Shown: one piece after another, positions 1 to 32,000 of the stretch
Layout of the letters: the number at the start of each line of letters is the position of its first letter
How positions within the stretch are numbered: the stretch's first letter is position 1
Assembly (NCBI RefSeq): GCF_043950625.1
Contig: NZ_CP171007.1
DNA length: 32,000 nt
Reading direction: 5' to 3' (one strand)
From: Alkanindiges sp. WGS2144
GTDB lineage: Bacteria > Pseudomonadota > Gammaproteobacteria > Pseudomonadales > Moraxellaceae
Notes under the pieces: generated by a model
Database searches by the model: none
What the model saw: the letters and a program-made list of their open reading frames with translations, nothing else
Told to the model about the DNA's origin: nothing
Position numbers and translations under genes: made by a program

Positions 1-276
1 CACCTTGCGCCGTGTAGCAAGTACATCGCGTTCGGCCAGTGCATCGGTCAGGGTTTTTTGTGGGTCAAATGCAGTGATGGTGTTGGTTTTATTAATGCGC
101 TTAATTAAATCCATGAGCCCATCAGCCACCCGCTCAAATTCTTTCAGCAGTGCCTGAGGATCTTCGGCTGGTTGTTCGCCTTCTTGTACTTTGGCATTAT
201 TGCTCAGGCGCTGGCGCAGTTGACTAATACGCGTCATATAATCGGCGCGTAAAATTAATGCTTCGGCAAGTTTCAT
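1..276 (-). CDS. DIP1984/septicolysin-like family protein, N-terminal 92 codons (gene runs off the left edge)
   Basis: Absent from the ORF track because it is open at the window edge. The reverse complement of 276..1 reads MKLAEALILRADYMTRISQLRQRLSNNAKVQEGEQPAEDPQALLKEFERVADGLMDLIKRINKTNTITAFDPQKTLTDALAERDVLATRRKV with no stop. An AAGGAG Shine-Dalgarno (complement of 284-289) lies 7 nt upstream of the ATG. Family assignment is from memory of the MKLAEAL..RAD...VQEGE.PAEDP signature. Confidence 0.6.
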   Translation of the reverse strand, partial: MKLAEALILRADYMTRISQLRQRLSNNAKVQEGEQPAEDPQALLKEFERVADGLMDLIKRINKTNTITAFDPQKTLTDALAERDVLATRRKV

Positions 277-497
277 GCAGTCACTCCTTTAAGTTGTATC
301 CTGCTTGCTTAAAACAGATGAATAAGCATTAAAAATACATTGGAATGTCGTGTTTGCCTATGGTTTAAATGTAGGGCAGCGAGATGGGGTGCCGTGCAAG
401 CCAAGTGAAGATAGGCTAGTATCAGTCTCATCGATGAGTTGCCGATACCCCTACAGGGTTAGGCGAATAAAATCCACTGTCATCACTGGTGAAAGAG

Positions 498-1340
498 ATG
501 AAACAACTTTCCTCAAACCGTTGCTTTAACGGTGAGCAGCGCATTTATGAACATGAATCATCAATTGTTGGTTTACCCATGAAGTTTGGCGTGTACTTAC
601 CGCCGCAAGCCTTAAAAAGTGAAAGCAGGGGCGAGAAATGTAAAACCCTGTTTTATCTGGCAGGACTCACCTGTACTGAAGAAACCTTTGCCATTAAGGC
701 GCATGCACAACAATTGGCGTCCGAGTTGGGCTTTATTCTGGTGAGTCCGGACACCAGCCCGCGGGGAGATGTCGCACAAGGTGATCATTGGGATATCGGC
801 GAAGGGGCGGGTTTTTATATTGATGCGGTGCAAGAACCATGGGCACCGCACTATAAAATGGAAAGTTACATCACTCAGGAGTTATACCAGCTGGTACAGG
901 ATCATTTTCCCGTTGAAGCGGGCAAAGTGGGTATTTTTGGCCACTCCATGGGCGGTCATGGCGCCTTAACACTGGCATTTAAATATCCTGAACTTTACAG
1001 CTCGGTTTCTGCCTTTGCACCTATTGCAGCACCGGTTGACTGTGCTTGGGGGCAAAAGGCGTTCAGGCACTATCTGGGCAACAATGAAGAAGAATGGCAG
1101 GCGCATGATGCCAGCCGTTTAATTGCCAAAAAGGGTAAACAGTTTCAAAATATTCTGGTGGATCAGGGCACTGCTGACCAGTTTCTGGAGCAGCTTTGTA
1201 TTGATCAGCTGGAAACAGCTTGTCAGGAGTCAGGGCAGCCGATTACCCTAAGATTCCATACTGGCTATGATCATGGTTATTACTTTATTCAAAGTTTTAT
1301 GCAGGATCATTTAAACTTTCATGCGGAGCAATTGCAGTAA
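498..1340 (+). CDS. fghA: S-formylglutathione hydrolase / esterase D
   Basis: ORF 489-1340. Full-length resemblance to FghA/esterase D (VYLPPQA..., FYLAGLTCTEETF, serine-hydrolase GHSMGGHGAL, C-terminal GYDHGYYFI). The ATG at 498 (MKQLSS...) is preferred over the GTG at 489. Confidence 0.9.
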   Translation: MKQLSSNRCFNGEQRIYEHESSIVGLPMKFGVYLPPQALKSESRGEKCKTLFYLAGLTCTEETFAIKAHAQQLASELGFILVSPDTSPRGDVAQGDHWDIGEGAGFYIDAVQEPWAPHYKMESYITQELYQLVQDHFPVEAGKVGIFGHSMGGHGALTLAFKYPELYSSVSAFAPIAAPVDCAWGQKAFRHYLGNNEEEWQAHDASRLIAKKGKQFQNILVDQGTADQFLEQLCIDQLETACQESGQPITLRFHTGYDHGYYFIQSFMQDHLNFHAEQLQ

Positions 1341-1446
1341 TAGCAATATTTAGCCCAAAAATACAGCAGCGCTCTGACAAAACCTTAATTTTCTGCTAAG
1401 GTTGCGCTGCTTTATAGTGCAGAGCCAGTTGATGGAATTACCAGCC

Positions 1447-2133
1447 ATGTCAAAGAATTATTTAATTGCCCCGTCCATTTTATCTGCTGATTTTGCCCGC
1501 CTTGGTGAGGAAGTAGACAAAGTATTGGCCGCCGGGGCGGATGTGGTGCACTTTGATGTGATGGACAACCACTATGTGCCGAACCTGACTTTTGGTGCAG
1601 GTGTGTGTAAAGCGCTTAAAAATTATGGCATTACAGCACCCATTGATGTGCACTTAATGGTGAGCCCGGTAGATCGTATTATTGGGGATTTTCTGGAGGC
1701 TGGGGCAGATATTATTACCTTTCATCCCGAAGCATCGAGTCATATTGACCGTTCCTTGCAACTGATCAAGTCAGGCGGGGCCAAGGCGGGTCTGGTATTT
1801 AACCCGGCCACGCCACTGCATTATCTGGATTACGTACTGGACAAGGTAGACCAGATTTTACTAATGAGTGTCAACCCGGGCTTTGGTGGGCAAAAATTTA
1901 TTCCCATGACGCTGGAAAAGCTGAGGGAAACCCGCAAGATTATTGATGACAGTGGCTTTCATATTCGCCTTGAAGTGGATGGTGGTGTATCAGCGCAAAA
2001 TATCCGTGAAATTGCTGAGGCTGGAGCGGATATGTTTGTGGCTGGTTCGGCTATTTTTGGTAAGCCGGACTACAAGGCAGTGATTGATGCCATGCGTAGT
2101 GAGCTGGCCAAGGTAGGTAGTTTTAGCGCTTAA
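1447..2133 (+). CDS. rpe: ribulose-phosphate 3-epimerase
   Basis: ORF 1402-2133. From the ATG at 1447 the protein reads [23 protein letters not shown]...[16 protein letters not shown]...[13 protein letters not shown]...EVDGGV, collinear with E. coli Rpe. Confidence 0.93.
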
Positions 2134-2156
2134 CAGTGAAAACACTATAAAACGGT

Positions 2157-2187
2157 GGGGGTAAACTTAAAGTTATCCCCATTTTTT
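2157..2187 (+). terminator. putative intrinsic terminator of rpe
   Basis: GGGGGTAA (2157-2164) pairs with TTATCCCC (2173-2180), including one G-U. An 8-nt loop is followed by A+TTTTTT (2181-2187), 24 nt after the rpe stop. Confidence 0.6.
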
Positions 2188-2337
2188 AGGGATAAACTTG
2201 TGGATAAGGCTGTTTATATTTTCTATAAAAATAGTAAGTGACTGTAATATAGGGAAATTTAAAAAGATTCTCCGGCTGTTAGCGCAATGAGCAATAAATT
2301 TAAATAGTGCTACCTTGCAAGCAGTTTTTATCGCCTA

Positions 2338-3564
2338 TCAGTTAGAATACACCGGTGGAAGATCAAATACCTGTCGCAAATACGCCAAAAAGGTTTCGTC
2401 CGTACTCATGGTTTTCCCCGGGCTATCCGACAGTTTAGCCACTGATTGACCATTACATTGCACCAGTTTAAGCACAATGTTTAAAGGCACCTGTCCCATA
2501 TCATTGGTCAGATTCGTGCCAATGCCAAAACTGGTCTGGAAACGATCCTTAAAATATTGATACAGCTGCCAGGCTCGCTCCAGATTTAAGCCATCGCTGA
2601 AGGTCAGCATTTTGGTTTTGGGATCAATCCGCAATTTTAAATAATGAGCATGTGCCTTATCGCCCCATGCAAACGGGTCACCACTATCATGGCGCAAACC
2701 GTCAAACAGCTTGGCGAAATACAAGTCAAAGTCGCGCAAAAATGCGTCCATTCCTACCACATCGGTGAGTGCAATACCCAGGTCACCCCGGTATTCATGC
2801 ACCCAGCTTTCAAGCGCTGCAATCTGAAAATCCCGCAAGCGTACATTAAGCGCCTGAAAGGCCTGCAAAAACTCATGTGCCATAGTGCCAATCGGACTGA
2901 TGCCCAGTTGCATGGCTAAGTAAACATTGCTGGTACCACGAAATACTTGTGGTGCAGCAGTATGCAGGGTTTTTACCACATGGTTTTGCCAAACGTAGCT
3001 ATAACGTCGTCTAGTACCAAAATCTGAGATCAAAAAAGGAGTTTCATTGCCATGTTGCTGCTGTGCATATTGTTTGAGTAAGACTACTTTGGCTTGCAGG
3101 CGTTTTTCTCCCTCAGCCAAAACTGCCGGGGTTTTGAGTCGCCTGAAATACAATTCATTGATAATAGCCAGCACAAAAATTTCAAAAAACATGGCCTGAA
3201 TCATAGGCCCTTCTACCACAATATCCAGTGAGCCATGGGCATCAATACGAGTGGTAATAAAACGGCGCTTTAATTGAAACAGTTCCAGATAGTCAACAAA
3301 GTCCGCCTTGATAAAACGCAGGCTGCGTAAGTAGTCCAGTTCCTTGGGTTTAAATTTTAGGGTACATAAGATATCCAGTTCCTGATCCAGCTCATCTTTG
3401 ATTTGCCCCAAAGGATAAGCCGCTTTATCTTCATTACGGCAGCGAAAATGATAAACACTATGCGTTGCAGGGAACTGATGCAAAATGACTTGTAGCATCG
3501 TGAACTTATATAGGTCAGTATCCAGTAGGGATTGAATAATAGCGGTCGGTGGATAGGTATTCAT
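2338..3564 (-). CDS. pncB: nicotinate phosphoribosyltransferase
   Basis: 408-aa ORF. N-terminus [17 protein letters not shown], plus FGTRRR and GTMAHEF motifs typical of PncB. Confidence 0.92.
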
Positions 3565-3794
3565 TGCCTTGATAAAACAAGCTAAAACACTATTAAAGCA
3601 TGCAAAAATAGGTGTTTAACAATACCCCTTATATTTTATAACCGGTCAGTTTTAAAGTAGGCGTCAGGTATAACAAATGTTTGCGATATATCGGAAAATA
3701 ATGGTTAAAAATGATACAAAATAATATGTAAACGAATTGTGATTTTATGTAAGTAGTGTAAACTGGCTCAATGAATGAGATAGCGTTTTGATGG

Positions 3795-4298
3795 GTGCAA
3801 GCTATGCCGAATCGTGTACTTCAACCAGTCTGGCAATTAATGGTCTTTACCGGAATCTGCCTGCTCTGGACTGGCTTAAGCACAATTTTAATGTATTTTG
3901 CTTTAAATGGCTTGTATGCACCGGCGAGTGTAATACTGCATGCGGCAGCCCCATGGTACGATTTTTTATTTCAGGTGTGTTTGTTCTGGCTTAGCCTGAT
4001 TGCAGCGGGTATCGGCTTGGCACATATGACATTCACCCGGCACTGGTATCATTCCCTGCGCAATATCATTAGCCTGTGGCAAGGGATTATTGGGCAGCAG
4101 TGGAAAATGCTCAGCTTTATTTTGCTATTAAGCTATACGGCGTTAGCCTTTATGGTGTATGTGGTGCAAAAAAATACCGGTTTTGATGGTCAACTGTTAT
4201 TGGCCGTGACCGCTGCTGCATTGGTGATGTTTAGCCGTGATATTAGTCAGCAGGCGTTGTATATGATTGCCAAAGTGAATTCAGGTGCTTCAGTGTAA
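3795..4298 (+). CDS. hypothetical integral membrane protein
   Basis: 167-aa ORF with about 4 hydrophobic spans. It is followed by a clean terminator. The start could be the GTG at 3795 or the ATG at 3804. No family recognised. Confidence 0.6.
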   Translation: MQAMPNRVLQPVWQLMVFTGICLLWTGLSTILMYFALNGLYAPASVILHAAAPWYDFLFQVCLFWLSLIAAGIGLAHMTFTRHWYHSLRNIISLWQGIIGQQWKMLSFILLLSYTALAFMVYVVQKNTGFDGQLLLAVTAAALVMFSRDISQQALYMIAKVNSGASV

Positions 4299-4327
4299 TA
4301 CTTCGGTACCATTAATTGCGTACTTTG

Positions 4328-4350
4328 CCCGCCATTCCGGCGGGTTTTTT
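4328..4350 (+). terminator. intrinsic terminator
   Basis: CCCGCC (4328-4333) / GGCGGG (4339-4344) stem, 5-nt loop, T6 (4345-4350). Confidence 0.75.
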
Positions 4351-4550
4351 GTGCCTGATCTTTCTTTAGCTAGAAAAGCTGCATTTACGGGCTTACTACA
4401 TTACTTGCTGAAATAACCGGCTCTGTTACCAAGTCTGACTGCAAAGCTGAGCTTACTTGAGTAGGCTAAATAAATATTATTTTTAATCAGTACTTAAGTG
4501 ATGCACTGTCTTGTTTGTAAGTCAAGTGCAAAAAAATCAGGAGATAACTC

Positions 4551-4772
4551 ATGAGTGTAGCAAGAAATTTTGAAGTATCCAGCACCTCAACCCAGAGCTT
4601 TGAAGATGCCATCAATAAGGGAATTGAGCGTATTACCCGTTCTCACCACGGCATAAAAGGAGCGTGGATTAAAGAGCAAAAAGTAGACATTACTGATGGT
4701 AAAATTACCAACTACAACGTGATGATGATTATTACCGCTATGCTGGATGATGGACAAAACGTTAACCAGTAA
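4551..4772 (+). CDS. dodecin-family (flavin-binding) small protein
   Basis: 73-aa ORF with AGGAGA 6 nt upstream. The pattern ...SSTSTQSFEDAINKGIERITRSHHGIKGAWIKEQKVDITDGKITNYNV... matches the dodecin/DUF1458 fold signature from memory. Confidence 0.75.
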   Translation: MSVARNFEVSSTSTQSFEDAINKGIERITRSHHGIKGAWIKEQKVDITDGKITNYNVMMIITAMLDDGQNVNQ

Positions 4773-4787
4773 GCAGCAGACATCATA

Positions 4788-4811
4788 AGCCAGCAGATGC
4801 TGGCTTTTTTG
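4788..4811 (+). terminator. intrinsic terminator
   Basis: AGCCAGC (4788-4794) / GCTGGCT (4799-4805) stem, 4-nt loop, then a T-run. Confidence 0.75.
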
Positions 4812-4941
4812 TTTTTATAGGCTTTAATGGATGCGCTGAGCAATAAAAGCCAGCTAAAAATCAATCATTTGGAAAATGCTGTCAAATGGGTTAAGGTAGG
4901 GTAGCACGACCAAGATAATTGCAAATATAAGGAGGAGGAAA

Positions 4942-5538
4942 GTGCTCTATATTATTATTCTTATTAGTGTAATGGCCATAATTTTATTTGCCTCATCCCC
5001 CGAATTTAAAGGTAAGCGTATTACTGCACTTGCCAGAAGACGTCTGGATGAGCGCTATGAAATGCTGCAAGGTCAGGTTTTGCCAGATGTGCAGGCTGGC
5101 ACGATTAAAATGGGGCATATGGTGCTTAGTCCTTTTGGCATTTTTGTGGTGAAATCGAAAAAATATCCGGGCTGGATCTACGGTCAGGCTGGCGAAAAGT
5201 TTTGGACGCAAAAGCTATTTGGCACGAAGACAGAACTTAAGAATCCCCTGCTGCAAAATGAACAGCGTATGGCTGCCCTGACCAAACTGTTACACGGCCT
5301 GGTTGACCCACAGCATATTCATTCAGTCGTGACATTCCCGCTGCAAAGTACCTTTAAAACCCCTATGCCTGCAAACGTAGTGCAGGGTAGCGCGTGGATT
5401 GACTATATTAGGCAGTTTCAGCAGCCGGTATTTACCCCAGAACAACTGGCGCAGATTCGGGAGCGTATCAAGCAAAGTGCTATGGGCAAGGAAGCTGAGG
5501 CTGTGCATGTTCAGCGTCAGGAAAAGCATGCGCATTAA
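4942..5538 (+). CDS. NERD (nuclease-related domain) protein with N-terminal transmembrane helix
   Basis: GTG start preceded by AAGGAGGAGG. An N-terminal hydrophobic helix is followed by ...GHMVLSPFGIFVVKSKKYPGWIYG...FWTQKLFG...KNPLLQNEQRMAAL, the NERD pattern. Confidence 0.8.
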   Translation: MLYIIILISVMAIILFASSPEFKGKRITALARRRLDERYEMLQGQVLPDVQAGTIKMGHMVLSPFGIFVVKSKKYPGWIYGQAGEKFWTQKLFGTKTELKNPLLQNEQRMAALTKLLHGLVDPQHIHSVVTFPLQSTFKTPMPANVVQGSAWIDYIRQFQQPVFTPEQLAQIRERIKQSAMGKEAEAVHVQRQEKHAH

Positions 5539-5572
5539 GTGCCTCGCTAGCTTCTAGATTATTAACGACCCT

Positions 5573-5611
5573 CTGCTACCGCAGGCTGGATTTAATTCCA
5601 TGCGGTAGCAG
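5573..5611. terminator. hairpin between convergent genes (possible bidirectional terminator)
   Basis: Perfect 11-bp arms CTGCTACCGCA (5573-5583) / TGCGGTAGCAG (5601-5611) with a 17-nt loop. There is no T-run on either side, so terminator function is uncertain. Confidence 0.35.
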
Positions 5612-5621
5612 TATCCACTCT

Positions 5622-5876
5622 CTAGAGTTTTAGTGCTTCCTTTGCAGGACTTGCATTATAAAAGGATTGGCGTGAGAATGCATAATCGTTCAGTAAACCC
5701 CGTTGTAGCTGAATATGGTAAATTTCTCCTTCTTTAAGCGCTGCATTAAAACCATCCCATTGTTTATAGATATACAGTTTTTCATTACTGATGGGTGCGT
5801 TAAACCAACCTGTAAATTGATTGCTGGCGTTTGGATTATCTATTGGTAGCCATTCGGCAGGGTTTAGCTTAGACAA
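5622..5876 (-). CDS. hypothetical small protein (weakly supported)
   Basis: 84-aa ORF with protein-like composition. The only possible start is TTG, with no Shine-Dalgarno, and it begins right after the nrdB terminator. No family recognised. Confidence 0.35.
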   Translation of the reverse strand: MSKLNPAEWLPIDNPNASNQFTGWFNAPISNEKLYIYKQWDGFNAALKEGEIYHIQLQRGLLNDYAFSRQSFYNASPAKEALKL

Positions 5877-5905
5877 TAATATAGGGCAGGAAATTTTAAA
5901 GAAAT

Positions 5906-5931
5906 AAAAAAAGCAGAATACGGGATTCTGC
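5906..5931 (-). terminator. intrinsic terminator of nrdB
   Basis: On the minus strand: GCAGAAT-CCCGT-ATTCTGC followed by T7 (complement of 5906-5912), 25 nt after the nrdB stop. Confidence 0.8.
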
Positions 5932-5955
5932 CTTTTAAGCTAATCTGGCAATATC

Positions 5956-7248
5956 TTACCAGCTCAACGCACCACCAGTCTGATAGTCTGTGACTCGCGT
6001 TTCAAAGAAATTCTTTTCTTTGCGCAAGTCCATCATTTCCGACATCCAGGCAAACGGGTTGGTCACGCCAGTGTATTGCTCTGGTAGGCCAAGCTGGGTC
6101 AGGCGACGGTTAGCAATGAACTTTAAATATTCTTCCATCATGGCGGCGTTCATGCCTAGCACACCGCGCGGCATGGTATCACGTGCGTATTCAATTTCCA
6201 GAATAGTACCTTCCAGAATCATTTGAATCACTTCCTGCTGGAACTCTTTGCTCCACAAATGCGGGTTTTCGATTTTGATCTGGTTGATCATGTCGATACC
6301 GAAGTTCAGGTGCATGGATTCATCACGCAAAATATACTGGAATTGTTCGGCTACGCCCGTCATTTTATTGCGACGACCCATGGACAAAATCTGGGTAAAG
6401 CCACAGTAGAAGAAAATGCCTTCCAGCACACAATAAAATGCAATCAGGTTGCGCAGTAAAATCTGGTCGCTTTCTGGAGTACCAGTTTTAAAGGTGGGGT
6501 CACCCAGGCTCTGTGTGTACTTCAAGCCCCAGGCGGCTTTGCGTGCCACGCTTGGTACTTCCCGGTACATATTGAATACCTCGCCTTCATCCATGCCCAG
6601 CGACTGAATGCAATATTGGTAGGCGTGGGTGTGAATGGCTTCTTCAAAAGCCTGACGCAGCAAATACTGGCGGCATTCCGGGTTGGTAATGTGGCGGTAT
6701 AAAGCCAGCACTAGATTGTTTGCCACCAGAGAATCAGCGGTCGCAAAAAAGCCTAATGAACGCATCACAATGCGGCGCTCATCTTCGGTCAGGCCATTTT
6801 CTGATTTCCACAGTGCAATGTCAGCAGTCATGTTGACTTCTTGCGGCATCCAGTGGTTGGCACAACCGTCCAGATATTTTTGCCATGCCCATTCATACTT
6901 GAAGGGTACTAACTGGTTAAGGTCAGCGCGGCAGTTGATCATGGCCTTGTCGTCCACCTGCACGCGCTCTGCACCCATTTCCAGTTCTTCGAGGCCAGGG
7001 GCAACGTCTAGCTGGTTTAAAGCGTTAGCAGCACGTTCTACCGCACTTCCTGCCACTGAATTGGCGCTGACAGGCTGAGCTGGTGCTGCGCTAGCGGGTT
7101 GAACATCAGCCACTGGCGCTTTTGCTGCTGGTGCAGCAGATACCAGCGGTGCAGTGTCCTTTTGCGGCGGTGCGACTGGCGCAGGTTTGGTCGCGATAGC
7201 AGTGTTCTTCGCATCATCTTCAAAATCATCCCAGCTTAGAATGGACAT
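5956..7248 (-). CDS. nrdB: class Ia ribonucleotide reductase beta subunit with Ala/Pro-rich N-terminal extension
   Basis: ORF 5956-7269. The ferritin-like core ([10 protein letters not shown]...EEAIHTHAY...[10 protein letters not shown]...) is collinear with Pseudomonas-type NrdB. The ATG at 7248 ([12 protein letters not shown]) is preferred because AAAGAGGA lies just upstream. Confidence 0.95.
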
Positions 7249-7300
7249 GACTAAATCCTCTTTTACCAAAAGTCTTAACGACCTTCTTTAAATTTTTGTA

Positions 7301-7327
7301 GCAAGCAGGCTGATAGCGGCTGCTTGC
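7301..7327 (-). other. intercistronic hairpin between nrdA and nrdB
   Basis: 8-bp arms GCAAGCAG (7301-7308) / CTGCTTGC (7320-7327) with an 11-nt loop, in the 89-nt nrdA-nrdB spacer. No U-run, so more likely an mRNA stability or processing element than a terminator. Confidence 0.4.
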
Positions 7328-7337
7328 CAGGCTTTAA

Positions 7338-10163
7338 TTACTGACACGCCTCACAGTCCGGGTTGTCAATGCTGCAGGCTTGTGGCACTGGTGCAGCATT
7401 GGTAAAACCGTCTTCCTCACTCACTGGAGCAGCCTCTACCACTGGCGCGGCTGGAGCGGTTTTAACAGCATTTAATGCACCGGTATTAATAGTAGATTTT
7501 TCTGCCGAGGTCGCTCCCAGAGCACGCAGGTAATAGGTGGTTTTCAGGCCACGCAACCAGGCCATTTTGTAGGTGATATCCAGCTTTTTACCATTGGCAC
7601 CGGCAATATACAGGTTGAGCGATTGTGCCTGATCAATCCACTTTTGGCGGCGACTGGCGGCGTCCACAATCCAGCGCGGTTCCACTTCAAAGGCAGTGGC
7701 AAACAGTGCTTTCAAATCATCTGGAATGCGGGCAATTTTTTGTACCGAACCCTCGTAGTGTTTCAGGTCATTAACCATCACCACATCCCAAAGATTACGT
7801 TCTTTTAATGCACGCACCAGATATGGATTAATGACGGTAAACTCACCTGACAGGTTGGACTTCACATACAGGTTCTGGAAGGTTGGTTCAATGGATTGTG
7901 CCACCCCACAAATGTTGGAAATGGTTGCCGTTGGGGCAATCGCCATCACGTTGGAGTTACGCATACCGTCTTTTTTGACTTTCTTGCGTAGAGCATCCCA
8001 GTCCAGCGTCTGGCTACGGTCTACGTCAAACATGCGCTCAGGACGTGACTTGGCCACAATTTCCAGTGAGTCAATGGGTAAAATACCCTGATCCCACAGA
8101 GAACCTTTAAAGGTGCTATAACTGCCACGCTCAACGGCCAGCTCACTAGAGGTATGAATCGCATGGTAGCTAATCGCTTCCATAGAGCGGTCGGCAAATT
8201 CAACTGCCTCGGATGAACCATAGGCAATGTTCAGTTCATATAGCGCATCCTGAAAGCCCATGATCCCCATGCCCACGGGACGGTGCTTCAGGTTGGAGTT
8301 TTTGGCCTGTGGCACGGCGTAATAGTTGATATCAATTACGTTATCCAGCATACGTACAGCGGTCTTGATAGTGGCTTTTAACTTTTTGCTATCCAGTTTG
8401 CCATCTTTAATATGTTTCACCAGATTGATAGAGCCCAGATTACATACCGCAATTTCATCCTTGCTGGTGTTTAAGGTGATTTCAGTGCACAGATTAGAAG
8501 AGTGCACCACGCCCACGTGCTGCTGCGGCGAGCGCAAGTTGCACACATCCTTAAAGGTAATCCACGGATGACCAGTTTCAAACAGCATGGACAGCATTTT
8601 GCGCCACAGGTCCTGTGCACGCAGGCGCTTAAATAGCTTGAGCTTGCCGTCACGGGTTCGCTGCTCATAAAACTCGTACTTTTCTTTAAACGCCAGACCA
8701 GTTAAGTCATGCAGTTCCGGCACGTCAGATGGACTAAACAGTGTCCATTCGCCATCTTCAATCACACGCTGCATAAACAGGTCGGGCACCCAGTTGGCGG
8801 TGTTCATGTCATGCGTGCGGCGACGATCATCACCGGTGTTCTTACGCAGCTCTAAAAATTCTTCAATATCCAGATGCCAGCTTTCAAGATAAGCACATAC
8901 CGCACCTTTACGCTTGCCGCCCTGATTCACGGCAACCGCCGTATCATTCACCACTTTTAAGAACGGCACCACGCCTTGCGATTTACCATTGGTACCTTTA
9001 ATGGAGGAGTTTAAGGCACGCACTGGTGTCCAGTCGTTGCCCAGGCCGCCAGCCCATTTGGACAGCATGGCATTGTCCTGAATGGCACCATAAATACCGT
9101 GCAGGTCATCCGGCACCGTGGTCAGGTAGCAGCTGGAAAGCTGTGAACGTAGTGTGCCAGAGTTAAACAGGGTAGGCGTGGAGGCCATGTAGTCAAAGCT
9201 GGATAACAGGTTATAAAACTCAATCGCCCGCTCTTCACGCTTGCCTTCGTTTAAAGCCAGGCCCATGGACACACGCATAAAGAATAGTTGCGGCAACTCA
9301 AAACGGATGCCTTCACTATGGATAAAATAGCGGTCATACAGGGTTTGCAGGCCCAGGTAAGTAAACTGGTTGCTGCGTTCTGATACGATCGCTGCTTTTA
9401 GTTTATCCAGATCAAACTTTAATAGCTCTGGGTCTAGCAGCTCAAGCTGGGTACCCTTTTTAAGGAATACCGGCAGTGCTTCGTTTTCTGGCGTATCGAG
9501 CGGCAAGCCCAGAAAGGACAGTCCTTCCTTGAGCAAGTCGTTACGCAATAAGCGAGCGGTTACATAGGTATAGTCCGGCTCCTGCTCAATGCGGGTGCGG
9601 GTTGCCATCATCATGGTGGTGGAAATGTCATCTTCATTCACGCCGTTGTATAAATTACGCACGGTTTCATCAATGATGGCTTGTGTATCAATCCCTTGCA
9701 GACCTTGCGCTGCCTGTTCAATGCTTTGTTGCAATGCCCTTAAATCCAGGGGCTTGAGCTGACCATTGGCATCCAGAATTTGCAGGGTAGGATGATGATT
9801 GGCCTGATCCTGCTGGCGCAAAGTCGCCTGTTTTTCACGATAGATGACATAGGCACGGGCAATTTTATGCTCACCAGTGCGCATCAGGGCCAGTTCCACC
9901 TGATCCTGAATTTCCTCAATATGAACTGTGCCCCCGGAAGGCATACGCCGTTTAAAGGTATTTTCTACCATCTCGGTGAGCTGATGAACGCGATCATGAA
10001 TACGGCTTGAGTTAGACGCTTGCTGACCTTCCACTGCCAAAAATGCTTTACTGATCGCAACGGCAATTTTCTCGTTGTCATAGGGAACAACGCCGCCATT
10101 ACGTTTAATGACCCGGAACTGACCGGGAACCACCATGGAATCTTGACCAACTGGAGCATTCAT
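7338..10163 (-). CDS. nrdA: class Ia ribonucleotide reductase alpha subunit (tandem ATP-cone N-terminus)
   Basis: 941-aa ORF. An ATP-cone (VIKRNGGVVPYDNEKI...) is followed by a second degenerate cone. Catalytic motifs are present (SSCYL, NLCTEI, C-terminal redox cysteines ...CSIDNPDCEACQ). Confidence 0.97.
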   Translation of the reverse strand: MNAPVGQDSMVVPGQFRVIKRNGGVVPYDNEKIAVAISKAFLAVEGQQASNSSRIHDRVHQLTEMVENTFKRRMPSGGTVHIEEIQDQVELALMRTGEHKIARAYVIYREKQATLRQQDQANHHPTLQILDANGQLKPLDLRALQQSIEQAAQGLQGIDTQAIIDETVRNLYNGVNEDDISTTMMMATRTRIEQEPDYTYVTARLLRNDLLKEGLSFLGLPLDTPENEALPVFLKKGTQLELLDPELLKFDLDKLKAAIVSERSNQFTYLGLQTLYDRYFIHSEGIRFELPQLFFMRVSMGLALNEGKREERAIEFYNLLSSFDYMASTPTLFNSGTLRSQLSSCYLTTVPDDLHGIYGAIQDNAMLSKWAGGLGNDWTPVRALNSSIKGTNGKSQGVVPFLKVVNDTAVAVNQGGKRKGAVCAYLESWHLDIEEFLELRKNTGDDRRRTHDMNTANWVPDLFMQRVIEDGEWTLFSPSDVPELHDLTGLAFKEKYEFYEQRTRDGKLKLFKRLRAQDLWRKMLSMLFETGHPWITFKDVCNLRSPQQHVGVVHSSNLCTEITLNTSKDEIAVCNLGSINLVKHIKDGKLDSKKLKATIKTAVRMLDNVIDINYYAVPQAKNSNLKHRPVGMGIMGFQDALYELNIAYGSSEAVEFADRSMEAISYHAIHTSSELAVERGSYSTFKGSLWDQGILPIDSLEIVAKSRPERMFDVDRSQTLDWDALRKKVKKDGMRNSNVMAIAPTATISNICGVAQSIEPTFQNLYVKSNLSGEFTVINPYLVRALKERNLWDVVMVNDLKHYEGSVQKIARIPDDLKALFATAFEVEPRWIVDAASRRQKWIDQAQSLNLYIAGANGKKLDITYKMAWLRGLKTTYYLRALGATSAEKSTINTGALNAVKTAPAAPVVEAAPVSEEDGFTNAAPVPQACSIDNPDCEACQ

Positions 10164-10243
10164 AACCGCTTTCCTCCCTAAAATGTAGCATGTTGATGGC
10201 GCAAAACAGTAGCACAGGCATTTTGGCTAGATATTAGGCAAAA

Positions 10244-10259
10244 ACACTACTTGTTGTGT
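10244..10259 (-). promoter_or_regulatory. NrdR-box-like palindrome upstream of nrdA
   Basis: ACACTACTTGTTGTGT (ACAC-N8-GTGT) lies 81-96 nt upstream of the nrdA ATG. It resembles the 16-bp NrdR box consensus (acaCwAtATaTwGtgt). Only one convincing box is seen. Confidence 0.4.
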
Positions 10260-10349
10260 TAATTTAATCGAATGAACACAAGATAAGGGATTTTGCATCA
10301 GTTGGCAATCCACCAGATAGTTAAAAAGAGTGTCAAAACAGCAGTTAAT

Positions 10350-10426
10350 TGTGTATAAAAAATAGACAACTGTGGATAAGTTTGAGGATAACCGGGTGGA
10401 TAACTTTGTTGATAACATGTGGACAA
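10350..10426 (-). promoter_or_regulatory. array of 5-6 same-orientation DnaA boxes upstream of nrdA
   Basis: Plus-strand 9-mers compared with TGTGGATAA (= TTATCCACA on the nrdA strand). 10371 TGTGGATAA is perfect; 10383 TGAGGATAA, 10395 GGTGGATAA, 10407 TGTTGATAA and 10418 TGTGGACAA each have 1 mismatch. Start-to-start spacing is 12, 12, 12, 11 bp. An additional TGTGTATAA (= TTATACACA) sits at 10350. Confidence 0.6.
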
Positions 10427-10625
10427 ACTCTAAGATATTCTTGTAAAAGCTTTTGTCACAATGCATTAAAAGTGATCATTTAATACCCACTGTATTTTTT
10501 ACTAAAGCGGTGTTTAAAACTACATAAAGTAATGTTGCGCCAGTTTATTATCCAAGCGAATAAATGATGTAACAATTCTCCATCAAATGTAGGTCTTGCT
10601 GTAGCAGTTTAGTGAATGGCATATT

Positions 10626-10640
10626 GTTTACAATGTAAAC
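10626..10640. promoter_or_regulatory. perfect palindrome upstream of bfmR (candidate response-regulator operator)
   Basis: GTTTACA-A-TGTAAAC lies about 9 bp upstream of a possible -35 TTGACG (10649-10654). A 16-nt spacer then leads to a TATCTG -10 (10671-10676). Confidence 0.45.
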
Positions 10641-10718
10641 GGTGTATATTGACGCAAGTTAACAAGGTCGTATCTGCTTTATTTTAAAGGGATACTCAGA
10701 TTATTTTGGGGAATATAG

Positions 10719-11438
10719 ATGACGCAAGAAGAGAAACTGCCACGGATTTTGATTGTTGAGGATGATGAGCGTCTGGCAACGCTGACACAGGATTATCTGA
10801 TTAGAAATGGGTTGGAAGTCGGTGTGGAAACCGATGGAAACCGCGCTATTCGCCGTATTATTTCTGAGCAGCCTGATCTGGTGGTGCTGGATGTGATGTT
10901 GCCTGGTGCAGATGGCCTGACCGTATGCCGCGAAATTCGTCCGCATTATCATCATCCTATTTTAATGCTGACGGCACGTACCGAAGACATGGATCAGGTA
11001 CTAGGCCTGGAAATGGGCGCTGATGACTATGTGCCAAAACCGGTTCAGCCGCGTGTGCTGCTGGCACGTATCCGTGCGCTGCTGCGTCGTACGGATAAAG
11101 TAGTTGACGAAGAAGTGGCACAACGTCTGGAGTTTGATGACCTGGTCATTGATAATGGCGGTCGCTCGGTTACACTGTCTGGCGATCTGGTTGACTTTAC
11201 CAGTGCCGAATATGATCTGCTGTGGTTATTGGCCTCCAATGCAGGCCGCATTCTGTCACGTGAAGACATTTTTGAGCGCTTGCGTGGTATTGAGTATGAC
11301 GGACAGGATCGTTCCATTGACGTGCGTATTTCCCGCATCCGCCCAAAAATTGGTGATGATCCGGAAAACCCCAAGCGCATTAAGACTGTACGTAGCAAAG
11401 GCTACTTGTTTGTTAAGGAGTCCAGCGGCGGAATGTAA
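10719..11438 (+). CDS. bfmR: OmpR-family response regulator BfmR
   Basis: 239-aa ORF: receiver domain (ILIVEDDERLA...DLVVLDVMLPGADG) plus winged-helix output. The sequence is very close, from memory, to A. baumannii BfmR. A sensor-kinase gene lies downstream and nrdAB upstream, as in A. baumannii. Confidence 0.93.
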   Translation: MTQEEKLPRILIVEDDERLATLTQDYLIRNGLEVGVETDGNRAIRRIISEQPDLVVLDVMLPGADGLTVCREIRPHYHHPILMLTARTEDMDQVLGLEMGADDYVPKPVQPRVLLARIRALLRRTDKVVDEEVAQRLEFDDLVIDNGGRSVTLSGDLVDFTSAEYDLLWLLASNAGRILSREDIFERLRGIEYDGQDRSIDVRISRIRPKIGDDPENPKRIKTVRSKGYLFVKESSGGM

Positions 11439-11476
11439 GCTTTCTGAGTATAGTACTCAGTTAACCCTCAGACAAC

Positions 11477-11520
11477 AGCACACTGTTTGACTTCTTTTAT
11501 CAAGAAACAGTGTGTTTTTT
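11477..11520 (+). terminator. strong intrinsic terminator in the bfmR-bfmS spacer
   Basis: CACACTGTTT (11479-11488) pairs with AAACAGTGTG (11505-11514), extendable by G-U and A-U pairs. T6 (11515-20) follows. It is preceded by a second small hairpin, CTGAGTA-TAG-TACTCAG (11444-11460). Confidence 0.7.
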
Positions 11521-11622
11521 GTCAGTTTAAATTGAGTTTATTCTGAATAAGCTTAATAATGTGTCGTTTTCTTAAAATAAGTACGCTAAAAAAGTAGCGC
11601 TCGACATTAATGAGGTCCAAGT

Positions 11623-13233
11623 TTGCGGCATAGTATTTTCTTTCGTATTTATGCATATCTGGTTCTCTTATGTGTTGTAGTTGCCATTATTGCTTATATC
11701 CTGATTCAGGGCGTTAATTATAAGCGTGCGCAAGCCTATCGTGAAGAAATGGCCGAAGGCGCTTTTTATATTATTAGTCAGGGCATTGCCCGCCAGACCA
11801 CGGAAAGAACCCGTCAGGACTGGATTGATGACGCCAGTATTTTATTAAATCTGCCGCTTAAACTAGTGCCGCTTGATTCGGTAGAGTTTACCCGACGCGA
11901 AAGAGAGCTACTTGGAAAGTCATTATCGGTTGTGCGTTATGACATGCACAAAGTCCAGGCCGATGTCTATACCCGTATTCCTGATGAAAATCTGCTACTG
12001 GTTACCCGCATTGACAAAGTCGGTGAGCAGCAAATTAAAGCCATTGCAGTTTTTATGCTGGATGATCTGGTGTATTACCCTGGTCAGGAAGAAAAGCGCC
12101 TACAGGAAATTCGCAAACACTTTACTTATCCGATCACGATTCAGCCCTTAAGTAATCTGGGGCTTGATATGGAGCAGCTGGCCCGCATTCGCCGCAAGGA
12201 AGTCATCATGCTGTTGCGGGACAGCGTATCTACCACTGGCACGACGATTTCGGTAGTGAGTCCTACTGGCACTAGCAATGAGGTGCTAGTCATGGGGCCA
12301 ATTCCCATGTTCAACTGGCTGCCTTTTCACTTGTTTGCCAGTGTTACTTTAATGGGTTTGTTGTTGATCAGCCTGGGTGTTTACTCCCTGATTTTACCTC
12401 TGGAGCGTAAAATTCGCTTGGTACGTAATGGTTTGAACCAGGTAAGAACAGGCAATCTGGATGCCCGGGTAAAAGTAGATGGCGAAGATGAAATTGATAC
12501 CCTGGCATTAAGCTTTAACGGCATGGCTGAGCATATCAAGCGACTGATTGAAGCACAGCGTGAGCTGACCCGTGCTGTGTCGCATGAGCTACGTACGCCA
12601 GTTGCGCGGGTACGCTTTGGGGTAGAAATGCTGGCTGATACGGATGACTATGAGAGTCGTCTGGAGCAGCAGCTCATGATTGATAAGGACATTGAAGCCT
12701 TAAATACCCTGATTGATGAGATTTTAACCTACGCCAAACTGGAACAGGGCACTCCCTCATTAAATTTTGAAAGTGTGCCGTTGTATAAAATGGTGCGACA
12801 GGTTGCCGAAGAAACACGTAATCTAGGGCTGAAACCGGAAGTGCTGACGCTGGAGCCTGATGAGAGCATTGAAGTTGTTGCAGAAAAATTGTATTTGCAC
12901 CGGGTAATGCAAAATCTGGCAGGCAATGCCATGCGTTTTGCCAGCAGTAAAATTCTAATCAGTGCCGGTGTGGAAAATGGCAAAGCTTATATCTGTGTAG
13001 AAGATGACGGGCCGGGTATTGCTGAAAAAGATCGTGAAAAGATTTTTGAGCCTTTTTCGCGGCTGGATGATAGTCGTACCCGTGCTGCCAATTCAATTGG
13101 AGGTTATGGACTAGGTTTGTCTATTGTATCGCGTATTGCTTTCTGGTTTGGTGGGCACATTAGTGTTGATCAGAGTCCTGATTTAGGCGGCGCACGCTTT
13201 AAGATGTGCTGGCCAGTCAAGCGACCAGGTTAG
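11623..13233 (+). CDS. bfmS: sensor histidine kinase BfmS
   Basis: TTG start with GAGG 6 nt upstream. It has two TM segments, a HAMP region, a HisKA H-box (SHELRTPVARV) and HATPase N/G boxes (NLAGNAMRF, DDGPGI, GGYGLGLSIV). Confidence 0.9.
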   Translation: MRHSIFFRIYAYLVLLCVVVAIIAYILIQGVNYKRAQAYREEMAEGAFYIISQGIARQTTERTRQDWIDDASILLNLPLKLVPLDSVEFTRRERELLGKSLSVVRYDMHKVQADVYTRIPDENLLLVTRIDKVGEQQIKAIAVFMLDDLVYYPGQEEKRLQEIRKHFTYPITIQPLSNLGLDMEQLARIRRKEVIMLLRDSVSTTGTTISVVSPTGTSNEVLVMGPIPMFNWLPFHLFASVTLMGLLLISLGVYSLILPLERKIRLVRNGLNQVRTGNLDARVKVDGEDEIDTLALSFNGMAEHIKRLIEAQRELTRAVSHELRTPVARVRFGVEMLADTDDYESRLEQQLMIDKDIEALNTLIDEILTYAKLEQGTPSLNFESVPLYKMVRQVAEETRNLGLKPEVLTLEPDESIEVVAEKLYLHRVMQNLAGNAMRFASSKILISAGVENGKAYICVEDDGPGIAEKDREKIFEPFSRLDDSRTRAANSIGGYGLGLSIVSRIAFWFGGHISVDQSPDLGGARFKMCWPVKRPG

Positions 13234-13373
13234 GTGGCTCGACGAATAGCGCTAACGCTTTAGGTCAAATGTCTAAACCAGATTCATCAGGGAAAATCTG
13301 TTTAGGCCAGACCACTATATAGTATTGCACCTATTAAAAGCGCGGTCTGGTTCTAATAAAGATGACCGGATAC

Positions 13374-13802
13374 TTAAGGCTTTAGTTTTTTAAGGCCTCT
13401 TTTGATGCCATTTTCCAGCCCCAGTTTTACCACAGTGCCAATAAAAGGCAGGCGTCCCTTAAACTCAATGGTGTAATCCAGCCGTGAGCGCTCACCCAGA
13501 TTAATAAATTTCATAATCCCGTAATGATCCTTGATTGGAGTAATGCCTTTGGTGATGGCATATTCAATCAATTCATTTTCACGGTAAACCAGCGTGGTTT
13601 CAACAAAAGAGGGCACCAGAGGAAGTGACATTTTGCGGGCTGAACCTACGCCATTACGGCTGTCCTGACCATTTTGAACACGTTTGATGGCAACAGGGGC
13701 AAAAATCTGGCGCAGATTTTCATGTTCGCTCAACGTCTGGAATAATTGGGCTACCGGAAAATCAAAGTCCTGGATAATATGAACTTTTTGTGCTTTTGAC
13801 AT
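13374..13802 (-). CDS. SRPBCC (START/polyketide-cyclase-like) family protein
   Basis: 142-aa ORF. Its size and pattern (FDFPVAQLFQTLSEHENL..., C-terminal amphipathic helix) are typical of SRPBCC ligand-binding proteins. Confidence 0.75.
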   Translation of the reverse strand: MSKAQKVHIIQDFDFPVAQLFQTLSEHENLRQIFAPVAIKRVQNGQDSRNGVGSARKMSLPLVPSFVETTLVYRENELIEYAITKGITPIKDHYGIMKFINLGERSRLDYTIEFKGRLPFIGTVVKLGLENGIKRGLKKLKP

Positions 13803-13960
13803 GGCAATGACCTATAGGCAAATTAAGGTTGACAGATGTTAGGGCAGAAGCTTTATTTTGACAATAAGAGTTGTCAAAAAATAAATCCGTATAATTAATT
13901 AACCAAGCTTAAAGCACAGCCAGCCTTGTGCATGCAGTCTGTGTGGGAGTATGCAACAAG

Positions 13961-14129
13961 CAGTAAATACCCATTATAAATCTGCTACAATTGCGCCAAT
14001 TTCTAAATTCCATTTTTCCAGTTTTGTGCATATCGACAAGTGTGTGCAATATGGTGTACCTATTGAAGATTTTCTAATGTTTAAAGATCAATTAGCGCAA
14101 GAAGTAAAGGCTCGCAGGACGTTTGCAAT
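13961..14129 (+). repeat. left copy of the island-flanking direct repeat (presumed native prfC leader + first 17 codons)
   Basis: Collinear, with one indel, with 28956-29125. The coding part 14077-14129 matches 29073-29125 at 45/53 nt. By eye the leader is roughly two-thirds to three-quarters identical. Similarity stops exactly at the IS3 end. Confidence 0.85.
14077..14129 (+). pseudogene. prfC: displaced 5' fragment of prfC (17 codons), truncated by IS3
   Basis: Encodes [17 protein letters not shown], compared with [17 protein letters not shown] at the start of the intact prfC (29073). The reading then runs into the IS3 inverted repeat and stops at 14145. Confidence 0.85.
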
Positions 14130-14168
14130 GGTAATCCTCCCATAAATAACCGAAGTTAAAAGTAGAGG

Positions 14169-14981
14169 TTAAGCAGCCATTAGAGGTGGCCTTCCTTTGT
14201 TTGCCTGATGTGGTCTTTCATGGTTGTAATGCCACAGCCAGTTTGTTGCATATTCTTGTACTTCATCCAAAGTATCAAATAAATGTTTGCTCAGCCAACT
14301 ATAACGTATAGTCCGATTATAGCGTTCAATATATGCATTCTGCTGTGGTTTACCTGGTTGAATATATTCAATATGAATACCTTGTTCAGTTGCCCAGCGT
14401 ACAAATTCGTGACTGATAAACTCCGGGCCATTGTCACAACGAATAACTAACGGTTTTTCTCGCCATTCCAATAACTGATCCAATGTGCGAACAACCCTGA
14501 TCGTGGGTAATGAGAATCCTGCTTCAATAGCCAAACCTTCTCGACGGTAATCATCAATTACATTCAATAGCCGGTACTTACGACCATCGATCAGCTGATC
14601 ATGCATAAAATCCAGTGACCAGACCTGATTTGCCCGGATCGGCTCTTTCAGTGGTTCTGGTGCATGCCGTTTTAGTCTTCTTCTCGGTTTAATGCGCAGA
14701 TTTAGTGCCAATTCACAGTAAATGCGATAAACACGCTTATGATTCCAAACATAGTTTTCAACATGACGTAGATAAGAGAAACACAGACCAAAGCCCCAAT
14801 CTGTATTTTCTTCAGTGAGCTTAATGAGCTGTTCTGCAATGAATGCATTGTCATCGTTTAACTTGGACTGATAACGGTAGCAGGTTTCACTGATACTAAA
14901 TGCTCGGCAAGCCAAACGAATGCTAATAGCATGGTGGGCAACTGCCTGTTGTGCCATCTGACGTCGGTGAGATGGCTTCAC
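14169..14981 (-). CDS. IS3-family transposase OrfB (DDE catalytic domain)
   Basis: DDE/RNase-H-fold motifs: [27 protein letters not shown]...HERPH. It lies in the -1 frame relative to orfA. Confidence 0.88.
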
Positions 14982-15274
14982 CCTTGCGCAGCAGTGCTGC
15001 TCATTGCCATCGCTTCCTGGATAATTTCTGCCTTTAATCGTTCTTCCGCATACATCTTTTTAAGTCTGGTATTTTCTGCTTCCAGCTCTTTCAGCCGTGC
15101 CATCAATGATGTATCCATACCACCATATTTGGCACGCCATTTATATGAGCAGCACTGCTGCGCAAGGGCATTACTCATGCCGTGTTCACGACAAAGGGCA
15201 GCTACAGGTGTCCCAGACTCCGCCTGCTTCAAAATGGACATGATCTGACTGTCAGTAAATTTAGATGTTTTCAT
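14978..15274 (-). CDS. IS3-family transposase OrfA (HTH + leucine zipper)
   Basis: [34 protein letters not shown]...[30 protein letters not shown] is a typical IS3/IS407-type OrfA. A candidate -1 slip site A-AAA-AG lies at complement 15056-15062. The orfB frame opens immediately after a TAA overlapping that motif. Confidence 0.85.
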
Positions 15275-15750
15275 GCAGAATCTCCTGCTTGTGTCTTAAG
15301 AGAAAATTCTACTTTTAGATCCTATTATTTTTAGGGGGGATTACCTTAGCTATTACTTCATTGCGAGCTTTATAGAGAAACATATAGAGTTTCACAGCAA
15401 ATTCCTAGCTAAATAACTTTCATAGATATGAGGATGTACAATGTTGTTCTTGAATGCTTCTTGAGCAATATAATTTCCAGATGAAGAGGTCAGCTTATAA
15501 ATCTAAGGTAGAGTCAATTGATCCTTATATAACTAAGATTGAATTTAATCATCTCATATCTTAATTTTTTGATTCAAATGTTAATGATATTAACTTTAAT
15601 AAATTCATAGCATTATGTCGAAATAAAAACCCAGATTTTGGCTCAGCTATGGGAAATTTTTTTAACTTTTATACAACAAAACTTTCTGACATGCATACAT
15701 TAGCAATGTCAGAATCAGTTTTAATTCTAATCAATTGTGGAGTTTTAGTC

Positions 15751-16065
15751 ATGCTTAAAACAGCTTTATATGTCCGTCTTGAAGCTAAACCGGGTAAAGA
15801 AGACGAAGTGGAAGCTTTCCTTAAAGCCGGTTTACCTATTGTAATGGAAGAACCTGCGACAGTTGCGTGGTTTGGCCTACGTCTTGGACCTACAACATTT
15901 GGTATTTTTGATGCATTTCCTGATGAGGCGGGTCGCCAAGCACATTTATCTGGCAAGGTTGCAGCTGCGTTGATGGCTCAGGCCGATGAGCTATTTTCAG
16001 AGCCACCGTCTATTGAAAAAGTAGATGTTTTGGCTAGTAAACTACCAGCTCATACCGACGCTTAA
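15751..16065 (+). CDS. ABM-domain (antibiotic-biosynthesis/quinol monooxygenase-like) protein
   Basis: ORF 15649-16065. The ATG at 15751 is preferred (GGAG 8 nt upstream), giving 104 aa. MLKTALYVRLEAKPGKEDEVEAFLKAGLPIVMEEPATVAWFGLRLGPTTFGIFDAF... is ABM/ferredoxin-like. The stop abuts the IS21 end. Confidence 0.7.
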   Translation: MLKTALYVRLEAKPGKEDEVEAFLKAGLPIVMEEPATVAWFGLRLGPTTFGIFDAFPDEAGRQAHLSGKVAAALMAQADELFSEPPSIEKVDVLASKLPAHTDA

Positions 16066-16066
16066 A

Positions 16067-17025
16067 TGTATGAGTGTTAATTTCAGTGGAAAAATGCACC
16101 ACTTAGCCTAGGGTTTTCAGTGCAATTTTGCACCACCCTAGGGAATGTTAATCTCTCGCTATTTAACAGCGAGGCGAACCTAGGTGTTGTGCATGGAAAC
16201 TGTTGCCAAAGTCAGACGGCTATATCATAAAGACGGACTCTCTCAACGAGCCATTGCGCTCAAGCTGCACTTGAGCCGTCGTACAGTCAGGAAATATCTT
16301 GAGTGTACTGAAGAACCTACCTATCAGCGTCAAGTTCAACCCTATCCCCAATTGGGTGAATATAAAGAGCGCCTTGAAGCACGGTTATTAGTCGAGTTAC
16401 CACTTCCCAAGAGTAAACGCTTAAGTGCCCAGCGACACTTTGAGTGGTTGAAAAGCATTGGCTATCAGGGTGCGTATGGAGCTGTTTGTGGATATATCCG
16501 AACCTACTATAAGACCCATCATCAACCTGTAACAGCATTCATCCCACAACGATTTACCATTGCTGATGCTTATCAGTTTGACTGGAGTACCGAGCAGGTT
16601 CGTTTAGCTGGTGTCGTGATTAAAGTCCAGGTTGCCCACTTTCGTTTATGTTATAGCCGTGGGTTCTTCATCCGCGCTTATCCATCCCAGAAAATAGAAA
16701 TGCTGATGGATGCGCATAATCATGCCTTCACCTACTTTGGTGGCACACCGCAACGTGGCATTTACGACAATATGAAAACAGCGGTAAAAAGCATTGGTTC
16801 AGGCAAGGATCGAGAGTTCAATGATCAGTTTATGGGCATGATGAACCACTTTTTAATTGAACCAGTTGCCTGTACCCCGGCTTCTGGCTGGGAAAAAGGA
16901 CAGGTTGAACGGCAGGTTCAAACCCTGCTTAAAAAGCTGTTTGAGCCGATGCTTGCCTTTGAAACCTTAGAGGAGCTGAATCGATATCTATATGACCAAT
17001 GCAAATATCTGATTACCCAAATATT
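16067..17025 (+). mobile_element. IS21-family element, left end plus 3'-truncated istA (istB and right end missing)
   Basis: The left terminus carries reiterated sites typical of IS21: TTTCAGTGGAAAAATGCACCAC..CTAGGG and TTTCAGTGCAATTTTGCACCACCCTAGGG (16081-16143). IstA similarity ends near 17010-17025. Both ends are approximate. Confidence 0.75.
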
Positions 17026-17065
17026 TGATATCTATTCAAGCCCATTCAACCTATTTCAAATATAA
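16193..17065 (+). pseudogene. istA: truncated IS21-family transposase IstA
   Basis: The ATG at 16193 gives METVAKVRRLYHKDGLSQRAIALKLHLSRRTVRKYL (HTH). The DDE region follows (FDWS, YDNMKTAV, GWEKGQVE). The last ~17 codons (ITQIFDIYSSPFNLFQI*) look unrelated, and no istB follows. Confidence 0.75.
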
Positions 17066-17269
17066 TAATAAAAGCATTGTAAGTGCTGTAAAAATATAAA
17101 AATATTGATATTCTTTATCTGGTATATCTTTCAACCCCATTCAATAGATTTCAAGTCTAGTCAGTATGTTTGTGTACATATGTGTGTACACATTTTCTAG
17201 AATTTTCTATTTGAAAAAAATATGTACACAGGTGGAGTAAAATGCCTTTAACAGATACGTGGCTTAAGA

Positions 17270-18271
17270 TGTGAAAATTGAGACTTCTACTGACATTTTG
17301 GTAAATTTTACCTCATGTCACAGGAGTTTCGATTTTGAGTACAAAAGCCCAGCGGGAAATCGCCCATAAATTAAAAGTATTTGCTCATGCAGAGCACAGT
17401 GGGAATATTGCTTTCACCTGTCGTTATTTTGGTATTTCACGAGATACTTTCTATCGTTGGAAAAAGAATTACCAAACTAAAGGTGAATCTGGGCTAATCA
17501 ACAGCAAGCCCTGTCCAGAAAATCCCAAGTTACGCACGCCTCCTGCCATTGAAGAGAAGATTCTTCATTTACGTCAGCATTATCATTTTGGGCAGGTAAG
17601 GATCAGTTGGTACTTATGGCGCTATCATCAAATTAAAATCTCGGCAGCGGGTGTATATCACGTTTTAAAACGTAATGGTCTGAATCGGCTGCCCCAGAAT
17701 CAGCGAAAACGATCCATTCCTACTCCTCAGCGCTATGAGAAACAAGTACCAGGCCACCATGTTCAAGTTGATGTAAAGTTCTTATTTTTCAAAGATCAAG
17801 ATGGAAAGAGGATTAAAAGATATCAATACACTGCGATTGATGATGCAACCAGAGTCAGGGCACTAAAAATCTATGAAAAGCACAACCAGGCTAATGCGAT
17901 TGATTTTGTCAATTATGTTATTGAGAAGTTTCCTTTTCGGATTCATACCATCCAGACCGATAATGGGCATGAATTCCAATCGAAATTTCATTGGCATTTA
18001 AACGATTTAGCAATTCATCATAGGTACATAAAGCCTCGAACTCCCAAACATAATGGCAAGGTCGAGCGATCTCATAAGACCGACAAGATGGAGTTTTACC
18101 AGTTATTAAACTATACCGATGATGTCGACCTAAACGCTAAATTAGCGGAATGGGAGGCATTTTATAACTATGCCAGACCTCATGCTGCTATGGATGGAAA
18201 AACACCCTATGAGCGATTGAAAGAAAAACTATGCTAAAGTTATGATGTCAGCGGAAGTGCTAGTATTCACA
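17270..18271 (+). mobile_element. IS481-family insertion sequence (~1.0 kb)
   Basis: Terminal inverted repeats TGTGAAAATTGAGACTTCTACTGAC (17270-) and the reverse complement of the 18271 end, TGTGAATACTAGCACTTCCGCTGAC, match at 18/25. One transposase gene. The flanks (TTAAGA / CTTTAA) are not a duplication. Confidence 0.85.
17335..18237 (+). CDS. IS481-family DDE transposase
   Basis: 300-aa ORF with a TTG start and AGGAG upstream. An N-terminal HTH (ISRDTFYRWKKNY) is followed by an integrase-core DDE (VQVDVK, TDNGHEF, NGKVERSH). Confidence 0.9.
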   Translation: MSTKAQREIAHKLKVFAHAEHSGNIAFTCRYFGISRDTFYRWKKNYQTKGESGLINSKPCPENPKLRTPPAIEEKILHLRQHYHFGQVRISWYLWRYHQIKISAAGVYHVLKRNGLNRLPQNQRKRSIPTPQRYEKQVPGHHVQVDVKFLFFKDQDGKRIKRYQYTAIDDATRVRALKIYEKHNQANAIDFVNYVIEKFPFRIHTIQTDNGHEFQSKFHWHLNDLAIHHRYIKPRTPKHNGKVERSHKTDKMEFYQLLNYTDDVDLNAKLAEWEAFYNYARPHAAMDGKTPYERLKEKLC

Positions 18272-18280
18272 CTTTAAAGT

Positions 18281-18307
18281 AGGGAGTGTGAACTCCCTTA
18301 TTTTTTT
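18281..18307 (+). terminator. orphan intrinsic terminator immediately right of IS481
   Basis: AGGGAGT-GTGA-ACTCCCT followed by TA+T7. No gene remains upstream for it to terminate. Confidence 0.7.
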
Positions 18308-18368
18308 CTCTTCTCCAGATGTAGATTGCTTGCTATATTGAATTATCATCAAAAATTAATTTATAACA

Positions 18369-21206
18369 ATGTTCTACACTAACCACCAAATAAAATATTT
18401 TGCATGGGAAATTACAAAAAAACGCTCGGCATCAGACGTTGATCGTTTGTCGCAGTCGTTGTTTGATGCTCAGGTCGATGTAAATCCTCACCAAATTGAA
18501 GCTGCACTTTTTGCTTTAAATAATCCTTTAAGTAAAGGGGTCATTCTTGCTGATGAAGTGGGATTAGGGAAAACAATCGAGGCAGCTTTGGTGCTATGTC
18601 AGTATTGGGCTGAAAGACGTCGAAATTTATTAATTATTTGTCCTGCATCTTTACGAAAGCAATGGGCACAAGAACTACAGGATAAATTTAACTTGCCTAC
18701 ACAAGTTTTAGATTTGAAAACTTGGAATATGGCTCGCAAAGATGGCATTTATGATCCATTTAAAAATGGCAAGATTTCTATAATTTCATATCCTTTTGCA
18801 AATCGAATGGAATATGCCTTGGCACAAATTCCATGGGATTTAGTTGTCATTGATGAAGCACATAAATTACGGAATGCTCATCGCTCAAGTAACAAAATTG
18901 GGAATAGTCTTAAACGCTCATTGATAGGCAAGAAAAAGTTGTTATTAACAGCGACACCGTTACAGAACACTTTAATGGAGCTTTATGGTTTAAGTACGAT
19001 AATAGATGAGCACTTATTTGGGGATGAGAAAGCATTTCGTTCTAGATATGTGGTTGATGGTGATATTCAATCGTTAAAAAAAAGAATCCAACAATTTATG
19101 CAAAGGACTTTGCGTAAAGATGTTTTGGAATATGTTCCTTACACTGACCGCCATGCTTTAACCGTACCATTTACACCTACGGATGATGAGCAAAGTCTAT
19201 ACAACTCAATCAGTGAGTATTTGCAACGAGAAGTTAGTTATGCATTTCCACAACAACAAAAACATTTAATTTCAATTGTTTTAAGAAAACTTTTGGCATC
19301 CTCGACTCCTGCTGTAATTGCAACTTTAGAAGCTATTCAACAGCGACTGAAAAAATTGCTTGAACAGCAGAGTCTAGATGAAGATTGGCTCAGTAATTTT
19401 ATTGTTGATGAGGATATGGATGAAGAGCTACTGGATGATTTTGATGAGGAAGCAGGTCATGGACAAATAGATGTTAGTTTAATTAAATCTGAAATAGCTG
19501 AAATTGAACGTTATATACAGCAGGCTTATAAAATTAAAGATGATAGTAAGACTTTTGCTTTACTTTCCGCGATTGAGCAAGGCTTTGCTCGTATGTTTGA
19601 AATGGGGGCGAAACGAAAGGCTGTTATTTTTACTGAATCAAAGCGTACTCAGGAATACTTGATCGCATTCTTGGAAGCACGAGGATACAACGGAAAAGTA
19701 ATAGGATTTAATGGTAGTAATACATCTGCAACGAATACAGGTATTTATCAAAAGTGGTTGGGTAAATATTTAGGGACTCAACATGTTACAGGCTCACCAG
19801 CAATTGATCGACGCACGGCTTTAATCGATTTTTTTAAGAATGAGGCAGAAATACTCATTGCGACAGAAGCAGCAGCAGAAGGTGTGAATTTACAATTTTG
19901 CTCTTTGGTCATTAACTATGATTTACCATGGAATCCGCAACGTGTGGAACAACGAATAGGTCGTTGCCATCGTTATGGGCAGGAGTTTGATGTTGTTGTC
20001 GTTAATTTCTTAAATGAAAGGAATGAAGCCGATCAGCGAGTTTTAGAGTTACTTAAAGATAAATTTCAATTATTTGATGGTGTCTTTGGTGCCTCGAATG
20101 ACATTTTAGGGACAGTTGAAAGTGGTATAAATTTTGAAAAACGGATTTCTGAAATTTATGATCAGTGTCGTAGTCCAGAAGAAATAGAACAAAGCTTTAA
20201 GCAATTAAGAGATGAGCTAGAAGAGCAAATCAACGTTAAAATGAAAAGGACGCAAGAGCTGTTACTTGAGCATTTTGATGCAGATATTCATGACTTGCTA
20301 AAAGTACAAAAAGAACGAGCTGAACTACAGCTAGATAAAATTAGTCGTTTGTTTTGGCTATCTACAAAATATATTCTTGGTAAATTTGCTAACTTTCACG
20401 ACCAAGATTTAAGTTTTGACTTAACAAAATCTCCAATTTTGAATGCACCTTCAGGGAAATATCAGCTTATACGAAAAGGTGAGCGAATTCCTGAAAATAC
20501 TTTTATCTATCGTTTGACTCATCCGCTTGGTGAATTTGTTTTAGATAATGCCAAAGGCTTACAAACACCAAAACAATTCATTCAGTTTGATTATAGCCAG
20601 TATGGTCAAAAGGTAACGCTACTAGAAGAGTTAAAAGGGCAAAAGGGTTGGCTATCTATTACGGTCTTGAGTTTGGATTCTTTTCAAGAAGAAGAACATA
20701 TTGTGATCACAGCAATGACTGATGATGGTAGGGTTTTAGATGTAGATTTGTGTGAGCGTTTGCTTCAAGTCAATGCAACAGTATTGTCTGATGTGGTAGA
20801 CACGATTCCCGACCTATTTCAGGCAAATATTGATAAGCAATATCAAGTTGCTTTGAATCATGCTTTGGAATTGAATGATGAGTTTTTCAGAAAGGAACGC
20901 GATAAGTTAGAGCAGTGGGCTGAGGATAGTTTGCTTGCTGTGGAGAAAATGCTTGAAGATATAAAGTTGAAAATATCTAGTCTGAAACGAGAGTCTCGCA
21001 AAGCACCTGATATTGAAACTGAAAAACGACTACAGGAAGAAATACAAAAAGCTGAAAAAGAAAAACGACGCATGAGACAGCAGGTTTTTGATGTTGAAGA
21101 TGAAATCGCAGATAAGCGTGATGCAATGATTGATGCATTGGAGCAAAGACTACATCGCTCAAGTAAAGCCGAGAATTTATTTGCAGTGAGGTGGCAGTTG
21201 GTTTAA
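18369..21206 (+). CDS. SNF2-family helicase/translocase with unassigned ~350-aa C-terminal domain and coiled coil
   Basis: 945 aa. Motifs: I ADEVGLGKT (GLGKT = aa 65-69, nt 18561-18575), II VIDEAHKLRN (DEAH aa 162-165), III LLLTATPLQN, V ATEAAAEGVNLQ, VI WNPQRVEQRIGRCHRYGQ. The region from aa ~600 to 850 is unrecognised. Aa ~850-930 is heptad-rich and charged (…KLEQWAEDSLLAVEKMLEDIKLKISSLKRE…). Confidence 0.9.
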   Translation: MFYTNHQIKYFAWEITKKRSASDVDRLSQSLFDAQVDVNPHQIEAALFALNNPLSKGVILADEVGLGKTIEAALVLCQYWAERRRNLLIICPASLRKQWAQELQDKFNLPTQVLDLKTWNMARKDGIYDPFKNGKISIISYPFANRMEYALAQIPWDLVVIDEAHKLRNAHRSSNKIGNSLKRSLIGKKKLLLTATPLQNTLMELYGLSTIIDEHLFGDEKAFRSRYVVDGDIQSLKKRIQQFMQRTLRKDVLEYVPYTDRHALTVPFTPTDDEQSLYNSISEYLQREVSYAFPQQQKHLISIVLRKLLASSTPAVIATLEAIQQRLKKLLEQQSLDEDWLSNFIVDEDMDEELLDDFDEEAGHGQIDVSLIKSEIAEIERYIQQAYKIKDDSKTFALLSAIEQGFARMFEMGAKRKAVIFTESKRTQEYLIAFLEARGYNGKVIGFNGSNTSATNTGIYQKWLGKYLGTQHVTGSPAIDRRTALIDFFKNEAEILIATEAAAEGVNLQFCSLVINYDLPWNPQRVEQRIGRCHRYGQEFDVVVVNFLNERNEADQRVLELLKDKFQLFDGVFGASNDILGTVESGINFEKRISEIYDQCRSPEEIEQSFKQLRDELEEQINVKMKRTQELLLEHFDADIHDLLKVQKERAELQLDKISRLFWLSTKYILGKFANFHDQDLSFDLTKSPILNAPSGKYQLIRKGERIPENTFIYRLTHPLGEFVLDNAKGLQTPKQFIQFDYSQYGQKVTLLEELKGQKGWLSITVLSLDSFQEEEHIVITAMTDDGRVLDVDLCERLLQVNATVLSDVVDTIPDLFQANIDKQYQVALNHALELNDEFFRKERDKLEQWAEDSLLAVEKMLEDIKLKISSLKRESRKAPDIETEKRLQEEIQKAEKEKRRMRQQVFDVEDEIADKRDAMIDALEQRLHRSSKAENLFAVRWQLV

Positions 21207-21348
21207 TACCAATTGCTATTTTTTTCTACAAATTTTTTTTATATTCAAAGTTATTTCTAGTATCCTTATCAGTTAATTTTGCCTAAGCAATTTTATTCGC
21301 TTCACCAGAACCTATTTATCATAAGGTTTTGAAAAATAGGAAATATTC

Positions 21349-24300
21349 ATGAGTACTCAGTTTTCTGCACTTGTTTCTAAACTCAAAGAGATTTTTCAAA
21401 TCAATCGTCCTGATTTAGATTTTGGAGTTTATCGCATTTTAAATGCACGTAGTGCCGAAATTGCTGAGTTTTTGGATAAGCGTTTAAAAACCAAAGTAGA
21501 GCAATATCTTGGCGAAGCAAAGTCGAGTCTTGATGAAAATGTTTTAAAAGAATTAGAAGCTGAGCTGAAAGCAGAATTTGGTAAACGTGCTTTTAATGAG
21601 CAAGGTGAGCTTATAGATGCTGAAGCAATAGAAAGTGCATTAGGTCAAAAATACATTGCTTTAACCCAAGCTGATGCACATGAAATGACAGATCAGTCAC
21701 AAGTGTATAGTCATTTGCTCACGTTCTTTAGTCGTTATTACGATGATGGTGACTTTATTAGCCAACGTCGTTATAAGGGTGATACCTATGCTATCCCTTA
21801 CTCTGGTGAGGAAGTGATGTTGCACTGGGCAAACAAAGACCAGTACTACACCAAGTCTGGTGAGATGTTTAGCAACTATCGTTTTAAGTTGAACGATGAG
21901 CGTTCAGTTTTATTCCGTTTGGTGAGTGCAGATACAGCGCGTGAAAACCGTAAAGATAATGATAAAGACCGTCGCTTTATTATTGTGACAGAACCAAAGA
22001 CCTTTACTCGTATAGATGAAGACGGTGAAGAGTTTGAAGAAACGATTGTTCCATTCTCTATTCAAAATAATGAACTGACCATTCTTTTTGAATATGCAAC
22101 TTTGCCTAAAGGCTCAAAGCAAGAAACATTAAATATTGAATCGTATAACAAAATTGTTAATGCAGAAGTTTTAACTACTGACTGGCTAAATGATTTAGCT
22201 CAACCTGCACCGACTGAAAAAGAACCAAAGCGTACAGTGTTGCACAAGCACTTGAGTACCTATACGCAAAAAAATACAGCAGATTATTTTATTCATAAAG
22301 ACTTAGGTAAATTCTTACGTCATGAACTTGATTTTTATATTAAAAATGAAGTGATGCATTTAGATGATGTAGTGAGTACCGATCAATTTATTCAAATTGA
22401 ACGTCAACTTAGTATTATCAAGTGTTTACGTCAGATTGGTTTAGAAATTATTAGTTTCTTGGCTTCGCTTGAAGATTTTCAGAAAAAGTTGTGGCTAAAG
22501 AAAAAGTTTGTCGTCAGTGCTGAATACTGCATTACTTTAGACCGAGTGGACGAGTCTTTATATACTGAAATTGCAGGCAATACATCACAGTGGCAACAAT
22601 GGGAGGATTTAGGCTTTAAAGGAACAGATGCAGGTTGGGGAACGGTTGATTATTTAAAACAGCACCAAGCCTTGATGGTGGATACTTCATTATTTAGCTT
22701 AGAGTTTAAAGCAAAGCTTTTAAAACGAATAGATGATTTAGATGCTCAAACTGATGGTTTGATTATTAATAGTGATAATTTTCAGGCACTAAGTTTACTC
22801 GGTGAAAAGTATAAACAATTAGTTGGTTGTATATATATCGATCCTCCTTACAATGCAAAGTCATCTGAAATCTTGTATAAGAATACATTTAAGCATTCAG
22901 CATTTTTAACTTTTATATCAAATCGTTTAGAGGTTTCTAAACCATTTTTACAATCTGGTGGTTTACTAAATATAGCAATAGATGATTATGAGCAAAAAGG
23001 AGTTATAACGGTATGTGATGAAATATATGGAAGTAATAATTTCATAGCGAATGTTGTTGTCCAACATAATCCTCGTGGAAGAAATGATGACAAGTTTTAT
23101 GGAACTTCTCATGAATATATGATTGTTTATACCAATAATATTGAAAATGCTAATTTAGGAAATTTTACATTAAGTGATGAAGATAAGAGTATTTATCGAT
23201 TAAGCGATACTATTTCTAAGTATCAAGAAGTTTCTTTTATGAGAACAGGTAACAATTCAGATAGAGTAACTAGACCTAATCTGTTTTACCCAATCTATTT
23301 AAATAAAAAGACTAATCTGTTAAGTCTTGATAAATCTGATGATTCGATAGAGATTTTACCAATAAATTCATCTAAAGAAGAAAAAACATGGCGTTGGGAG
23401 AGAAAAACATTCTTAGAAAGAAAAGATACGGAGGTTTCATTTAAAATTTCTGAAGATGGTGTTCGGCTTTATAAAAAAAGAAGATTACTTGATGTTGGTA
23501 AAAAACCAAAAACCATTTGGTTTGATTCAAAATATGATGCTTCAAGCAGTGGAATTATGTTCCTAAGGAACTTTTTTTCTAAGGATAATCACGAGTTTTC
23601 ATACCCTAAATCAATTTATACCGTTAAAGATGCAGTATATATTTCATCATCAAAAAATGGTGTTGTTTTAGATTATTTCGCAGGTTCAGGTACAACTGCT
23701 CATGCAACGATTGCTTTAAATCGTGAAGATAATGGAAATCGAAAATATATCCTTGTTGAGCAAGGCGAGTATTTTGATACAGTCATTAAGCCACGTATCC
23801 AAAAAGTCGTGTATTCAGCAGACTGGAAAGAGGGTAAACCAACCAATCCTGAGTCTGGTATTAGCCATTGCTTAAAAGTTGTGAAACTTGAAAGTTATGA
23901 AGATACGCTAAATAACTTAGAATTGGTGCGTAAAGGTGCTCAACAGACACTTTTAGCCGAGCAACAAGCTTCAACCAAGCCTGAAGATCAAAACGCTTAT
24001 AGCGATTATCTCATGCACTATATGCTTGAGTTAGAAAGCAAAGATTCATTACTGAATGTGAAAGACTTCTTAAAGCCATTTAGCTATCAAATGAATATTA
24101 CAACCGATAGCGCAGGTGCGTTTGAACGTAAAAATATTGACTTGGTTGAAACCTTTAACTATCTCATTGGACTAAATGTTCAAGAAGCAGATTATCAGTT
24201 AGACAAAGGCTATGTGCAAATCACAGGTAAACTACGTACAGGTGAATACACGACAGTTTTGTGGCGTGACTGTGAAAAGATTGGCTATGCAGAACTAGAT

Positions 24301-24471
24301 CAATTACTAGCAAAACTTAAAATTAATCCAAACGATGGCGAATACCAATTGATTTATATCAATGGTGATCATAATGTCGCGAGTAAGTACATCAACAAAG
24401 AGGGCGAAGAGAAACAGCTTAAAGTCCGTTCGATTGAACAAACCTTCTTAAAAAATATGTTTGAGGAGTAA
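21349..24471 (+). CDS. Mod-like beta-class N6-adenine/N4-cytosine DNA methyltransferase with ~480-aa N-terminal and ~230-aa C-terminal extensions
   Basis: 1040 aa with AGGAAA 8 nt upstream. Motif IV IYIDPPYN (DPPY aa 498-501, nt 22840-22851) precedes motif I VLDYFAGSGTTAHA (aa 774-787). A variable segment lies between them. This matches the Type III Mod layout (SDNFQALSLL, HSAFLTFISNRL, NIAIDD, NREDNGNRKYILVEQ). Confidence 0.9.
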   Translation: MSTQFSALVSKLKEIFQINRPDLDFGVYRILNARSAEIAEFLDKRLKTKVEQYLGEAKSSLDENVLKELEAELKAEFGKRAFNEQGELIDAEAIESALGQKYIALTQADAHEMTDQSQVYSHLLTFFSRYYDDGDFISQRRYKGDTYAIPYSGEEVMLHWANKDQYYTKSGEMFSNYRFKLNDERSVLFRLVSADTARENRKDNDKDRRFIIVTEPKTFTRIDEDGEEFEETIVPFSIQNNELTILFEYATLPKGSKQETLNIESYNKIVNAEVLTTDWLNDLAQPAPTEKEPKRTVLHKHLSTYTQKNTADYFIHKDLGKFLRHELDFYIKNEVMHLDDVVSTDQFIQIERQLSIIKCLRQIGLEIISFLASLEDFQKKLWLKKKFVVSAEYCITLDRVDESLYTEIAGNTSQWQQWEDLGFKGTDAGWGTVDYLKQHQALMVDTSLFSLEFKAKLLKRIDDLDAQTDGLIINSDNFQALSLLGEKYKQLVGCIYIDPPYNAKSSEILYKNTFKHSAFLTFISNRLEVSKPFLQSGGLLNIAIDDYEQKGVITVCDEIYGSNNFIANVVVQHNPRGRNDDKFYGTSHEYMIVYTNNIENANLGNFTLSDEDKSIYRLSDTISKYQEVSFMRTGNNSDRVTRPNLFYPIYLNKKTNLLSLDKSDDSIEILPINSSKEEKTWRWERKTFLERKDTEVSFKISEDGVRLYKKRRLLDVGKKPKTIWFDSKYDASSSGIMFLRNFFSKDNHEFSYPKSIYTVKDAVYISSSKNGVVLDYFAGSGTTAHATIALNREDNGNRKYILVEQGEYFDTVIKPRIQKVVYSADWKEGKPTNPESGISHCLKVVKLESYEDTLNNLELVRKGAQQTLLAEQQASTKPEDQNAYSDYLMHYMLELESKDSLLNVKDFLKPFSYQMNITTDSAGAFERKNIDLVETFNYLIGLNVQEADYQLDKGYVQITGKLRTGEYTTVLWRDCEKIGYAELDQLLAKLKINPNDGEYQLIYINGDHNVASKYINKEGEEKQLKVRSIEQTFLKNMFEE

Positions 24472-24477
24472 TGCACT

Positions 24478-27400
24478 GTGGCAAAAGCTCCTAAAGCAAA
24501 AACTAAAGCGGTTAAAGTCAATTTCCACGAGCAATTGATTTTAAATAAATGGTTGTGGTCGAAGTTTAATCCGAATCGTTTGGAAGGCATGAAACAACAG
24601 CTTGATTATCCTCAGTTTGAGGGAATCGAGTATGAAGGTGATAATGCAGGACAAACGAAATTCTTTAGTGTGATCAGTAATACTTTGTTTAACAAACAGG
24701 TTGTAGATATCGATGTTCTACGTCGCTATGACTTAAACATTGTGAAGCACTGGCAAAAAATTACGGAAAAACGTAATGAAATAGAAGGTCATATTTTAAA
24801 TCTAAAATATTTCCAATACCTTTCATTGCTTTTCACAGAACTGTATTTAGATCAATATTTTAATCATCAAGCGGATATGCTCAATGAGCTGAATGTTGAA
24901 CTTGAACAATATAATGATGATCAGAAAATTGATGCAGACCAATTTCAGCAATATTTGCCTGAAGACCTAAATAAAATCGGCTATTGGAATGCAACGGGCA
25001 GTGGTAAAACATTGCTTATGCATGTCAATATTTTGCAGTATTTAGACTATTTCCAAAAGCAAAATGGAGACAGCACTTACCCAGACCAAATCATTTTACT
25101 TACCCCAAATGAAGGCTTGAGTGAACAGCATTTACAAGAGCTGACAGACTCTGGTTTTCAAGCGACTTTGTTTGATAAGCAAAAAAGCCGTAATAACCTT
25201 TATCGAGATGAAATTCAAATCATCGATATGAACAAGCTGAGTGATACGGATGGTGATAAAACTGTTGCGACGATGAGCTTGGAAGGTAGAAACCTTGTTC
25301 TGATCGACGAAGGGCACCGTGGTACGAGTAGTAGCGCAGGTGCCTGGATGGAGCGTCGTGATATTCTTACTAAAGATGGATTTAGCTTTGAATATTCGGC
25401 AACCTTTGGTCAAGCTGTGAGTAAAGCAGACAACGTCTATAAACGCTTTGAAGATGCAAAAAAACAAAAAGCCAAAATGCTGTATGGTATGGCGATTAAT
25501 AAGTTAACCGAAGAACAGAAAAAAAATATTCAGCTTGATGAATTAGAACAGCAAAAATACCGTAGGGAAGCGCTTCGAGAAGTATATGCTAAAAGTATTT
25601 TGTTCGATTACTCGTACAAATACTTCTATGCAGATGGCTATGGTAAAGAAGTCAATATTCTGAATATGAAAGAATATCATGAAGATGATGAGCGCAATCT
25701 ATATCTTACAGCTTGCCTACTTTCATTTTACCAACAACAGTATTTGTTTAAAAAGAATCAGGCAAAACTTGCCAAGTTTAATATTGAAAAACCACTGTGG
25801 GTATTTGTCGGAAATAAAGTCAATGATGATGACTCTGATATTTTAGCCATTGTGAAATTCTTAGCTGACTTTTTAGATGCCTCTCGTAAGAGCAAGGTGA
25901 TTGGTTGGCTGCATGACTTAATTACTAATACATCTCGTTTGGTTGATCCTAAAGGAAACAATATTTTTGCCAATCGATTTGCACCTTTACATGGTCAAAA
26001 TGCAACTGATCTTTACCAAGATATTTTAAAAAGCTTTTTTAACGCTACAACCAATCAACGTTTGAATGTAGTACGTATCACGGCGAATAAAGGTGAGTTG
26101 CGTTTACAGGTCGGAGAAAATACTCCTTTTGCAGTGATTAATGTCGGTGATGAAAAAGGCCTATACGATAATTGTGAGAACTCAAGTCAAACGCATTACA
26201 TCAATGCTCGTACCGATGATTTTGCAGAGTCATTATTTCCTACATTAAATAATGATGATAGTGAAACACATCTTCTAATCGGTTCACGTAAATTTACCGA
26301 AGGTTGGAGTAGCTGGCGTGTCTCGACCATGGGCTTGTTGAACATGGGTTCAGGTGAAGGTGCTCAGATTATTCAGCTCTTTGGTCGTGGCGTACGTTTA
26401 AAAGGTGAGAACTTCTCTTTAAAACGAACACCAAGAGAAATTTATAGTAAGGCTGAATATAAAGGTCTGCATTTAGATTTGATGCAAACTATTAATATTT
26501 TTGGTTTACGTGCTGACTACATGGAAAAATTCCGCGATTATCTAAATGATGAAGGCATTATCCTGAATCAGGATTTAGTCACATTGGATTTTCCAACCAA
26601 TAAAATTCAAGCGCCTCGCTTAAAAACACTCACATTAAAAGATGGCTACAAAGATAATCAAGCGAATGGTTTTAAGGCTCAGTTAAAGCTTTCGATGTTT
26701 AAGATTCCAAAACAATACGAAGGTAAAATCAAAAAACCTTTTGTTGTTTTGGATTTGTATCCTCGCTTGCAAGCCTTTCATACCGATAAGTCAAAGCGTC
26801 AAATTGATGTTAAAGACAAGCGTCAAGAGCATGAGATTCCACCAAAAATCATGTGTATGTTTGATTTTGATGAAATTTACTTGCAACTTCAGCAATATAA
26901 GTTCCAACGAGGATATAGCAACTTACAGTTGAACGTTGATGATTTACAGGAGTTTTGCTTAAGAGATATTAAGACCTCTACAGAAGACTGGTACAAGCTT
27001 TTAGTTGACTCATCTGAATTAACCAATGACGTGAGTGGAATTAAGAAACAGCAAGCGATATTAACTGAGTTGTTACAGTCCTATATGGATAAGTTCTATC
27101 ATGCGATTAAGAATGCCTATGAAGGGCAGTTTTATGAAGTGACAGAATTTAGCTTGGATGATAAAGATTTACCTGTGCAAATTTGTGAGCAATATACCCT
27201 TACTGCTAAAGACGGTCAAAATAACGAGGCACAAGAAGTATTTGACCGATTAGAAAAGTTGAAAGACTTGGTTGCCAAAGGTGATGTTGAAAAACTGGTA
27301 CCTTGGAAAGAAGATGGTAGCTTTAGGGCGATTACGTTTGATCGTCATTTGTTCTATCCGTTGTTGGATAAGAAGGATGAAAGCTTACCATTTACATGGT

Positions 27401-27900
27401 CACCAATGCTATTTGACTACACTAGTCATACCCAAAGTAGTGAAGTGAAGTTTGTTCTGGATTTGCAAAGTTATATCAATACTCCAGATGCCAATGAACT
27501 CCTGAAAAATCATGAACTCTATTTGTTGCGTAATGCTGATAATAAGTATCGTGGACTAGGTTTCGCCTTGGCAGGTAATTTTTACCCTGATTTTTTATTG
27601 TGGCTAGTGAATAAACAAACAGGGCAGCAATATTTAACTTTAGTTGATCCTAAAGGCATCCGAAACATGAATCACGATGATGCTAAAATTGAGCTCTACA
27701 AAGAGATAAAAAGTATTGAAGCAAAACTCGATCATTCTGACTTGATTTTGAATAGCTTTATTTTGTCTATTACCCCAATGAAAGATATTCTGAATAACTC
27801 TCTTTCTGAAGAAGAGTTTGCTGAAAAAAATGTCTTATTTATGGTGGGTAATGGGACAGCTTATCTTGAGCAAATGTTGAAGAAAATTTTTGTTCAATAA
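24478..27900 (+). CDS. Res-like SF2 helicase/ATPase fused to C-terminal PD-DxK nuclease
   Basis: 1140 aa. GTG start with GAGGAG about 9 nt upstream, 6 nt after the mod stop. Motifs: Walker A ATGSGKT (aa 172-178), motif II LIDEGH (277-280), III SAT (307-309), V/VI FTEGWSSWRV...QLFGRGVRL. The nuclease motif is YPD(1038)FLLW...LVD(1057)PK(1059)G. Confidence 0.88.
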   Translation: MAKAPKAKTKAVKVNFHEQLILNKWLWSKFNPNRLEGMKQQLDYPQFEGIEYEGDNAGQTKFFSVISNTLFNKQVVDIDVLRRYDLNIVKHWQKITEKRNEIEGHILNLKYFQYLSLLFTELYLDQYFNHQADMLNELNVELEQYNDDQKIDADQFQQYLPEDLNKIGYWNATGSGKTLLMHVNILQYLDYFQKQNGDSTYPDQIILLTPNEGLSEQHLQELTDSGFQATLFDKQKSRNNLYRDEIQIIDMNKLSDTDGDKTVATMSLEGRNLVLIDEGHRGTSSSAGAWMERRDILTKDGFSFEYSATFGQAVSKADNVYKRFEDAKKQKAKMLYGMAINKLTEEQKKNIQLDELEQQKYRREALREVYAKSILFDYSYKYFYADGYGKEVNILNMKEYHEDDERNLYLTACLLSFYQQQYLFKKNQAKLAKFNIEKPLWVFVGNKVNDDDSDILAIVKFLADFLDASRKSKVIGWLHDLITNTSRLVDPKGNNIFANRFAPLHGQNATDLYQDILKSFFNATTNQRLNVVRITANKGELRLQVGENTPFAVINVGDEKGLYDNCENSSQTHYINARTDDFAESLFPTLNNDDSETHLLIGSRKFTEGWSSWRVSTMGLLNMGSGEGAQIIQLFGRGVRLKGENFSLKRTPREIYSKAEYKGLHLDLMQTINIFGLRADYMEKFRDYLNDEGIILNQDLVTLDFPTNKIQAPRLKTLTLKDGYKDNQANGFKAQLKLSMFKIPKQYEGKIKKPFVVLDLYPRLQAFHTDKSKRQIDVKDKRQEHEIPPKIMCMFDFDEIYLQLQQYKFQRGYSNLQLNVDDLQEFCLRDIKTSTEDWYKLLVDSSELTNDVSGIKKQQAILTELLQSYMDKFYHAIKNAYEGQFYEVTEFSLDDKDLPVQICEQYTLTAKDGQNNEAQEVFDRLEKLKDLVAKGDVEKLVPWKEDGSFRAITFDRHLFYPLLDKKDESLPFTWSPMLFDYTSHTQSSEVKFVLDLQSYINTPDANELLKNHELYLLRNADNKYRGLGFALAGNFYPDFLLWLVNKQTGQQYLTLVDPKGIRNMNHDDAKIELYKEIKSIEAKLDHSDLILNSFILSITPMKDILNNSLSEEEFAEKNVLFMVGNGTAYLEQMLKKIFVQ

Positions 27901-27903
27901 AGT

Positions 27904-28914
27904 ATGGGACAAATTGAAAATATGAAATACCAACCGCCTTATACCATCACCTCAAAAATCATTCATCTGATTGCTCAGATCAGTGAAAATATAGGGCGTT
28001 TGACTGTTTTAGAGGAAATTCAGGACAGCTTAAAACTACGAAAAGCCAATCGTATCCGTACCATTCAAGGCTCACTGGCGATTGAAGGGAACACTTTAAG
28101 TACGGAACAGATCACGGCGATTCTAAATGGTAAGACCGTAATTGCACCTCCAAAAGAAGTTCAAGAAGTGCGTAATGCGATTAAAGCCTATGAAGCCTTT
28201 CAGCAGTGGCAACCAAGTCAAGAGTCGGACTTACTACAAGCTCATCAAATTTTAATGACAGGCTTGATTGATGAAGTTGGTCAGTATCGTCATGGTGGTG
28301 TCGGTGTAATGTCAGGTGATCGAGTGGTGCATATGGCTCCGCCTGCAAATCAAATTAATCGACTGATGGTTGACTTACTTGATTGGTTAAATGATAGCGA
28401 AGTGCATCCTCTTATCCAAAGTTCAGTATTTCACTATGAGTTTGAATTTATTCATCCATTTGCGGATGGTAATGGGCGCATGGGAAGGCTATGGCAAACT
28501 TTAATATTAAGCAGATGGAATCCAATCTTTGCTAATATTCCTGTTGAGAGTTTGATCTATCAAAATCAAAAAGCCTACTATGAGGCTTTGCAAGCAAGTA
28601 CAGACCGAACAGATTCAGCCCCATTTATAGAATTCATCTTACAGATGATTTTAGATGCCATTCTTAGTTCAACTGATACCGCTCAAGATAGCGATCATGC
28701 TACCGCTCAAGTGAGCGACCAAGTTCAGCGTTTACTTTCGGCAATGAAGCAAGAAGATTATACTTTAGCTGAATTGATGCAATTGGTTGGATTAACGCAT
28801 CGAGCAACGTTCCAAAAGAATTACTTAAATCCTGCAATAGAAGCAGATTTGATTGAGCGTACTATTCCAGATAAGCCGAAAAGTCCGAAACAAAGATATA
28901 GATTAAAAAGATAA
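27904..28914 (+). CDS. Fic-family (AMPylase-type) protein, class II, with C-terminal winged-helix
   Basis: 336 aa starting 3 nt after the res-like stop. The Fic motif HPFADGNGRMGR (aa 184-195) is intact. An N-terminal inhibitory-helix motif SLAIEG (aa 57-62) fits (S/T)xxxE(G/N). The C-terminal ...LIERTIPDKPKSPKQRYRLK is a wHTH-type tail. An alternative start is the ATG at 27922. Confidence 0.88.
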   Translation: MGQIENMKYQPPYTITSKIIHLIAQISENIGRLTVLEEIQDSLKLRKANRIRTIQGSLAIEGNTLSTEQITAILNGKTVIAPPKEVQEVRNAIKAYEAFQQWQPSQESDLLQAHQILMTGLIDEVGQYRHGGVGVMSGDRVVHMAPPANQINRLMVDLLDWLNDSEVHPLIQSSVFHYEFEFIHPFADGNGRMGRLWQTLILSRWNPIFANIPVESLIYQNQKAYYEALQASTDRTDSAPFIEFILQMILDAILSSTDTAQDSDHATAQVSDQVQRLLSAMKQEDYTLAELMQLVGLTHRATFQKNYLNPAIEADLIERTIPDKPKSPKQRYRLKR

Positions 28915-28955
28915 CAATACATTCAATTGTGGATAAATCAAGACATATCCGCAAT

Positions 28956-29125
28956 CAGTAAAATCCTATTCAAATCTGCTACAATTACGCCAATTTTGAA
29001 TTCCCACTTTTTCAGTTTTAGTACATATTTAGAAATGTGTACATAACTGTGTACATATTGTAGATTTTTCTTATGTTTAAAGATGAATTAGCTAGAGAAG
29101 TAAAGGCTCGTAGAACCTTTGCCAT
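28956..29125 (+). repeat. right copy of the island-flanking direct repeat (island-type prfC leader + first 17 codons)
   Basis: Homologous to 13961-14129 (see that feature). It carries a tandem TGTGTACATA-AC-TGTGTACATA (29036-29057) that recurs inside the island at 17171-17192. Confidence 0.85.
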
Positions 29126-30662
29126 CATTTCGCACCCAGACGCCGGTAAAACCACTATGACCGAAAGACTCCTGCTATGGGGTAAAGCCATTAGCGTGGC
29201 CGGTACAGTTAAAAGCCGCAAATCAGATCGTCATGCCACTTCCGACTGGATGGAGATGGAAAAGGAACGCGGTATTTCCATTACGACATCGGTCATGCAG
29301 TTTCCTTATAAAGACCATACCATCAACCTGCTGGATACACCGGGGCACGAGGATTTCTCGGAAGATACCTATCGCACTCTGACTGCGGTGGATTCTGCCC
29401 TGATGGTGATTGACGGGGCAAAAGGGGTAGAAGAGCGTACTATCAAACTGATGGATGTATGCCGTATGCGCGATACGCCAATTATTTCTTTTGTAAATAA
29501 ACTCGACCGCGAAATTCGGGAGCCACTGGAGCTTCTGGATGAAATTGAAAGTGTGCTCAAAATTCGCTGTGTGCCTATTACCTGGCCGCTTGGTATGGGA
29601 CGTGATTTTGCGGGTGTTTATCATATTAGCCAAAACAAAACCTATATTTATCAGCCGGGACACGGGACAGAAATCGTCGAGGTCGAAGTGCGCGATGGTT
29701 ATGATTATCCCGATATCCGGGAAAAACTGGGTGACCTGGCCTTTAAATCATTTGAAGAGTCGCTGGAACTCGTACAAATGGCAGGGGATGAGCTGGATGC
29801 CGAGCAGTTCCTGACAGGTAAGCAGACGCCAGTATTGTTTGGCACGGCTTTGGGTAATTTTGCGGTAGATCATGTGCTTAATGCGTTTGTAGACTGGGCA
29901 CCGCCGCCCAAAGCACATCCGGCGCAGGAGCGTATGGTTGAGGCCACCGAAGCAGGCTTTAGCGGTTTTGTATTTAAAATTCAGGCCAATATGGATCCCA
30001 AGCATCGTGACCGTATTGCCTTTATGCGCATTTGTTCAGGCCGTTATGAAAAAGGCCTGAAAATGAATCATGTACGGCTGGGTAAGGAGGTACGTATTAG
30101 CGATGCCTTAACGTTTCTGGCCGGTGAGCGCGAGCATCTGGAAGAAGCCTGGCCGGGTGATATTATTGGCCTGCATAATCATGGCACCATTCAAATTGGT
30201 GACACCTTTACCAGTGGCGAGAACTTGCATTTTACCGGTATTCCGCACTTTGCGCCTGAGCTGTTTCGCCGTGTGCGCCTAAAAGACCCATTAAAGTCCA
30301 AGCAGCTGCAAAAAGGCTTAAAAGAGTTGTCCGAAGAAGGGGCAACCCAGGTGTTTATGCCGCAAATCAGTAATGACTTAATTGTAGGTGCGGTTGGGGT
30401 GCTGCAATTTGACGTAGTGGCCTATCGCCTCAAGGAAGAGTACAAGGTAGATTGCGTGTATGAACCGATCAATGTTAATACAGTGCGCTGGATTCACTGT
30501 GACGATGAAAAAATACTTAATGACTTCAAGAAAAAGGCGCATGATCAGTTGTCCATTGATGGCGGTGGTTATTTGACTTATCTGGCACCCAGCCGGGTAA
30601 ACCTGCAACTCATGCAGGAGCGCTGGCCAGATATTGAATTCCGCTCTACCCGCGAGCATTAA
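29073..30662 (+). CDS. prfC: peptide chain release factor 3
   Basis: 529 aa. GTPase G1 [13 protein letters not shown]3 DTPGHEDF, G4 NKLD. Full-length collinearity with RF3. Confidence 0.96.
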
Positions 30663-30970
30663 TTTGCTGACTACGTTAACTTAAGGGATGATTAACTGAG
30701 CGATGAAAGCACAGCCGTATAACACGTCGAGACTACTCAAACTGGGTTTGGTTGCCTTGGTGGCTTTATGTATGCCTCGTAGTGTGGCTAGTCCTGAGCT
30801 GCGCCTTGTTAAACAAAATCGTAAAACAGAATAGACACAGTCATCCAATAGAAGTAGGCAACAATAGACACAGATTACAGATCATCAATAAAAGCTGCGC
30901 TTATTACACATTAAATGATTAAGGTATCAACTAGAATAAGAACTTGTTTTTATAGGGGTTAACCGTATTT

Positions 30971-31834
30971 ATGAATAAAGTAATGCTAACATACCTGCTT
31001 GTATTAAGTAGCGGTATGATGACCACTGCCTGTCAGAAGCATAAGGAAGTGCCTGAAAAACCCGCCGCCAGTGATTCACAGTCTACCCCTCAGCCGCATC
31101 AGATGAGTGTAAAACAAGTGCCGGCTAATTATAAGTTACCTGCCTGTGAGGGTGAAGGATGCCCTGAAGTAGATATACAGCGCCTACAAACCAGCAACCA
31201 CTGGGTAAATCAGTTTGTAGACCGGGAGATTCTGCAACTATCCAGTGTCCAGTTAAGTGAAGAGCAGCCAAAACCCACCAGTATCCAGGATAATGTCGAT
31301 CGCTTTTTGCAGGCTGCCAAACAGGATAGCGCTGCAAGGGGAGCGCCTGTACCCTATAGTATGCAGGTAACGCCAGAGTATCTGGGTCAAAAAGGTGATA
31401 TTGCCCTGCTTAAAATTAGCGCAGCGTATTATACCGGGGGTGCCCATGGCAGCGCGCTGGATAATTACTATAATCTGGACTTAAAGCAAAAAAAACAGTT
31501 AGGTCTGGATGATATTCTGGTACCTGCCCAGCGCCAGCAATTGCATCAGCTGTTTTATCAGCAGTTTGTGGCCTGGATTAAAGAAAATGATGCCAAGACA
31601 GATCTGGATGAGTACGAGCAGACCTGGCCATTTAAGCTCACAGACAATTTTACCTTTGATCTGGACGGCCTCAAGCTATCGTATGCGCAATATGAAATTG
31701 GGCCGTACGTAGTCGGTATGCCAGAATTTACTGTTCCGTATGCGCAGTTAAACGGTATCATCAAGCCAGAATACCTTAAAGCGCCTGTCCAGCTTAATGT
31801 TCCCAAACAGCATGTCATTCCTGCCCCTGATTGA
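30971..31834 (+). CDS. DUF3298/DUF4163-type lipoprotein
   Basis: Signal peptide ending ...GMMTTAC|QK (lipobox-like). YYTGGAHGS and YEIGPYVVGMPEFTVPY are signatures of the DUF3298 (PdaC/RsiV-like) domain. Confidence 0.8.
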   Translation: MNKVMLTYLLVLSSGMMTTACQKHKEVPEKPAASDSQSTPQPHQMSVKQVPANYKLPACEGEGCPEVDIQRLQTSNHWVNQFVDREILQLSSVQLSEEQPKPTSIQDNVDRFLQAAKQDSAARGAPVPYSMQVTPEYLGQKGDIALLKISAAYYTGGAHGSALDNYYNLDLKQKKQLGLDDILVPAQRQQLHQLFYQQFVAWIKENDAKTDLDEYEQTWPFKLTDNFTFDLDGLKLSYAQYEIGPYVVGMPEFTVPYAQLNGIIKPEYLKAPVQLNVPKQHVIPAPD

Positions 31835-32000
31835 TACCCATACGCACTTTGATGGGTTAGAGTTTGATCACGACCGCCTAGAGCTCGCTGAGCTAGCCTG
31901 GCAGCGAGGTGTTAAGGCACTGGTGCTTATCGGCTTTTTGGCAGGTCGCTTTGATGATCTATTGCGGGTACAGCAGCAAATCAATCAGGCAGGCATGCCT
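31812..32000 (+). CDS. TatD-family metal-dependent hydrolase, N-terminal 63 codons (runs off the right edge)
   Basis: Absent from the ORF track because it is open-ended. The ATG at 31812 gives MSFLPLIDTHTHFDGLEFDHDRLELAELAWQRGVKALVLIG..., the TatD N-terminal HxH motif. It overlaps the previous gene by 23 nt. Confidence 0.7.
   Translation, partial: MSFLPLIDTHTHFDGLEFDHDRLELAELAWQRGVKALVLIGFLAGRFDDLLRVQQQINQAGMP

Follow-up and report, generated by a model that had tools for sequence, protein, structure and literature searches.

The window, meaning the whole 32,000-nucleotide stretch of DNA that was analyzed, carries an intact prfC gene and two collinear copies of the prfC 5' region, each of ~175 bp (left, 13954 to 14129; right, 28932 to 29125) and each consisting of a leader of prfC followed by an ATG with 17 codons. 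The copies had been described in an earlier note and hold up under alignment, with a mean column identity of 84% and two ungapped blocks at 85% (60 nt, 14070 to 14129 against 29066 to 29125; 48 nt, 13978 to 14025 against 28972 to 29019). When the left copy was compared by BLAST with the remaining window, the match was 79% over 175 nt (E = 2e-37), and the next best had an E value of at least 0.48. The coding parts are identical at 45/53 nt, the same count as reported before. Seven codons differ, five synonymously and two nonsynonymously, which indicates that both copies diverged under purifying selection.

The left copy (+ strand) comprises an Acinetobacter-type prfC promoter region and leader, 17 codons starting at the ATG at 14077, and the first 2 nt of the crossover core, and is a dead 5' fragment. 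It directly adjoins backbone DNA, ~150 bp from an SRPBCC gene, and stops at 14129; an IS3-family element starts at 14130, 2 bp into the expected core position, which supports the earlier note in having the IS3 end cut the left repeat off at the core. A second, independent assembly (Logan SRR30887707, L081) matches window positions 3374 to 14159 with 100% identity and stops 30 nt inside the IS3 element, so the left junction is not an artifact of this assembly. The right copy (28932 to 29123 up to the core, + strand) is the prfC-proximal arm of the element, with 17 element-borne codons from the ATG at 29073. It holds an extended -10-like box, TGCTACAAT, at 28977 to 28985. A simple sigma-70 scan of the right leader returned no promoter, and the conserved TGCTACAAT box is the sole support for the promoter activity that this leader may have. 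GC content falls from ~45 to 50% in the backbone to 31 to 39% in the island and rises again within prfC.

The right copy ends at a 17-bp crossover core, ATCATTTCGCACCCAGA (29124 to 29140, + strand; codons IISHPD), which agrees with the published attP consensus of SXT/R391, ATCATCTCTCACCCTGA (PMC9058013, PMC6541609), at 14/17 positions, a match to be expected for the most part, since the IISHPD codons are conserved. The gene itself (29073 to 30662, + strand) is a hybrid that encodes an RF3 of 529 aa with all RF3 domains, in which codons 1 to 17 are element-borne and the body from the core on is of the Alkanindiges type. The proposal that element DNA makes up the right copy and is joined to an intact host prfC at the SXT/R391 core is thus supported, including by comparison of the junction with the published att core. 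In one relative (L062), a prfC fragment ending in ...AIISHPD is found with the core on both sides (attL and attR) and int lying 210 bp downstream.

At the other end of the island, several insertions follow one another. The IS3-family element (14130 to 15345, - strand; HTH_Tnp_1 and rve domains) is ISAca1-like, with orfA at 14978 to 15274 and orfB at 14169 to 14981. It has imperfect terminal inverted repeats, is flanked by AAT and TTA, i.e., by no target duplication, and is 92.6% identical to IS3 copies on A. lwoffii plasmids. Beyond it lies an Acinetobacter plasmid-type segment (15346 to 16077, + strand) with an antibiotic-biosynthesis-monooxygenase-like open reading frame (15649 to 16065). 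This segment is 98% identical to many Acinetobacter plasmids, in which the matching region is annotated as ABM monooxygenase or fghA flank, and it came in with the IS elements. A truncated IS21-family istA follows (16184 to 17065, + strand; NF033546 IS21, model positions 1 to 266 of 294), the model match stopping at residue 276, at about position 17012.

The left, int-proximal arm of the element attachment site (17066 to 17241, + strand) was recognized by alignment with the regions upstream of int in L114, L062, and L113. It carries TGTACA at 17173 and 17185, a third copy at 17223, and ATGTACACAGGTGGA directly before the int ATG, and the right arm carries a TGTACA pair at 29038 and 29050. In both arms the pair is spaced by 12 bp, five of the six TGTACA motifs in the 32 kb fall within the two arms, and direct and inverted repeats connect 17171 to 17195 with 29033 to 29059. 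The TGTACA repeats are putative arm sites of the integrase. Of the integrase gene itself, nine codons are left (MPLTDTWLK; 17242 to 17268, + strand), cut by an IS481-like element. In relatives the integrase starts with MALTESWLKA, MALTEVWLKA, or MALTDSWLKA, equally far from the TGTACA repeats, and full-length relatives can be aligned at their starts with both MPLTDTWLK and ATGTACACAGGTGGA, a comparison limited to the nine codons and the upstream arm.

The IS481-family element (17270 to 18269, + strand; transposase at 17335 to 18237; IS481 equivalog, 275 bits) also shows no target duplication. Homology to the relatives L090 and L098 resumes exactly at 18270, directly after it. Missing beside it are int from codon 10 onward and the genes for DUF932, YqaJ, a Gp3-like protein, and, where present, AlpA. 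The absence of these backbone genes together with the resumption of homology at 18270 fits a deletion next to the IS481-like element. The IS481, IS3, and truncated IS21 elements have destroyed int and attL.

The cargo to the right of this damage is devoted to defense, all on the + strand. It starts with an intact SNF2-family helicase of 945 aa (18369 to 21206) that is DrmD-like (PADLOC DrmD, E = 9e-202) and 96 to 98% identical to its relatives. DrmA, DrmB, and DrmC were not detected by PADLOC, so the helicase stands alone rather than in a DISARM system, in which those three core genes accompany DrmD or DrmE and a methylase. A type III methyltransferase (Mod) of 1,040 aa (21349 to 24471; MTase_III, E = 4e-295, full length; Pfam N6_N4_Mtase) is followed by an intact type III restriction enzyme (Res) of 1,140 aa (24478 to 27900; REase_III, 1,264 bits, full length; Pfam ResIII), and the adjacent genes form a type III restriction-modification system by both PADLOC and Pfam. 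The central stretch of Mod (22899 to 23667), which cannot be aligned with relatives, is probably the target-recognition domain. The last gene (27904 to 28914) encodes a SoFic-like Fic-domain protein with homologs at 95 to 99% throughout Acinetobacter, and it is conserved as the closing gene of the island family.

Related islands at prfC, which the earlier note suggested searching for, do exist in Acinetobacter, with the same cargo and the same Fic-leader-prfC end. The block of SNF2, Mod, Res, and Fic genes is 95 to 97% identical at the DNA level to Acinetobacter contigs upstream of prfC (L085 to L090), and eight further loci (L119 to L126) read variable cargo, Fic, leader, and prfC. The window fits this right end (Fic at 27904 to 28914, leader at 28932 to 29123, then prfC), and its right copy is 85 to 88% identical to the element leaders of L085, L090, and L119 to L121. 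Fic is the last island gene in L119 to L126 and also at other integration sites; in L085 to L090 it is followed by five more genes. Cousins that share the backbone (L099 to L107 and L184 to L191) have other integrases and other sites. The cargo differs from member to member (type I RM, Kiwa, GmrSD, and others), and the window lacks the PP2C-GmrSD block of L085. The family order, assembled from several relatives, is int, DUF932, YqaJ, a Gp3-like RDF, AlpA in some, variable defense cargo, Fic, and leader; this gene set and attL are inferred from fragments and from cousins at other sites, the prfC-borne relatives having been read with 10-kb flanks. Unlike in these islands, the host of the window is Alkanindiges-like, and int, the backbone genes, and the attL core are gone, so that only the right-hand part (defense cargo, Fic, leader, prfC) is shared. 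The family islands are apparently small and nonconjugative.

These relatives also place the junction. When an island-bearing Acinetobacter genome was compared with an island-free one, the difference was confined to the region upstream of the core. One leader and N terminus, identical in L119, L121, and L122, is joined there to prfC bodies with 98%, 85%, and 95% identity, respectively, to that of the island-free L182, and identity to L182 switches from 5-12/15 to 15/15 at TTTGCT plus ATTATTTCCCACCCCGA. One leader on the prfC bodies of different species means that the leader travels with the element.

The host is not an Acinetobacter, as the earlier note's call for related Acinetobacter genomes implied, but belongs to the Alkanindiges clade by protein identity and synteny. 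Relative to the three Alkanindiges-clade references, the flanking proteins are 87 to 99% identical (BfmR, 97 to 99%; BfmS, 87 to 88%; NrdA, 87 to 90%), the synteny is identical, and the prfC body is 90% identical and nests among them in a tree. All three references have a different leader and a 531-aa product with the N terminus MTDF[AS]QEL..., and MTD-type N termini are found in more basal lineages too. No trace of this native leader is left in the window. Homology to the host intergenic region ends at ~13884, and positions 13885 to 13953 match nothing. The left copy is ~75% identical to Acinetobacter leaders. Its likeness to element leaders is roughly equaled by its likeness to the leaders resident in A. 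bohemicus (L116) and A. chengduensis (L001), both island-free. Since the native leader of the Alkanindiges-like host resembles neither copy, the left copy, too, is foreign, and the comparison indicates that both copies came from outside this lineage. The earlier reading of the left copy as the native host leader, along with its expectation that empty-site relatives would carry a leader of the 13961-14129 type, therefore fails in the host's own clade.

We consider it probable that 14130 to 29123 is the immobilized remnant of a small integrative defense island that entered prfC and displaced an earlier imported 5' end. In this scenario, a tyrosine integrase of the SXT-Int type, a family assignment that rests on nine codons and the upstream arm, would have inserted the island into the 17-bp core at prfC codons 18 to 23. 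The far arm of the element, with its prfC-like promoter region, leader, and 17 codons, would then have read into the host gene and kept RF3 expressed, and the former prfC 5' end, i.e., the left copy, would have been stranded on the opposite side of the island. Three IS-linked events may have fixed the island in place, in which the IS481-like element would have removed int beyond codon 9 and the backbone genes, and a block of IS3, plasmid fragment, and truncated IS21 would have replaced the attL core. Left over are the undamaged cargo genes, for the SNF2/DrmD-like helicase, type III Mod and Res, and Fic, together with the element-borne 5' end, on which the host would now depend. The simplest reading of the left copy is that a 5' end of the Acinetobacter type was imported when an earlier integration of the same kind replaced the leader, and that the body of that element was then deleted; no remnant of such an earlier element was found. 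For SXT/R391, prfC is on record as a site of repeated integration and of tandem arrays, as related secondhand in PMC5122569 (citing Hochhut 2001 and Burrus & Waldor 2004).

Of the alternatives, the one that survives best, though we regard it as unlikely, places the integration in an Acinetobacter donor whose native prfC leader was the left copy. A piece of the donor chromosome with the attL flank, the island, attR, and the start of prfC would then have been moved by transformation, transduction, or conjugation. Recombination, either homologous or illegitimate and facilitated by homology, would have put it in place of the Alkanindiges leader, and no site-specific event would have taken place in the Alkanindiges-like host. 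This would account in one step for two Acinetobacter-type copies and the missing native leader, and it agrees with the likeness of the left copy to resident leaders of island-free species and with the Acinetobacter origin of the IS3 element and plasmid fragment. However, AT-rich element codons give way to GC3-rich host codons at the core, whereas a homologous crossover predicts a switch somewhere inside prfC; donor and host prfC share only 74 to 80% DNA identity, a poor RecA substrate, and the left junction lacks homology.

Somewhat less likely still is that a single SXT-like integration displaced the host's own leader. The left copy does border backbone DNA directly, its codon differences are mainly synonymous, as expected of a once-functional 5' end, and the native Alkanindiges state is defined by three reference genomes only. 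Yet all three share the MTDF-type leader, the prfC body nests among them in the same synteny, more basal lineages have MTD-type N termini, and the left copy is Acinetobacter-like at a point where host intergenic homology has already ended. It is very improbable that the island is a genuine SXT/R391 ICE stripped of its transfer genes, even with the same target core and the same new 5' end, because Pfam and PADLOC found no SXT/R391 core gene (tra, setCD, setR, xis, or bet/exo) in the window and none was present in the readable parts of the relatives, whose backbone consists instead of DUF932, YqaJ, Gp3-like, AlpA in some, and Fic and occurs with unrelated integrases at other sites. A local duplication of the prfC 5' region, with later divergence and insertion of the island between copies that are indeed collinear and in the same orientation, can practically be dismissed, as it is contradicted by the host-clade leader, which neither copy resembles, by the 85 to 88% identity of the right copy to element leaders in other species, by the junction mapping in Acinetobacter, and by a 15 to 20% divergence, mostly synonymous, which implies that both copies evolved as working gene starts.

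The preferred reading, a decayed island rather than an ICE, agrees with the earlier note, and its gene content sets the island apart from the SXT/R391 ICEs. The known strategy of replacing the prfC 5' end is used here in a different form, and we found no published description of DUF932-YqaJ-Gp3-like-Fic islands of Acinetobacter in the literature. In SXT/R391, prfC is kept intact by a new promoter region and N-terminal codons that come with the element, according to the account in PMC8409611 (citing Hochhut & Waldor 1999). As in those ICEs, the same 17-bp IISHPD-codon core is targeted, the element supplies the prfC start, and the integrase gene adjoins attL and reads away from it. Unlike them, the Acinetobacter-family islands lack conjugation, SetCD/SetR, and Bet/Exo genes, appear small (roughly 17 to 27 kb, judged from parts of several relatives), are built around a defense hot spot with Fic at the end, have as their arm a long (~190 bp) Acinetobacter-type prfC leader copy, and reside in Moraxellaceae. 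One defining trait of the SXT/R391 family is an integrase that hardly differs from IntSXT (Wozniak et al. 2009, PMC2791158); the MALTE.WLKA integrases with which the nine codons align are only ~45 to 50% identical among themselves.

Other elements use similar targets. IMEs that target dusA or yicC, such as IMEVchUSA3, likewise integrate into the 5' end of a housekeeping gene, which is restored with an element-borne promoter and an altered N terminus (PMC8409611). Their integrase clade and target gene differ from those described here, and they are mobilized by IncC plasmids or SXT, with no helper known for the island in the window. Stx1a/Stx2c phages of E. coli CC119 are reported at prfC (PMC10132054), and the Stx phage integrase is 48.8% identical to an IMG/VR relative beginning with MALTESWLKA, which makes it a member of the same family; integrases of this type also serve phages and other islands. 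Unlike the Stx prophages and a Marinomonas prophage (L035), which are complete with structural genes, neither the window nor the Acinetobacter relatives hold a phage structural gene. In L035, a prophage at prfC, TGTACAAAT repeats occur just upstream of the phage-borne ATG of prfC; the TGTACA motif of the two arms has the same place there.

The duplication of the prfC 5' end described in the earlier note is real. The two copies have a mean column identity of 84% (MAFFT) and share two ungapped blocks of 60 and 48 nucleotides (nt), each 85% identical. A BLAST comparison of the left copy (13954-14129) with the rest of the window returned the right copy (28932-29125) at 79% over 175 nt (E = 2e-37), and no other match had an E value below 0.48. 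As claimed, the coding parts, which begin with ATG codons at 14077 and 29073, are identical at 45 of 53 nt, the right copy continues into an intact gene for RF3 (529 amino acids [aa]), and the left copy ends at 14129, at the start of an IS3-family element. Seven codons differ between the copies, five of them synonymously and two nonsynonymously, which suggests that both evolved as functional gene starts, without drifting as dead DNA. Window positions 3374-14159 are matched at 100% identity by an independent Logan assembly (L081), which ends 30 nt inside the IS3, so the left junction is no artefact of the present assembly. There were no Rfam families or tRNAs at the leader or elsewhere in the window, which rules out a tRNA-type att site or a known RNA leader.

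Integration in the manner of SXT/R391 had been proposed. The recombination site of these elements is 17 bp long, with the attP consensus ATCATCTCTCACCCTGA, and tolerates up to 23.5% mismatch to attB (PMC9058013, PMC6541609); the core sequence given in those papers was the one used for comparison. Aligned to the junction, it matches the window sequence ATCATTTCGCACCCAGA (29124-29140) at 14 of 17 positions, with the mismatches at third codon positions. Because these sites are conserved IISHPD codons, a match of this degree is weak as proof by itself. Position is the telling point: the right-hand repeat ends exactly at the core, and on the left side the IS3 begins 2 bp into the equivalent point. 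The likeness to SXT/R391 lies in the mechanism, with the same core and the same provision of a new prfC 5' end, but does not extend to ICE family membership, given the gene content. Large ICEs of Vibrio and Proteus are known to replace the 5' end in this way, as are Stx phages; in Moraxellaceae, the strategy serves a family of small islands that carry defence genes.

In Aliiglaciecola (L062), an integrase gene (start MALTESWLKA) lies 210 bp after a prfC fragment that ends in ...AIISHPD and carries the core ATCATCTCGCACCCCGA, and the core is found again 2.7 kb further on, where the intact prfC begins. An Alteromonas locus (L065) has a similar anatomy, and the attL/int region of L062 had no DNA match in E. 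coli genomes. A Ketobacter MAG (L006) has the first ~58 prfC codons duplicated almost exactly (7117-7314 and 9995-10190), ~2.9 kb upstream of the gene. This duplication flanks an HTH gene and a gene of 412 aa, a HipA-like toxin pair by reading without a domain search; it extends well beyond the SXT core and thus appears to be a different kind of insertion.

The host, previously treated as Acinetobacter, proved to be something else. The flanks have their counterparts in Alkanindiges illinoisensis and two relatives known from metagenomes, with identities of 97-99% for BfmR, 87-88% for BfmS, 87-90% for NrdA, 90% for the prfC body, and 74-81% for SRPBCC, and the gene order nrdA, bfmRS-like, SRPBCC, prfC, DUF3298 is common to the window and these relatives. 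In a neighbour-joining tree of prfC bodies, the window pairs with the prfC product of an Alkanindiges-clade relative (P0002), beside Alkanindiges illinoisensis; the Acinetobacter sequences group in a clade of their own. The Alkanindiges relatives have empty sites and 531-aa proteins, with a quite different leader and the N terminus MTDF[AS]QEL...; MTD-type N termini are also found in more basal lineages. No trace of the MTDF-type leader or N terminus was found anywhere in the window. Host homology in the intergenic region ends at about 13884. An operator-like inverted repeat (TTTTGACAATAAGAGTTGTCAAAA, 13853-13876) upstream of the SRPBCC gene, kept in the Alkanindiges relatives, is the last feature of host type ahead of the foreign left copy. 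Both copies in the window are of Acinetobacter type, with ~75% identity to the A. chengduensis leader, and are unlike the leader of the host's relatives, so the left copy is foreign to the host too. As the native leader is gone, host RF3 expression appears to depend wholly on imported DNA.

Islands related to that of the window do exist at prfC, as the proposal of integration at a shared hotspot would have it. Six Acinetobacter contigs (L085-L090) carry an SNF2-Mod-Res-Fic block upstream of prfC, with DNA 95-97% identical to window positions 18270-28899, followed after Fic by PP2C, FtsK-gamma, two GmrSD genes, and a leader that shares 87% identity with the right copy. In the L085-type islands, SNF2 and Mod are separated by an inserted NERD-UvrD helicase. 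At eight other Acinetobacter loci (L119-L126, including the complete genome CP031991.1, where the island runs in reverse at about 2,839,747-2,860,751), variable defence cargo (type I restriction-modification [RM]) is followed by Fic, leader, and prfC; AlpA is present upstream of the cargo in six of the eight, and a Gp3-like protein is visible in L120. Metagenome contigs encode DUF932, YqaJ, and a Gp3-like protein resembling recombination directionality factors upstream of the cargo, with AlpA in L093, and int is absent from those with the SNF2 gene, which extend at most 4.7 kb upstream. Acinetobacter commonly encodes Fic homologues with 92-99% identity to that of the window. Cousin islands with the same backbone and terminal Fic, such as those reached through the Fic homologue P0154, have unrelated integrases and occupy other sites, and IMG/VR relatives of the DUF932 gene are accompanied by unrelated P4-like integrases, also at other sites. 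The island family is modular: its integration module can be exchanged, and it has a hot spot for defence genes. The readable parts of the relatives showed neither conjugation genes nor phage structural genes, and our literature search found no published description of Acinetobacter prfC defence islands; the closest relatives of the window island are undescribed Acinetobacter defence islands.

The leader and N terminus are identical (MFKDELAKQVKV) in three of these loci, L119, L121, and L122, and the prfC bodies are 97.9%, 84.7%, and 95.1% identical, respectively, to that of L182, an island-free A. baumannii-group locus with the N terminus MSFKDELAAQVAQ and an upstream intergenic region of 204 bp. 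Between L119 and L182, matches per 15-nt window number 8, 12, 5, and 11 upstream and reach 15/15 from TTTGCT and ATTATTTCCCACCCCGA on. This switch is a natural crossover at the SXT core for the Acinetobacter island family. The empty sites are without a leader of the right-copy type, in keeping with the earlier view that this leader came with the island.

The left copy is intermediate in character, with a promoter-distal half resembling element leaders and an ATG-proximal half resembling the leaders resident in A. bohemicus and A. chengduensis, both of which are without the island. The junction segment before it (13885-13953) had no match among the sequences compared. We favour the reading that the left copy was the functional 5' end when the element arrived and is the relic of an earlier element, its body deleted together with the native leader. 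This is consistent with a site-specific junction at the core, and SXT/R391 elements are on record as integrating at prfC repeatedly and in tandem (PMC5122569). Still in contention is the idea that the left copy is flanking chromosomal DNA from an Acinetobacter donor, brought in with the island by recombination; this takes one step only, but it predicts a crossover inside prfC, not at the core, and requires recombination at only 74-80% identity. That the left copy is the host's native leader, as first supposed, is contradicted by the MTDF-type leader of the Alkanindiges relatives, and this is the chief correction to the earlier note. A sequence extending upstream from the promoter, CAACAA.CAGTAAA, was dropped as an element-type mark of the left copy because it is also found in the native A. 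baumannii-group leader.

The earlier-element reading has a broader version, which we put forward as a tentative and rather doubtful idea: prfC expression signals and N terminus may have been serially overwritten by integrating elements, with the left copy and some Acinetobacter leaders as fossils. An element would swap the leader, its body would decay, and the leader would remain as the sole promoter and start until the next element pushed out the relic. The left copy would then be a fossil leader in an Alkanindiges host, and the MFK...-type leaders of A. bohemicus and A. chengduensis, both island-free, may date from earlier rounds of the same process. Both of these leaders carry the integrase-family motif TGTGTACATATTG; the A. 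baumannii-group leader lacks it, and the empty site in that group, of only 204 bp, has no motif of this type. If serial overwriting is true, the 5' end of an essential-pathway gene is inherited horizontally and is dependent on mobile-element DNA. The noncoding stretch upstream of prfC is unusually long in A. bohemicus (L116, 9075-10000; 926 bp) and A. chengduensis (L001, 8756-10000; 1245 bp), and neither stretch yielded an int or Fic remnant of the sort that would back a reading as fossil arms.

Between the two copies, the IS3 element (14130-15345) has no target duplication and is 92.6% identical to A. lwoffii plasmid copies. It is followed by a 0.7-kb piece with an ABM-monooxygenase gene (98% identical to Acinetobacter plasmids), a truncated IS21 istA (16184-17065), ~175 bp of noncoding DNA, nine codons reading MPLTDTWLK (17242-17268), and an IS481-family element (about 17270-18269). 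The cargo comprises four intact genes, encoding an SNF2 helicase (PADLOC DrmD, E = 9e-202), type III Mod (E = 4e-295), type III Res (1264 bits), and a SoFic-like Fic protein, with a GC content of 31-39% versus 45-50% in the flanks. Its open reading frames (ORFs) equal those of relatives in length and are thus probably functional. The centre of Mod (22899-23667) cannot be aligned with L090 and L085, which are elsewhere 95-97% identical, and is probably a swapped target-recognition domain. Towards its 3' end, the Fic gene contains three imperfect repeats in a 12-bp phase (28674-28721) that encode a short repetitive acidic linker.

Window positions 17160-17268 align with the upstream regions of MALT-type integrase genes. 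They share two TGTACA motifs 12 bp apart, a further TGTACA, and ATGTACACAGGTGGA right before the ATG. Of only six TGTACA occurrences in the 32-kb window, three fall in the left arm (17173, 17185, and 17223) and two in the right arm (29038 and 29050). In a Marinomonas prophage that occupies prfC, three TGTACAAAT motifs directly precede the phage-borne ATG. Motifs of the TGTACA type may be arm-type integrase sites, and the pairs offer a testable candidate for such sites in this integrase family.

Full-length integrases starting MALTE.WLKA (402-407 aa) are found in four IMG/VR contigs, one of them located in the lepA 5' end at the homologous G1 motif, and a degenerate pattern for the int start matched only in non-Acinetobacter relatives. 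The nearest full-length relative of the window's integrase remnant, of 401 aa, is present in Acinetobacter phage vB_AbaM_ABMM1 (L115, OQ471969.1) and an A. baumannii chromosome (L114, 5700-7206, NZ_CP104448.1), directly after the alaS 3' end and with a TGTACA-repeat arm like that of the window. The alaS site is common to six IMG/VR contigs, and a search with the 15-mer ATGTACACAGGTGGA matched only the alaS-adjacent phage type. NZ_CP104448.1, a 4.09-Mb A. baumannii record, bears the PLSDB label "plasmid unnamed1"; as it carries alaS, it is evidently a chromosome. The integrase of Stx1a and Stx2c phages, which PMC10132054 places at prfC, is 48.8% identical to the IMG/VR relative starting MALTESWLKA. 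In IMG/VR contig 3300035670_000626 (L113, 8402-8560, minus strand), the fragment upstream of a MALTDSWLKA... integrase encodes ...LSHIRNFSIIAHI and belongs to the G1-motif start of lepA (EF4), not of prfC. The homologous GTPase motif of various translation-factor genes seems to be the target of this integrase family.

In the history we propose, a family element would have entered prfC at the core, its far arm (28932-29123) becoming the prfC promoter region, leader, and first 17 codons. A TGCTACAAT box (28977-28985), kept in Acinetobacter leaders, suggests promoter activity of the right leader; a simple sigma-70 promoter scan of this leader gave no site. Crippling of the element would have come after integration. 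The IS481-like element is associated with the loss of int past codon 9 and of backbone genes, and homology to relatives restarts exactly beside it, at 18270. IS3, the plasmid fragment, and the truncated IS21, as a block, took the place of the attL core and perhaps also of a small part of the arm (a few tens of bp). What remains at the locus is a decayed, fixed island copy in an Alkanindiges-like host, in which IS elements erased mobility and the anti-phage cargo and element-borne gene start were retained, and it illustrates concretely how an integrating element may come to be impossible to lose.

New Acinetobacter defence systems can readily be sought in the variable slot that separates Fic from the backbone genes. 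At other chromosomal sites in several Acinetobacter species, cousin islands (L184-L191) end in a 92%-identical Fic and carry type I RM with differing genes nested between hsdS and hsdR (Kiwa KwaAB, AAA_13 ATPases, and DUF4276), which looks like a defence hot spot within a defence operon. In the backbone of the window, an ORF with a NERD domain (4942-5538) adjoins nrdB, and a gene is also called there in the Logan contig L081.

Follow-up and report, generated by a model that had tools for sequence, protein, structure and literature searches.

For cleavage, Type III restriction enzymes need two inversely oriented sites, and the cut falls about 25-27 bp away from one site. In EcoP1I and EcoP15I, as in the locus described here, mod precedes res, the beta-class Mod carries DPPY, a variable region and FxGxG in that order, and Res has its helicase motifs first and its PD-(D/E)xK nuclease last. 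EcoR22I of E. coli ECOR22 has a linked drmD-like SNF2 gene (bioRxiv 10.1101/2023.04.06.535777). In assays with overexpressed mod and res these two genes alone restricted unmethylated lambda-vir, which escaped when methylated, and together with T7 Ocr they caused cell death without any Fic protein. Ocr is sensed by the EcoR22I Mod-Res complex and not by SNF2, the transposon suppressors included none in the SNF2 gene, and the res* mutant was changed at residues 1024 and 1043 (bioRxiv 10.1101/2023.04.06.535777).

Three further defence classes share part of this gene content. Class 1 DISARM has an SNF2 protein, DrmD, and the same logic of SNF2, adenine methylase, helicase and nuclease. The hallmarks of ARMADA are a YprA-family helicase, which carries an OB-CON-DUF1998 module, and a PglX-like methylase; type II ARMADA combines an SNF2 protein (ArmA), a methylase (ArmB) and a helicase-nuclease effector (ArmC) in satellite-like islands. 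In Hma, also known as DUF499-centred BREX-related systems, the methylase HmaB is of the m5C type and HmaC is a DUF499 ATPase. The cassette analyzed here, from Alkanindiges sp. WGS2144, had been thought to fit no canonical class. Our analysis indicates that it is very probably a Type III restriction-modification (R-M) system of the EcoR22I kind, intact and acquired horizontally, with a facultative accessory SNF2 gene and a separate Fic gene as cargo.

Layout and origin of the island

Within the window, a 32,000-nucleotide stretch of contig NZ_CP171007.1, recomputed coordinates bore out the original set of four co-directional ORFs and the gaps between them, 142 nt for SNF2-Mod, 6 nt for Mod-Res and 3 nt for Res-Fic (Table 1). 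G+C is 0.32-0.39 over about 17-29 kb versus 0.45-0.50 in the flanks. The four ORFs are not the sole substantial cargo of this island, as had been supposed, for an NCBIfam search also found three IS transposase genes.

Table 1 Features of the cassette and of its surroundings in the window (positions in nucleotides of the window, or in amino acids of the protein where marked aa).
Feature	Position	Strand	Remarks
IS3 transposase gene	14169-14981		in the island
IS21 transposase gene	16184-17065		in the island
IS481-family transposase gene	17335-18237	+	NCBIfam IS481, 275 bits; abuts cassette
Terminator-like hairpin	18281-18298		between IS481 gene and SNF2 ORF
SNF2 ORF	18369-21206	+	945 aa
SNF2 helicase core	aa 30-650		RapA/DrmD-like
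SNF2 C-terminal domain	aa 650-945		no assigned family
Shared 9.5 kb block	18375-27886	+	SNF2 through Res, without Fic; blastn vs L091, L092
Mod ORF	21349-24471	+	1040 aa
Mod extra N-terminal region	aa 1-450		conserved
Mod methyltransferase core	aa 451-906		
Mod variable target-recognition region	22885-23653	+	~aa 513-768; blastn break vs L006, variable in alignment A3
Res ORF	24478-27900	+	1140 aa, GTG start
Res SF2 ATPase motifs	aa 174-640		
Res C-terminal PD-(D/E)xK nuclease motif residues	27586-27654	+	PD1037-38, DPK1057-59
Fic ORF	27904-28914	+	336 aa

By blastn the shared block has about 95% DNA identity to islands of A. baumannii and A. radioresistens (loci L091 and L092), where the triads sit among integrase, AlpA, DUF932 and YqaJ genes. 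The cassette was horizontally acquired and moves as a unit of 9.5 kb. It is homologous to the Acinetobacter loci only from 18375 on, 6 nt inside the SNF2 ORF; the upstream region native to the SNF2 gene has been replaced and IS481 now stands there. With IS481 and a terminator-like hairpin in place of this region, expression of the cassette is uncertain. The junction, together with the three IS elements that flank the island, would suit a copy that is silent or decaying, with intact ORFs and a lost promoter, but we regard this as quite unlikely given that none of the four ORFs is truncated and their catalytic residues are invariant, that the AT-rich SNF2-Mod spacer could hold a mod-res promoter and that an active res on an unmethylated genome would be lethal, so that a coordinated state is expected.

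The motif scan agreed with the original prediction that the catalytic motifs of all four proteins are intact, and the residues are invariant in homologue alignments. SNF2 carries GLGKT65, DEAH162 and GRCHRYGQ531, and in Mod DPPY498 precedes FAGSG777. Res has GSGKT174, DEGH277, SAT307, QLFGRGVR633 and its nuclease residues (all invariant in alignment A1), and Fic has HPFADGNGR184. The scan also found in Fic the inhibitory-helix motif SLAIEG57, absent from the earlier description.

Pfam assigned Fic and Fic-like_C domains to the Fic protein, and SoFic models scored 164 bits (PADLOC) and 68 bits (NCBIfam, cut-off 550). The gene had been counted as part of the cassette, yet related loci and the shared-block blastn place it outside the conserved unit. 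Its distance of 3 nt from res, the recurrence of this res-Fic junction in another assembly of the organism and the presence of Fic-family genes within these operons at six loci (at the SNF2-Mod junction, in Mod/Res families A, that of Alkanindiges, and C) could be taken to mean that all four genes form one unit in which Fic is a cell-death effector coupled to Mod-Res sensing. This is hard to reconcile, however, with the lack of a Fic gene next to res at any of the 80 genome loci or in the Acinetobacter cassettes (95% identical), with the low identity (just ~30%) and different position of the embedded Fics, and with killing by EcoR22I in which Fic plays no part; we consider such a unit highly improbable. 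The slot downstream of res is variable, holding GmrSD or an IS element elsewhere, and Fic is accessory cargo unrelated to the Type III system.

Assignment of Mod and Res

The Type III models of PADLOC, which are REBASE-derived and 1057 (Mod) and 1154 (Res) positions long, cover both proteins over their full length, with 980 bits for Mod (MTase_III, PDLC03646) and 1264 bits for Res (REase_III, PDLC03654). These end-to-end matches, and an E. coli relative that behaves as a Type III R-M system, contradict the view that the locus fits no canonical class. In contrast, the earlier observation that mod followed by res, with a C-terminal PD-(D/E)xK nuclease, is the Type III blueprint stands, the motifs and the short Mod-Res gap being in agreement with it.

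Sequence matches of Mod in the PDB were Mbo45V, H. pylori Mod and EcoP15I Mod (entries 7dsu, 6k0w and 4zcf), and a Foldseek search with its AF2 model returned at the top 6k0w, 4zcf_A/B and 7dsu, all Type III Mods (E = 1e-19 to 1e-14). Its catalytic residues are invariant across the homologues aligned. Judged from these comparisons, Mod belongs with the characterised Type III Mods as a homologous N6-adenine methyltransferase of the beta class. It is longer than EcoP1I and EcoP15I Mod by about 450 aa N-terminally and 130 aa C-terminally, but its length, formerly considered anomalous, is ordinary for its family (1029-1081 aa) and close to that of the PADLOC model itself. Against the nearest Acinetobacter relative (L006), blastn identity is 90-92% on either side of the variable target-recognition region and breaks exactly there, and the same Mod columns vary in alignment A3. 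Protein identity to this relative is 76% for Mod, 96% for SNF2 and 95% for Res. The target-recognition region has been swapped between near-identical cassettes.

Res is about 170 aa longer than Res of EcoP1I and EcoP15I and shares motif VI alone with EcoP1I Res (hhalign, 3% probability). We detected no sequence similarity of Res to solved structures by phmmer and profile searches of the PDB, and its AF2 model (pLDDT 57.6) is too poor for fold comparison; the label 'Type III Res' is consequently founded on its motif layout, together with the PADLOC model and the phenotype of EcoR22I. At E <= 10 Res matched only REase_III in PADLOC, where no further REase_III model than PDLC03654 was hit, and only ResIII, DEAD and SWI2_SNF2 in Pfam.

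The EcoR22I phenotype bears on Alkanindiges through the E. coli A3 triad, to which identity by blastp is 54% for SNF2, 46-50% for Mod and 52.5% for Res. The nuclease aspartates of the A3 Res, D1024 and D1043, correspond to D1038 and D1057 of the Alkanindiges protein. EcoR22I and Alkanindiges share the same three-gene layout (SNF2 with Mod and Res proteins of about 1040 and 1125-1140 aa) and the PD...DPK nuclease, and both systems lie on mobile islands. As to genomic setting, Salmonella copies adjoin P4-like genes and the A3 copy adjoins a tRNA-Leu gene. Residue numbering, architecture and genomic setting suggest that EcoR22I belongs to the same family. The two differ in protein sequence (46-54% identity, with the E. 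coli triad as reference), and the Alkanindiges locus, known from sequence alone, sits in a Moraxellaceae host, with Fic after res and IS elements upstream. Its target-recognition region is unlike that of EcoR22I, so that its specificity is probably different.

The SNF2 gene and its partners

The helicase core of SNF2 matched the PADLOC DrmD model (PDLC02619) with 670 bits over aa 30-643, versus 178 bits for HmaA, and Pfam found SNF2-rel_dom and Helicase_C. NCBIfam DrmD_b gave 675 bits, below its cut-off of 950, in a match that reached no further than position 645 of the 868-position model. Among PDB sequences RapA matched best. The C-terminal domain of SNF2 is found in 1437 representative clusters, in almost every case as the last part of a protein of about 950 aa.

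Although DrmD models are the closest to the SNF2 core, class 1 DISARM was rejected: DrmA, DrmB (DUF1998) and DrmC (PLD) are missing, DrmD_b is below its cut-off, the last 300 aa of SNF2 are unmatched and the methylase is a Type III Mod rather than DrmMI. In PADLOC the only DISARM matches of the four cassette proteins were DrmD-like, in Pfam Res had no DUF1998 or PLD match, and the remaining window ORFs with matches are housekeeping, IS or NERD genes; in keeping with the original account, the window holds neither DrmA/B/C nor a BREX core. ARMADA was rejected because Res lacks YprA and DUF1998 domains in Pfam even at E <= 10; in type II the YprA helicase-nuclease is ArmC, and the set also includes ArmD. 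The suggestion that the locus belongs to Hma also fails. Hma likewise comprises three genes in an operon, among them those for an SNF2-type helicase and a methylase, and embedded defence genes are frequent in both, but it is built on an m5C methylase and a DUF499 ATPase, whereas Mod is N6_N4_Mtase in Pfam and Res matches REase_III alone. HmaB was not seen among the best 25 of 34 PADLOC matches of Mod.

SNF2 is co-conserved with Mod/Res family A in 73 of the 89 informative loci (82%), being adjacent in 58/67 genome loci and 15/22 viral-contig loci, so the co-occurrence, originally proposed as a test, holds. The gene lies beside mod and res in either of two orders, often with very short gaps. 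Starting from SNF2 instead, of 41 metagenome loci in which 8 kb or more of downstream sequence was available, at least 37 have the gene beside co-directional Type III mod and res genes, which belong to family A, B or C. The Res of family C is homologous to EcoP1I Res over its full length (E = 1e-58). It had been assumed that Type III systems have no SNF2 partner, which is true of phage P1 res/mod but not of these three families, one of them EcoP1I-like.

Stand-alone SNF2 defence proteins are known, for example HmaA with its fused nuclease, three of the 41 loci lack a Type III pair nearby, and the SNF2-Mod junction accommodates diverse insertions. The gene could on these grounds be an independent single-gene defence, or a hitch-hiker co-localised with R-M genes in defence islands. 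We think this very unlikely, since nearly all homologues are co-directional with, and directly beside, Type III pairs of three families, a Pfam domain search detected no nuclease or other effector domain in SNF2, and the cassette moves as a single block.

The tight linkage of SNF2 to family A could conversely point to an obligate three-component system of a new class, with DISARM- or ARMADA-like logic, in which SNF2 is the essential loader or driver of Mod/Res. Published work provides precedents: ARMADA II defence requires armA, and class 1 DISARM without drmD and drmMI nearly loses protection against one phage. Nevertheless, EcoR22I mod and res suffice for restriction and death, and 16 of the 89 informative loci have no SNF2. 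Within family A the Mantel r is 0.89 for Mod-Res but 0.55 for SNF2-Res, and about 0.07 for the latter among pairs with Res identity below 0.6; moreover, SNF2 proteins up to 73% identical to each other pair with different Mod/Res families. An obligate system is therefore unlikely. The far looser co-evolution of SNF2 with Res than of Mod with Res, together with its dispensability in the EcoR22I assays, argues for a facultative accessory motor. Because those assays relied on overexpression, SNF2 may still be required at native levels.

Proposed mode of action

By homology, a Mod dimer would use its variable region to recognise a short asymmetric site and would methylate adenine N6 through DPPY and FAGSG, marking host DNA as self. 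Res, a predicted SF2 ATPase with a C-terminal nuclease (D1038, D1057, K1059), would bind Mod and, on unmethylated foreign DNA, hydrolyse ATP for long-range communication between sites that ends in nuclease cutting. By analogy with EcoR22I, binding of T7 Ocr or another DNA-mimic anti-restriction protein may also prompt Mod-Res to kill the cell. The idea that the locus senses anti-restriction is in this respect supported, but the sensor in EcoR22I is Mod-Res and not SNF2, to which it had been attributed. Fic, in the variable cargo slot, would be a separate defence or toxin gene of AMPylase type whose product is auto-inhibited.

SNF2 itself would be a dsDNA translocase that serves Type III enzymes as a specialised, facultative accessory; basal restriction would not need it, and its probable role under native expression is to extend or safeguard restriction. 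We tentatively raise a stronger version, which is possible though rather doubtful: that this SNF2 family, defined by a C-terminal domain of its own (about 300 aa), serves unrelated Type III families as a dedicated, exchangeable plug-in motor and is necessary natively. Such a motor might clear DNA-bound or decoy anti-restriction proteins, or turn passive sliding into active translocation. If true, either role would broaden the range of restricted phages, and SNF2 would represent a new class of accessory subunit for a 50-year-old enzyme type.

Identity of the window cassette

The four co-directional ORFs of the original prediction, separated by gaps of 142, 6 and 3 nucleotides in a low-G+C stretch, are borne out by their coordinates and by composition (G+C of 0.32-0.39 in the four-ORF stretch versus 0.45-0.50 in the flanks). 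The catalytic motifs that had been named were all found at the residues assigned to them, and these residues are invariant in alignments of homologues. The four ORFs are real, but the island, of which they had been called the only substantial cargo, holds more than these: it also carries IS3, IS21 and IS481 transposase genes, clustered directly upstream of the cassette, and the promoter region of the SNF2 gene has been replaced by IS481. Outside the island the window consists of housekeeping genes, save a small ORF with a NERD (nuclease-related) domain. This ORF and an adjoining 167-aa ORF sit in a local G+C dip to ~0.40, and could represent a small, separate remnant of defence or mobile DNA. 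In all, the window locus is a real, intact system.

Coordinates of features in the window and in related loci
Feature	Locus	Coordinates	Remark
167-aa ORF	window	3795-4298	no family match
NERD ORF	window	4942-5538	198 aa
IS3, IS21, IS481 transposase genes	window	14169-18237	
138-aa ORF	window	15649-16065	no family match; among the transposase genes
Terminator-like hairpin	window	18281-18298	between IS481 and SNF2 start
SNF2	window	18369-21206	
Mod	window	21349-24471	
Mod residues 1-450	window	21349-22700	
Res	window	24478-27900	
Fic	window	27904-28914	
prfC	window	starts 29073	end of island
GmrSD-type (Type IV) gene	L005	14001-15836	directly downstream of res; either strand
GmrSD-type (Type IV) gene	L006, Acinetobacter relative	13439-15376	as above
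GmrSD-type (Type IV) gene	L091, Acinetobacter island	16625-18514	as above
Small HTH gene	L211, E. coli plasmid pEC316_2	2566-2811	overlaps SNF2 start
Triad flanks	L001-L004, Salmonella	1-3635 and 13869-17384	

The closest known system is EcoR22I, the Type III R-M system of E. coli ECOR22 described in a 2023 preprint, which also mentions a linked drmD-like SNF2 gene. There, mod and res alone restricted unmethylated lambda-vir, Mod-methylated phage escaped, and restriction was lost in the nuclease double mutant D1024A/D1043A (bioRxiv 10.1101/2023.04.06.535777). Expression of T7 Ocr led to killing of the cell by the EcoR22I Mod-Res complex, transposon suppressors of this toxicity mapped to mod and res only, and SNF2 was dispensable in assays that used overexpressed mod and res and few readouts (bioRxiv 10.1101/2023.04.06.535777). 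In the Res of Salmonella (1125 aa) and of E. coli A3, positions 1024 and 1043 coincide exactly with the aspartates of the PD and DPK motifs. The SNF2-Mod-Res triad of E. coli A3 adjoins a tRNA-Leu gene and the Salmonella copies adjoin P4-like genes; EcoR22I is linked to the family indirectly, by the residue numbering and by the genomic setting of these copies. Of 5426 complete E. coli genomes, 173 carry the triad. Compared with the E. coli proteins, identity is 54% for the window SNF2, 46-50% for its Mod and 52.5% for its Res. Together, the residue match, the settings and the identities argue that the window holds a Moraxellaceae member of the EcoR22I family, whose E. coli representative acts as a bona fide Type III R-M system. 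The earlier view of a restriction-like cassette without a class is not upheld, since Mod and Res match PADLOC Type III models end to end and the E. coli relative behaves as a Type III system. No system named for the SNF2 + Type III combination came up in the literature searches, nor, for EcoR22I, any follow-up to the preprint.

Other classes were weighed as well. Hma, suggested as a lead by the original prediction, combines a helicase with an m5C methylase and a DUF499 ATPase; it was rejected, as the defining methylase is not among the PADLOC matches listed for Mod, Res matches REase_III models only (E <= 10), and the PADLOC scores do not fit. ARMADA was rejected because its defining YprA/DUF1998 helicase is not present. 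Class 1 DISARM needs DrmA, DrmB and DrmC, none of which was found in our searches (no DUF1998 helicase, no PLD), in agreement with the first reading as to DrmB and DrmC. What the cassette has in common with ARMADA, DISARM and Hma is the theme of an SNF2 helicase combined with a methylase and a helicase-nuclease, a likeness of logic and not of membership.

Mod and Res

Mod matches the PADLOC model MTase_III PDLC03646 end to end (980 bits, model length 1057) and its homologues span 1029-1081 aa; the large size, previously taken for an anomaly, thus characterises a family that already exists. In sequence, residues 451-906 match Type III Mods of solved structure, and the best PDB matches of the AF2 model (pLDDT 65) are the H. 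pylori, EcoP15I and Mbo45V Mods (E = 1e-19 to 1e-14). Residues 1-450 are strongly conserved across phyla; for this region and for the Mod C-terminus, Pfam searches at E <= 10 returned noise only. The model suggests that residues 1-450 form long helices, a beta-rich domain at about residues 177-253 and a helical bundle. This region is missing from families B and C, two other Type III Mod/Res families that still pair with the same SNF2 family.

Compared with Acinetobacter sp. ANC 4558, the window loses identity over a single interval, 22885-23653, which is Mod's target-recognition region; it is swapped relative to 8366-9176 of L006, the cassettes being otherwise 90-92% identical. Exchange of the target-recognition region is the usual route by which R-M systems change specificity, and the swap would mean that sequence specificity changed recently. 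A Mod with 100% identity to that of the window is recorded under Alkanindiges sp., and the sole recorded contig with an identical Mod (Logan assembly, run SRR30887707) has the SNF2-Mod-Res-Fic-prfC order of the window.

Res likewise matches a PADLOC model end to end (REase_III PDLC03654, 1264 bits, model length 1154) and is otherwise very divergent in sequence. No PDB sequence match was obtained, profile search included, and hhalign of the Res profile with EcoP1I Res aligned motif VI alone. The AF2 model, built from a 12-sequence alignment, was too poor for use (pLDDT 57.6); its Foldseek matches were generic SF2 helicases only, none at E <= 0.001, and are uninformative on Type III membership. 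The probable assignment of Res to Type III rests on motif layout, on the REBASE-derived model and on the phenotype of a ~52%-identical relative.

Mobility and cargo of the triad

Identity of ~95% between the window and A. baumannii and A. radioresistens DNA is limited to 18375-27886, which is SNF2 through Res, and in the genomes concerned the triad sits in integrase/AlpA/DUF932/YqaJ islands. Relatives of Res were found on 28 plasmids, including many conjugative ones from Klebsiella or E. coli. On one E. coli plasmid, pEC316_2, the triad is preceded by a small HTH gene that has no equivalent in the window and may encode a controller (C-protein-like) regulator. Near-identity DNA searches for the cassette in E. 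coli genomes and plasmids found none; protein-level searches did find relatives.

The original prediction had placed Fic in the unit. The shared block ends at Res, and the slot downstream is occupied by GmrSD, an IS element or, in the window, Fic. This variety of occupants argues that Fic is probably one alternative cargo gene and not a fourth subunit. A GmrSD-type gene in the slot would target modified DNA and thereby complement the R-M system. Fic itself has Fic and Fic-like_C domains, a weak SoFic match and an N-terminal inhibitory motif, SLAIEG57, additional to the motifs first listed; the exact protein was absent from the contig index searched.

Genes are also embedded between Mod and Res: a YhcG/DUF1016 PD-(D/E)xK nuclease (L026, L052) or an AAA_21 ATPase with DUF4276 (L048, L087, L088). 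Mod-Res gaps fall into groups of ~1.1 kb (L013, L024, L026, L052, L053 and others) and ~1.85 kb (L030, L031, L048, L087, L088 and others); the embedded genes were annotated in the five loci named with them, the remainder being grouped by gap size alone. Type I R-M, BREX and Hma operons are reported to show similar embedding. Inserts between SNF2 and Mod are diverse, the commonest being a SoFic-like Fic of ~370 aa (six loci), and a conserved fourth gene was sought there and not found. On either side of the Salmonella triad (L001-L004) lie a cluster of LeoA/dynamin-like GTPase genes and an AAA_11/AAA_12 helicase-PLD nuclease fusion, with CcdAB and P4-like genes nearby; this region is a composite defence island.

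The SNF2 partner of Type III enzymes

The SNF2 core is closest to DrmD models, scoring under the NCBIfam cut-off, and its last 300 residues are without a match; Pfam searches of the C-terminus at E <= 10 gave noise only. RapA is the nearest relative of solved structure; in an hhalign comparison the SNF2 profile matched it over the N-terminal lobe alone. The SNF2-specific C-terminal domain was found in 1437 representative clusters, and annotation pipelines name the protein "SNF2-related protein" or orphan DrmD.

Across many phyla, at least 594 species-representative genomes encode a relative of Res. The co-occurrence of SNF2 with mod and res was tested across such genomes in a Res-anchored scan that kept 80 loci, 67 with enough flank to judge. 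A full-length SNF2 homologue adjoins Mod/Res in 58 of these 67, ordered SNF2-Mod-Res in 50 and Mod-Res-SNF2 in eight (Pasteurellaceae, Neisseria, Cardiobacterium, Enhydrobacter); on viral-like contigs it lies beside the pair in 15 of 22 informative loci. SNF2 is thus co-conserved with the Mod/Res pair of the window. The SNF2-less loci mostly belong to a divergent Res subclade, and one of these loci has mfd upstream. This large Mod/Res subclade (Res 32-39% identical to that of the window) includes viral-like contigs (L187, L197, L202, L205-L208) and genomes (L070-L072, L085). In the flanks available, 4-7 kb before mod and 4-10 kb after res, it usually lacks an SNF2 gene, and the large Mod/Res pair evidently can persist as a two-gene system.

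Anchored on SNF2, 41 metagenome loci had at least 8 kb downstream, and 37 contain a Type III pair: family A, the large Mod/Res of the window, in 14, family B in 17 (two loci scanned: Mod of 527-572 aa, Res of 931-959 aa) and family C in six (Mod 649 aa, Res 1000 aa in one locus scanned). One further locus has a family B Mod with the Res position beyond the locus end, and three have no Type III pair. The claim that an SNF2 partner is foreign to Type III systems does not survive these counts. Homology between family C Res and EcoP1I Res extends over the full length (27% identity, E = 1e-58). The occurrence of SNF2 beside three Mod/Res families argues that the helicase family of the window recurs as a partner across Type III enzymes at large, as judged from gene neighbourhoods. 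Among L093-L172, loci such as L118, L169 and L129 have full-length homologues of the window SNF2 (40-49% identical, C-terminal domain included) directly upstream of ordinary-sized Mod/Res pairs of two other PADLOC families.

For the 73 loci of family A, the pairwise identities of Mod correlate with those of Res at r = 0.89, versus 0.55 for SNF2 and Res, and the latter is ~0.07 for pairs with Res identity below 0.6. An SNF2 protein usually shares its partner family with its nearest SNF2 neighbour (77 of 78 cases for A, 20 of 21 for B), and different partner families are seen with SNF2 proteins that have as much as 73% identity. Because of the weak SNF2-Res correlation, the exchange of partner families and the dispensability in the EcoR22I assays, the evidence points to SNF2 as a probable exchangeable accessory motor and not a co-evolving core subunit.

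The cassette itself is ordinary, a further copy of a widespread restriction system. What stands out is its SNF2 partner, which is almost always beside Type III Mod/Res across three unrelated families. Its role would bear on how Type III enzymes act in vivo and how phages evade them, and on why SNF2-plus-methylase pairs recur in DISARM, ARMADA, BREX type 3 and the window cassette.
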